This document shows, piece after piece, positions 1 to 37,775 of a DNA stretch of 37,775 bases (positions within the stretch are counted from its first letter, which is position 1; every line of letters starts with the position of its first letter). Source of the stretch: Phycisphaerae bacterium (lineage in GTDB: Bacteria > Planctomycetota > Phycisphaerae > UBA1845); the NCBI GenBank assembly GCA_049605375.1, contig JBMYUM010000002.1, forward strand, positions 1 to 37,775, given 5' to 3'. The translations under genes were made by a program, and so were the position numbers. Under the pieces are notes generated by a model. That model worked only from the letters and a program-made list of their open reading frames with translations, ran no database searches and had not been told where the DNA came from.

Positions 1-1
1 C

Positions 2-970
2 ATCTTCTGGACCTACGGTTTCCCGGTCATCATGATTCTCGTGCTCGGTCTCGCATTTCGAAACAACCCGGAAGAGAAGATCCCTTTTGATCTGGTCGAA
101 TCAGATCAAACCGCGTGGGTCACCGCGTCTCTCGATGCCGACCGGTTTGACATCAAGGTGATCGACGCGGACGAATCGGAGGACCGCCTTCGAAAGAACA
201 AGACGTCACTCGTGGTGACCGTTGACGCCAATCGAAAATGCCAGTTCGCCTTCGACCCAGACAACCCGGAATCGAAAGTGGTCTTTGCGGCGGTCAACGA
301 CGCACTGCAGCGGGCGGCCGGCCGACAGGATGTGCTGGAAGTCTCCACAGAAATCAAACGTGCCCGCGGGTCACGCTACATCGATTTCCTGGTACCGGGC
401 TTGATCGGCATGAACCTTATGGGCGGCGGCCTTTGGGGAATCGGATTCCAACTTGTCGACATGCGCGTCCGGAAACTCCTCAAACGGCTTATGGCAACGC
501 CGATGAAACGCGCCGACTTCCTCTTTTCGATGGTCGGACTGCGAATGTTCTTTTTCGTTCCGGAGATGGGAGTCCTGCTGCTGGCTGCCTACCTCATATT
601 CGACATCCCTGTAAAAGGGGACCTTTTAACGATTGTATTGGTCGCCCTGACAGGTTCGCTGGCATTCGCCGGGATTGGTTTACTGACCGCCTGTCGTGCC
701 AAGCGTATTGAGACAATTTCAGGACTGATGAACCTGGTCATGCTCCCAATGTGGCTGACCAGCGGTATCTTCTTCTCATCTGAGAGATTTCCGGACGTTG
801 TGCAGCCGCTTATCCAGGCACTACCGCTGACACAACTGAATAATGCGCTCCGTGCAGTCATACTTGACGGCGAAACGCTCCTGACCCAATGGGTCCCGAT
901 GCTCATTCTGGTGGCATGGGCCGTCATTTCCTTTACACTCGCCCTCCGGTGGTTCCGTTGGAACGACTGA
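2..970 (+). CDS. ABC-2 type transporter permease, 5'-truncated by the window edge
   Basis: The frame is open from nt 2 (IFWTYGFPVIMILVLGLAF looks like TM1), so the ATG at 32 is internal. The layout is TM1, a ~150-aa soluble loop, then a C-terminal bundle of hydrophobic helices (GLIGMNLMGGGLWGIGF, VLLLAAYLIF, LAFAGIGLLTA, MLPMWLTSGIFF, MLILVAWAVISF). This is typical of YadH/YhhJ-type ABC-2 permeases. Stop at 968-970. Confidence 0.75.
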   Translation: MFWTYGFPVIMILVLGLAFRNNPEEKIPFDLVESDQTAWVTASLDADRFDIKVIDADESEDRLRKNKTSLVVTVDANRKCQFAFDPDNPESKVVFAAVNDALQRAAGRQDVLEVSTEIKRARGSRYIDFLVPGLIGMNLMGGGLWGIGFQLVDMRVRKLLKRLMATPMKRADFLFSMVGLRMFFFVPEMGVLLLAAYLIFDIPVKGDLLTIVLVALTGSLAFAGIGLLTACRAKRIETISGLMNLVMLPMWLTSGIFFSSERFPDVVQPLIQALPLTQLNNALRAVILDGETLLTQWVPMLILVAWAVISFTLALRWFRWND

Positions 971-1020
971 CGACATCGACTCCTGGTCCTCGAAAGCAGG
1001 GGTAGCATGGCAGGATCATA

Positions 1021-1050
1021 TTGCATGAGGCCATGCCAAAGCGATACAAT
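1021..1050 (+). promoter_or_regulatory. Candidate sigma70-like promoter for the Cys-rich repeat gene
   Basis: TTGCAT (1021-1026), 18-nt spacer, TACAAT (1045-1050). It lies 45 nt upstream of the ATG at 1096. The -35 matches 3/6 and the -10 matches 5/6. Confidence 0.3.
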
Positions 1051-1095
1051 CCTGCTTTCGAAATTCACATGTTGGGAACCTGGGAAGGACCATCC

Positions 1096-2961
1096 ATGAC
1101 ACGCTTCTTCGCTGCGTTACATCAGGACCGATTGAACGCTCCATTCTTGGTCACCCTACTGACGGTCATCGCCTTCGGTGGTGTGTCGGTTGGGCAAACC
1201 ACGACCATCTGGGTTGAAACCGAGAACATGACGCAATCATTCGAGATCGAAAACCCGCAGGTCAATGTTCGAGAAACATTCCTTCCCCCTGAGATCTTGC
1301 ACAACGACGGCAAGAGTTGGGGCGGTGCCATAGCCGGAGCCTGTGGTCCAGGAACCGGTGACTGTTGCACAAACAACGGTTCCATCGGCTGCGAAGATTT
1401 CGACTGCTGCGAGACGGTCTGCGCCATCGATGACTGGTGCTGTACGGTCGCATGGGACACCGACTGTGCAAGCTTGGCGGTGACCAACTGCGATGCATCC
1501 GTTTGCGGTGGCAACGCCGGCTGCACCAACGCCGTTGGCGATTGCTGCACCGGAAATGGCACGCCGGGATGCAACAATCCAAGCTGTTGTGAAACAGTCT
1601 GCGACATCGACGCCTTCTGCTGTGAGACCGAATGGGATTTCAAGTGTGCCAACACCGCTGAGGCGAATTGTGAAGAGTGTGAAAGTCCGGATTGCGGCGA
1701 TGCGCCCGGTGATTGCTGCCAGGTTCACCCGTCGACGGGCTGTAGCGACGCTGAATGCTGCGCTTCCGTTTGCGCGATCGACCAGACGTGCTGCACGATC
1801 GGCTGGTCACCGGCTTGCGTGGAACTGGCCATGTCAACCTGCAATTGCATCGAACCGGCCCCGTTTGGTTGCATCACCGACAACGGTGATTGCTGTACAA
1901 ACAACTTCGATGGCAGCTGCAACGATGCCTGCTGCTGCGAGCTCGTATGCACGTTTGATTCCTTCTGCTGCGTCGACACTTGGGACTCGATCTGCGGTGC
2001 TCTCGCCCTGGACTTGTGCCCCGGCGTCTGTCAGCAGAATAATTTCTGCCCGGGTATCGGAAGTTGCTACGCAGCGACCGGCAATTCCGGCTGTAACGAC
2101 GAGTATTGCTGCAACACGGTCTGCTCGATCGATCCAAGCTGCTGCACCGAAGGGTGGGACGCAACATGTGTCGCTTTGGCCCAGGACTTCTGCACCTGCC
2201 TCGAAGATACGGGACCGACATGCCCGGTCGAACCCGATGGCGATTGTTGCGACGGCAACGGAACCCCTGGCTGTGAGAACGATGCGTGCTGTGCCGCGGT
2301 TTGCGAAGTGGACAACTTCTGCTGCACGGTTCTCTGGGACGGCTTTTGCGCCGAAATGGCGGTCGATCTTTGTGGCTGCCCGACCTGTGGCGATGGCAAC
2401 ATCTTCTATCTGAATCCACCCGACGGATGGGTCGATCCAGGCCAGCCATTTGCACTCGATACGCCAGACGAATTCCAGGGGCAACGGATCTTCTCTGCCA
2501 CGACACCGGGTACGGCCGGCTTTGACGGCTGCTGGTCGATCTGTGAGTCCTTGCAGAACGGTGATCTTCATCCCGATCTGGGCAGTATCGGCGTCGCAGA
2601 GACTTTGCTGTCCGAAGCCAACCTGACACGGGTGACGCTTTCACGTGCGATCAGCCCTGGTGAGTTCGTCCGTATCACCTATACCAGCGGTACTGGGTCT
2701 ACGATCGCAACCGGACTGTTCCAGGCACTTCCCGGAGACGTGAACGGTGATGGAACGACTCTGGGTGATGACATTCGACTCTACCTCGACGAATTCGATT
2801 TCCCGGGAACGCTCCCCTTGATTCGATCTGACATTGATCGCGACGGCGAGGTCAATCCTGAGGATCTGCTCCGACTGATTGACCTGATGAACGGCGGTGG
2901 TCCCTATCAAGCATGGTTCGGCATGAGCATCGAAACGACCGAAGCCTGTCTCGCGGATTAG
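1096..2961 (+). CDS. Secreted or anchored cysteine-rich repeat protein with dockerin-like C-terminus
   Basis: The ORF-track start at 1021 is TTG. The ATG at 1096 is preceded by GGAAGGA and opens a signal/anchor-like segment (MTRFFAALHQDRLNAPFLVTLLTVIAFGGVSVGQ). Six repeats follow of consensus GDCCxxxGxxGCxxxxCCxxVCxxDxFCCxxxWDxxCxxxAxxxC. A ~120-aa Cys-poor domain comes next, then two DxNGDG / DIDRDGEVNPED Ca-binding-loop-like segments. Confidence 0.85.
   Translation: MTRFFAALHQDRLNAPFLVTLLTVIAFGGVSVGQTTTIWVETENMTQSFEIENPQVNVRETFLPPEILHNDGKSWGGAIAGACGPGTGDCCTNNGSIGCEDFDCCETVCAIDDWCCTVAWDTDCASLAVTNCDASVCGGNAGCTNAVGDCCTGNGTPGCNNPSCCETVCDIDAFCCETEWDFKCANTAEANCEECESPDCGDAPGDCCQVHPSTGCSDAECCASVCAIDQTCCTIGWSPACVELAMSTCNCIEPAPFGCITDNGDCCTNNFDGSCNDACCCELVCTFDSFCCVDTWDSICGALALDLCPGVCQQNNFCPGIGSCYAATGNSGCNDEYCCNTVCSIDPSCCTEGWDATCVALAQDFCTCLEDTGPTCPVEPDGDCCDGNGTPGCENDACCAAVCEVDNFCCTVLWDGFCAEMAVDLCGCPTCGDGNIFYLNPPDGWVDPGQPFALDTPDEFQGQRIFSATTPGTAGFDGCWSICESLQNGDLHPDLGSIGVAETLLSEANLTRVTLSRAISPGEFVRITYTSGTGSTIATGLFQALPGDVNGDGTTLGDDIRLYLDEFDFPGTLPLIRSDIDRDGEVNPEDLLRLIDLMNGGGPYQAWFGMSIETTEACLAD
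1357..2373 (+). repeat. Six tandem ~45-aa (about 135-nt plus linkers) 10-cysteine coding repeats
   Basis: The six repeats begin GDCCTNNGSIGCEDFDCCETVCAIDDWCCTVAWDTDC, GDCCTGNGTPGCNNPSCCETVCDIDAFCCETEWDFKC, GDCCQVHPSTGC..., GDCCTNNFDGSC..., GSCYAATGNSGC... and GDCCDGNGTPGCENDACCAAVCEVDNFCCTVLWDGFC. Cys spacing is conserved while intervening residues diverge. Confidence 0.85.
2737..2895 (+). other. Dockerin-like / EF-hand-like duplicated Ca-binding segment in the C-terminus of the 1096-2961 protein
   Basis: DVNGDGTTLGDDIRLYLDEF ... DIDRDGEVNPEDLLRLIDLM. These are two D-x-[DN]-x-D-G loops, each followed by a short helix, as in type I dockerin repeats. Confidence 0.6.
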
Positions 2962-3003
2962 AAAAAAGCAGTGCCGGCTCTGCGTCGGGCCATGGCCGAA
3001 GGC

Positions 3004-4239
3004 TCACTCTTCGGGTGGAAAGTCATCGGCCAACGCAACCTGCACCATGGCAGCGTGGAACCGGTCAAGATTTGGTGGATCGACCCGCGTTTTCCGTTGG
3101 AGCCCTTCGACCAGCTCCTCGACAAGCCGGTTGTATGTCGAACGTGAGTGTTCCAGTTTCAGCTCGGGCTGCACATCGGTGAACGAAGGTTCAAAGGGTG
3201 GTATCGTCTCGTCGTTTCGAACCAGGAAGACCGCATCATCGGTTTCAACCAATCCACTGACCTCCCCTTCCGACAATTCCTGAAGCTTGTCCAACACAGG
3301 TAGGTAGCGATCGCGAACATCGTCGCGGGTGACGAAATCCCACGCCCCCCCGTTGGCCGCGCGAACTCCGGACGAATGCTCCTTCGCCAGCGACGCAAAG
3401 TCCTTCCCCAATCGCAGCTCTTCCCGCAATACCCTGGCGCGCGTACGTGCCTTGGTCCGCGCGAGCCGAACTTGCTCATCGGTAGGCCGACGCGTCCCGT
3501 CGGGCAAGAAATCGCGATGACGAAGTTCGATCAACGACATCCGTTTCTTACCTGGTCGGCGCCATTGCTGCCTGTTCTGCTCAAAGAGTGACCAGAGTTC
3601 CTCACGCGTGGGCTCTGAAACACGCGGGCGAATTTCCTGATCAAGGAATCCCTGGATGATCATCTGTCGTTTCATCTGATCTCGAAAGTGCTCCAGGGAA
3701 CTTCCCTGTCGCTGCAGCGCCCGCTCGAATCGGCGTTGCACGCCGCCATGATTGGTGGTAATGACCCGTCGAATCTCACCGTCAACGAGTTGATCAAGTT
3801 GCTTCTGTGACTGCTCGGGCAGCCGCAGTTCGGTATGCTGGTAGAGCAACATCTCCGTCAGTTTTTCCGAGATCAACCGTGCGGCCAGTTCAGCCACGTA
3901 GCGTTGGTACCGCATCGGACCGAACGCCTGTTGTTTCCGCAGCTTTTCGTGCGAACCTGACCACATGTCGATCGCCTTGGTGGATTCCGTTCCGACGCGC
4001 AGGACAAACACCGGACCGGCGGCCGTCGGATCCTCCAACCGAGTCTGGTTCCGCACGTCTGTCGATTGAAGTGTCTCGCGTTCACGAGCGGACTGAATGC
4101 GCTCCGCCGTCTCCCGTTGGCGAACTTCTTTCTGGGACTTGTCATTCTGACACGCCCCGATCAGTGCTATCGTGCCCGCCAGAAACAAACGAAGTATCGA
4201 AGAATATGACGCAAACCGTCGTGGTGCCGACTCGCACAT
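3004..4239 (-). CDS. SurA/PrsA-like parvulin-type peptidyl-prolyl isomerase, predicted lipoprotein
   Basis: N-terminal lipoprotein-like signal RLFLAGTIALIGAC (lipobox-like IGA-C). It has a long helical SurA_N-like region and a C-terminal parvulin-like segment (GKDFASLAKEHSSGVRAANGGAWDFVTRDD...EVSGLVETDDAVFLVR). Its ATG at 4239-4237 overlaps the mfd stop (TAATG). Confidence 0.75.
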   Translation of the reverse strand: MCESAPRRFASYSSILRLFLAGTIALIGACQNDKSQKEVRQRETAERIQSARERETLQSTDVRNQTRLEDPTAAGPVFVLRVGTESTKAIDMWSGSHEKLRKQQAFGPMRYQRYVAELAARLISEKLTEMLLYQHTELRLPEQSQKQLDQLVDGEIRRVITTNHGGVQRRFERALQRQGSSLEHFRDQMKRQMIIQGFLDQEIRPRVSEPTREELWSLFEQNRQQWRRPGKKRMSLIELRHRDFLPDGTRRPTDEQVRLARTKARTRARVLREELRLGKDFASLAKEHSSGVRAANGGAWDFVTRDDVRDRYLPVLDKLQELSEGEVSGLVETDDAVFLVRNDETIPPFEPSFTDVQPELKLEHSRSTYNRLVEELVEGLQRKTRVDPPNLDRFHAAMVQVALADDFPPEE

Positions 4240-7200
4240 TAGGACGCCTCCAGCTTGGTACAGGCTTTGACCAGCATGTTCGAAAGCACCCGCAGCAACG
4301 TAGGTTGCTCCATGTAATTGGGCGGAAGTCGCAGATGAACTGACTTTTCATCCGGCAAGCGAACCGAACCCGGTGCGTCTCGGAACAACGGCTCCGATGC
4401 AGATACGCTGCGAATGGAAAACACGACGTCCTGTCCTCGTACGCTGATCGATGTGACTCCGAACTGTCGCGCGCGAATCCGAATTTCCGCGACCTCCAGC
4501 AATCGGGAAACCGGCTGCGGGTATTTGCCGAACGCATCTTCCAGGTCCCGCCCCAGCTGCTCGAGGTCCGGCACCGACTGTGTGTCCACAATTCGGCGGT
4601 ACACCTCCAGCCGCGCGCGATCCGAACTGATGTAGTTTCGCGGAAGGTGGGCGGCAACGTCAAGATCCACGTGGACGGGCTGGTTTTCCACGTCATCGTC
4701 ATCGCGAAGACGACGCACAGCCTGCTCCAGCAGGCGACAGTACATGTCGTAACCGACCGCGGCGATGTGCCCGCTCTGCTCAGCACCCAGCAGGTTTCCC
4801 GCTCCGCGGATCTCAAGGTCCCGCATGGCAATGCGGAATCCAGCCCCGAGTTCACTGAATTCCTCAATGGTCTTCAGCCTCTTGACCGCATTCCGCTTCG
4901 GCGGATGCTTCGGCGACAGCATCGGGTAGCAATAGGCATGGCGATCCGATCGCCCGACACGACCTCGCAATTGATGGAGGTCGGCCAATCCGAAACGCTC
5001 CGCGCGATTGATGAAGATGGTATTGACGTTGGGATTGTCGATTCCACTCTCGATAATCGTGGTGGCCAGTAGAATGTCCGCCTCACGCCGGTTGAACTTG
5101 TGCATGACCTCTTCAAGCGAATTGCCCGGCATCTGACCATGCCCGATCACCACCTTCGCTTCCGGTACGATACTGCGAAGCGTATCCCCCATGGCCTCGA
5201 TCGACTGAACGAAGTTGTGAATGAAATACACCTGACCGTCACGGTTGAGTTCACGCATGATCGCTTCGCGGACAAATTTCCGATCGAACTGCCGCACGTG
5301 GGTCAAGATAGACCGACGATCGACGGGCGGCGTCTGCAACGAACTGATATCACGGATGCCCATCATGGCCATGTGAAGCGTTCGCGGAATCGGCGTTGCC
5401 GTTAAAGTTAAAACGTCAACCGTTTCGCGCAATGACTTCAGCTTCTCTTTATGTTCCACCCCGAACCGCTGTTCTTCGTCAATGATCACAAGACCGAGAT
5501 CCGCAAACCGTACATCCTTGCTCAAGAGACGATGCGTCCCGATGACAATATCCACCCGTCCCTGTTTGGCGTTCTCGATGACCTTCTTCTGTTCGGCCGG
5601 CGTGCGGTATCGTGACAGGCAGGCGATCTGGAATGGAAAGTCTGCCATACGCTCACGGAACGTGTTGTAATGCTGCTCAGCAAGCACGGTCGTAGGAACA
5701 AGGACCGCCACCTGTCGTCCATATTCGACAACCTTGAACGCACCACGCATGGCGAGTTCAGTTTTCCCATACCCGACATCACCACAAACCAAACGGTCCA
5801 TGGGGCGAGGCCGACAGAGGTCCTCCTTGATCTCACGGGCAACTTCGAGTTGATCTTCCGTTTCGTCATAGAGGAACGCCGCTTCAAATTCCCTTTGCCA
5901 TTCGGTGTCAGCGGGATAGGCGGTCCCTTCGGCGGCGTTTCGTGTCGCTTGAACGCGAAGCAGCATCTCGGCCAGTTCAGCAACGGACTCAGCGACCTTC
6001 TCTTTCGCCCGACTCCAACGCTTGCCGCCGAGTTTGGACAGCTCCGGCTTCTTGCTTCCAACGCCAATGTACTTCTGGACGAGATCGATCTGTGTACAGG
6101 GCACATGGATCATCGCCTCATCTGCGAATTCAAGGGTTAGAAACTCCTCGCGCTGGTCGGAGTCCCCCTTCTGCATGTTGACCAACCCTCGAAAGCGTGC
6201 GATGCCGTGAACGGCATGGACAACAACTTCACCGGGTTGCAAGTCGGTCCAGGATTCGAGCGGCTTACCGCTGTGCACACGTCGGATACGACGCTTCCGC
6301 CGCTGTCGGTGAAAGATCTCGTGGTGGGCGACAACGAGCGTTTTGCTGGAGGGCCAATCGAAACCGCGATGCAGGACGCCCTGACAGAGTTCGATGGAAC
6401 GAACGGCCTGTCCATCCTGATCGGCAAGCATCTCTCGCAGGCGACTGCGTTCCCCTTCATTATCACAAACGACAAAGACGCTGTGATCCACGGCGAGCCG
6501 CGCTAATTCAGCCACCGCCTCCGCCGGATCTGTTTCAAATCGGGCAAGCGATTTTGACGTGAAGGCGAATTCCTGTTCACCGCGAACCGCCCCGCCACCG
6601 AATCGGGTGATATGCACCTGATCTCGTGCATCGGCGTACTGCATGGCTTCTTCGGCCGACAGCACACCCTGCAAACGCCCCATTCGCTTGCGAAGGGTCA
6701 ATCCCATCTCCTGAATCTCGCCCGGTGCATCAATCACCACCAGCGCATCGTCAGGCAGGTAGGAAAACAGGACAGAAGAATCCTGGTCAACGAGTGTCTG
6801 ATCTTTGGGTAGCGAGGCGACCGTCATGATCCGAAGATTGTCTTGCGACCGCTGCGTGCTGGGATCGAAATGCCGAATCGCCTCGATCTCATCGTCGAAG
6901 AATTGAATCCGTACGGGCAACTGGTCACCGGGGATGAACATGTCAACGATATCGCCGCGCATGGCGACATCGCCGGGTGACTCAACCAGGTCCAGTCGTT
7001 CGAATCCGCGTGCCACAGCCCAGTCAACAAGTGAGACCGGCGTCACCGTTTCCGTTCGTCCAACTTTCAGAATCAGCGTGTTGGCGTCAAGCACGGCACG
7101 ACTCGGAACGACCTGCATCAGCGCCTGAATGGGACAGATCACGGTCGGGCATGCCCTGCCCTTATTGTGCAGCGCGAATTCACGGCAGATCCGCAGGCGC

Positions 7201-7499
7201 TCGGCTTCAATCTCACCGGACGCCGCGCCTTCACCTGGAATCGTCTCCCAGGCGGGAAACAGTGCCACGTCCTCGCCTAGAAACAGCTCCAGATCATCGC
7301 GCCAATGTTCGGCGTCTTCAGCGTGGGCGGTCACGATCAGAATCGGTCTGGATTTGGCTTTGAGGGCTTGGGCTATGACGTAGGGCGCAGCGGATCCCCA
7401 CAGCCCGGACATGTGAGCGGTTCCTTGCCCGTCACGGACCCATTCCGCCAATGCCCCCATCGACGGATCATCACGTAGCGTGGAAAACTCAAGCATCAC
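4239..7499 (-). CDS. mfd: Transcription-repair coupling factor Mfd
   Basis: 1086 aa with superfamily 2 helicase motifs GDVGYGKTE (Walker A) and LVIIDEEQRFGV (DEEQ box), plus an UvrB-homology N-terminal region and a TRCF C-terminal domain. The codon at 7499 is GTG and an ATG follows at 7496, so the start is uncertain by 3 nt. Confidence 0.95.
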   Translation of the reverse strand: MMLEFSTLRDDPSMGALAEWVRDGQGTAHMSGLWGSAAPYVIAQALKAKSRPILIVTAHAEDAEHWRDDLELFLGEDVALFPAWETIPGEGAASGEIEAERLRICREFALHNKGRACPTVICPIQALMQVVPSRAVLDANTLILKVGRTETVTPVSLVDWAVARGFERLDLVESPGDVAMRGDIVDMFIPGDQLPVRIQFFDDEIEAIRHFDPSTQRSQDNLRIMTVASLPKDQTLVDQDSSVLFSYLPDDALVVIDAPGEIQEMGLTLRKRMGRLQGVLSAEEAMQYADARDQVHITRFGGGAVRGEQEFAFTSKSLARFETDPAEAVAELARLAVDHSVFVVCDNEGERSRLREMLADQDGQAVRSIELCQGVLHRGFDWPSSKTLVVAHHEIFHRQRRKRRIRRVHSGKPLESWTDLQPGEVVVHAVHGIARFRGLVNMQKGDSDQREEFLTLEFADEAMIHVPCTQIDLVQKYIGVGSKKPELSKLGGKRWSRAKEKVAESVAELAEMLLRVQATRNAAEGTAYPADTEWQREFEAAFLYDETEDQLEVAREIKEDLCRPRPMDRLVCGDVGYGKTELAMRGAFKVVEYGRQVAVLVPTTVLAEQHYNTFRERMADFPFQIACLSRYRTPAEQKKVIENAKQGRVDIVIGTHRLLSKDVRFADLGLVIIDEEQRFGVEHKEKLKSLRETVDVLTLTATPIPRTLHMAMMGIRDISSLQTPPVDRRSILTHVRQFDRKFVREAIMRELNRDGQVYFIHNFVQSIEAMGDTLRSIVPEAKVVIGHGQMPGNSLEEVMHKFNRREADILLATTIIESGIDNPNVNTIFINRAERFGLADLHQLRGRVGRSDRHAYCYPMLSPKHPPKRNAVKRLKTIEEFSELGAGFRIAMRDLEIRGAGNLLGAEQSGHIAAVGYDMYCRLLEQAVRRLRDDDDVENQPVHVDLDVAAHLPRNYISSDRARLEVYRRIVDTQSVPDLEQLGRDLEDAFGKYPQPVSRLLEVAEIRIRARQFGVTSISVRGQDVVFSIRSVSASEPLFRDAPGSVRLPDEKSVHLRLPPNYMEQPTLLRVLSNMLVKACTKLEAS

Positions 7500-7612
7500 A
7501 AAACTTGGTCAGCGCAGGAATCCGTTCCTGACCGTCGCATCTGACCGCTTCCACCGAACGGCACGGAACGCTGGTGCCGCGTCCGGTCGATTTCCTTCTC
7601 ATTGCAAGTGAG

Positions 7613-8863
7613 TTACGAGGACGAATCGGCGACCTCTATCTTCTTCTTTTCGTCCAGCAGGCGGCCCACCTCAACGACATCTTTGTCACCGCGCCCCGAA
7701 AGATTGACCACAACCGATTGGTCCGGCTTCATTCCCGCTGATCGGCAAATGGCCTCAGCGACCGCGTGGGCCGTCTCCAGCGCCGGAAGTATGCCCTCGA
7801 TACGAGACAGTTGCAGGAACACCGACAGAGCGGCCTCGTCACCGACAGACACGTATTCGACCCGCCCCTCGTCCTTCCAGAACGAGTGTTCCGGTCCAAC
7901 ACCGGGATAGTCCAGGCCGGCTGAAACCGAATGAACAGGCATGGTCTGCCCATCGTCATCCTGTAGCACGTAGGTCTGCATCCCGTGAAGAATACCCGGG
8001 CTGCCGTAGGTAAGTGTCGCGGCATGACGACCAACCGCGCCCTCTTCGCCGGCGGCTTCCACACCGACCAGTTGGACGTCTTCGTCATCCAGGAATCCGG
8101 CAAACATGCCGGCGGCGTTGCTACCCCCGCCTACGCATGCCACGACAGCATCGGGCAGAGAACCCGTTTTCTCGATGCACTGCTGACGGGTTTCCCGTCC
8201 GACGATCGATTGGAAATCGCGAACCATCCACGGGTAGGGATGCGGCCCCATGACGCTTCCGATGGCGTAATGCGTGTGTTCGCTGGTTTCCATCCAATCG
8301 CGCATGGCGGCATTGATCGCATCTTTGAGCGTTCGTTGCCCTTCTTCCACTGGAATCACGGTTGCCCCGAGCAACTCCATCCGGAACACGTTGAGTTTCT
8401 GACGGCGCACGTCTTCCGCGCCCATGTAGACCACACATTCCAGCCCACGGGCGGCGGCGGCGGTGGCCGTAGCCACGCCATGCTGACCAGCTCCGGTCTC
8501 GGCGATGATCCGCCGCTTTCCGATTCGTTCCGCAAGAAGAACCTGCCCGATGGTGTTGTTGATCTTGTGGGCACCGGTGTGGTTCAAATCTTCCCTTTTG
8601 AGTAGGATTTTCGCGCCGCCGATCTCCTGACTCAAGCGACGTGCGTGATAAAGCGGGCTCGGTCGGCCGACGTATTCGCGCAGCAATTCGTGGTACGTAT
8701 CCCAGAAAGATTGGTCGGAACGTACGGCAACATAGGCGCGTTCGACTTCCAGAACGGCAGCCATGAGCGTTTCCGGGACGAATCGCCCCCCGAACGAACC
8801 GAAGCGACCCCGCTCATCCGGCTCCCAGCGGGCGGCAAGCGCGGGCAGAGGATTTATGTCCAT
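7613..8863 (-). CDS. trpB: Tryptophan synthase beta chain
   Basis: PLP-lysine motif [17 protein letters not shown], plus GGGSNAAG and GxGxHG segments. The ORF-track start at 8866 is TTG. The adjacent ATG at 8863 has AAGGAAAA about 9 nt upstream. Confidence 0.95.
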
Positions 8864-9168
8864 CAATTATTTTCCTTGACCACAAATGTCCCGGCGACCT
8901 CAACGAATGGTCTTCCGAAGGGTTCTGACCGAACGTGGATGGGAACTACATGTCCGATGTTGTCGAATGCCGTAAGCGGCAGAAGCACGAGCGACGGTCT
9001 TCGATAGACTATAACGCGGTTGGGAAAGAGCATGTACGCCTTTTTGATATTTGATGCAAGATTCGTCACGTTGCCCGTGACGCGTCGTGCCGTTCATGGG
9101 GGACGCGATGGCATTTGTCGGTAGCCAGCCCCAAACGTCCGAATAGCCATTTCATGGAGAACAAAAAA

Positions 9169-11229
9169 ATGCAGAGTTTGAAGCCCGGTGTATGGTCGCT
9201 GGTCGCAGTCACGGCGTTGACGGTGAGCACGACCGCGACAAGCCTTAACGCGGGAGGTCCAACACCATTGATCCCACGACACATTCTCTTCGGTAATCCT
9301 GATCGTTCATCCGTGCAGCTCAGCCACGACGGCACGAAGCTCAGCTACATCGCGCCCGTCAATGGCGTGTTGAACGTCTGGGTCGGACCGGCCGACAAAC
9401 CCGACGCAGCCAAGCCGGTAACCAAGGACACCTATCGCGGCATCCGCAGTTACTTCTGGGCCTACACCAATAACCATGTCATCTATACCCAGGACAAGGG
9501 TGGCGATGAGAATTTCCACATCTACAGTGTCGACCTCAAGACCGGCAAGGAAATTGACCTGACGCCATTCGACGGCGCCCGTGGTGGCGTTCTCGAAGTC
9601 AATAACAACTTCCCGAGTGAAATTCTGGTTCAGGTCAACAATCGCAATCCGCAGCTTTTCGACGTCCATCGCGTCAACATCACCAACGGTGATCGCAGCG
9701 TCGTTTACGAAAACAACGAAGGCTATATCGGTTTCCTCACCGAAGATGACATGAAGGTTCACTTCGCCGTCAAGATGACCCCTGATGGCGGCAGCCAGGT
9801 ATTCCGTACGACGGGTGACAACCAGTGGACACTCTTCACGTCTATTCCCGGTACCGACGCGCTGACGACGAATCCCCTTGGCATGGATAAATCCAAGGAG
9901 AATCTGTATATGCTCGACAGCCGTGGCCGGAATACGGCAGCGTTGACCAAGGTCAGCCTGAACTCTGGCGACGCGTCGATCATGGCAGAGCATGCCAAGG
10001 CCGACATCCAGGGCATCATCGGGCACCCGGTCGACAAGACCATCCAGGCCGTCCAGGCAAATTACACCCGTCGCGAATGGCAGATTCTGGATCCGTCCAT
10101 CGAAGGTGATCTGCAGTACTTGAAGAACCTCGTCGACGGCGAATTCAACATCGGCTCCCGTACACTGGACGACAAGCACTGGATCGTCAGCTATGTCATG
10201 GACGATGGGCCGGTTCGATACTACCACTACGATCGCAGCAAGAAGAATGCAAAGTTCCTCTTCACCAATCGTGCCAGCCTGGAAGACGTCAAACTGGCCA
10301 AGATGCACCCGGTCGTCGTCGATGCACGCGATGGCAAGAAACTCGTTTGCTACTACACACTCCCCACCTGGATGGACACCGACGAGAATGGTAAGCCATC
10401 GGAAGCCCTGCCGATGGTACTGCTCGTGCACGGTGGACCGTGGGCACGCGACTCATGGGGCTACAACCCCATGCACCAATGGTTGGCCAACCGCGGCTAC
10501 GCCGTGATGAGTGTCAACTTCCGTGGCTCAACCGGGTTCGGAAAAGACTTCATCAACGCCGGCAACTTCGAATGGGCCGGCAAGATGCACGACGACCTGC
10601 TGGATGCCGTTGACTGGGCGGTGAAGAATAAGGTCGCGTTGCGCGACAAGGTCGGCATCATGGGTGGAAGCTACGGCGGCTATGCCACGCTCGTCGGCTT
10701 GACCTACACGCCCAAGAAGTTCGCCTGTGGCGTCGACATCGTTGGCCCGTCGAATCTCGTGACGCTGCTGAATACGATTCCACCCTACTGGAAACCCATG
10801 ATCGACATGTTCACGCAGCGCGTCGGCGATCACCGTACGGAAGACGGTGCCAAGCTGCTCGAAGAACGGTCCCCGCTGAACTACGTCGACCGCATCGAGC
10901 GTCCGCTCCTGATCGCGCAAGGCGCAAACGATCCACGCGTGAAGCAGTCGGAATCTGATCAGATTGTCACCGCCATGCAGAACAAGAACATTCCCGTGTC
11001 GTACGTCCTCTTCCCCGACGAAGGGCACGGTTTCGCACGACCGGAAAACCGCATGTCGTTCAATGCCGTCACGGAAGCGTTTCTTTCCAAACATCTTGGC
11101 GGAAGGTTTGAACCCATGAGCGAGGACATCACCGGCTCAACCATCACGGTGCCGGCCGGCGCGTCGCTCATCCCGGGACTCCCGGCCGCTGTCCCGACGA
11201 CCGCGCCTGCAAAGGGAGACCCCACGTAG
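9169..11229 (+). CDS. Secreted S9 family serine peptidase (prolyl oligopeptidase / acylaminoacyl-peptidase type)
   Basis: N-terminal beta-propeller-like region plus a C-terminal alpha/beta hydrolase domain. It has the nucleophile elbow GGSYGGY, AQGANDPRV (Asp) and FPDEGHGF (His). The ATG at 9169 is preceded by GGAGA with an 8-nt spacer and opens a signal peptide (MQSLKPGVWSLVAVTALTVSTTATS). Alternative starts lie at 9154 and 9115. Confidence 0.9.
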   Translation: MQSLKPGVWSLVAVTALTVSTTATSLNAGGPTPLIPRHILFGNPDRSSVQLSHDGTKLSYIAPVNGVLNVWVGPADKPDAAKPVTKDTYRGIRSYFWAYTNNHVIYTQDKGGDENFHIYSVDLKTGKEIDLTPFDGARGGVLEVNNNFPSEILVQVNNRNPQLFDVHRVNITNGDRSVVYENNEGYIGFLTEDDMKVHFAVKMTPDGGSQVFRTTGDNQWTLFTSIPGTDALTTNPLGMDKSKENLYMLDSRGRNTAALTKVSLNSGDASIMAEHAKADIQGIIGHPVDKTIQAVQANYTRREWQILDPSIEGDLQYLKNLVDGEFNIGSRTLDDKHWIVSYVMDDGPVRYYHYDRSKKNAKFLFTNRASLEDVKLAKMHPVVVDARDGKKLVCYYTLPTWMDTDENGKPSEALPMVLLVHGGPWARDSWGYNPMHQWLANRGYAVMSVNFRGSTGFGKDFINAGNFEWAGKMHDDLLDAVDWAVKNKVALRDKVGIMGGSYGGYATLVGLTYTPKKFACGVDIVGPSNLVTLLNTIPPYWKPMIDMFTQRVGDHRTEDGAKLLEERSPLNYVDRIERPLLIAQGANDPRVKQSESDQIVTAMQNKNIPVSYVLFPDEGHGFARPENRMSFNAVTEAFLSKHLGGRFEPMSEDITGSTITVPAGASLIPGLPAAVPTTAPAKGDPT

Positions 11230-11260
11230 GCGATTCAACATCGTCATGGCGGCTAATTCG

Positions 11261-11288
11261 TAACGAATTGGTAACGAATTGGTAACGA
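11261..11288. repeat. Short tandem repeat, 11-mer TAACGAATTGG x2 plus a partial third copy
   Basis: taacgaattgg (11261-11271), taacgaattgg (11272-11282), taacga (11283-11288). It overlaps the palindrome AATTCG-TAA-CGAATT (11255-11269). It lies just downstream of the peptidase stop at 11227-11229. Confidence 0.8.
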
Positions 11289-11714
11289 TGACGTGTCGAC
11301 TCCGACCGTTCACAGCGTGACGAAAACCACCGGCGGGCTTCGAAACCCCTCGCAGGGCGTATCGAGGTCCGCCGTTTCTTCACCATCTTCACTCGCACAT
11401 ACCCTTGGCCACTGGTGCACGCGTAACGCTGACGACAATGACGGGGCATCCCGTCAAAAACTGTGAAGGTGCCAATCTCCTGACAGGCACCACTTTACCG
11501 CCAACGTCTGTTCATGTTTCCCAATACGGGCCTGCAAAACGCAGCCTGCACGAGCCAGGCGTCGAAATCATCGACCGTCATTCTTGACAGTCGCGAAGGA
11601 CTGCTGATAGTAATTCCCCCCGGCATGCACTCGTGCAAATCGAGCGCTTGCATTGGTTCCTGGCGCTTCCGCCAGAGAGGGTAATACGCTGTTGATTAGA
11701 AGTGGGCGCAGACC

Positions 11715-12644
11715 ATGATTCAGGTGCGAAACGTCACAAAACGCTACGGTCCCGTCCTCGCCGTCGACAATATTTCCTTCGACGTTGAGGCAGGCGGTAT
11801 CGTCGGCTTTCTTGGCCCGAACGGCGCCGGGAAGAGTACGACCATCAAGATTCTTACATGCTACCAGCCGGCTTCGAACGGTTCGGCAACAGTGGCCGGC
11901 TACGACGTCTACCGTGAGTCGATCGACGTCCGCCGGTGCATCGGCTATCTGCCGGAGAACACCCCCCTTTACCCCGAAATGCGTGCCAGTGAGTATCTTC
12001 ATTTTCGCGGTAAGCTGCGCGGGATGGATCGATCCGAGCGTCAGGCCGCCATCAAACGGGTGACGGAGCGGTGCTGGCTGGGCGACTTCGTGAACCGTCC
12101 GATCGGGCAGTTGTCGAAGGGGATGCGACAACGTGTCGGGCTCGCCGATGCGATCATGCATGAACCCAAGCTCCTGGTTCTCGACGAACCCACCGTCGGC
12201 CTCGACCCCTCGCAGATTCGCGAAACACGAAATCTGGTGAAGGAACTTGGAGAGACGCAGACCGTGCTCCTCAGCTCTCATATCCTGCACGAGGTGGAAC
12301 AGATTTGCTCGCGTATCATCATCATCAACAAGGGTCGTATTGCCGCATCGGGAACGCGTGAAGAACTGCATGAGCAGTTCAATCGTGAGTCGCGAATCGT
12401 GGCGGAACTGAAGGGGCCGACCGATGCCATCAAGTCCGGCGTCGAGAGCCTTCAGGGCGTCCGAAGTGTTGAGACCGCCGCCGAGAACGGCTGGGTTCGC
12501 CTTTCCATCGCGCCGCAGGAGAACAGCGATCCACGCGAAGATCTCTACCAGCTGACATCATCCAAGGGCTGGTCTCTGCGAGAAATCCGTCGCGAAGAAA
12601 TGACCCTGGAAGACTACTTCGTGAAGGTCATTCGCGGTAACTGA
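11715..12644 (+). CDS. ABC transporter ATP-binding protein (ABC-2 / GldA-like subfamily)
   Basis: Walker A GPNGAGKST, signature LSKGMRQRVGLA, Walker B LLVLDEPT and H-loop LLSSHIL. It is the first gene of a four-gene same-strand operon. Confidence 0.95.
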   Translation: MIQVRNVTKRYGPVLAVDNISFDVEAGGIVGFLGPNGAGKSTTIKILTCYQPASNGSATVAGYDVYRESIDVRRCIGYLPENTPLYPEMRASEYLHFRGKLRGMDRSERQAAIKRVTERCWLGDFVNRPIGQLSKGMRQRVGLADAIMHEPKLLVLDEPTVGLDPSQIRETRNLVKELGETQTVLLSSHILHEVEQICSRIIIINKGRIAASGTREELHEQFNRESRIVAELKGPTDAIKSGVESLQGVRSVETAAENGWVRLSIAPQENSDPREDLYQLTSSKGWSLREIRREEMTLEDYFVKVIRGN

Positions 12645-12701
12645 GTTTTGACTGACGTGATTCATTCATTGACAACGGTTGCGTAATCGGGAACCAATCC
12701 C

Positions 12702-13421
12702 ATGAACAACATTACGACCATGGCTCGTCGCGAACTGGGTGCCTATTTCCTGTCACCCATCGCATACGTTGTGTATGCCATTTTCCTGTTCACCTCCGGC
12801 CTCGTTTTCGGATTGGGCGTGTTTCAGGCAAACGGCGACGCTTCACTCCGCTTTCTGTTCGATTTCTGGATGGTCCTTATCCTCACGCTTGTCATGCCGA
12901 TGCTTACGATGCGGCTGATGAGTGACGAGCTTCGAAATGGAACCATCGAGACCCTCATGACGGTCCCCATTACCGAAACGGAGATCGTACTGGGTAAGTT
13001 CTTCGGGGCATTCGCATTTTTTGTCGCGCTGATCGCATCGTTGCTGCTCTATCCGATCATTCTCTCCATGTATGGCGATCTCGACGGCAGCCTCCTGCTC
13101 TGCAACTACATTGGGCTGCTGCTGATCGGTGGGCTCTACGTGTCGATCGGGCTGTTCTTCAGCGCGTGGACGCGTCACCAGGTGATCGCGGTCTTGCTGA
13201 CAGCCGGCGTCTTAGCCTTCATGACGTTTGCGTTTCAGCCCCTTGCCCAGCAGCTCGATGGCACCCCGCGTATCATTCTGCAGCAGTTGTCGGTTCGATC
13301 CCATTTCAACGACTTTGTTCGCGGGCTGATCGACGTGAACCACATCGTCTTCTTCCTGACGACAACCGGTTTTTTCCTTTTCCTGACAGTTAAGCGACTG
13401 GAGATGCGCCGATGGCAGTAG
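12702..13421 (+). CDS. ABC-2 family permease (GldF-like)
   Basis: 239 aa with about six hydrophobic helices. It lies immediately downstream of the ATPase, and its stop overlaps the start of the next gene by 10 nt. Confidence 0.85.
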   Translation: MNNITTMARRELGAYFLSPIAYVVYAIFLFTSGLVFGLGVFQANGDASLRFLFDFWMVLILTLVMPMLTMRLMSDELRNGTIETLMTVPITETEIVLGKFFGAFAFFVALIASLLLYPIILSMYGDLDGSLLLCNYIGLLLIGGLYVSIGLFFSAWTRHQVIAVLLTAGVLAFMTFAFQPLAQQLDGTPRIILQQLSVRSHFNDFVRGLIDVNHIVFFLTTTGFFLFLTVKRLEMRRWQ

Positions 13422-15583
13422 ATTCCACAAGCTCCAATACACAGAGCCGGGGTGGTCAAGGTCCCCAGCGTATGCTGGTCGGCACGAACGTGCTGGTTGC
13501 GACGGTGCTCGCGCTGGGGGTTGTTGTGGTGGCCCAGGTCATTGCCTACAAGTGGCCCAAGCAAATCGATATGACGTCCACCGGCGTTAACAGCCTGAGT
13601 GACGGAACCAAGAACTTGCTCGACAGCCTCGATCAGAATGTCGAGCTCACGTCACTCTACTTCGAAGCCGGAAACCTCGAAGATGAAGACCAGCCGCGCT
13701 ACCGTCGCGTGATGGATGACTTGCTGGGCCTTTACGCTGCAACCAATCGCGGTAAGGTGAAAGCCGATTGGATCAACCCGCTCGACAAAAACCGCGAGAA
13801 GATCAGTGCTTTCTACAAGGAGCTGGGAGAGCATCCGAGCTTCCAGGGCGACCTGGAGAAATCGAAAGCACGCGTCGAAGTCTTCACCGCGCCGGACGGG
13901 CTCGGTGAACGCCTGAATGTCTTCCTTCAGGATGACCTTCAGCAAATCGCTGCCCTGAACCTGGCATCTGATGAATCCACACAGAAAGCCGTCGGCCCCG
14001 TGGAAATCCTGCTGCAGCGATGGTCGGAGGAACTGACGAATACGCTCGCCAGCATCCGCCGCGAGTCGACCGCCGAACCGCCGCAATACAGCGGTTCCAT
14101 CGAAGCATTGAAGCAGGTGTACGAACAGCTGCCCAAGAGCCTGACGGACATACAAACGCACGCCGAACGTGTACTGGCAACCAACGGTGATATCTCCGCC
14201 AACGCGGCCGGCTATCTGAACGGCTGCGGCGCTCGATACGCCCCACTCATGGAAGAGATGACGCGTGAGGCAGACAGCCTGAACGAACTCGAGGCACCCA
14301 AGTTCGATGAACTGATGCAGGAGATCGCGAGCCCAACAGGTAACGCCATTGTCGTCAAAACGGATTCCGACGTGGAAGTCGTCAAGTTCGGCGAATGCTG
14401 GCCGGCCCTGGATCCAACGGCACAGAGCGCTGCACTATCGTTCGATCAGCGCGCATTCCGAGGGGAAGAGAAACTGACGGCGGCTCTCCTCAGAGCGACA
14501 CATCAGGAAAGCACTGCTGTCATCTTCGTTCGCTACGGCGGTACGCCGTTGCTCGGCGGTCTTCCGATCCCGGGGCAGCCTCGCGGGCCGTACATGGTCA
14601 TGAAGGAAAATCTGGCGGATGCGAATTTTGAAGTTAAAGAGTGGGACCTAAAAACAAACGACAATCCGCCTGGTTTTGATCCAGAACCAACGAGAAAGAT
14701 CTTCGTCGTGCTTAAACCCAATCCGCCCCAACGGGATCCGATGGGAAGAATGGGACAGGACCCACCGTTTACCGACCGCCATAAAGACCTTCTGATAAAC
14801 GCCATCGGTGACGATGGTCGCGCGGTCTTTATTGCCGGCTGGCATCCCGGCCCATTCGGCCCGGTACCATCTTCCTATGAATATGGCGACTACCTGAAGG
14901 ACACCTGGGGCATCGAGGTGGACTCGACGCGGTTGCTGTTGACGGCCATCAGCACCGCACCAGGAAAGTACGCTGCGGATGGACGAAGTTTCTTCCTCCT
15001 GCAGGATGCAACGGCCTCAGACCACATCACTGTCCGCGGCGCCCAACAGAAGTACGCATTGCCCTGGTGTGCACCGCTCATCCTGGCTGAATCCCCCCCC
15101 GAGGGCGTAACGGTATCCATGCTCCTTGAGCAAGAGGAAGCGGACACCATTTGGGGTGTGCAGGACATAACGGCCTATGAGAAGCAGCTGCAGGAACAGC
15201 AGTACATGACGCTCGCGGAAGGCGACACGACGGGCGATTTCATCCTGGCGGCTGCCGCCGAGAAAGGTGACGCCAAGATCGTGGTTGTCAGCTCACGGGC
15301 ATTTGCGGAAGACGCGGTGGCCTTCGCACGAGAAATCGTATTCGGTGCCCGCGGCCTGCAGGTCATTTCGCGAAACCCGGGCAACGTCAGTCTATTCGTG
15401 AACTCACTTCACTGGCTGAACGACAACACCGAATTCATGAACATTGGAAGTCCGATCGACCTAGCCGTGCTGAAAATTGACGGCACTGCGACGATCAAAA
15501 CCGTTTCATTTGTCGCCATTGTGGTTTGGCCTTCACTCGCGTTGCTCGGCGGTGCGGCAGCATGGTGGATCAGGCGAAGGTAG
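13412..15583 (+). CDS. GldG-like ABC-transporter auxiliary protein
   Basis: 723 aa with one N-terminal TM (LVGTNVLVATVLALGVVVVAQVIAY), a large soluble domain and one C-terminal TM followed by basic residues (VAIVVWPSLALLGGAAAWWIRRR). This topology, and the position after the ATPase and permease, match GldG-family auxiliary components. Confidence 0.75.
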   Translation: MAVDSTSSNTQSRGGQGPQRMLVGTNVLVATVLALGVVVVAQVIAYKWPKQIDMTSTGVNSLSDGTKNLLDSLDQNVELTSLYFEAGNLEDEDQPRYRRVMDDLLGLYAATNRGKVKADWINPLDKNREKISAFYKELGEHPSFQGDLEKSKARVEVFTAPDGLGERLNVFLQDDLQQIAALNLASDESTQKAVGPVEILLQRWSEELTNTLASIRRESTAEPPQYSGSIEALKQVYEQLPKSLTDIQTHAERVLATNGDISANAAGYLNGCGARYAPLMEEMTREADSLNELEAPKFDELMQEIASPTGNAIVVKTDSDVEVVKFGECWPALDPTAQSAALSFDQRAFRGEEKLTAALLRATHQESTAVIFVRYGGTPLLGGLPIPGQPRGPYMVMKENLADANFEVKEWDLKTNDNPPGFDPEPTRKIFVVLKPNPPQRDPMGRMGQDPPFTDRHKDLLINAIGDDGRAVFIAGWHPGPFGPVPSSYEYGDYLKDTWGIEVDSTRLLLTAISTAPGKYAADGRSFFLLQDATASDHITVRGAQQKYALPWCAPLILAESPPEGVTVSMLLEQEEADTIWGVQDITAYEKQLQEQQYMTLAEGDTTGDFILAAAAEKGDAKIVVVSSRAFAEDAVAFAREIVFGARGLQVISRNPGNVSLFVNSLHWLNDNTEFMNIGSPIDLAVLKIDGTATIKTVSFVAIVVWPSLALLGGAAAWWIRRR

Positions 15584-15590
15584 AACGACT

Positions 15591-17972
15591 ATGAACTTCA
15601 AGACAACCATTATTCTCGCAATTGCATTGGTGGCGCTTGGCGGTCTTTACTTTGTTGGTCTGCAAGTCAACCCAACGGAGAAGTCCACGTCTGCGGATAC
15701 CGAAACCATAACGCCCGGTACCAGCAAGATTTCGCAGCCAATCTTCACCGGAACCATCGGTGACGTGGTGAAGGTCACCTGCAAAGCCAAGGACAAAGAA
15801 GAGTGGGTCTTTGAAAAACAGGAAGGTGATGGCTCAACCGCACAAGGCGATTGGTCCATTACGGCTCCGATTCAGGCCAAAGCCATTCCATGGGAAGTGC
15901 AGCGCTTTGGCACCCAGCTGACAAACCTGAAGTATGAGATCCGTCACGAACCCGGCGGTGCCGTCTCGGATGAGAAAGCGGGTCTCGCGCCACCGCAGGC
16001 GGTGATCACGATTGCCGACGCTGATGGCCAAGAAGCCACCTTTGAGATCGGCCTTGAAGCCTCATCGACAGATACGTTTGTCCGCCTGGCCAATGACTCG
16101 ACCATTTATGTTGGTCAAGGTGTCGTGGGAACGCTCGTGAAACCGAGCATCCTTGACTATCGCGATCAACAACTCTGGAGTTTCAAGAATGACGACGCCA
16201 CGGCTGTGGAGATCACTGATCACCGGGCGGATCCGCCGGTAACCTACACCCTTCAGAATCAGGATGGAACGTGGGTCTTCACAAAGCCGGTTTCTGCGCG
16301 TGCTACCGGGAAAGTCGCTGAGATGCTTCGGACGCTCGGTGTGCTCCGAGTGCAGAAGTGGGTCGATGACCGGGAAGATCGCCTCAGCCTTTATGGCCTC
16401 AATCCTCCGCAATACACCATTCGCGTCACAACGGAGACCGCCCCGGAAGATGCTGCCCCCTCAACCGATGACGGGGAGGCGGATGCTGGCGATGCCACGC
16501 CAAAATCCCCCACGATCACGACGTATACACTGCGTGTTTCGGATCAGTCACCATTGGGTGAAGACACCAAGGTCTACGTCGCTCCCGGAGAAGGGACGAC
16601 GACAGGTGTCATCATGAAGACTCTCGCCGATCGACTCGCACCGTCTATGTCCGAGTGGCGCGATATGGACCTGTCTCCCGTCAACGTGACCACAGCGACC
16701 CGCGTTGAAATCTCCACACCCGCCGGGGCTGAAACACTCACCAAACTCGAACAGGATTGGAAGTACGAATCTGATGGTGAGCTTGGCGAATCTGCCGCCG
16801 TTCGTGAACTGCTGATGGCCGTGAATGATCTGAAGGCGATTTCCTACATGGATGCGACGAAAGACGATGACGCCCGATTCGGATTCGACAAACCGCAGGC
16901 AACGGTCACCATGACCGTCCCGGGTAAGGAAGAGTCGGAACGAATCACGGTTGGCGGATTCACCGATGCCAACAGCAAGCGTCTCGTCTACGTGCGGCGG
17001 AACGCAGCCAACGCCGTCGCCAAAGTGCGCGTCGCTGACATCGCCGCCCTTCTGCGTGACCCGCGAAGCTACCGGGATCTGACCATCCTTGACGCAACGC
17101 GGGACTCGATTGAAAGCATCGCCATGAACGTACCGGCCGCGTGCCGCGACGGTCGATACGACTTTACGTTGGCCAGAACCGGCGGACGCTGGCAGTTGGT
17201 CAAGCCTGTCCAAGCTCCGATCAACGATGCGGAATTCAATCCCCTTCTCGATCTACTGACGCGGCTCAAGGCGGCATCCATCGTCGGCGAAGCCAATGAA
17301 CTGTCGGCATACGGACTTCACGAGCCGGTCGCACGCTTGTCGATCCAATATCTGCCCCCGAGGCAGACAAAGCTTGAGCCGGATACGGAAGATCCCGAGA
17401 AGCTGGTGCCGGTCGAAACGCAACCCCCCGCTACAACCGTCGATTTGGCTTTCTCGGCACAGAGCGGCAAGGTGTTCGCTCATCGAAGTGATCGACAGGT
17501 GATCTACGCCGTCCAGCCTGAACTGCTCAACCGCATACTCTCCGAACTGCGTTCGTCGAAGGTCTTTCAATTCCAGAAGGAAACGGTCTCAGCGTTCTCC
17601 ATCGCCAGTGGCGGCGTAACACATCGCTTCCGAAAGAGCGACGACCAGTGGATCTACGAAACCGAACCGGACCTGCCGCTCGATGCCGGCAAGGTGGACA
17701 ACTTACTCCTGCAGTTCACCGACCTGGTGACGCCTCGGTTCGTGCAGTATCAGAACGCAGCCCCGGTTTCTACGTTCCTTCAGTCCCCGCAATCCAAGGC
17801 GGTGATTGAAACATCGGAGACGACCTACGAAGTGACCGTCTTCACACAGGCTTGCGGTTCCGGCAGCGCGCGAGGTCAATTCGCAACGGCCACCGGGATC
17901 GAAGGCGTGTTCCTTCTAACACCAGACAGTATTCAGCGCATGACAGTGAATCTTGGCGATTTGGAGCCATGA
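15591..17972 (+). CDS. DUF4340-like membrane-anchored protein, fourth gene of the ABC operon
   Basis: The ATG at 15591 opens an N-terminal TM anchor (MNFKTTIILAIALVALGGLYFV). The ORF-track start at 15477 is an in-frame extension overlapping the end of the GldG-like gene. The protein is a long beta-rich repetitive soluble region. In my recollection, the gene after GldG-like genes is usually a DUF4340 protein. No motif-level proof. Confidence 0.6.
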   Translation: MNFKTTIILAIALVALGGLYFVGLQVNPTEKSTSADTETITPGTSKISQPIFTGTIGDVVKVTCKAKDKEEWVFEKQEGDGSTAQGDWSITAPIQAKAIPWEVQRFGTQLTNLKYEIRHEPGGAVSDEKAGLAPPQAVITIADADGQEATFEIGLEASSTDTFVRLANDSTIYVGQGVVGTLVKPSILDYRDQQLWSFKNDDATAVEITDHRADPPVTYTLQNQDGTWVFTKPVSARATGKVAEMLRTLGVLRVQKWVDDREDRLSLYGLNPPQYTIRVTTETAPEDAAPSTDDGEADAGDATPKSPTITTYTLRVSDQSPLGEDTKVYVAPGEGTTTGVIMKTLADRLAPSMSEWRDMDLSPVNVTTATRVEISTPAGAETLTKLEQDWKYESDGELGESAAVRELLMAVNDLKAISYMDATKDDDARFGFDKPQATVTMTVPGKEESERITVGGFTDANSKRLVYVRRNAANAVAKVRVADIAALLRDPRSYRDLTILDATRDSIESIAMNVPAACRDGRYDFTLARTGGRWQLVKPVQAPINDAEFNPLLDLLTRLKAASIVGEANELSAYGLHEPVARLSIQYLPPRQTKLEPDTEDPEKLVPVETQPPATTVDLAFSAQSGKVFAHRSDRQVIYAVQPELLNRILSELRSSKVFQFQKETVSAFSIASGGVTHRFRKSDDQWIYETEPDLPLDAGKVDNLLLQFTDLVTPRFVQYQNAAPVSTFLQSPQSKAVIETSETTYEVTVFTQACGSGSARGQFATATGIEGVFLLTPDSIQRMTVNLGDLEP

Positions 17973-18013
17973 TCAACAACTGATCTCACCAGTTTCAATT
18001 TTTCTATTTTCAC

Positions 18014-18042
18014 TTGATTTTGCAGTGCTGCTTTGGTACAGT
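18014..18042 (+). promoter_or_regulatory. Candidate sigma70-like promoter for the REC-XRE regulator
   Basis: TTGATT (18014-18019), 17-nt spacer, TACAGT (18037-18042). It sits in an AT-richer intergenic stretch about 125 nt upstream of the ATG at 18167. Confidence 0.35.
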
Positions 18043-18166
18043 GAGAGTTAAATCGAACGTCGCCATTCCCTGGGAAGGTTCATGGGGTAACCCTGCGGAG
18101 ACGCGTGTCGATGTTGGAGGCTAGCGACATGTCGTCGTGCCAACATGACGGATTGAGGGTAATGCC

Positions 18167-18772
18167 ATGGGTGTTCGTCACCACATCAAAGTTCTTATCA
18201 TCGATGACGACAAAGCCGTCTGCGATTCTGTCGGGACCATGCTGGAAGACCGGGGCTACAACACCCGCACGTACTGCAACGCCGAAGAGGCACTGACGGC
18301 GGCCGAGAACGAGTCCTTCCAGATCGCACTCGTTGATCTTCGAATGCCCCACATTGAGGGCGCCGACGTGGTTGAGAGACTGCGTGAGATCGATGAACGC
18401 ACGGCATGCATTGTCATGACCGCATTTCCCAATCTGAATAGCGCGACTGAAACCATGCGCCGCGGTTCGTTTGACTACATTTCCAAGCCGTTCACGCCGG
18501 ATGAGTTGCTGGCTTCCGTCGAGGGTGTTTGCCGTCGTATGGGCATCGTCTACACCGACGAACATGAATTGAACCGGCTGATCGGCCAACGAATTCGAAA
18601 GCACCGCTTGGGTCAGAACCTCACCCTTCGGCAGTTGTCAGACCGTACAGACCTTACCACCTCTCAGCTTTCACAGGTTGAGCTCGGCAAGAATGCCGCA
18701 TCGATCTGGGCATTGGCCCGCATCAGCAACGCTCTAGGCCTGCAAGTCGCCGAGTTGATGGAAGGACTGTAG
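18167..18772 (+). CDS. Response regulator with receiver domain fused to an XRE/Cro-type helix-turn-helix
   Basis: The REC signature is complete: LIIDDD, phospho-acceptor ALVDLRMP, MTAF and ISKPF. The C-terminal part (LIGQRIRKHRLGQNLTLRQLSDRTDLTTSQLSQVELGKNAASIWALARISNALGLQVAELM) is a classic HTH_3 (XRE) motif. GAGGG lies about 9 nt upstream of the ATG. Confidence 0.85.
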   Translation: MGVRHHIKVLIIDDDKAVCDSVGTMLEDRGYNTRTYCNAEEALTAAENESFQIALVDLRMPHIEGADVVERLREIDERTACIVMTAFPNLNSATETMRRGSFDYISKPFTPDELLASVEGVCRRMGIVYTDEHELNRLIGQRIRKHRLGQNLTLRQLSDRTDLTTSQLSQVELGKNAASIWALARISNALGLQVAELMEGL

Positions 18773-18883
18773 GCACCGTAGCCTGCGTTCCATCCCGTGT
18801 TTCAACACTGAAATGCTCTGTTGTATGGAGATTGCACAGGCATGCTGCGCACGCGCGATGGCTTTGGAAGAAAAACCCGTAGC

Positions 18884-19405
18884 TCAATAGAGGATTTCCC
18901 GGGGCAGCTCAGCGCTGACGACCGGGATAATGTCGGCTGGCACAGTTTGCTTCAATGAAGCGAGCAATGCGCGTGTCGAAACAGCCTGTGCGTAGGTCAC
19001 TGTTTGCAATTGGGGATCAATGTCGAGGAAGATCTGAATGGCATCTCGGCCGGCTTGCAGACTGGTTGCATCCTGCACGGTCGTGCGTCCGTCGACCGCA
19101 ACATGAAAATGCCACGACTCCGACTCAGAGCCACCAGCCGTCCGGGAAGACTGCGATCTGGCCGAAAGCAGCATGGCGCCCGTTCGAACCTGACCACCAT
19201 CAATCTCAATGCTGAGCCAATCGCGATCATGGAGCCACACGGCGTCAGCAACCGCTTCAGAAGCCAAGCGTTCTAACGTATCCACATTGTAAGCTGGATG
19301 CCCTTGGGGAAGCGACGGATCAAGCCAGGTCAACAAGGCAGACATACCGGTCATGCTGAATACCAGGCATCCCAAAACAGTCAGCATGCGTGTTTGTCTT
19401 TCCAT
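18884..19405 (-). CDS. Hypothetical membrane-anchored protein, possibly a degenerate amidase_2/PGRP-like fold
   Basis: ATG start and an N-terminal hydrophobic segment (MLTVLGCLVFSMTGMSALLTW). WHFHVAVDGRTTVQD and AIQIFLDID...TYAQAVSTRALLASLKQ loosely resemble the YHFxIxxDG and IGIxLxG...QxxxLxxL segments of N-acetylmuramoyl-L-alanine amidase domains. I see no obvious Zn ligands. Confidence 0.45.
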   Translation of the reverse strand: MERQTRMLTVLGCLVFSMTGMSALLTWLDPSLPQGHPAYNVDTLERLASEAVADAVWLHDRDWLSIEIDGGQVRTGAMLLSARSQSSRTAGGSESESWHFHVAVDGRTTVQDATSLQAGRDAIQIFLDIDPQLQTVTYAQAVSTRALLASLKQTVPADIIPVVSAELPREILY

Positions 19406-19815
19406 GATCCCGCGTTCCCAGTGCTGGTCGTTGTGTTCGTCGGCGCAATCTCGACAGTGTTTTGATCACATTCACGCTGAACTGATACCCCCGCCCATTC
19501 GATCGCTGCGATACCGCGTCTTGCGACACACGTATTTAGCAGCAGACGGCTACCCGATGAAACCCTCAGCGGAAATCGATCAAGCAATGACCGCATACAA
19601 GAATTGGGTAACACTAAGCTCGGGGATGCAGCCGGTGCATACCGGCCACAAAGAAGTCATCGGCGAATTGTGACAAAAAACTTTACTGGTTGAGCCAATC
19701 TAATGCTGACAAATAAGAGCCTTGAACCTTAGCTCGCGATGAGTGCCGCGCACGTGACGCTCGTTGCGCGATAAGAACGAATTGCCAGCATGAAGTCAGC
19801 CAATGGCGACCGTCG

Positions 19816-20622
19816 TTACTTACCGCAGTAGTCGATGATTCGAGCAATTTCACGTCGAAGATCGGCACGATGAACGATTCGATCGACAAAGCCATGTTTC
19901 AGCATGAACTCCGCAGTCTGAAACCCTTCCGGCAACTCGGCATTGATCGTGTTGGCAATGACGCGGGGTCCGGCAAAGCCGATCATGGATCCGGGCTCAG
20001 CAAGGATGATGTCACCAAGACTTGCAAAACTGGCAGCCACACCGGCTGTGGTCGGGTCGGTGGCAACCACAATATATAGACCACCGGCATCGTCGAGCCG
20101 CGCCAGAGCAGCAGATGTCTTCGCCATTTGAACCAGCGACACCATCCCCTCCTGCATGCGCGCACCGCCTGATGCCGTCACCAGGACCAAGGGAAGATTG
20201 TCCTCGATTGCCTGTTCAATTGCGCGCGTCACCTTTTCACCGACAACCGCACCCATGGATGCCATAATGAACGCAGGGTTCATCACACCGACCACGACGG
20301 GGCGCCCGCGTACAAACGCCTTCCCAACCACGATCGCATCGTGCTCGCCCGTTTTCTCCTGGATCTTGGCGAGGCGCTCCTTGTACGGAACACGATCACG
20401 GAAATTCAACGGGTCGATGGATCGCAGATCGTGTGCAAACTCTTCAAACGAATCGGGATCGCACAACTGCTGAATTCTCGTGCGCGCATTGACGCGGCGA
20501 TGGTGCCCGCATTCGGGGCATACGTGCAGGGCTTCCTCGACCTCTTTCTCATATACCATGTGGCCGCAGGCGTCGCAGCGTGTCCAAAGACCGGCAGGTA
20601 CGTCAATTCGTTCTTGCGACAT
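19816..20622 (-). CDS. accD: Acetyl-CoA carboxylase carboxyltransferase beta subunit
   Basis: N-terminal C4 zinc ribbon [26 protein letters not shown], plus GGARMQEG and the carboxyltransferase core. The ORF-track start at 20847 overlaps the upstream gene. The ATG at 20622 ([13 protein letters not shown]) lies 5 nt after that gene's stop. Confidence 0.93.
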
Positions 20623-20626
20623 AACA

Positions 20627-21295
20627 TTACTCACTTTCCGTACTCTCCTGATTTGCCGAAGCCCCCACGGTACCGATTTCAAGAATGGATTCAAATGACC
20701 AGGCGCCGTTATGTGCGGTTTTCTGATCTTCACCTTCGCGGACGCGATAGATGACGGGGCCGGCTGCATCGGCCAGCTCGGGAACCGGGGACTGCTCGTC
20801 CTCGACGATTCGCCGCACCAGGCGAAACGCCAGCGGCCCCAGGACAACCGCAGGCAACTGGCCGTCCGCCTTGCTGATAATCGTCTCGATCGCCTGCATC
20901 AGCCGGCTGCCCGCTTCATGCAGGTCCTCGCCTTCCGGTGGACAGATGCCCAGCGGCTCTTCGCGCCAGCGCTTGTAGACTTTCGGGTATCGCCGCGAAA
21001 ATTCGTCAGCCGTCAGCCCCTGCCACAATCCCACATCAATTTCTTCCAACTCCGAAACCACGCGTCGCTTCGCCTGATGGAACTCTGCAATGATCTGCGA
21101 GGTCTCATCAGAGGCTTGTTCGCTGCTCGCCGCCACGTGTGTCGGCTTGTGCACGCCCATTTCCTGGGCCCAGGTCAGCGTCGCGCGACGACCATCAGCC
21201 GTCAACGAAAGAGGTGTTCTTCCCGCGAGCCGACCACCGGCACTCCAGGGTGTGGCTCCCCAGGGAACCAATATGAGATATTTCGGATCAAGCAT
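20627..21295 (-). CDS. Histidine-phosphatase-superfamily (PGM-like) protein with degenerate catalytic motifs
   Basis: The fold-level pattern is conserved: [11 protein letters not shown]...[57 protein letters not shown] is replaced by PWG, the second Arg by Ser, and the C-terminal SHG by LGP. I prefer the ATG at 21295 over the TTG at 21313. Confidence 0.65.
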
Positions 21296-21309
21296 GCTCT
21301 TCTCGGATC

Positions 21310-22044
21310 TCAAGCCTCAGGGATCGCAAAGTTGGCGTGGCGTCGCGCAAGGCTGTCAAGTTCTTGAAAGGCCGCAACAGGATCTTCGCGACCAAAAACT
21401 GCGGTTCCCGCGACAAACATATCAGCCCCGGCTTCGGATGCCGCCGCGATCGTCGTCGCATCGATTCCGCCGTCGATCTCCAGCCGTTGATGCGTCGCCA
21501 GCCGTTGCGACAAGTCAACCACTTTCGGTAGCACATCAGGGATGAACTTCTGCCCACCGAACCCCGGCCAGACACTCATGACCAGCACCAGATCCACAGC
21601 TGGAAGAATGGATTCGATCGCACTGACCGGCGTCGTCGGATTGATAGACACACCGACCGCCATTCCAAGGGATCGAATGTGGTCGACGACTTCCGCGGGC
21701 TCATCCGCAACTTCGATATGAAACGTCAGCAGGTCGCAACCGGCATCAGCAAAGTCCTTGGCATATTTCTTCGGCTCCGAAATCATCAGGTGTGTATCGA
21801 GATACATATCCGAGCACGTCTTCACATGCTTGATGATACCGGGACCGAAACTGATATTCGGTACGAAGTGACCATCCATGACGTCGAGATGCAAGGCTTC
21901 GGCACCCGCTCCCTCGATCATGGTGATTTGATCGCGCAATGTTGTGAAATCGGCAGCCAACAACGAAGGCGCGATACGAATTTGTTTTTCTGCCAGAGCA
22001 AAGTCGGTCATGGTTTCAGCGTCGCGTGTCGAATTCTCGCTCAT
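21310..22044 (-). CDS. rpe: Ribulose-phosphate 3-epimerase
   Basis: IAPSLLAADF, HLDVMDGHFVPN, MSVWPGFGGQKF and EIDGGI motifs. Its ATG overlaps the pgk stop (ATGA). Confidence 0.95.
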   Translation of the reverse strand: MSENSTRDAETMTDFALAEKQIRIAPSLLAADFTTLRDQITMIEGAGAEALHLDVMDGHFVPNISFGPGIIKHVKTCSDMYLDTHLMISEPKKYAKDFADAGCDLLTFHIEVADEPAEVVDHIRSLGMAVGVSINPTTPVSAIESILPAVDLVLVMSVWPGFGGQKFIPDVLPKVVDLSQRLATHQRLEIDGGIDATTIAAASEAGADMFVAGTAVFGREDPVAAFQELDSLARRHANFAIPEA

Positions 22045-23270
22045 CGATTTTCCAGAACATCCAGCGCAGCGAACGATCCGTGTTCCAGCAACTCAAGGGA
22101 TGCACCACCTCCGGTGGAAACGTGGCTCATCTTTTCATCAAGGCCCGCCTGCTCTACGGCTGCGGCGCTATCGCCGCCACCAACGACGCCAATGGCACCA
22201 CTCGAGCAAACCTCAGCCATGATTTTCGCGAGCTCATTGGTTGCGTGATCAAACGGTGGGTGCTCGAACGCGCCCATCGGCCCGTTCCAAAATACGGTTC
22301 GTGCCTTCTGCAGTACTTCGGAGAATGCCGCCAACGACGATGGGCCAATATCGAGCCCCATCAAATCGTCGGGAATGTCGCCCGCATGGACGGTCACATG
22401 ATCACCGTCACTCAAACTCGTGCTGCACGCAGAGTCTACCGGCAGAACGATCTGGTCACGATAGTCGGCCAACAACTCACGGGCTGTTTTCATCAGGTCC
22501 GGCTCAACCAGACTCCGTCCGATCTTGGCACCGTCGGCAGCCAGGAATGTGTATGCCATGGCACCGCCGATCAGGATCTTGTCACACTTCTGCAAGAGCG
22601 CCCTTGTGACCCCCAGTTTGTCTGAGACTTTCGCGCCGCCGAGAATGCACACAAAGGGGCGTTCGGGGTCGCGGGTAAGAGGACCAAGAAACGCGAGCTC
22701 TTTCTCGACAAGGAACCCGACACCACGGGGACGATCGAGCATCTGCTGGGGAACCGTCAACATACTTGCGTTGCAACGATGGCAAGTACCGAACGCATCA
22801 TTCACATAGGCATCGGCGTGAACTGAGAGCCCCTTGGCAAACGCATCCTTGCGTGCGCGCAGTTCAGGATCAGTCGCGGCTTTCTTATCCTTGATCGTCT
22901 CCTCTTCATGGAAGCGAAGATTCTCAAGAAGCAGCACACCGCCCGGCTCGACACGTGAAACGGCGTCGTCTGCCGCCGCACCAATGCACGCCGGCACAAA
23001 CGCGACCGGCTGCCCCAGCACTTCGGCCATTCGTTGCGCAACGGGCGCCAGAGACAATCGCTGCCGATCCTCATCAGTCTTGGGCCGGCCCAGGTGAGAC
23101 ATCAGGACCAACCGTGCACCGCCTTCGATCAGGTGGCGTATGGTCGGCACACATGCCGTAATTCGACGGTCATTGGTGATTGTGCCGTCGTCGCCAAGGG
23201 GCACGTTCAAGTCAAGGCGTGCCAGAACGCGCTGCCCCTTGACATCCATTTCCTTGATGGATCGTTTCAT
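22041..23270 (-). CDS. pgk: Phosphoglycerate kinase
   Basis: RLDLNVPL, SHLGRPK, GGGDSAAAV and STGGGASLELLE motifs. It starts 2 nt after the gap stop. Confidence 0.97.
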   Translation of the reverse strand: MKRSIKEMDVKGQRVLARLDLNVPLGDDGTITNDRRITACVPTIRHLIEGGARLVLMSHLGRPKTDEDRQRLSLAPVAQRMAEVLGQPVAFVPACIGAAADDAVSRVEPGGVLLLENLRFHEEETIKDKKAATDPELRARKDAFAKGLSVHADAYVNDAFGTCHRCNASMLTVPQQMLDRPRGVGFLVEKELAFLGPLTRDPERPFVCILGGAKVSDKLGVTRALLQKCDKILIGGAMAYTFLAADGAKIGRSLVEPDLMKTARELLADYRDQIVLPVDSACSTSLSDGDHVTVHAGDIPDDLMGLDIGPSSLAAFSEVLQKARTVFWNGPMGAFEHPPFDHATNELAKIMAEVCSSGAIGVVGGGDSAAAVEQAGLDEKMSHVSTGGGASLELLEHGSFAALDVLENR

Positions 23271-23272
23271 AT

Positions 23273-24358
<1,086 letters not shown>

Positions 24359-24600
24359 TTATCTGGAAGTTCCCAGGCCTCGAGCGCACGAATCGTGCCG
24401 GCAACGAGGGCCATGCGCCGTAGCTTAAACGACAGAATAAAGAAGGGCTGCCACCGCAACCCCCTCCGCATCCTGCTCGCTGAAGCTAGAATTGGTAAGG
24501 CTAAGAGTTGAGATTCGATCGGTCAAGATGCTGCAGTTGCGCCAAAGGCCGGCCGAAGATCAGATCGAAGGGTAACCGTAACGTCAGATGGGACCTCGCC

Positions 24601-25074
24601 ATGTCATTGTTCCCGGAACTCGACCGCTTTGAAGATAAGCAACAACGAATGCAGATCAGTCAGCAGGCGTGGCAACGGCAGCTGAGCCGTCCCATGTTCT
24701 GGATTGGCCTACTTCTCTATGGAGCTCTCATGGTAGTCTTCGTCTACGGCATGATGACGCAGGTCGCGCGTCGCATTCCCATCCCCACCTATCTCTACGG
24801 CGGAATCGTAGGCGGCGTGTTCGGGGGTGGATTCATGGCGTGGCTGCAGTGGTTGCTGCGAGAACCGATCCGCCGCGAACTCCGGCGGAAACTCAACGAG
24901 GAAGGCATGCCCACCTGTGTGGGCTGCGGCTACGACATGCGCGGCAGCATCGGCGGGCGTCAGCCGGAGGAACATCAATCAAGCCCAAGTGCAGAACGCC
25001 CAAGTGCCGAACGCCCAACGAATGCCGACTGCCCGGAGTGTGGTCGCAAGTCTGCTACGACCAGCCTCCGTTAG
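24601..25074 (+). CDS. Hypothetical two-TM membrane protein with C-terminal zinc-ribbon-like CxxC pairs
   Basis: ATG at 24601 (MSLFPELDRF). Two hydrophobic helices (MFWIGLLLYGALMVVFVYGMM, LYGGIVGGVFGGGFMAWLQWLL) are followed by CVGCGYDMRG ... CPECG. It contains a tandem SAERPSAERP duplication. Confidence 0.55.
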   Translation: MSLFPELDRFEDKQQRMQISQQAWQRQLSRPMFWIGLLLYGALMVVFVYGMMTQVARRIPIPTYLYGGIVGGVFGGGFMAWLQWLLREPIRRELRRKLNEEGMPTCVGCGYDMRGSIGGRQPEEHQSSPSAERPSAERPTNADCPECGRKSATTSLR

Positions 25075-25135
25075 CGGCAGGGAACAGCCGTCTGCCCCCA
25101 CTCCGACTCCTGGAATCAACGACTCCCGGAAGCGC

Positions 25136-26446
25136 CTACTCCTGGAAGCGCCGAATCACCAACGTATCGTTCTGACCGCCGAATCCAAAACTGTTGGACA
25201 AGGCAACCTCGACCTGCTTATCACGAGGCGTATTCGGAACGTAGTCCAAATCGCAGTTAGGATCGGATTCCTTGTAGTTGATGGTTGGTGGCACCTTACC
25301 ATCGCGGATGGCAAGCACGCAGGTGATCAACTCGACCGCACCGGCGGCAGCAATCAGGTGGCCGATCATGCTCTTGATGCTGCTGATCGCCAGGGAATAT
25401 GCATGCTCACCGAAGACACGCCGCACCGCCAGCGTCTCGATCTTATCGTTTTCCTCCGTTCCGGTACCATGGGCCGAAACGTAGTCGACGTCTTCCGGGC
25501 TGAGACCTGCGTCGCTCAAGGCAGACCGCATCGCCGCAATCGGACCTCTTCCCTCTTCGTGAATATCGGTGATACGAAACGCGTCAGCCGTTGAACCATA
25601 CCCCACGACTTCGGCGAGTATTTCGGCCCCGCGAGCCTTAGCATGCTCCAACTCTTCAAGAATGAGGATGCCCGCCCCCTCTCCAAGAACAAACCCATCT
25701 CGGGTCCGATCAAACGGACGGGACGCGGTCAGGCAGGAATCGTTACGCGTGGACAATGCGGTGAGGCGATTAAATCCTGTTACGCCCAACGGATGAATCA
25801 TGCTGTGCGTACCACCGGAAATCATGATGTCTGCGTCGCCGTACCGGATCAGTGCAGACGCTTCGCCAATCGCCTGCGTGCTCGCCGCACAAGCTGTTAA
25901 CGTGTTCAAGCTGGGCCCCTGTGCCTTGAATTGCACCGCCAGATGGCCCGCCGCAAGATTGGGGTCTTGTTCCAGTTCGTTGTGCGGATCAAGTCGGCGC
26001 AGCGCTTCTTCCGCCCAGCGAACGGTATTGAGGCTGTCAAAACCAGACTCACCGTGCCAGCAGCCGGACAGTGCAGCCGCCGAGAACGGATCAAAGTCCA
26101 GCGGGCCTTCGCCACCACCGAGGTAGACCCCGATTCGTGTGCGATCGATCAGACCATCCACTTCGAGACCGGCCTTCTTCCAGGCCATCGAGCACGCGGC
26201 AAGCGCAAACCTGGAATTCCGGCTTGCATGCTCATGCCGAGCGGCGTCTTGACCAAGGTAGTTCTCAAGCTTGCATTCTTTGACCTCAGACGTGAAGGTG
26301 GTCGGGAACGTCGACGCGTCAAAAAGCGTTGTCGGAGCAATCCCGCACTCACTCTTGAGCATGCGCCCCCACACTTCGTCGATACTGTCGCCCAGGGGTG
26401 TGACCCAACCGACTCCGGTGATGACTACTCGGCGGTTCATCGTCAT
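25136..26446 (-). CDS. Beta-ketoacyl-ACP synthase (FabF/KAS II-like), catalytically complete
   Basis: Cys-His-His triad present: LTACAASTQAIGEA, VSAHGTGT, SIKSMIGHLIAAAG. C-terminal NSFGFGGQN. Its ATG overlaps the stop of the upstream KS-like gene (ATGA). Confidence 0.92.
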   Translation of the reverse strand: MTMNRRVVITGVGWVTPLGDSIDEVWGRMLKSECGIAPTTLFDASTFPTTFTSEVKECKLENYLGQDAARHEHASRNSRFALAACSMAWKKAGLEVDGLIDRTRIGVYLGGGEGPLDFDPFSAAALSGCWHGESGFDSLNTVRWAEEALRRLDPHNELEQDPNLAAGHLAVQFKAQGPSLNTLTACAASTQAIGEASALIRYGDADIMISGGTHSMIHPLGVTGFNRLTALSTRNDSCLTASRPFDRTRDGFVLGEGAGILILEELEHAKARGAEILAEVVGYGSTADAFRITDIHEEGRGPIAAMRSALSDAGLSPEDVDYVSAHGTGTEENDKIETLAVRRVFGEHAYSLAISSIKSMIGHLIAAAGAVELITCVLAIRDGKVPPTINYKESDPNCDLDYVPNTPRDKQVEVALSNSFGFGGQNDTLVIRRFQE

Positions 26447-27786
26447 GAGGCCTCCTGATACTTCTTAATGACCAATGCGGCACACTGCCCACCTGCCAGA
26501 GCATAACTAGCCGAGATCGCCTGCATGACAGGTACATCCCGGGCATCTCCCTGGACAAAGTTGAAGCCACATCCATCCAACAAATCGTCCGTGTTATGTG
26601 ACACGGGAACCGTATTACGATTCAGTGCCATCGCCATGGCAGCGATGTCCAAGGCTCCCGAACCGGCGCCATTGTTTCCAAGAGCGCCACGGGTAGTCAG
26701 TGCAACCGTACTTGAGAGATTGTCGCCAAACACGTCCGTCCAGGCCTTCAATTCCGATCGATCAAAATCCGGAATGCCTGTGCCAAAGGGATTGAGAAGT
26801 TGACAGTCATCTGCGCTGGTACCTGAATCTGCGAGCGCTTTGCGAAGGGCAATAGACAAGGCCGTTCCATCATCAACGCCGGACCACGTTTGAATACTGC
26901 TGCTCGCGCCGAATCCTGCCAATTCCGCGTAAATGCGAGCACCGCGTGCTTTCGCATGCTCCAGCGATTCAAGAATGATCAAACCACCGCCTTCCGCGGC
27001 GACCGTACCCGACGCTTGACGACCAAACGGCCGACAGGCACCGGTCGGATCATCATTTGAATCTGACGATAGCCGACCACAAAGCGCAGGTCGTGCCATG
27101 GCCATCGGATTCATTTTTGATTCCGCCCCACCGCAGATGCAGACATCCGCAGCGCCGCGAGCAATCGTCCGGTAGGCTTCACCAATCGCAAGATGGCTGG
27201 ACGCTTCGGAGCATGTAATCGTATTCGATGGTGCTTGCGCATCGTGAACAATGGTGACGTGACACGCCAACATGTTGGGAAGAAACTTGAGCAGCCAGAG
27301 TGGCGTGAGATTGCTCATCCCTTCCCGCCCCCACGTCTGAATGTCAAAACGACCCGAGTCGTCAACCGCCGTGCTCAACGCCCCGGCGAGCTCTGTCAAA
27401 TCTGCACAGACAAGCCCTGCGCCAATGTTGGCGCCAAATCGCGAGCTCGCAACATTGGGGGGACCTTCAGACTCCCCACGATCAACAATGCATTTGGTCA
27501 CCAGCCCGGCGTCACGAACCGCATGATACGCCGCCACCACCGCGATCTTGATATCACGCGACATGACCTTGGCACTCTTACGGTACGACTTGGGAATGTG
27601 ATCACCAAGTTGAAACGCAGGAAGCTCACCGCCGACTTGCGAAGGCAATCCGCCGGGATCAAAACTCTCCACCCGACCAATTCCGGATTCCTTGCGAATT
27701 AGGGCGTCCCAGAACGGCTCGATGCCGATCCCGATGGGTGATGCCACACCAAGCCCGGTTATGACGACGCGTCGATCTGATGCCAT
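26443..27786 (-). CDS. Ketosynthase-like partner subunit (chain-length-factor-like), predicted catalytically inactive
   Basis: Thiolase-fold KS homolog (RRVVITGLGVASPIG ... ICGGAES ... AEGGGLIILESLEHAKARGA). Anchoring on [GA]P...IGEA, the active-site Cys aligns to Glu (APSNTITCSEASSHLAIGEA, codon 27207-27205). HGTGT becomes NPFGTG and GH becomes GN. ATG at 27786, GTG alternative at 27789. Confidence 0.85.
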   Translation of the reverse strand: MASDRRVVITGLGVASPIGIGIEPFWDALIRKESGIGRVESFDPGGLPSQVGGELPAFQLGDHIPKSYRKSAKVMSRDIKIAVVAAYHAVRDAGLVTKCIVDRGESEGPPNVASSRFGANIGAGLVCADLTELAGALSTAVDDSGRFDIQTWGREGMSNLTPLWLLKFLPNMLACHVTIVHDAQAPSNTITCSEASSHLAIGEAYRTIARGAADVCICGGAESKMNPMAMARPALCGRLSSDSNDDPTGACRPFGRQASGTVAAEGGGLIILESLEHAKARGARIYAELAGFGASSSIQTWSGVDDGTALSIALRKALADSGTSADDCQLLNPFGTGIPDFDRSELKAWTDVFGDNLSSTVALTTRGALGNNGAGSGALDIAAMAMALNRNTVPVSHNTDDLLDGCGFNFVQGDARDVPVMQAISASYALAGGQCAALVIKKYQEAS

Positions 27787-28388
27787 CACTCTATCGATGC
27801 CTCCATTTCGCCGGACTTCAGGCCGGTCGGCGACCCGGCGGGTGATCCATCATTCGCTGGACCATCTGACTTATCAGGGGGTTGAATACCACCACCGGCC
27901 GATTTATTCCCCAGATCAATTCCATGTGTTGCACGGAAATCGTCGACGAGGTGCATGAACTGATCCGTAAAGACGAAATTGTGCTCAGGCAAGCCGACCG
28001 CGTTGGCACCGTTGACATGCGAAAAAATCAAATCAATCGTGCCTGCAGGCTCTCCCTCGATCAAGACTTTTCCACTCGTGATGGCAGCCTGATCATCAAC
28101 ACTGACAATCGTCGCGTCGTACCGAATTTGTTGGCCGGGAAAGGCGTAGCGCGCCAACTCGACATGACGCAGTTTCGCCAACACGACGTTCTCGCGAAAG
28201 CCACGACTCTCTCCCACGAGGATGCCGGCCGTTTGTGCCATACCCTCGACCATCAACGTCGGTGGAAAGACCGGCCAATGGGGAAAATGGTCGTGGAGAA
28301 TCTCCTCTGCCAGCGTCACATTCTTCACGGAAGATGCCGACTGACCCGGTGAAAACGCCACCAAAGAATCGATCCAAATCCATCTCAT
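27786..28388 (-). CDS. FabZ/FabA-like (hot-dog fold) 3-hydroxyacyl-ACP dehydratase
   Basis: HDHFPHWPVFPPTLMVEGMAQTAG matches the FabZ HFPxxPVxPG...E..AQ motif, with the catalytic His and Glu present. The ATG at 28388 (MRWIWID) has GAGGAAAA upstream. The ORF-track start at 28529 is an unsupported extension. It has a low-complexity G/P/S C-terminal tail. Its stop overlaps the next start. Confidence 0.8.
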   Translation of the reverse strand: MRWIWIDSLVAFSPGQSASSVKNVTLAEEILHDHFPHWPVFPPTLMVEGMAQTAGILVGESRGFRENVVLAKLRHVELARYAFPGQQIRYDATIVSVDDQAAITSGKVLIEGEPAGTIDLIFSHVNGANAVGLPEHNFVFTDQFMHLVDDFRATHGIDLGNKSAGGGIQPPDKSDGPANDGSPAGSPTGLKSGEMEASIE

Positions 28389-28938
28389 AGCCGTCTGGTT
28401 TTCCTCTACTTGCAGACTAACGGTCGTACCGTGGCTAAGCAAGATGCGCGCCAATCCGCGCGACAACATGCCGAAGCAAACCACGAAGGGTAACATCTCC
28501 GCACCAGAACAACAAGAAACCCAGGGCACCGGTTGGGGATAATAGCGCCACCCTCAAAATCGGGGCGTCAATCGAATGAGGCACGCAACGTATTTGCTCT
28601 TCGATTGGCGCATTGTTCATGACGGCCTGAGGCACTCGGCAACAACGGGCGCGCACCGGAACTTTACAAGCAAGTTTCTGCGGGGTGTGAATTATCTATC
28701 GTTGAAAAGGCAGAAGTGTTGTGGATAGCCGAAGCTACCGACACGATTTGCCCACATGCACGAGCCTCGCGAGCCCGAATCCGCACGTGCGATCCATGAC
28801 GTCACCGCGCAGTGTTCAGCTCCTGGCGAAACACTGATCGACGCATCTGGTAATCGAGCTGGAAGAGCCTCGATACCTCCCGCCTCATGCGATTCGTACA
28901 TCGGCGAGAGCATCCTCGGTGCGAGAAGGCGCTACAGC

Positions 28939-28982
28939 ATCCAACATCGCGCTGGACGTTATCCAACATCGCGCTGGACGTT
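28939..28982. repeat. Perfect 22-nt tandem duplication in a non-coding gap
   Basis: atccaacatcgcgctggacgtt (28939-28960) is repeated exactly at 28961-28982. Each copy holds an imperfect palindrome AACATC-N6-GACGTT. Confidence 0.95.
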
Positions 28983-29087
28983 GAAGCGTGATCACACCAT
29001 CGGACGCATGATCACACGGTCGCGACCTGCCAGCCGCCGCGGGCAGGGATCAATACAACCCGTGCGCCGCGATTGCCGGTCTCGTCG

Positions 29088-29483
29088 CTATGCAGCAGCC
29101 TGAAGCTTGTTTTCCACATAGTTCACGATGGTGTTCACCGTGAACAGATCTGGCATTTTCGAAACACAAGCATCCTGCTCGAACTGGCTGAAGTCCGCAT
29201 GGGGCATGGCGGCTTTCAGTTTCTCCAGACCGGACGGCGTCATCTTGTCGCCATCGACGTAGTCTGGATTGTTCAGAATATCGTCAGGGAAGAGTTCTCC
29301 TTTGGGAATCTTGATGTCGAACGCCTTTTCCAGGCGAAACACGATGTCAAGGAAGTCAATGCTCTCAGCGCCAAGGTCTCCCTGCAGCGTCGCGCTGGGC
29401 GAAACCTCATCCTCTTCTACGCCAAGTGCATCAGTCAGCACATCGCGAACTTTTTCAAAGACGGCCTCACGGCTTGCAGCCAT
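29088..29483 (-). CDS. Acyl carrier protein with an internal ~45-aa insertion
   Basis: DLGAESIDFLDIVFRLEKAF matches the ACP DSLD-type phosphopantetheine site (Ser in ESID). The terminal LFTVNTIVNYVENKL corresponds to ACP helix IV. About 45 residues are inserted between them. The ATG at 29483 is preceded by GGAGG. Confidence 0.82.
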   Translation of the reverse strand: MAASREAVFEKVRDVLTDALGVEEDEVSPSATLQGDLGAESIDFLDIVFRLEKAFDIKIPKGELFPDDILNNPDYVDGDKMTPSGLEKLKAAMPHADFSQFEQDACVSKMPDLFTVNTIVNYVENKLQAAA

Positions 29484-29580
29484 TCCCTCTAGACCTCCAT
29501 CAACCAACCAAACTTTACTACGTCTGTCCGGTGGTCATCCCACCGCACCCGAACCGTCCATGGCTCGAATTCCATTTGTA

Positions 29581-30153
29581 TCAAGCATGCAACAGCGTCA
29601 GCCGCTGTTTCGCATGATCAATAAGCTTACGATCCAAATCCGAAAGCGAACCAATAACGTCGGCAGCATCAACGGCATTCGCCGGTTCTCCCGCTCCGTC
29701 AACGCCACCTGCCGTTGCCCCACCATCGTTGGGTGACAACACATGAGGAGACGACCGATGGAACGATGCAACCGAACCATGCCGAAGCGTGAATCGGGCC
29801 TTTACCATTTCCGCGCCGGCACAGGTCCCGCTGCCACTGAATACGCTCTCTGTATCTGAAAGAGAGCGACAAGCAATGTCCAACTCAAGCAAGTTACCCG
29901 GTTTGACAAAGCTCTTGTATGTTACGTTCTTCGCGTTCGCTAGCAAGATCACACTGACACGGAAATCGAGGGAAACACGGACCAGCCATGCCGCCGCCTC
30001 GACCATCGCTTCCAACATGAACACCCCCGGCAAAACCGGAAACGTCGGGAAGTGGTCAGCTAAGTATTCCTCCGACAGCGAGACCGCTTTGACAGCCTTT
30101 ACCCGCTTGCCGGCTTCAAGTTCTACGATGCGATCAATCAGCTCGAACTTCAT
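29581..30153 (-). CDS. Second FabZ-like (hot-dog fold) dehydratase
   Basis: LADHFPTFPVLPGVFMLEAMVEAAAW matches the FabZ motif with His and Glu present. ATG start at 30153. It has a ~60-aa non-hot-dog C-terminal tail. Confidence 0.8.
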   Translation of the reverse strand: MKFELIDRIVELEAGKRVKAVKAVSLSEEYLADHFPTFPVLPGVFMLEAMVEAAAWLVRVSLDFRVSVILLANAKNVTYKSFVKPGNLLELDIACRSLSDTESVFSGSGTCAGAEMVKARFTLRHGSVASFHRSSPHVLSPNDGGATAGGVDGAGEPANAVDAADVIGSLSDLDRKLIDHAKQRLTLLHA

Positions 30154-30337
30154 GCTGACGGCGCCTCATTCCCTGACGCTCTCCCTCGCGTCCCGCTTCG
30201 GGTGACCTCGAGAGAGCGGCTTGCTTCCAGGTCCAGTATCACCGACGACACAAGATCGAATCAGCCACACCATGTCTTCCACCGGATAGACATACCTGAC
30301 GGACCTGCGTTAGCAAATCGGCGAATTGTATCGATTT

Positions 30338-32089
30338 CTACCAGTCAAAATGGCTCGAAAGACCACCTCGAAGCGGCTTCTTACGCTTCTTGGGCACATG
30401 CGGCGTGTCTGCCTGCGGTGCGGCATCTTCCTTGATCTCGTCCATCTGACTCACCTGTCGAATAGACAACGAAATGCGACGGTTCTCACTATCGACCCCG
30501 AGAACACGGGTTTCTATTTCATCTCCGACAGAGACGACGTCGCCACATGCCCGCACACGCTTCTCAGACAACTCCGAGATGTGAATCAGACCCTCGACAC
30601 CCGTGACCAATTCCACAAACACACCGAAATCGGCCAAACGAGTGACCTTGCCCTTGATGATCGACTTCTCCTCGAAGGAAGAAAGCACATTCTCCCAGGG
30701 GTCAGCCTGAGCTTGCTTCATACTCAGGGCAATTCGCCGCCTCTTCGGCTCTACACGCATGACCGCGCAATCGACCATGTCACCAACCGTGACGGCGTCG
30801 CTGGCCTTGCGAACACGCGACCAGCCCATTTCGCTGATCGGTATCAGAGCCTCAATGCCGGTCTCAAGCTCCGCGAAGGCGCCAAAATCTGCCAGCCGAA
30901 CAACGCGTGCTTTGACCCGAGCCCCTTCCTGATAGCGGTCGCCGACACCTTCCCATGGATCGGGCAGCGCCTGCTTGAGACCGAGGGAAATGCGATTGCG
31001 CTCGAGATCAATCTTCAGAACGCGAACCTCAACCTCGTCCCCTTGCTTCACGATGTCAGCCACGTTGTCGACCATGCTGTAGCTCAGGTCACGCTTGTGA
31101 ACCAGACCATCAACGCCACCAAGATCGACAAATGCACCAAAGTCCGTCAAGTTACCCACAACACCCTTGCGAACCTGCCCCACTTCCAGACTCTCAAGCA
31201 CGCCTTGCCGCTTCTCAACACGCTCTCGCTCTAGCACTTTGCGACGGCTGACGAGGAGGTTCTTCGCACGGCGATCAATTTCCATCACGTCAACGCGAAC
31301 CTGCGCGTTGAGCAGAACAGAGATGTCTTTCATCGGGGACAAATCAGCTTGCGACGCAGGCATGAAGCCGCGCAACCCGTTCAAACTGACCTCCAGCCCG
31401 CCTTTGATCAATCCCGTCACACGGCCTTCCAAGGTGCTGCCGATTTCTACAGTATCCCACGAGGCCTTCTGCACCGCTCCCTTGATGTGGGCGTTTGCCA
31501 GACCGGAACCGTCATCGACACGGTCGATGATGGCTTCGATACTGTCACCAACCGCCGGAACGTCGTTGAACTGCGATGCCGGGATAACAGCCTGGGATTT
31601 CCCACCGAATTCGATAAAGACGTCATCCCCCGATACACCGGACACGCGGCCTGTGACCGTCGCCCCTCGAACCAGGTCACCGGCCCCTGACGCAACAGCC
31701 CCGGCTGCAGAAGCGGCCAGACCACCGCTGAGTTCTGCCAGGTCTGACGCATCCATTCCTTCCATGGCGCGCTGAACCTCTTGATCGATAGCCGTCATTT
31801 CAGATTCGGTGGAAGCCATTGGCGCAGGGTTTGCGTCGGCTTCTGCCAACACGTCCATCGGTGTCGCGGGAGTCCCGGAAGCGGGAATGCCAGGCGGCGT
31901 TGAGCCCACCCCACCCGACTCCTGCGAAGAACCGGTACCGGAATCGGCAACGGTTGGCTCAGGAACGTGGTTCGGAGCCGGCGAAGCATCGCCATGTTGG
32001 TTTGCCGTGGATTCGGATGAACCCCCAGCCGGTGTTGGATCAACAGGGGGCAGATTCCCCGTACCTTCGGTGTTCGGCGAGTCAGTCAT
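30338..32089 (-). CDS. rpsA: 30S ribosomal protein S1 with a long low-complexity N-terminal extension
   Basis: Five recognisable S1 domains: GATVTGRVSGV..., GSTLEGRVTGLIKGGLEV, GQVRKGVVGNLTDFGAFVDLGG, GARVKARVVRLADFGAFAEL, IIKGKVTRLADFGVFVEL. The ORF-track start at 32101 is TTG and the first ATG is at 32089. Other internal ATGs are possible. Confidence 0.92.
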   Translation of the reverse strand: MTDSPNTEGTGNLPPVDPTPAGGSSESTANQHGDASPAPNHVPEPTVADSGTGSSQESGGVGSTPPGIPASGTPATPMDVLAEADANPAPMASTESEMTAIDQEVQRAMEGMDASDLAELSGGLAASAAGAVASGAGDLVRGATVTGRVSGVSGDDVFIEFGGKSQAVIPASQFNDVPAVGDSIEAIIDRVDDGSGLANAHIKGAVQKASWDTVEIGSTLEGRVTGLIKGGLEVSLNGLRGFMPASQADLSPMKDISVLLNAQVRVDVMEIDRRAKNLLVSRRKVLERERVEKRQGVLESLEVGQVRKGVVGNLTDFGAFVDLGGVDGLVHKRDLSYSMVDNVADIVKQGDEVEVRVLKIDLERNRISLGLKQALPDPWEGVGDRYQEGARVKARVVRLADFGAFAELETGIEALIPISEMGWSRVRKASDAVTVGDMVDCAVMRVEPKRRRIALSMKQAQADPWENVLSSFEEKSIIKGKVTRLADFGVFVELVTGVEGLIHISELSEKRVRACGDVVSVGDEIETRVLGVDSENRRISLSIRQVSQMDEIKEDAAPQADTPHVPKKRKKPLRGGLSSHFDW

Positions 32090-32255
32090 AATAACAGTCA
32101 AACCTTACGATTATCGGGCCGTCAAGTCGACCACCGACGAAACGTGACCCGAATAAGAGATGCAATCCAGATTCTGCGACAGCCCGTGCACGACATAGAG
32201 GACCGTACACGAGATAGACGGATACGAGCTATAAACAGCCCCAGACGCCCATCAG

Positions 32256-32289
32256 CCCCATACGCCAGTCGGCCCCATAGGCCAGTCGG
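32256..32289. repeat. 17-nt tandem repeat x2 with 1 mismatch
   Basis: ccccatacgccagtcgg (32256-32272) and ccccataggccagtcgg (32273-32289). It lies in the rpsA-proximal part of the 856-nt divergent intergenic region. Confidence 0.9.
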
Positions 32290-32548
32290 ACTCGTCTAAG
32301 AAACAGGCAGCGATAACATTTGTGACAGAACCCGATGTGCCCCGCATTCGCCAGCACGCCGGGTAGGGTCAACTTCGCGCCCGGATTCCCGAGGAATCTC
32401 TCTTCTTAATGCTGCTATCGCCGAAAGTCAAGCCTGCACCACGTCTGCCCATGCACCAGTCTCGGTAAGAAGCATTCCGCGCACATATCATCGCCAGGAT
32501 TGTCCGATAATGGGCAAGCAAGGTGGATCGGCAGGGGTCAATTTTACC

Positions 32549-32578
32549 TTGACATATCTGGGATTCCAGGCTTAATAT
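32549..32578 (+). promoter_or_regulatory. Near-consensus sigma70-like promoter facing the giant Cys-rich gene
   Basis: TTGACA (32549-32554), then TTAATA after a 17-nt spacer or TAATAT after an 18-nt spacer (32572-32578). This is the best -35/-10 match I found in the window. It implies a ~380-nt leader before the ATG at 32958. Confidence 0.4.
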
Positions 32579-32788
32579 GGTCGATTCGGAGAGGCTGCGC
32601 TCCCCTGCGCACAATCTGCAGGGTTGTCCACCAGGATAGGGAACCTTCGTATTGCATTGGTTTCCCGGCGCTTGGGCTTTCCGCGTGACATAACCATGTT
32701 GGGGCTCGTGAAGAAATGGAGAAGGAAGAAGCACACCATTTCGCACGCGGGTTAATGGGCATAGCGGTCAAGTGACCTGGTTTCGATC

Positions 32789-32833
32789 GTTGTTGAGCGG
32801 ACTGTTGTTGAGTGGACGGTTGTTGAGAGGAAG
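32789..32833. repeat. 15-nt imperfect tandem repeat x3 (GTTGTTGAGnGGAnn)
   Basis: gttgttgagcggact, gttgttgagtggacg, gttgttgagaggaag. It lies about 125 nt upstream of the ATG at 32958. Confidence 0.85.
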
Positions 32834-32873
32834 ACTGTTCCACGCCTGAAGACCGGAATCGACCGGGAGCGGG

Positions 32874-32918
32874 AATCAACGAGCGTCAATCAACAGACGT
32901 AAATCAATCGACAATCAA
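32874..32918 (+). promoter_or_regulatory. Four phased AATCAA boxes upstream of the giant gene start
   Basis: AATCAA at 32874, 32888, 32902 and 32913, spaced 14, 14 and 11 nt apart. They lie 40-84 nt upstream of the ATG at 32958. Function unknown; possibly a direct-repeat regulator site or a leader element. Confidence 0.25.
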
Positions 32919-32957
32919 TTGACCAGGTCGGATGAATTTGGAGAGGGAAGGGAACAG

Positions 32958-35900
32958 ATGCAAAAGCAGCACCTTTGGGCTGTAGCCGCAGTATTGTCGG
33001 CCTGCTGTCAGGCTTGGGCGGTCACGCCAATCACTATCGATTTTTCGGTGGAAGATGATGGCGTAACGCCGCTCGTCAACGGTCAAGACATCAGCACGCC
33101 GCCAGAGTTCGGTGTCTATTTCAATGTTTCTTCGACGGGCAATAACCTCGGACCGGCTATCTTCGATACCGATCCCAGTGGCCCGAACGGAAGCGGACCT
33201 GACCCTGACCTGCTCGTTGATGCCGGCAACTGCATCATGCTGCAGAGCAACTCTTCACCCACGCAAACCACCAGCGGCATCTTTGACACACCGAATGACT
33301 CGGCCGCAGGCGGAACGCTGACCTTCGATTTTGCCGCTGCCGGCGCGAATGTCCGGGTCGTCAGCATGGACGCGTTGGACCGTGATGGAAACGGTCGCGC
33401 CATCATGACACTGACGGACGGCAACGGCGCTCAGCGTGTTGTCGACATTCCGAACCAGTTCACCGGCGAAGCGCCCGGTGACCCGGGAATCGCCACCATT
33501 GATCTCGAAACGGGCAGCCCGACGGAATCCCCCAACATTCCGGGCCTCTTCACGACCGTTAACACCGACCCGGGATTCAACATTGACGATGTGGCTTCTC
33601 TGGTTGTGACATTCATCGGGTCCGGTGGTGTCAGCAACCTGACCTTCATCCCGCCGTGTGTCGTTGATGCCGATTGTGATGACGGCGTATTCTGTAATGG
33701 TGCGGAAGCCTGTGTAAGCGGCGTTTGCCAGAACGGCACGGCTCCGGATTGCGACGACAGCATCGATTGCACCGTTGACAGTTGCGACACCAACACCGAC
33801 AGCTGCCAGAATTCACCGCTTGATGACCTTTGCGACAACAACCTCTTCTGCGACGGCGTTGAAGTCTGTGACCCGAACAACGGCTGCCAGGCTGGACCGG
33901 CACCGGACTGCAACGACAGCGTGGGTTGCACCGTCGACAGCTGCAACGAAGACACGGATTCCTGCGACAATCTGCCAAGTGATGCGGCCTGTGACGACGG
34001 CGCATTCTGTAATGGTGTCGAAACATGCGACCCGAACAACGATTGTCAGGCAGGTAGTGCACCAAACTGCGATGATAGCGTCGGCTGTACGGTCGATAGC
34101 TGCAACGAAGATACCGACTCCTGCGACAACATGCCGAATGATGCCGCGTGTGACGATGGCGCATTCTGTAACGGTGTCGAAGTCTGTGATCCTGACAACG
34201 ACTGTCAGGCCGGCACTCCGCCGAACTGTGACGACAGCGTCGATTGCACCATTGACACGTGCAACGAAACGACGGACTCGTGCAACAACTCGCCCAGCGA
34301 TGCAGCTTGCGATGACGGGCTCTTCTGCAATGGCGTTGAAACCTGTGACCCGAACAACGATTGCCAGGCCGGCACCCCGCCGAACTGCGATGACGGTGTC
34401 GGCTGCACCATGGACAGTTGCAACGAAGACACCGATTCGTGCGACAACATGCCGGTTGACGCCCTGTGTGACAACGGTCAGGGTTGCGACGGCTTGGAAA
34501 CCTGTGATCCCAACAACGATTGCCAGCCGGGTACGCCGCCGAATTGTGATGACGGCATCGCCTGCACCATCGATTCATGCGACCCGGACACCGGCGAGTG
34601 CATCAATGTGCCGGATGACAGCCTTTGCAACGATGGTCTTTTCTGTAACGGCGTAGAAACCTGCAGCCCGGTCAATGGATGTGAAGCCGGCACGCCGCCG
34701 ATTTGCGACGACGGTGTCAGCTGCACCATGGACAGCTGCAACGAAGATACCGATTCATGCGACAACATGCCGAATGACGGTCTTTGCAACGACGGCGCGT
34801 TCTGCAACGGCGTCGAAACCTGTGATCCAACCAATGACTGCCAGGCCGGCACGGCTCCAGACTGCAACGACAATGTCGACTGCACGACGGATGCCTGTGA
34901 CGAGAACGCAGACACCTGCACGAACACGCCTTCAAATGCCGCCTGCGATGACAACGTAAGCTGCACCGTCGACGTCTGCGATCCAATCACGGGTTGCTCG
35001 AACTCGCCGGATGACAGCCTTTGCAACGATGGCGATTTCTGCAACGGCGTCGAAACCTGCGACCCGAACAATGATTGCCAGGCCGGCTCCGCACCAGATT
35101 GTGATGATGGCATCGCATGCACGGAAGATTCGTGCGACGAGGCCAATGACACATGCACGAGCACGCCGGTCAACGCACTCTGCGATGACGGCGTTGATTG
35201 CACCGTTGATGAATGTGTAGCTGGTCTGGGTTGTCAGAACACACCCGACGACAGCTTCTGCGCCAACGGCCTGTTCTGCGACGGGAATGAAGTTTGCGAT
35301 CCGGTCAACGATTGCCAGGACGGCACGGCACCATGCAACGAACCACTTCGATGCGATGAAGACGCCGACGAATGCGTTGATTGCCTGACCGACGGCCAAT
35401 GCGATGACGGAAACTTCTGCAACGGTATTGAAATCTGCATCGGCAGCCGTTGCATTCCGGGAACACCGCCAAATTGTGACGATGGTATCGCCTGCACCGT
35501 CGACTCCTGTAATGAAGACACGGATTCGTGTGATAACACGCCGGACGACAGCTTCTGCTCCAACAGCCTGTTCTGCGATGGTGCTGAAGTTTGCGATCCG
35601 AACAATGGATGTATTGCCGGAGCTGCACCGAATTGCGACGACGGCGTGAGCTGCACCGTCGACATTTGCAACGAGGACTCAGATTCGTGCGATAACACAC
35701 CGGACGACAGCGTTTGCTCGAACGGCCTGTTCTGTGACGGCGCCGAAGTCTGCGATCCCAACAGTGATTGCCAGCCAGGCACGCCGCCGAATTGCAACGA
35801 CGGCGTAAGCTGCACCGTCGATGCCTGCAACGAGGACACCGATTCGTGCGACAACACGCCGGATGACAGCGTTTGCTCGAACGGCAACTTCTGTGACGGT

Positions 35901-37148
35901 GTTGAAGTCTGCGATCCGAACAATGATTGCCAGCCAGGTATGGCAGTCAATTGCGACGATGGCGTCAGCTGTACCATCGACGTTTGCAACGAGAATACGG
36001 ATTCTTGCGACAACACGCCGGATGACAGCGTCTGTAGCGATGGCCTGCAGTGCAACGGAATCGAAATCTGTGACCCGTCAAATGATTGCCAGGCGGGAAC
36101 CCCGCCGAATTGCGACGACGGTATCGCATGTACCATCGACGTCTGTGACGAAGCCGGTGGCTGTACGAACACGCCGGACGACAGCCTCTGCGACAATGGC
36201 AATTTCTGTGACGGTGCGGAAGTCTGCGACCCGGTTAACGGTTGTAAGGGCGCCATGCCGGTCAACTGCGATGACGGCGTTGCGTGTACTGTCGACGTCT
36301 GCAACGAAGACAGCGATTCCTGCGATAACCTGCCGGATGACAGCATCTGCTCGAACGGCAACTTCTGCGACGGCGCTGAAGTTTGCGATCCGACCAATGA
36401 TTGCCAGCCGGGCTCACCAGTGAACTGCAGTGACGGCGTCGACTGCACTGTTGATGTCTGCGACGAAGATGCAGACCAGTGCTCAAACACACCGGATAAC
36501 AGCTTGTGCGACAACGGCTCGTTCTGTGATGGTGTGGAAGTCTGCGACCCGACGCTCGACTGTCAGCCGGGTGGCGGTGATCCATGCGACGACAGTGTCG
36601 GTTGTACCGTGGACGCTTGCGATGAAGCAACGGACATGTGCAACAACACGCCGAATGACGCACTATGCGACGATGGCGAATTCTGCAACGGCGTTGAAAC
36701 GTGTGATCCGACCGGTGACTGCCAGGCGGGTGATGCACCGATTTGCGACGACGGTAACGCCTGCACAACCGATGTGTGTAGCGACATCACGGATCAATGT
36801 GTAAGCACGCCGAACAACGCGGCCTGCAATGACAACGATCCATGCACGCTCGACATCTGCACCGAGAACGGATGCATGAACAGCCAGATCTGCGGTGCAT
36901 GCTGCTTCCCGGACAACACCTGCAACGATCAGGTCACCCTGAGCGAGTGTGCGGCTACCGCAAACACCAGCTTCGAGGGAATTGGCTCTGAGTGTGCCGG
37001 TGACAGCAACAACAACGGCCTCGATGACAACTGCGAACCGGGCGAGCAGGTTCCCACGGTCTCCGAATGGGGCCTCGTGATCCTGGCATTGCTGCTCGGC
37101 ACGATGGGCAAGTTGTATTTCGGACGTCGCGAAGCGGACTTTGCATAA
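32958..37148 (+). CDS. Giant secreted cysteine-rich repeat protein with IPTL/PEP-CTERM-type sorting tail
   Basis: The ORF-track start at 32919 is TTG. The ATG at 32958 follows GAGAGGGAAGGGAA and opens a signal peptide (MQKQHLWAVAAVLSACCQAWA). Next come a ~210-aa nearly Cys-free domain, 21 CDDGxxCTxDxC(N/D)EDTDSC half-modules alternating with 19 CxNGxFC(N/D)GxExCDPxNDCQxG half-modules, a GACCFPDNTCND...ECA segment, and VPTVSEWGLVILALLLGTMGKLYFGRRE. Confidence 0.9.
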   Translation: MQKQHLWAVAAVLSACCQAWAVTPITIDFSVEDDGVTPLVNGQDISTPPEFGVYFNVSSTGNNLGPAIFDTDPSGPNGSGPDPDLLVDAGNCIMLQSNSSPTQTTSGIFDTPNDSAAGGTLTFDFAAAGANVRVVSMDALDRDGNGRAIMTLTDGNGAQRVVDIPNQFTGEAPGDPGIATIDLETGSPTESPNIPGLFTTVNTDPGFNIDDVASLVVTFIGSGGVSNLTFIPPCVVDADCDDGVFCNGAEACVSGVCQNGTAPDCDDSIDCTVDSCDTNTDSCQNSPLDDLCDNNLFCDGVEVCDPNNGCQAGPAPDCNDSVGCTVDSCNEDTDSCDNLPSDAACDDGAFCNGVETCDPNNDCQAGSAPNCDDSVGCTVDSCNEDTDSCDNMPNDAACDDGAFCNGVEVCDPDNDCQAGTPPNCDDSVDCTIDTCNETTDSCNNSPSDAACDDGLFCNGVETCDPNNDCQAGTPPNCDDGVGCTMDSCNEDTDSCDNMPVDALCDNGQGCDGLETCDPNNDCQPGTPPNCDDGIACTIDSCDPDTGECINVPDDSLCNDGLFCNGVETCSPVNGCEAGTPPICDDGVSCTMDSCNEDTDSCDNMPNDGLCNDGAFCNGVETCDPTNDCQAGTAPDCNDNVDCTTDACDENADTCTNTPSNAACDDNVSCTVDVCDPITGCSNSPDDSLCNDGDFCNGVETCDPNNDCQAGSAPDCDDGIACTEDSCDEANDTCTSTPVNALCDDGVDCTVDECVAGLGCQNTPDDSFCANGLFCDGNEVCDPVNDCQDGTAPCNEPLRCDEDADECVDCLTDGQCDDGNFCNGIEICIGSRCIPGTPPNCDDGIACTVDSCNEDTDSCDNTPDDSFCSNSLFCDGAEVCDPNNGCIAGAAPNCDDGVSCTVDICNEDSDSCDNTPDDSVCSNGLFCDGAEVCDPNSDCQPGTPPNCNDGVSCTVDACNEDTDSCDNTPDDSVCSNGNFCDGVEVCDPNNDCQPGMAVNCDDGVSCTIDVCNENTDSCDNTPDDSVCSDGLQCNGIEICDPSNDCQAGTPPNCDDGIACTIDVCDEAGGCTNTPDDSLCDNGNFCDGAEVCDPVNGCKGAMPVNCDDGVACTVDVCNEDSDSCDNLPDDSICSNGNFCDGAEVCDPTNDCQPGSPVNCSDGVDCTVDVCDEDADQCSNTPDNSLCDNGSFCDGVEVCDPTLDCQPGGGDPCDDSVGCTVDACDEATDMCNNTPNDALCDDGEFCNGVETCDPTGDCQAGDAPICDDGNACTTDVCSDITDQCVSTPNNAACNDNDPCTLDICTENGCMNSQICGACCFPDNTCNDQVTLSECAATANTSFEGIGSECAGDSNNNGLDDNCEPGEQVPTVSEWGLVILALLLGTMGKLYFGRREADFA
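33657..36890 (+). repeat. About 20 tandem 53-aa (159-nt) 8-cysteine coding repeats
   Basis: Example unit: CDDSVGCTVDSCNEDTDSCDNLPSDAACDDGAFCNGVETCDPNNDCQAGSAPN. Adjacent units differ mostly at synonymous third positions (for example ggttgcaccgtcgacagc versus ggctgtacggtcgatagc). Confidence 0.9.
37050..37145 (+). other. IPTL-CTERM-like (PEP-CTERM variant) exosortase sorting signal
   Basis: VPTVSEWG motif, hydrophobic helix LVILALLLGTMGKLYF and basic cluster GRRE at the extreme C-terminus. It matches my recollection of the IPTLxxWG-CTERM signature. Confidence 0.75.
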
Positions 37149-37198
37149 AGTCAGACAGTCCGGCCCGTTCCGGAGTCTGTGAAAATTGATACAATATC

Positions 37199-37231
37199 GG
37201 CCCGGCGGGAATACCGTCGGGCCTTTCTTTT
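37199..37231 (+). terminator. Rho-independent terminator after the giant gene
   Basis: GGCCCGGCGG (37199-37208), loop GAATA, CCGTCGGGCC (37214-37223). This is a 10-bp stem with 1 mismatch, followed by TTTCTTTT (37224-37231). An additional hairpin without a U-tract lies at 37152-37179 (CAGAC-ag-TCCGG / CCGGA-GTCTG). Confidence 0.7.
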
Positions 37232-37312
37232 AGACTGGTAACGTGCACAGGGATCGACGATAATCCCCGTAACCCTAAGTGGGCAAAACACTTGTAAGTC
37301 CGGAAAAACGAA

Positions 37313-37775
37313 GTGGCGAAGAAACCCAAGAAACCAGACCAATCCCAGCCCGGCAACGGTGACGCCACCCCACCATCGGGTGAGGGCAAGGTGCGTCGGA
37401 GACGACGGGCACCGAAGTCATGGTCGCAAACTCACGGCCGTGACATCAAGTTCCTTGGGATTTTCCTCGGTTTGGTGGGGCTCTATTTCGCAGCGACAAC
37501 CACATCATTCATGAATGATCAGTTCTTTCCGTGGTATCTTCGCTTGAACGCAGAAGCATCAGGGCTGTTGTTGAACGCCATGGGCTACGACGATGTTTCC
37601 GTGCGAGACCAATCGCTGATCGGCGCTTTCCGTATGCAGATTGCCCGCGGATGTGACGGCATGGACCCGTCCGCACTCTTTATCGCTGCGGTCCTGGCCT
37701 CACCTGTGGCTTTCCGTCGAAAGCTGCCGGCCTTGTTGATCGGAACAGGACTCTTGCTCGTCCTTAATGTGTTGC
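37313..37775 (+). CDS. Exosortase/archaeosortase-family protein, 3'-truncated by the window edge (possibly XrtH-like)
   Basis: The frame is open from 37298 to the window end and is absent from the ORF track because it has no stop. The probable start is GTG at 37313; there is no ATG before the first TM. It has a basic N-terminus (KVRRRRRAPK), hydrophobic helices (FLGIFLGLVGLYFAATT, ALFIAAVLASPVAF, ALLIGTGLLLVLNVL) and QIARGCDGMD at the position of the exosortase CxG catalytic-Cys motif. Confidence 0.65.
   Translation, partial: MAKKPKKPDQSQPGNGDATPPSGEGKVRRRRRAPKSWSQTHGRDIKFLGIFLGLVGLYFAATTTSFMNDQFFPWYLRLNAEASGLLLNAMGYDDVSVRDQSLIGAFRMQIARGCDGMDPSALFIAAVLASPVAFRRKLPALLIGTGLLLVLNVL

What the first reader, a model, noticed from the sequence alone, without database searches (positions are those of the whole stretch)
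25136..30153. Compact type II PKS/FAS-like module: KS plus dead KS partner (Cys->Glu), two FabZ-like dehydratases and an atypical ACP
Seen in sequence:
- Minus-strand order is DH (30153-29581), ACP (29483-29088), a 700-nt gap, DH (28388-27786), KS-like (27786-26443) and KS (26446-25136).
- The last three genes have overlapping stop/start codons.
- The distal KS has an intact Cys-His-His triad.
- In the partner, the catalytic Cys aligns to Glu (anchored on both [GA]P and IGEA flanks), and both His are replaced (NPFGTG, GALGNNG).

Established knowledge: KS/CLF heterodimers with an inactive partner are the hallmark of type II PKS and aryl-polyene systems. Aryl-polyene systems also use paired hot-dog dehydratases. 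The classical CLF carries Gln at this position.

Inference:
- This is not the housekeeping FAS. It is a specialised elongation module, perhaps for polyene or an unusual unsaturated lipid.
- It would have to borrow KR, ER and AT functions from elsewhere, because none is in the window.
- In my experience a Glu at the CLF position is uncommon.
Basis: partly seen in the sequence, partly recalled or inferred. Interest (0 to 1): 0.7.

Follow-up and report, generated by a model that had tools for sequence, protein, structure and literature searches.

The report
Second fatty-acid-type elongation module, Planctomycetota
The five genes are real and form a conserved second fatty-acid-building module (one working and one dead condensing enzyme, two dehydratases, an oversized carrier protein) found in many planctomycete bacteria; its product is unknown, and its closest studied relative is the putative ladderane-lipid cluster of anammox bacteria.

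Summary
On the minus strand lie DH1, a 131-aa ACP, a 700-nt spacer, DH2, a KS-like protein (KSL) and KS. The last three genes have overlapping stop and start codons. KS keeps Cys-His-Lys-His. In KSL these residues are Glu-Phe-Arg-Asn.

- The module is not the housekeeping FAS. A related contig carries both plsX-fabH-fabD-fabG-acpP-fabF and this module.
- It is not an aromatic type II PKS or an aryl-polyene cluster. Both KS proteins are FabF-derived, KSL is full length, and no tailoring or export genes are conserved with it.
- Glu at the dead site is not rare. In the 108 nearest representative proteins, 64 carry Glu or Asp.

The order DH1-ACP-DH2-KSL-KS is fixed in all 50 complete loci and sits among core genes. 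The closest studied system is the anammox FabF2/FabFmut heterodimer with its own ACP and FabZ.

Most likely it is a dedicated-ACP elongation module that borrows FabD, FabG and FabI and makes a special membrane acyl chain. I speculate this is a very long hydroxy fatty acid.

Rating: new variant of a known kind, moderate interest.

The parts
29581..30153 (-). DH1: FabZ-type hot-dog dehydratase, 190 aa. The central helix is divergent (EAMVEAAAW), and a poorly conserved C-terminal tail follows residue ~130.
   Evidence: - Pfam FabA 7.4e-16. NCBIfam fabZ models score 79-81 bits, below their cut-offs of 113 and 155.
- The catalytic His34 is present in 81 of 81 orthologues. Glu48 is present in 73 of 81 (Gln in 8). 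Trp56 is present in 76 of 81.
- The best PDB matches are the anammox amxFabZ entries 8AYD, 7QV0 and 8AYB/C/I (56.6 bits, against 53 for canonical FabZ).
29088..29483 (-). Dedicated ACP of 131 aa. The Ser41 attachment site lies in DLGAESIDFLD. A conserved insertion of about 45-50 residues sits between helix II/III and helix IV.
   Evidence: - PP-binding 1e-10, covering residues 18-73 only. It falls below every NCBIfam ACP cut-off.
- Orthologues are 78-95% identical over 120 clusters. The insertion itself is conserved.
- The AF2 model has pLDDT 83. It shows the ACP four-helix core plus an extra helix at 83-92 and a hairpin.
- PDB ACPs cover only the core: TM-score 0.82-0.87 normalised to the target length but about 0.53 normalised to the query length.
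28389..29087 (.). Unusually long ACP-DH2 spacer (699 nt), with two tandem duplications: 22 nt x2 at 28939-28982 and 20 nt x2 at 28983-29022.
   Evidence: - The median spacer in 50 complete loci is 81 nt.
- There is no Rfam match at E<=1, no consensus promoter, and no Pfam hit for the 115-aa plus-strand ORF.
- The repeats were found.
- Its function is unknown. It may split the unit into two transcripts.
27786..28388 (-). DH2: FabZ-type dehydratase, 200 aa. It has a canonical-like central helix (EGMAQTAGILVG, with the tunnel Gly kept) and a low-complexity C-terminal tail.
   Evidence: - Pfam FabA 3.8e-11.
- His34 is present in 69 of 80 orthologues. Glu48 and Gly55 are each present in 80 of 80.
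- The best PDB matches are canonical FabZ.
- Its stop codon overlaps the KSL start.
26443..27789 (-). KSL: full-length FabF-fold protein with a dead active site (Glu195/Phe/Arg/Asn in place of Cys/His/Lys/His). It is the proposed CLF-like partner of KS.
   Evidence: - Alignment to E. coli FabF.
- Glu195 is invariant in 35 close orthologues and at least 90% conserved in 58 wider ones.
- The most conserved stretch is residues 162-199 (TPLWLLKFLPNMLACHVTIVHD..PSNTITCxEASSH). The C-terminal half is degenerate.
- The AF2 model hits FabF structures with target-normalised TM-scores of 0.77-0.83.
25136..26446 (-). KS: active FabF-like condensing enzyme (Cys186, His326, Lys358, His363, GFGG). It has an 18-aa insertion in the helix-loop-helix region.
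   Evidence: - NCBIfam fabF TIGR03150 scores 490.8 bits, just under the cut-off of 493.75. The PRK07314 subfamily is passed (482.6 > 387).
- Alignment to B. subtilis FabF.
- The catalytic motifs are at least 90% conserved in 49 orthologues.
- In the NJ tree it forms a clade of its own, apart from canonical Phycisphaerales FabF.
- Its start overlaps the KSL stop by 4 nt.
30338..32101 (-). rpsA (ribosomal protein S1). It is a conserved upstream neighbour in Phycisphaerae. It is context only, not a functional part.
   Evidence: tblastn finds rpsA directly upstream of DH1 in L001, L003, L004, L005, L008, L012 and L013.

Best explanation
This is a second type II fatty-acid-synthase-like elongation module that works on its own carrier protein.

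Proposed mechanism:
- KS (active) and KSL (dead) form a heterodimer. KS does the decarboxylative condensation. KSL, through its conserved helix-loop-helix and interface segment, shapes the acyl tunnel like a chain-length factor.
- The heterodimer probably also primes synthesis by decarboxylating malonyl-ACP.
- The growing chain stays on the 131-aa ACP. Its conserved insertion gives partner specificity and/or room for a long or bulky chain.
- DH2, which has a canonical-like tunnel, and DH1, which has a divergent tunnel, dehydrate the 3-hydroxyacyl intermediates.
- Malonyl transfer, keto-reduction and enoyl-reduction are borrowed from the housekeeping FabD, FabG and FabI.
- The product is a specialised acyl chain for a membrane or envelope lipid. 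It is handed on by enzymes encoded elsewhere in this genome. In some relatives these lie next door: an LpxL-type acyltransferase, or an alpha/beta-hydrolase plus a GH3-type adenylating enzyme.
- My best guess for the product class is a long or very long, possibly (omega-1)-hydroxylated, fatty acid.

Shown: gene content, the residue states, fixed synteny, paralogy with a canonical FAS in a relative, and strong purifying selection.

Inferred: the heterodimer, the borrowing of FabD/G/I, the role of the ACP insertion, and the product.
For: 1. Residues. KS keeps the full catalytic set. KSL has Glu/Phe/Arg/Asn.
2. Coupling. The DH2/KSL and KSL/KS genes overlap. All 50 complete loci have the order DH1-ACP-DH2-KSL-KS, and most truncated loci fit the same order. 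The KS and KSL trees look congruent by eye.
3. CLF-like conservation in KSL. The interface and tunnel segment 162-199 is nearly invariant, while the catalytic C-terminal half has decayed. In the anammox FabF2/FabFmut crystal structure, residues 135-139 of the dead subunit line the active subunit's tunnel. The 110-140 motif is ordered only in the heterodimer (bioRxiv 10.64898/2026.05.19.726425). The KSL monomer model has pLDDT below 50 at 122-137 and 156-194.
4. The same preprint shows that such a FabF pair is active only together, and that it decarboxylates malonyl-ACP to give acetoacetyl-ACP.
5. Not the housekeeping FAS. L075 has both systems on one contig. L022 and one search show a separate canonical acpP-fabF in Phycisphaerales.
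6. Dedicated ACP. It is 78-95% identical across the class, has a conserved insertion and has no structural precedent in the PDB.
7. A core-genome setting, with no conserved PKS tailoring or export genes, argues for a membrane lipid rather than a pigment.
8. Hand-off genes lie next to the module in relatives: a PF03279 lipid-A-type acyltransferase, and hydrolase + GH3 + DUF1571.
9. Precedent and candidate product. The rhizobial acpXL-fabZXL-fabF2XL-fabF1XL-adh-lpxXL cluster makes 27-OH-C28 (PMC11901934). Planctomycetes contain (omega-1)-OH C28-C35 fatty acids (PMC6995999). The tools gave me no gene assignment for those acids.
Against: - No experiment bears on this module. The heterodimer could not be modelled with the tools available.
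- KS scores within 3 bits of the fabF equivalog cut-off, so it could also act on ordinary acyl-ACPs.
- I could not show a canonical FabZ or FabF in the same genome as the window. The proof of paralogy comes from a relative whose KSL is about 46% identical.
- (omega-1)-Hydroxy very-long-chain acids are documented for Pirellulales and Gemmatales, not for Phycisphaerae.
- The anammox counterparts prefer short (C6-C8) chains, which argues against assuming long chains by analogy.
- Phycisphaera mikurensis has KSL-KS without DH or ACP genes nearby, so the five genes are not always one unit.
Confidence: 0.6

Rival explanations
1. The module is part of the housekeeping FAS. For example, DH1 and DH2 could be the cell's only FabZ-type dehydratases, and KS/KSL could carry bulk elongation.
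For: - KS scores 490.8 bits against a fabF cut-off of 493.75 and passes the FabF subfamily model.
- The module is universal, sits among core genes (rpsA, gap, pgk, rpe, accD) and is under strong purifying selection.
- No canonical fabZ was seen in any of the roughly 110 fetched flanks.
Against: - L075 carries a complete canonical plsX-fabH-fabD-fabG-acpP-fabF operon beside the module. That FabF scores 612.7 bits and that AcpP 115 bits.
- Canonical FabF is conserved at 72-90% identity across Phycisphaerales.
- The module's ACP, DH1 and DH2 all fall well below the equivalog cut-offs.
- A dead KS partner and a private ACP are not features of bulk FAS.
Confidence: 0.12
2. It is an oxygen-independent unsaturated-fatty-acid branch. 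One dehydratase would act as a FabA- or FabN-like dehydratase/isomerase, and KS/KSL would act as the FabB-like enzyme that elongates the cis-3 intermediate.
For: - There are two different FabZ paralogues, one with an altered central helix.
- My own knowledge: FabZ/FabF paralogue pairs do this job in Enterococcus (FabN/FabO).
- Many Phycisphaerae are anaerobes or facultative anaerobes.
- Planctomycete lipids are rich in monounsaturated acids, including omega-11 very-long-chain species (PMC6995999).
Against: - A private ACP would separate the product from PlsX/PlsC-type acyltransferases.
- Known anaerobic UFA systems use neither a dead KS partner nor a special ACP.
- Isomerase activity cannot be read from sequence.
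Confidence: 0.12
3. It is a polyene, aryl-polyene or highly reducing type II PKS secondary-metabolite cluster.
For: - The combination of KS plus dead partner, two hot-dog dehydratases and an ACP, with no enoyl reductase gene, recalls ApeO/ApeC + ApeI/ApeP (PMC8358021).
- Precomputed Pfam lists PF22818 (ApeI-like) on the dehydratases of relatives.
Against: - KS and KSL match FabF best, not PKS KS or CLF proteins.
- KSL is full length, whereas ApeC has a single thiolase half.
- The window's DH1 and DH2 hit only FabA and FabZ models, not Ape models.
- No ApeR, ApeQ, ApeH, thioesterase or export genes are conserved around the module in about 100 loci.
- A core-genome position and class-wide conservation are unlike a secondary-metabolite cluster.
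Confidence: 0.08
4. KSL is not dead. Glu195, or Cys193, would give it a catalytic role of its own, for example as a malonyl-ACP decarboxylase or an acyltransferase.
For: - Glu or Asp at this position is conserved across a very large family (46 Glu and 18 Asp of 108).
- Many relatives keep His298 and Lys328 (the 'EHKN' pattern, as in R. baltica RB4527).
- My own knowledge: Gln at this site in classical CLFs has been linked to decarboxylation.
Against: - In the window's clade both His residues and the Lys are replaced: Phe in 100 of 120, Arg in 112 of 120, Asn in 78 of 120.
- The C-terminal catalytic half is poorly conserved.
- Cys193 is kept in only 28 of the 64 Glu/Asp-type relatives.
- The anammox dead subunit has no activity on its own.
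Confidence: 0.08

Closest known systems
Anammox 'Cluster I' (KustE3603-3608): amxACP, amxFabZ, amxFabFmut + amxFabF2 heterodimer (Granatino et al., bioRxiv 10.64898/2026.05.19.726425; Dietl et al. 2023, PMC10139942)
   Same: - Same phylum.
- A FAS-like module with its own ACP and a variant FabZ.
- A catalytically dead FabF paralogue is encoded immediately upstream of an active one.
- Both KS proteins are FabF-like rather than PKS-like.
- DH1's best PDB matches are the amxFabZ structures.
   Different: - The dead site is Glu/Phe/Arg/Asn here, against Val or Thr with Asn/Glu/Cys in anammox.
- KSL scores under about 104 bits to the presumed amxFabFmut chain 9s5h_C, against 207 bits to E. coli FabF. 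It is therefore not its orthologue.
- There are two dehydratases here, not one. DH1 has Ala or Ser, not Ile, at the amxFabZ Ile69 position.
- The ACP is a 131-aa insertion type.
- The window has no phytoene-dehydrogenase-like or B12 radical SAM gene. A B12 radical SAM gene does sit inside the module in relatives L115 and L116.
- The host makes no ladderanes, as far as is known.
Rhodopirellula baltica FabF paralogues RB4527 (Glu163) and RB3714 (Asp163), listed by Rattray et al. 2009 (PMC2649909)
   Same: They are planctomycete FabF paralogues with an acidic residue in place of the active-site Cys. The RB4527 pattern Glu/His/Lys/Asn is the commonest signature among KSL's distant relatives.
   Different: - They were only tabulated in that paper. 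No partner, cluster context or function was described.
- The window's KSL has also lost His298 and Lys328.
[quoted passage not shown]
   Same: - A dedicated ACP, a FabZ paralogue and two adjacent FabF paralogues.
- The remaining FAS steps are borrowed.
- The product goes to an envelope lipid through an LpxL-family acyltransferase.
- A PF03279 gene lies directly upstream of the module in L026 and L027.
   Different: - The proteins are not orthologous. The candidate XL-type NCBIfam models score far below their cut-offs (PRK06519 at 72-74 bits against 320; PRK06501 at 318 against 629; PRK06508 at 44.7 against 83). My assignment of these models to the XL proteins is from memory.
- The rhizobial cluster has one dehydratase, not two.
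- The window has no adh or lpxXL gene.
Aryl-polyene KS/CLF and dehydratase pairs (ApeO-ApeC, ApeI-ApeP) and other highly reducing type II PKSs (Iga11-Iga12)
   Same: An active KS with an inactive partner, paired hot-dog dehydratases, ACP-bound growth of the chain, and no enoyl reductase in the cluster.
   Different: [quoted passage not shown]
- The window's proteins match FabF and FabZ better than PKS or Ape families.
- There are no adenylation, KR, thioesterase, methyltransferase or export genes.
- The module sits in a core-genome context.
Actinorhodin-type aromatic type II PKS KS-alpha/CLF
   Same: A heterodimer of an active KS and a full-length dead paralogue, encoded by adjacent, translationally coupled genes.
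   Different: - The CLF has Gln at the Cys position. Here it is Glu.
- Bit scores to act KS and CLF are 262 and 145, against 382 and 207 to FabF.
- There are no cyclase, aromatase or ketoreductase genes.

Membership tests
Housekeeping type II FAS (FabF / FabZ / AcpP) | The proteins reach NCBIfam equivalog cut-offs for fabF, fabZ and acyl_carrier. | tested here: not met
   
- KS scores 490.8 against 493.75. This is a narrow miss, and the PRK07314 subfamily is passed.
- KSL scores 270.4.
- DH1 scores 79-81 and DH2 about 71, against cut-offs of 113 and 155.
- The ACP scores 53.1 against 70.45.
Housekeeping type II FAS (FabF / FabZ / AcpP) | These are the only fabF and acpP copies in the genome. 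| tested here: not met
   - Tested in relatives, not in the window's own genome.
- L075 has canonical plsX-fabH-fabD-fabG-acpP-fabF, all above their cut-offs, plus the module on one contig.
- L022 and one search show canonical acpP-fabF in Phycisphaerales.
- Whether a canonical fabZ exists could not be tested.
Aromatic type II PKS KS/CLF | The CLF carries Gln at the KS Cys position, and KS and CLF group with PKS families. | tested here: not met
   - Glu195 is at that position.
- The best matches are FabF, not act KS or CLF.
Aromatic type II PKS KS/CLF | Cyclase, aromatase or KR tailoring genes lie in the cluster. | tested here: not met
   None is present in the window, and none is conserved in about 100 related loci.
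Aryl-polyene (APE) cluster | The ApeC-type CLF has only one thiolase half, about half the size of a KS. | tested here: not met
   - KSL is 448 aa with both Pfam KS domains.
- Its model covers the whole FabF fold.
- The ApeC description comes from PMC8358021.
Aryl-polyene (APE) cluster | An ApeI/ApeP-type dehydratase pair. | tested here: inconclusive
   - Precomputed Pfam lists PF22818 (ApeI-like) on the dehydratases of relatives.
- The window's DH1 and DH2 hit only FabA and FabZ models at E<=0.01.
Aryl-polyene (APE) cluster | Accessory genes are present: ApeR KS, ApeQ KR, ApeH adenylation, thioesterase and Lol/MMPL export. | tested here: not met
   They are absent from the window and from the conserved neighbourhoods.
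Anammox Cluster I (putative ladderane cluster) | A dead FabF paralogue is encoded directly upstream of an active one, together with a dedicated ACP and a FabZ variant. | tested here: met
   Gene order and residue states. The comparison is.
Anammox Cluster I (putative ladderane cluster) | amxFabFmut-type residues (Cys to Val/Thr) and the amxFabZ Ile69 signature. | tested here: not met
   - KSL has Glu at the Cys position.
- DH1 has Ala, Ser or Gly at the +21 position after the catalytic His, and DH2 keeps Gly.
Anammox Cluster I (putative ladderane cluster) | A phytoene-dehydrogenase-like gene and a B12 radical SAM gene lie in the cluster. | tested here: not met
   - Neither is in the window.
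- A B12-binding radical SAM gene lies between DH1 and the ACP in the distant relatives L115 and L116.
Anammox Cluster I (putative ladderane cluster) | The two FabF paralogues form an obligate heterodimer. | not testable with these tools
   - Only single-chain prediction was available.
- The indirect signs are gene overlap, strict co-occurrence, the conserved interface segment of KSL and its low monomer pLDDT there.
Rhizobial AcpXL very-long-chain fatty acid cluster | The proteins reach the NCBIfam cut-offs of the candidate XL-type models. | tested here: not met
   - PRK06519 scores 72-74 against 320. PRK06501 scores 318 against 629. PRK06508 scores 44.7 against 83.
- My assignment of these models to the XL proteins is from memory.
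Rhizobial AcpXL very-long-chain fatty acid cluster | An LpxXL-type acyltransferase and an adh gene lie adjacent to the cluster. | tested here: not met
   - Both are absent from the window.
- A PF03279 acyltransferase lies directly upstream of the module only in L026 and L027.

The most novel reading that the evidence does not exclude
This five-gene module could be the so far unassigned machinery for the (omega-1)-hydroxy C28-C35 very-long-chain fatty acids of planctomycetes. In that reading, the Glu/Asp-type dead KS acts as a chain-length factor inside a fatty-acid pathway, and the insertion-bearing ACP shields the very long chain. The module would also be the widespread ancestral scaffold from which the anammox 'ladderane' Cluster I was derived by adding radical SAM and desaturase-like genes. 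That would weaken the published view that the FAS-like core of Cluster I is exclusive to ladderane producers.
Probability: 0.2. Interest if true: 0.75.

Novelty: new variant of a known kind. Interest (0 to 1): 0.55.

Why it matters
- Until a 2026 preprint on anammox bacteria, chain-length-factor-type KS heterodimers were thought to belong to polyketide synthesis. That preprint calls its case the first CLF in a fatty-acid pathway.
- The module described here shows that FabF-derived active/dead pairs, with their own ACP and dehydratases, are widespread in non-anammox Planctomycetota. I found more than 570 metagenome hits to the ACP and thousands of KSL homologues. They sit in core-genome positions beside a normal FAS.
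- This gives lipid biochemists a cultivable entry point, since Phycisphaera mikurensis carries KSL-KS. No ladderane-producing organism is genetically accessible.
- It offers a candidate gene set for unexplained planctomycete lipids.
- It places the putative ladderane cluster in an evolutionary context.

Tried and rejected
- Showing a canonical FabF in the same complete genome as the module. I tried matching contig lengths (5,251,558 for CP070827; 3,803,225 for P. mikurensis) among the top 120 canonical FabF hits. There was no match, so same-genome proof rests on contig L075.
- Looking for a canonical fabZ in all fetched flanks. Only DH1 and DH2 were found, so the question stays open.
- Looking for a specific NCBIfam name for ten Glu/Asp-type relatives. 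None reached a cut-off.
- Searching the library for PDB code 9S5H. Nothing relevant came up. I infer, from the May 2026 preprint, that entry 9s5h is the Brocadia heterodimer. This is not confirmed.
- Scanning the 700-nt spacer for RNA families, promoters and terminators. Nothing came up beyond chance.
- A 120-sequence MAFFT alignment shifted the KS Cys by one column, onto Gly or Ala. I rejected this as an alignment artefact. HMMER and the gapless anchored alignment both put Glu on Cys.
- Heterodimer modelling was not possible.
- The cispentacin AmcB/E/F/G analogy was rejected. The scores (AmcF 228 and 134, AmcE 47.5 and 34, AmcB 26 bits) are far below the cut-offs and lower than the FabF and FabZ scores.

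Full report
**1. Observation**

The window is a 57% G+C stretch from a member of the Phycisphaerae (Planctomycetota). The best genome match, L001, is a Phycisphaerae MAG with 74-78% amino-acid identity.

On the minus strand, downstream of rpsA, lie these genes:

| Gene | Coordinates | Length |
|---|---|---|
| DH1 | 30153-29581 | 190 aa |
| ACP | 29483-29088 | 131 aa |
| spacer | 29087-28389 | 699 nt |
| DH2 | 28388-27786 | 200 aa |
| KSL | 27789-26443 | 448 aa |
| KS | 26446-25136 | 436 aa |

They are followed by gap, pgk, rpe, a histidine phosphatase and accD. Pfam and NCBIfam confirm the domain assignments. The DH2/KSL and KSL/KS junctions overlap.

HMMER alignment to E. coli FabF places KSL Glu195 on Cys163, Phe on His303, Arg on Lys335 and Asn on His340. 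A gapless alignment anchored on PS and IGEA agrees. KS keeps Cys186, His326, Lys358, His363 and the GFGG gate. No reductase, acyltransferase or malonyltransferase is encoded anywhere in the window.

**2. How common and how conserved**

- KSL has thousands of homologues. The best 120 clusters are 63-85% identical and are labelled Phycisphaerae, Phycisphaerales or Planctomycetes.
- Thirteen GTDB genomes carry rpsA-DH1-ACP-DH2-KSL-KS, or truncated parts of it.
- A metagenome scan with an alignment of the ACP found more than 572 loci.
- Of about 106 related loci, all 50 complete ones have the order DH1-ACP-DH2-KSL-KS. Almost all truncated ones fit it. The exceptions are a short contig, L106, where a frameshifted KS precedes DH1-ACP, and two Phycisphaera mikurensis assemblies where KSL-KS stands without DH or ACP genes nearby.
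- The flanks are housekeeping genes and differ by lineage. Phycisphaerae have rpsA upstream. Another lineage has what look like serS, SPFH-family, ABC-transporter and comEC genes; I assigned these from sequence appearance only.

The module thus behaves as a core-genome unit, not as a mobile secondary-metabolite island.

**3. Not the housekeeping FAS**

Contig L075 (81.8 kb) carries plsX-fabH-fabD-fabG-acpP-fabF. All six are above their NCBIfam cut-offs: FabF 612.7 bits, AcpP 115, FabG 309, FabD 301. The five-gene module lies 7.7 kb away on the same contig.

A Phycisphaeraceae MAG (L022) has a canonical acpP-fabF pair. That FabF type is conserved at 72-90% identity through the Phycisphaerales.

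In a neighbour-joining tree the module's KS forms its own clade, apart from these canonical FabFs. KSL groups with the Glu/Asp-type proteins (no bootstrap).

The module's ACP, DH1 and DH2 are well below the equivalog cut-offs. KS misses the fabF cut-off by 3 bits.

Two things remain untested. I could not show a canonical FabZ in these genomes. I also could not show that the window's own genome has the canonical set.

**4. What the parts look like**

*KSL.* It is a full-length FabF fold (target-normalised TM-scores 0.77-0.83 to FabF structures). Its conservation is concentrated in residues 162-199 (TPLWLLKFLPNMLACHVTIVHD..PSNTITCxEASSH). Its C-terminal catalytic half has drifted. In the monomer model, 122-137 and 156-194 have pLDDT below 50.

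In the anammox FabF2/FabFmut structure the equivalent 110-140 helix-loop-helix is disordered in the dead subunit alone and ordered in the heterodimer. Residues 135-139 of the dead subunit line the active subunit's acyl tunnel. Both KS and KSL carry 14-18-residue insertions in this motif.

This pattern is what a chain-length-factor-like partner should show. The heterodimer itself is inferred.

*Glu195.* It is invariant among close orthologues. Among the 108 nearest 50%-identity representatives, 46 have Glu, 18 Asp, 9 Cys and 4 Gln, so an acidic residue is the rule in this family. The Cys two residues upstream is kept in only 28 of the 64 acidic-type relatives and is unlikely to be a hidden nucleophile.

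*Dehydratases.* Both keep the FabZ His/Glu pair. DH2 keeps the canonical central helix, including the tunnel glycine (80 of 80). DH1 has Ala or Ser there, followed by a conserved Trp (76 of 81). DH1's best PDB matches are the anammox amxFabZ structures, by a small margin.

*ACP.* It keeps the phosphopantetheine serine and has a conserved insertion of about 45-50 residues. The model (pLDDT 83) shows the usual four-helix core plus an extra helix and a hairpin. No solved ACP covers the insertion. Orthologues are 78-95% identical, more conserved than any of the enzymes.

**5. Accessory genes in relatives**

- L026 and L027 have a lipid-A-type (PF03279) acyltransferase directly upstream.
- Several lineages have an alpha/beta-hydrolase, a GH3-family adenylating enzyme and DUF1571 directly downstream.
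- L115 and L116 add a B12-binding radical SAM gene between DH1 and the ACP, and two methyltransferases.
- L031, L075 and L082 have a class I/II aminotransferase upstream.

These neighbours suggest that the acyl-ACP product is tailored, released and attached to something in lineage-specific ways. None of them is in the window.

**6. Comparison with known systems**

| System | Verdict |
|---|---|
| Anammox Cluster I (PMC10139942) | Closest functional analogue. The dead FabFmut is encoded just upstream of FabF2. The two proteins are active only together. They decarboxylate malonyl-amxACP, and the dead subunit influences chain-length preference. |
| R. baltica Glu163/Asp163 FabF paralogues (Rattray et al. 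2009) | Same residue type, but no function, partner or context was given. |
| Rhizobial acpXL-lpxXL cluster | Convergent precedent for a private ACP plus FabZ plus two FabFs feeding an envelope lipid. |
| Aryl-polyene and aromatic type II PKS | Resemble the module only at the level of 'KS plus dead partner'. The membership tests fail on Gln versus Glu, half-size ApeC, best hits to FabF and missing tailoring genes. |

The window's module is not orthologous to Cluster I. KSL is far closer to FabF than to the presumed FabFmut chain. The dead-site residues differ. There are two dehydratases. The ACP is of a different type. The desaturase-like and radical SAM genes are missing.

**7. Mechanism and product**

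I commit to a dedicated-ACP elongation module. A KS/KSL heterodimer primes and elongates. DH1 and DH2 dehydrate. FabD, FabG and FabI are borrowed. The product goes to a membrane or envelope lipid. My confidence in this is about 0.6.

The product class is a guess. Planctomycetes of other orders contain (omega-1)-hydroxy C28-C35 fatty acids. This is the same class that the rhizobial AcpXL system makes. An enlarged ACP and enlarged KS interface loops would fit long chains. Against this, such acids are not documented for Phycisphaerae, and the anammox homologues prefer short chains.

The rivals are a housekeeping role, an anaerobic unsaturated-fatty-acid branch, a polyene product, and a catalytically active KSL. 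They are scored separately in the report.

**8. Verdict**

The finding is real and is not an artefact. It is not a one-off curiosity of this window. It is a member of a large, unnamed and uncharacterised family. I rate it as a new variant of a known kind (FabF-type KS/CLF-like modules with a private ACP). Interest is moderate to good for lipid biochemists and for the ladderane question.

Noticed in passing
window 28389-29087: The ACP-DH2 spacer is 699 nt here, against a median of 81 nt in 50 related loci. It holds two perfect or near-perfect tandem duplications (22 nt x2 at 28939-28982; 20 nt x2 at 28983-29022). It has no Rfam match and no recognisable ORF. It could be an insertion scar or an internal regulatory region.
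   Followed up: partly
window 32919-37148 (+): A 1409-aa protein is built of dozens of Cys-rich DxCNxxxxC-type repeats. It ends in VPTVSEWGLVILALLL..., which matches the IPTL-CTERM sorting domain (TIGR04174, 28.2 bits against a cut-off of 20.5). Similar giant proteins flank the module in L001, L003 and L013 (cluster c43).
   Followed up: partly
L115 7646-8959 and L116 5539-6852: In a distant relative of the module, a B12-binding radical SAM gene sits between DH1 and the ACP. An alpha/beta-hydrolase, a GH3-family enzyme, two methyltransferases and DUF1571 follow KS. This recalls the radical SAM content of the anammox ladderane cluster.
   Followed up: partly
L112 12784-17127; also L045, L049, L068, L082, L108: A trio of alpha/beta-hydrolase, GH3-family adenylating enzyme and often DUF1571 recurs directly downstream of KS. 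It suggests release of the product and its re-activation or amidation in those lineages.
   Followed up: partly
L028 (Phycisphaera mikurensis NBRC 102666, AP012338.1, 337510-358808): The cultured type species has KSL (Glu/Phe/Lys/Asn) and KS side by side. There is no DH1, ACP or DH2 within 10 kb. A 300-aa ORF without any Pfam hit lies upstream.
   Followed up: partly
window 26443-27789 (KSL model, residues 122-137 and 156-194): The most conserved segment of KSL is the least confidently modelled part of the monomer (pLDDT below 50). This parallels the disorder of the same motif in the anammox dead subunit when it lacks its partner. It could equally be an effect of the shallow alignment of 35 sequences.
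   Followed up: no
window 19816-24313: accD (acetyl-CoA carboxylase carboxyltransferase beta) lies 4.3 kb downstream of KS on the same strand. It is separated from KS by gap, pgk, rpe and a histidine phosphatase, plus a 188-aa plus-strand ORF (24508-25074). This neighbourhood is not conserved in the related loci.
   Followed up: no
L106 1-1681: On a short metagenome contig, a frameshifted KS gene lies directly upstream of DH1-ACP. This is either a rotated gene order or a decaying copy of the module.
   Followed up: no

Follow-up and report, generated by a model that had tools for sequence, protein, structure and literature searches.

A cysteine-rich stalk protein with an IPTL-CTERM tail beside an exosortase H-like gene in a Phycisphaerae bacterium: a probable surface-display system with more than one substrate

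The end of the window, meaning the whole 37,775-nucleotide stretch of DNA analysed, probably encodes an exosortase-type surface-display system, in which the enzyme and a partner protein serve many tail-bearing proteins. Its two visible components are a secreted Cys-rich cargo protein with an IPTL-CTERM tail and, downstream on the same strand, a predicted exosortase gene that is cut by the window end. The locus is a fairly ordinary enzyme-substrate neighbourhood and probably not an exclusive one-to-one pair. The third component, a Cys-less exosortase-like partner, is always present in relatives and would lie beyond the window end.

The cargo gene (positions 32,958 to 37,148, + strand) was delimited by its open reading frame and translation and by Pfam and NCBIfam model matches. 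It encodes a secreted protein of 1396 aa, like in the first-pass annotation, and contains a signal peptide, a head domain, a Cys-rich stalk, a pre-anchor segment, and an IPTL-CTERM tail, in this order. Every sequence element listed in that annotation, including the pre-anchor segment, was found in the sequence. Cysteine accounts for 175 of the 1396 residues (12.5%), where roughly 170 had been given. An identical cargo protein is encoded on only one other contig, SRR27204692_42247 from Logan, which ends 300 nt past the cargo stop. The earlier statement that this architecture matches no characterised protein was too strong. The repeats belong to Pfam Dicty_CTDC, the kin of the head are small PEP-CTERM proteins, and the predicted architecture is recognisable.

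The signal peptide covers aa 1–21 (32,958 to 33,020, + strand; MQKQHLWAVAAVLSACCQAWA, with cleavage before V). An n-region, an h-region, and an AWA cleavage motif can be read from the sequence, and the cleavage position is that of the homologous small proteins. The peptide has two Cys and a lipobox-like LSAC string at aa 13–16. A lipoprotein reading of the cargo was set aside, as the homologous heads show an ordinary AxA site in the equivalent position. The head domain, defined by homologues and an AlphaFold2 model, is a predicted beta-sandwich at aa 22–232 (33,021 to 33,653, + strand). This N-terminal domain had been called Cys-free, which is not strictly so because of a single non-conserved Cys at residue 92. 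The head has 61 homologues with 37–55% identity, which are Planctomycetota proteins of 240–270 aa composed of a signal peptide, the head domain, and a PEP-CTERM tail. The AlphaFold2 model has an all-beta fold with a pLDDT of 94.3. Its PDB fold matches are CBM11, CBM6, and agarase CBM-like domains. Since these matches are weak (TM 0.35–0.4), a sugar-binding role for the head is only a guess.

The Cys-rich stalk spans aa 234–1312 (33,657 to 36,893, + strand) and was defined by motif counts, segmentation, DNA period, AlphaFold2, and fold match. It consists of about 20 modules of 53 aa with eight Cys each, every module comprising a CTxDxC half and an FC(N/D)GxExC half, and has an irregular centre at aa 636–839. 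Regular-expression counts on the cargo gave 21 C[TS]xDxC and 19 xC[ND]GxExC motifs, in exact agreement with the half-modules counted before. The DNA itself shows two arrays with a period of 159 nt. Their copies match at only 69–74%, and the stalk repeats are therefore old and diverged and no assembly artefact. Pfam Dicty_CTDC (PF00526) scores 36.5 bits on the cargo against a cutoff of 27, in seven matched stretches, with a model that spans the CTxDxC half-module only. The first-pass annotation had proposed structure prediction for two to three repeat units, and a three-module AlphaFold2 model is confident (pLDDT 96.3); each module forms two beta-hairpins, a long one and a short one. The best PDB fold match of the three modules is the heavy chain of the Entamoeba Gal/GalNAc lectin (9gjb_H, E 5.6e-5). 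Searching PDB sequences with three modules of the stalk gave nothing usable, the top match being scytovirin at E 0.03.

The Cys-rich region might instead act as a metal-binding sheath, as had also been suggested, or as a sponge, in either case with thiolate ligands, and the high Cys content and the regular CxxxxC spacing would suit such a role. This is nevertheless highly improbable, and the suggestion is unsupported. The cargo is predicted to be exported to an oxidising compartment, the number of Cys per module is even, and the confident beta-hairpin model needs no metal. In addition, the nearest fold is an extracellular lectin region, and the Dicty_CTDC family occurs in extracellular matrix and spore-coat proteins. 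These features argue for a disulfide-bonded stalk.

The pre-anchor segment lies at aa 1313–1364 (36,894 to 37,049, + strand) and includes GDSNNNGLDDNCE, which fits the motif GDxNGNGxDDxCE. It is followed by the IPTL-CTERM sorting tail at aa 1365–1396 (37,050 to 37,145, + strand), supported by HMM matches and comprising VPTVSEWG, a transmembrane helix, and YFGRRE. Read from the sequence, the tail is VPTVSEWG, LVILALLLGTMGKLYF, and GRRE, and the protein thus combines the tripartite layout with an N-terminal signal peptide. TIGR04174 scores 24.3 bits on the whole cargo and 29.9 bits on the last 65 aa (cutoff 20.5), and PF18203, the Pfam IPTL-CTERM model, scores 28.5 bits at aa 1365–1384 (cutoff 20.8). 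The motif, helix, and basic tail noted earlier are hence above both IPTL-CTERM cutoffs, while PEP-CTERM (PF07589) gave no match on the cargo at E <= 1. The 65-aa tail matches 405 clusters (50% identity) at E <= 1e-3. Among the best 150 of these, 126 have an IPTVSEWG-type ending on otherwise unrelated proteins of 55–2347 aa with about 1–15% Cys. The family consensus is IPTVSEWGLvvLALLLLTaGKiyFGRRR, and in 85 of the 126 cluster representatives GDxNGNGxDDxCE stands 2–7 residues ahead of the IPTVSEWG motif. This distribution agrees with criteria 7 and 8 that Haft gives for one-to-many signals, with criterion 8 because the head-domain homologues carry PEP-CTERM instead.

The downstream gene probably encodes an exosortase-family protein. 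Its 5′ part (37,313 to 37,775, + strand; 154 codons) was assigned as XrtH-like by HMM scores and homologues. The reading frame has a GTG start at 37,313, about 80 nt after a U-tract, and encodes, besides a basic N-terminal extension, several hydrophobic segments and an RGCDG motif with Cys114. It runs off the window, as had been described for an RGCDG-bearing frame at this distance, about 30 codons before the expected Arg. The fragment scores 32.1 bits for XrtX, 30.6 bits for XrtH, and 22.7 bits for exo_archaeo (cutoff 23), where it covers model positions 1–51 of 97 because the frame is cut.

Its 81 homologues, of which the complete ones have 205–221 aa, come from Phycisphaerae and other Planctomycetota MAGs, in line with the planctomycete-type genome proposed before. 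The best match in GTDB species representatives is 58% identical. All ten full-length homologues tested exceed the cutoff of 23 for exo_archaeo (TIGR04178), the signature model of the exosortase/archaeosortase superfamily (also PF09721), with 39–51 bits. Cys114 is invariant in 13 of 13 aligned sequences, like expected for the catalytic Cys. Across 12 full-length homologues, conservation of the Arg (column 183) and of the His (column 202) is at least 90%. The exosortase-like label is upheld by these data, and the exosortase H assignment only in part. XrtH (TIGR04177) is the best subfamily for the ten homologues at 54–87 bits, and ranks first or second in every sequence scored, including the window fragment. 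Strict membership does not hold, since nine of the ten reach 54–77 bits against a cutoff of 86, and the distant P0076 alone reaches 86.9. A literature search on 'Exosortase H' and 'XrtH' found no relevant characterisation.

In relatives, the exosortase gene and an overlapping gene for the Cys-less partner form an always-present unit, and the earlier description of a module of two genes does not hold. The partner gene was downstream in seven of seven loci inspected by gene calls, and a candidate partner frame was seen in nearly all of the 43 loci having downstream DNA. In hhalign, the partner matches the exosortase over the catalytic core with 88.5% probability (E 2.7e-6); the partner lacks the catalytic Cys, and one Arg is invariant. 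Identity with the XrtH-associated membrane protein (NF041730) was rejected, as the partners of seven relatives gave no match at E <= 1 and weakly resemble exosortases instead.

Two hairpins after the cargo stop, one with a U-tract, had been noted, and both were found by RNA folding of the intergenic region. The first (37,152 to 37,179, + strand) has no U-tract and a local fold of -12 kcal/mol. The second (37,199 to 37,231, + strand) resembles an intrinsic terminator, with a stem at 37,199–37,223 of ten pairs, nine of them G-C, followed by TTTCTTTT. It is homologous in two related loci (L013 and L017), and one compensatory base pair occurs among the closest relatives. In a local-folding scan, most related loci that have a cargo next to the exosortase also have a strong hairpin at this position. 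A simple terminator scan of three homologous intergenic regions found none, which is due to its strict T-run rule, as local folding showed strong hairpins there. Rfam gave no match in 32,000–37,775. The terminator-like hairpin probably lets cargo transcripts outnumber enzyme transcripts.

In about 14 of 43 species-level loci, the exosortase is directly preceded by a same-strand frame with an IPTL-type tail. An exosortase H-like gene thus co-occurs with IPTL-CTERM in the window and in these related loci, and because the cargo-exosortase order recurs, the predicted pairing is genuine. The cargo bodies at these loci differ in length (150 to 2050 aa) and in their number of Cys (0 to 239). It is quite improbable that the adjacency is incidental, with the cargo processed by another sorting enzyme, such as a PEP-CTERM exosortase elsewhere, or held in the membrane and never cleaved. 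The PEP-CTERM tails on the head homologues imply a second exosortase system in these organisms, and a terminator-like hairpin separates the two genes, both of which would suit this explanation. However, the tail of the cargo itself is of the IPTL-CTERM and not the PEP-CTERM type, and the recurrence of this tail beside this exosortase clade on unrelated bodies is hard to explain without a functional link.

How exclusive the pairing is forms a separate matter. In a strictly dedicated system, the genome would have a single IPTL-tailed protein and the exosortase would serve solely to process it. The window has only one IPTL-type tail in its 37.7 kb, the adjacent same-strand arrangement recurs as described, and precedents of this type exist, such as JDVT-CTERM. 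Strict dedication is unlikely even so, as the flanking DNA examined contains no tail-bearing frame for about half of the relatives. One of them (L011) keeps the synteny, with the exosortase, partner, and radical-SAM genes directly beside rpsA and no cargo. Conversely, two proteins with such tails are encoded within 10 kb at one locus (L049), another (L003) has a second gene with the variant tail VPTIAQGG two genes downstream, and the tail is common to hundreds of otherwise unrelated clusters. From the first-pass annotation of a dedicated sortase-substrate pair, the recurring adjacency stands; the "one cargo" and "one cargo / one sortase" parts are not supported, given a tail shared by at least 126 unrelated clusters and the relatives with no cargo or two in the flanking DNA examined.

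In the favoured reading of a shared enzyme with many substrates, the cargo would be exported by its N-terminal signal peptide. About 172 stalk Cys would form disulfides in the periplasm, and the model and the fold similarity suggest that about 20 modules of two hairpins each make up a long, rigid rod. The C-terminal IPTL-type helix would anchor the cargo in the inner membrane, where the XrtH-like polytopic Cys/Arg/His exosortase may cut at VPTVSEWG and hand the new C-terminus to an acceptor, by analogy with ArtA and PEP-CTERM systems. To our knowledge, an acceptor has been demonstrated for no exosortase, whatever its subfamily, so that this cleavage and transfer step is proposed wholly by analogy. 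The product would be an envelope-anchored stalk with the CBM-like beta-sandwich head at its distal N-terminus, and would most likely act as an adhesin or matrix-binding fibre. The enzyme would not be private to the stalk cargo. A Phycisphaerae-wide pair of exosortase and Cys-less partner would serve many proteins with the extended tail, and the stalk cargo would be the substrate that occupies the operon-proximal slot in its lineage.

A broader proposal can be made only tentatively. There may be an unnamed subfamily of exosortases in Phycisphaerae-type Planctomycetota whose functional form is an obligate pair of an active XrtH-like enzyme and a translationally coupled Cys-less paralogue, the latter being a pseudoenzyme, substrate receptor, or acceptor-handling subunit. 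The extended signal recognised would comprise the Ca-binding-like GDxNGNGxDDxCE loop, IPTVSEWG, a transmembrane helix, and YFGRRR. Heads might be exchanged at the operon-proximal cargo slot while stalk and anchor stay conserved, which would yield lineage-specific adhesins with lengths of tens of nanometres.

Exosortase systems are widespread, and almost nothing about them is known to have been tested outside the archaeal ArtA. The present locus is a compact study case: the substrate is clear, the enzyme is probable, and relatives always have a paralogue that looks inactive. It could bear on the attachment targets of exosortases, on their possible action as heteromers, and on long surface fibres in planctomycete-type cells. 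It extends the IPTL-type signal well past proteobacteria and does not overturn current understanding.

The XrtH and IPTL-CTERM models have been described mainly from proteobacteria. The present system resembles them (TIGR04177, TIGR04174, PF18203) in its tripartite tail of IPT[LV]SEWG, transmembrane helix, and basic cluster, and in its short enzyme, whose core (about 160 aa) matches the XrtH model over its full length and scores best for this subfamily. A second membrane-protein gene beside the enzyme is analogous to the XrtH-associated membrane protein. In contrast, the clade falls mostly below the XrtH cutoff, is hosted by Phycisphaerae and other Planctomycetota, and is extended at the N-terminus by about 45 aa of basic character. 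The partner also lacks a match to NF041730 (XrtH_assoc), and the tail adds the conserved GDxNGNGxDDxCE segment.

The PEP-CTERM/XrtA (EpsH) system has the same enzyme superfamily, the same sorting logic, and one enzyme for many cargos (PMC1569441). It differs in its VPEP signature, compared to IPTVSEWG here, and in its tail model, which does not match the cargo. The neighbours in the window are housekeeping genes, with no EPS locus seen among them. ArtA, which acts on the PGF-CTERM S-layer glycoprotein of Haloferax volcanii, is the sole experimentally dissected member of the superfamily. It cuts a tripartite tail, after which the protein is lipid-attached, and mutagenesis has shown that ArtA needs its Cys173, Arg214, and Arg253 (PMC9263693). 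ArtA is archaeal, larger, and has another recognition motif, and no comparable experiment is known for any XrtH-like enzyme.

The S-layer protein mela_00855 of Methylomirabilis lanthanidiphila also ends in IPTL-CTERM (PMC8671808). This cell-surface layer protein is the only characterised protein with such a tail in the searched literature. It has 312 aa, no Cys-rich repeats, and belongs to another phylum. The stalk shares its repeat family (PF00526) with the CTDC-repeat matrix and spore-coat proteins of Dictyostelium and with the Cys-rich region of the heavy chain of the Entamoeba histolytica Gal/GalNAc lectin, which among solved structures matches the fold of three modules best. These proteins are eukaryotic, have other anchors, and have a sequence identity of about 21%, with a low global TM-score as is expected of flexible rods. 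They are nonetheless Cys-rich, extracellular, and structural or adhesive, like the cargo is predicted to be, and the locus connects a stalk of bacterial origin with Cys-rich stalks on amoebozoan surface proteins.

The cargo gene (32958-37148, + strand) encodes 1396 aa with 175 Cys, which corrects the figure of about 170 in the first-pass annotation. An exact regular-expression count gives 21 C[TS]xDxC and 19 xC[ND]GxExC motifs. Cutting the stalk at the CDDG-type module starts yields mostly 53-aa pieces with 8 Cys each, and the irregular centre (aa 636-839) includes a variant module and two half-modules of the CTDC type alone. The gene contains two DNA repeat arrays with a period of 159 nt and 69-74% matches, which indicates that the repeats are old and diverged, and neither a recent duplication nor an assembly artefact. 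The stalk matches Pfam Dicty_CTDC at 36.5 bits (cutoff 27). In a predicted structure of three modules (pLDDT 96.3), each comprises one long and one short beta-hairpin. These modules match no solved structure by sequence, and their best fold match is 9gjb_H, the heavy chain of the Entamoeba histolytica Gal/GalNAc lectin, in its Cys-rich region (E 5.6e-5, probability 1.0, 21% identity). Related Cys spacings are found in two kinds of disulfide-rich structural protein outside the cell, the spore-coat proteins of Dictyostelium and CREMP of the avian eggshell membrane.

The head (aa 22-232), previously described as Cys-free, is nearly so, with one non-conserved Cys at residue 92. It has 61 homologues at 37-55% identity in Planctomycetota proteins of 240-270 aa, which are composed of a signal peptide, the head domain, and a PEP-CTERM tail of the classic type (VPEP..RRRR). 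The AlphaFold2 model is a confident beta-sandwich (pLDDT 94.3) with only weak PDB fold matches (TM 0.35-0.4) to CBM11, CBM6, and agarase CBM-like domains. Orthologous cargos at two related loci, L003 and L006, are 45-47% identical to that of the window in the stalk and tail, and differ in the N-terminal ~520 aa. Taken together with the head, stalk, and tail evidence, this makes the cargo read as a swappable head, a rigid disulfide-rich stalk, and a C-terminal anchor, an arrangement typical of surface adhesins or fibres. The earlier view that the architecture matches no characterised protein goes too far, given the repeats (Dicty_CTDC) and the head (PEP-CTERM family). The signal peptide has a lipobox-like LSAC at aa 13-16 (window 32994-33005) followed by a second Cys, and a lipoprotein is possible. 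Cleavage by signal peptidase I at AWA|V seems more likely, since the head homologues have ordinary AxA cleavage sites.

The cargo ends in VPTVSEWG, then LVILALLLGTMGKLYF, then GRRE. The proposed IPTL-type tail is borne out by NCBIfam TIGR04174, with 24.3 bits for the whole protein and 29.9 bits when only the final 65 aa are scored (cutoff 20.5), and by Pfam PF18203, with 28.5 bits for the tail (cutoff 20.8). Used as a query on 1.84 billion cluster representatives, these C-terminal 65 aa hit 405 clusters at E <= 1e-3, and 126 of the best 150 carry a terminal IPTVSEWG-type motif. These 126 representatives range from 55 to 2347 aa, with a Cys content of about 1-15%. They are unrelated to one another in their N-terminal parts, and their tail consensus is IPTVSEWGLvvLALLLLTaGKiyFGRRR. 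Among them (tails of P0205-P0353, the tail-bearing set), 85 have a GDxNGNGxDDxCE-like motif, resembling a calcium-binding loop, at a distance of 2-7 residues on the N-terminal side of IPTVSEWG. The pre-anchor segment of the window (36894-37049), GDSNNNGLDDNCE, conforms to this motif, which falls outside the 27- or 28-position IPTL-CTERM models.

The exosortase ORF starts at GTG 37313 (+ strand) and runs past the window end, as the contig ends within it. One other contig carries an identical cargo and ends 300 nt past the cargo stop. The available 154 aa, with RGCDG, give partial scores of 32.1 bits for XrtX and 30.6 bits for XrtH, and 22.7 bits for exo_archaeo (cutoff 23) with half of the model covered. 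A protein search gave 81 homologues; complete ones have 205-221 aa, and all named ones come from Planctomycetota or Phycisphaerae MAGs. Ten of ten full-length homologues pass the general exosortase signature (39-51 bits). The RGCDG Cys is invariant in the alignment, and the Arg (..VRI..) and His (MHLDVWQ), at positions past the window end, are at least 90% conserved. XrtH is the best or second-best subfamily for the ten (54-87 bits), and only the distant homologue P0076 reaches its cutoff of 86. The proposed exosortase-like gene is thereby supported at family level, and XrtH identity is reduced to nearness: by homology, the truncated gene belongs to a clade that resembles XrtH and is not covered by any named subfamily model.

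Gene calls covered seven homologue loci, and 185,579 species genomes, when scanned, gave 43 exosortase loci, nearly all from Phycisphaerae or other Planctomycetota; the two sets agree. Of the first reading, one cargo for one sortase, the pairing is supported: about 14 of the 43 have an IPTL-type-tailed ORF directly upstream of the exosortase and on its strand. These ORFs have 150 to 2050 aa and 0 to 239 Cys; the CTDC stalk is found in the cargos of L013, L017, L021, L022, L036, and L002, the other cargo loci have unrelated bodies, and the head domain of the window is absent from cargos at related loci with an upstream tail-bearing ORF. Exclusivity is unlikely: the tail occurs on unrelated clusters, L011 keeps the window-like synteny and lacks the cargo entirely, and L049 has two tail-bearing proteins inside 10 kb. 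In roughly half of the loci, the flanks covered (up to 10 kb per side) contain no ORF with such a tail. By the criteria of Haft, regular enzyme-target adjacency marks dedicated systems, while one-to-many systems are signalled by proteins that share the tail alone and by homologues elsewhere that bear a different tail. Since both one-to-many signals are present in the tail system of the window and adjacency is frequent too, it is best described as a one-to-many system in which the operon-proximal cargo is favoured.

At L003 (11453-12715), two genes downstream of the exosortase, a 420-aa protein has the variant tail VPTIAQGG, a transmembrane helix, basic residues, and ~35 residues beyond; it may be a second substrate, divergent or cut mid-protein. 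The Phycisphaerae MAG CAXXGO01 has the exosortase-partner pair twice (L024 and L048), one beside a 667-aa tail-bearing cargo and the other without cargo.

The partner gene (216-296 codons across the loci) overlaps or abuts the exosortase 3' end. It has 232-282 codons and overlaps in all seven gene-called loci (L002:2631-3461, L003:10608-11369, L006:8444-9202, L007:8629-9342, L008:8506-9354, L010:8608-9306, L011:8491-9195), and a candidate ORF for it is present in nearly all loci with downstream DNA. Its profile aligns with that of the exosortase over 67 columns of the catalytic core (hhalign, 88.5% probability, E 2.7e-6), with the catalytic Cys replaced and one Arg invariant. It matches neither the XrtH-associated protein model nor any named family. 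The partner is, from its profile, a distant, pseudoenzyme-like exosortase paralogue, and this constant component, outside the window, is the most intriguing part of the system.

Two hairpins follow the cargo stop codon. The second (37199-37223), a stem of 10 pairs of which 9 are G-C, precedes TTTCTTTT. When 13 loci whose cargo is adjacent were scanned by local folding, most showed a strong hairpin rich in G-C (-21 to -32 kcal/mol) between cargo stop and exosortase start, many with T-rich tails. L013 and L017 have hairpins homologous to that of the window, and among these a single base pair shows a compensatory change (C-G to U-A). This recurrence and the compensatory change support the suggested terminator structurally; that the hairpin ends transcription is our inference.

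Elsewhere in the window, the rpsA-cargo divergent intergenic region (32102-32957) is unusually long at 856 nt, has no Rfam match, and contains one sigma-70-like site (32549-32578), not above chance expectation. A KS-KS-FabA-ACP-FabA (ApeI-like) cluster (25136-30153, - strand) adjoins rpsA, keeps its synteny in L001, L003, and L011, and could belong to a specialised lipid or aryl-polyene-type pathway. At L011, these genes and rpsA form one flank, and radical-SAM, GAPDH, and PGK genes form the opposite one. The GAPDH-PGK-RPE-accD block (19816-24313, - strand) lies upstream of the fatty-acid-type cluster; in L006 (10988-15881) and L011 (11442-15430) it is on the + strand and follows the genes for exosortase, partner, and radical-SAM protein downstream, and its placement in the window is, from gene order, a rearrangement relative to these loci. 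ABC ATPase, ABC-2 permease, DUF7088, and DUF4340 genes (11715-17972, + strand) make up what looks like a transporter cluster of four genes, in which the accessory proteins are large. The 646-aa ORF at 1021-2961 (+ strand) has no Pfam match at E <= 1e-4.

Sequence and models show how the domains are laid out, to which class the tail and to which family the enzyme belongs, that the partner gene and the hairpin are conserved, and that the adjacency recurs. From established knowledge, the cargo would be exported via Sec, form its disulfides in the periplasm, and be retained by its C-terminal helix. By analogy with ArtA, in which Cys173, Arg214, and Arg253 are essential (PMC9263693), the Cys-based enzyme would then cleave it at the signature motif and pass it to an acceptor. 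The single IPTL-CTERM protein characterised in the papers searched belongs to an S-layer, a precedent for surface location (PMC8671808).

The locus is a sensible extension of known exosortase systems and would hardly surprise a specialist. It works like XrtH/IPTL-CTERM, with a broader likeness to PEP-CTERM/XrtA: its tail is a formal IPTL-CTERM domain, and its enzyme, judged by the full-length homologues, falls in the exosortase superfamily. In contrast, the enzyme clade scores below the XrtH cutoff, the partner fails the XrtH-associated model, the system is found in a different phylum, and the enzyme has an N-terminal basic extension. The extended tail motif and the Cys-less paralogue as constant partner further differentiate the window-type system, and its cargo differs from known systems in joining a PEP-CTERM-family head to a CTDC stalk.
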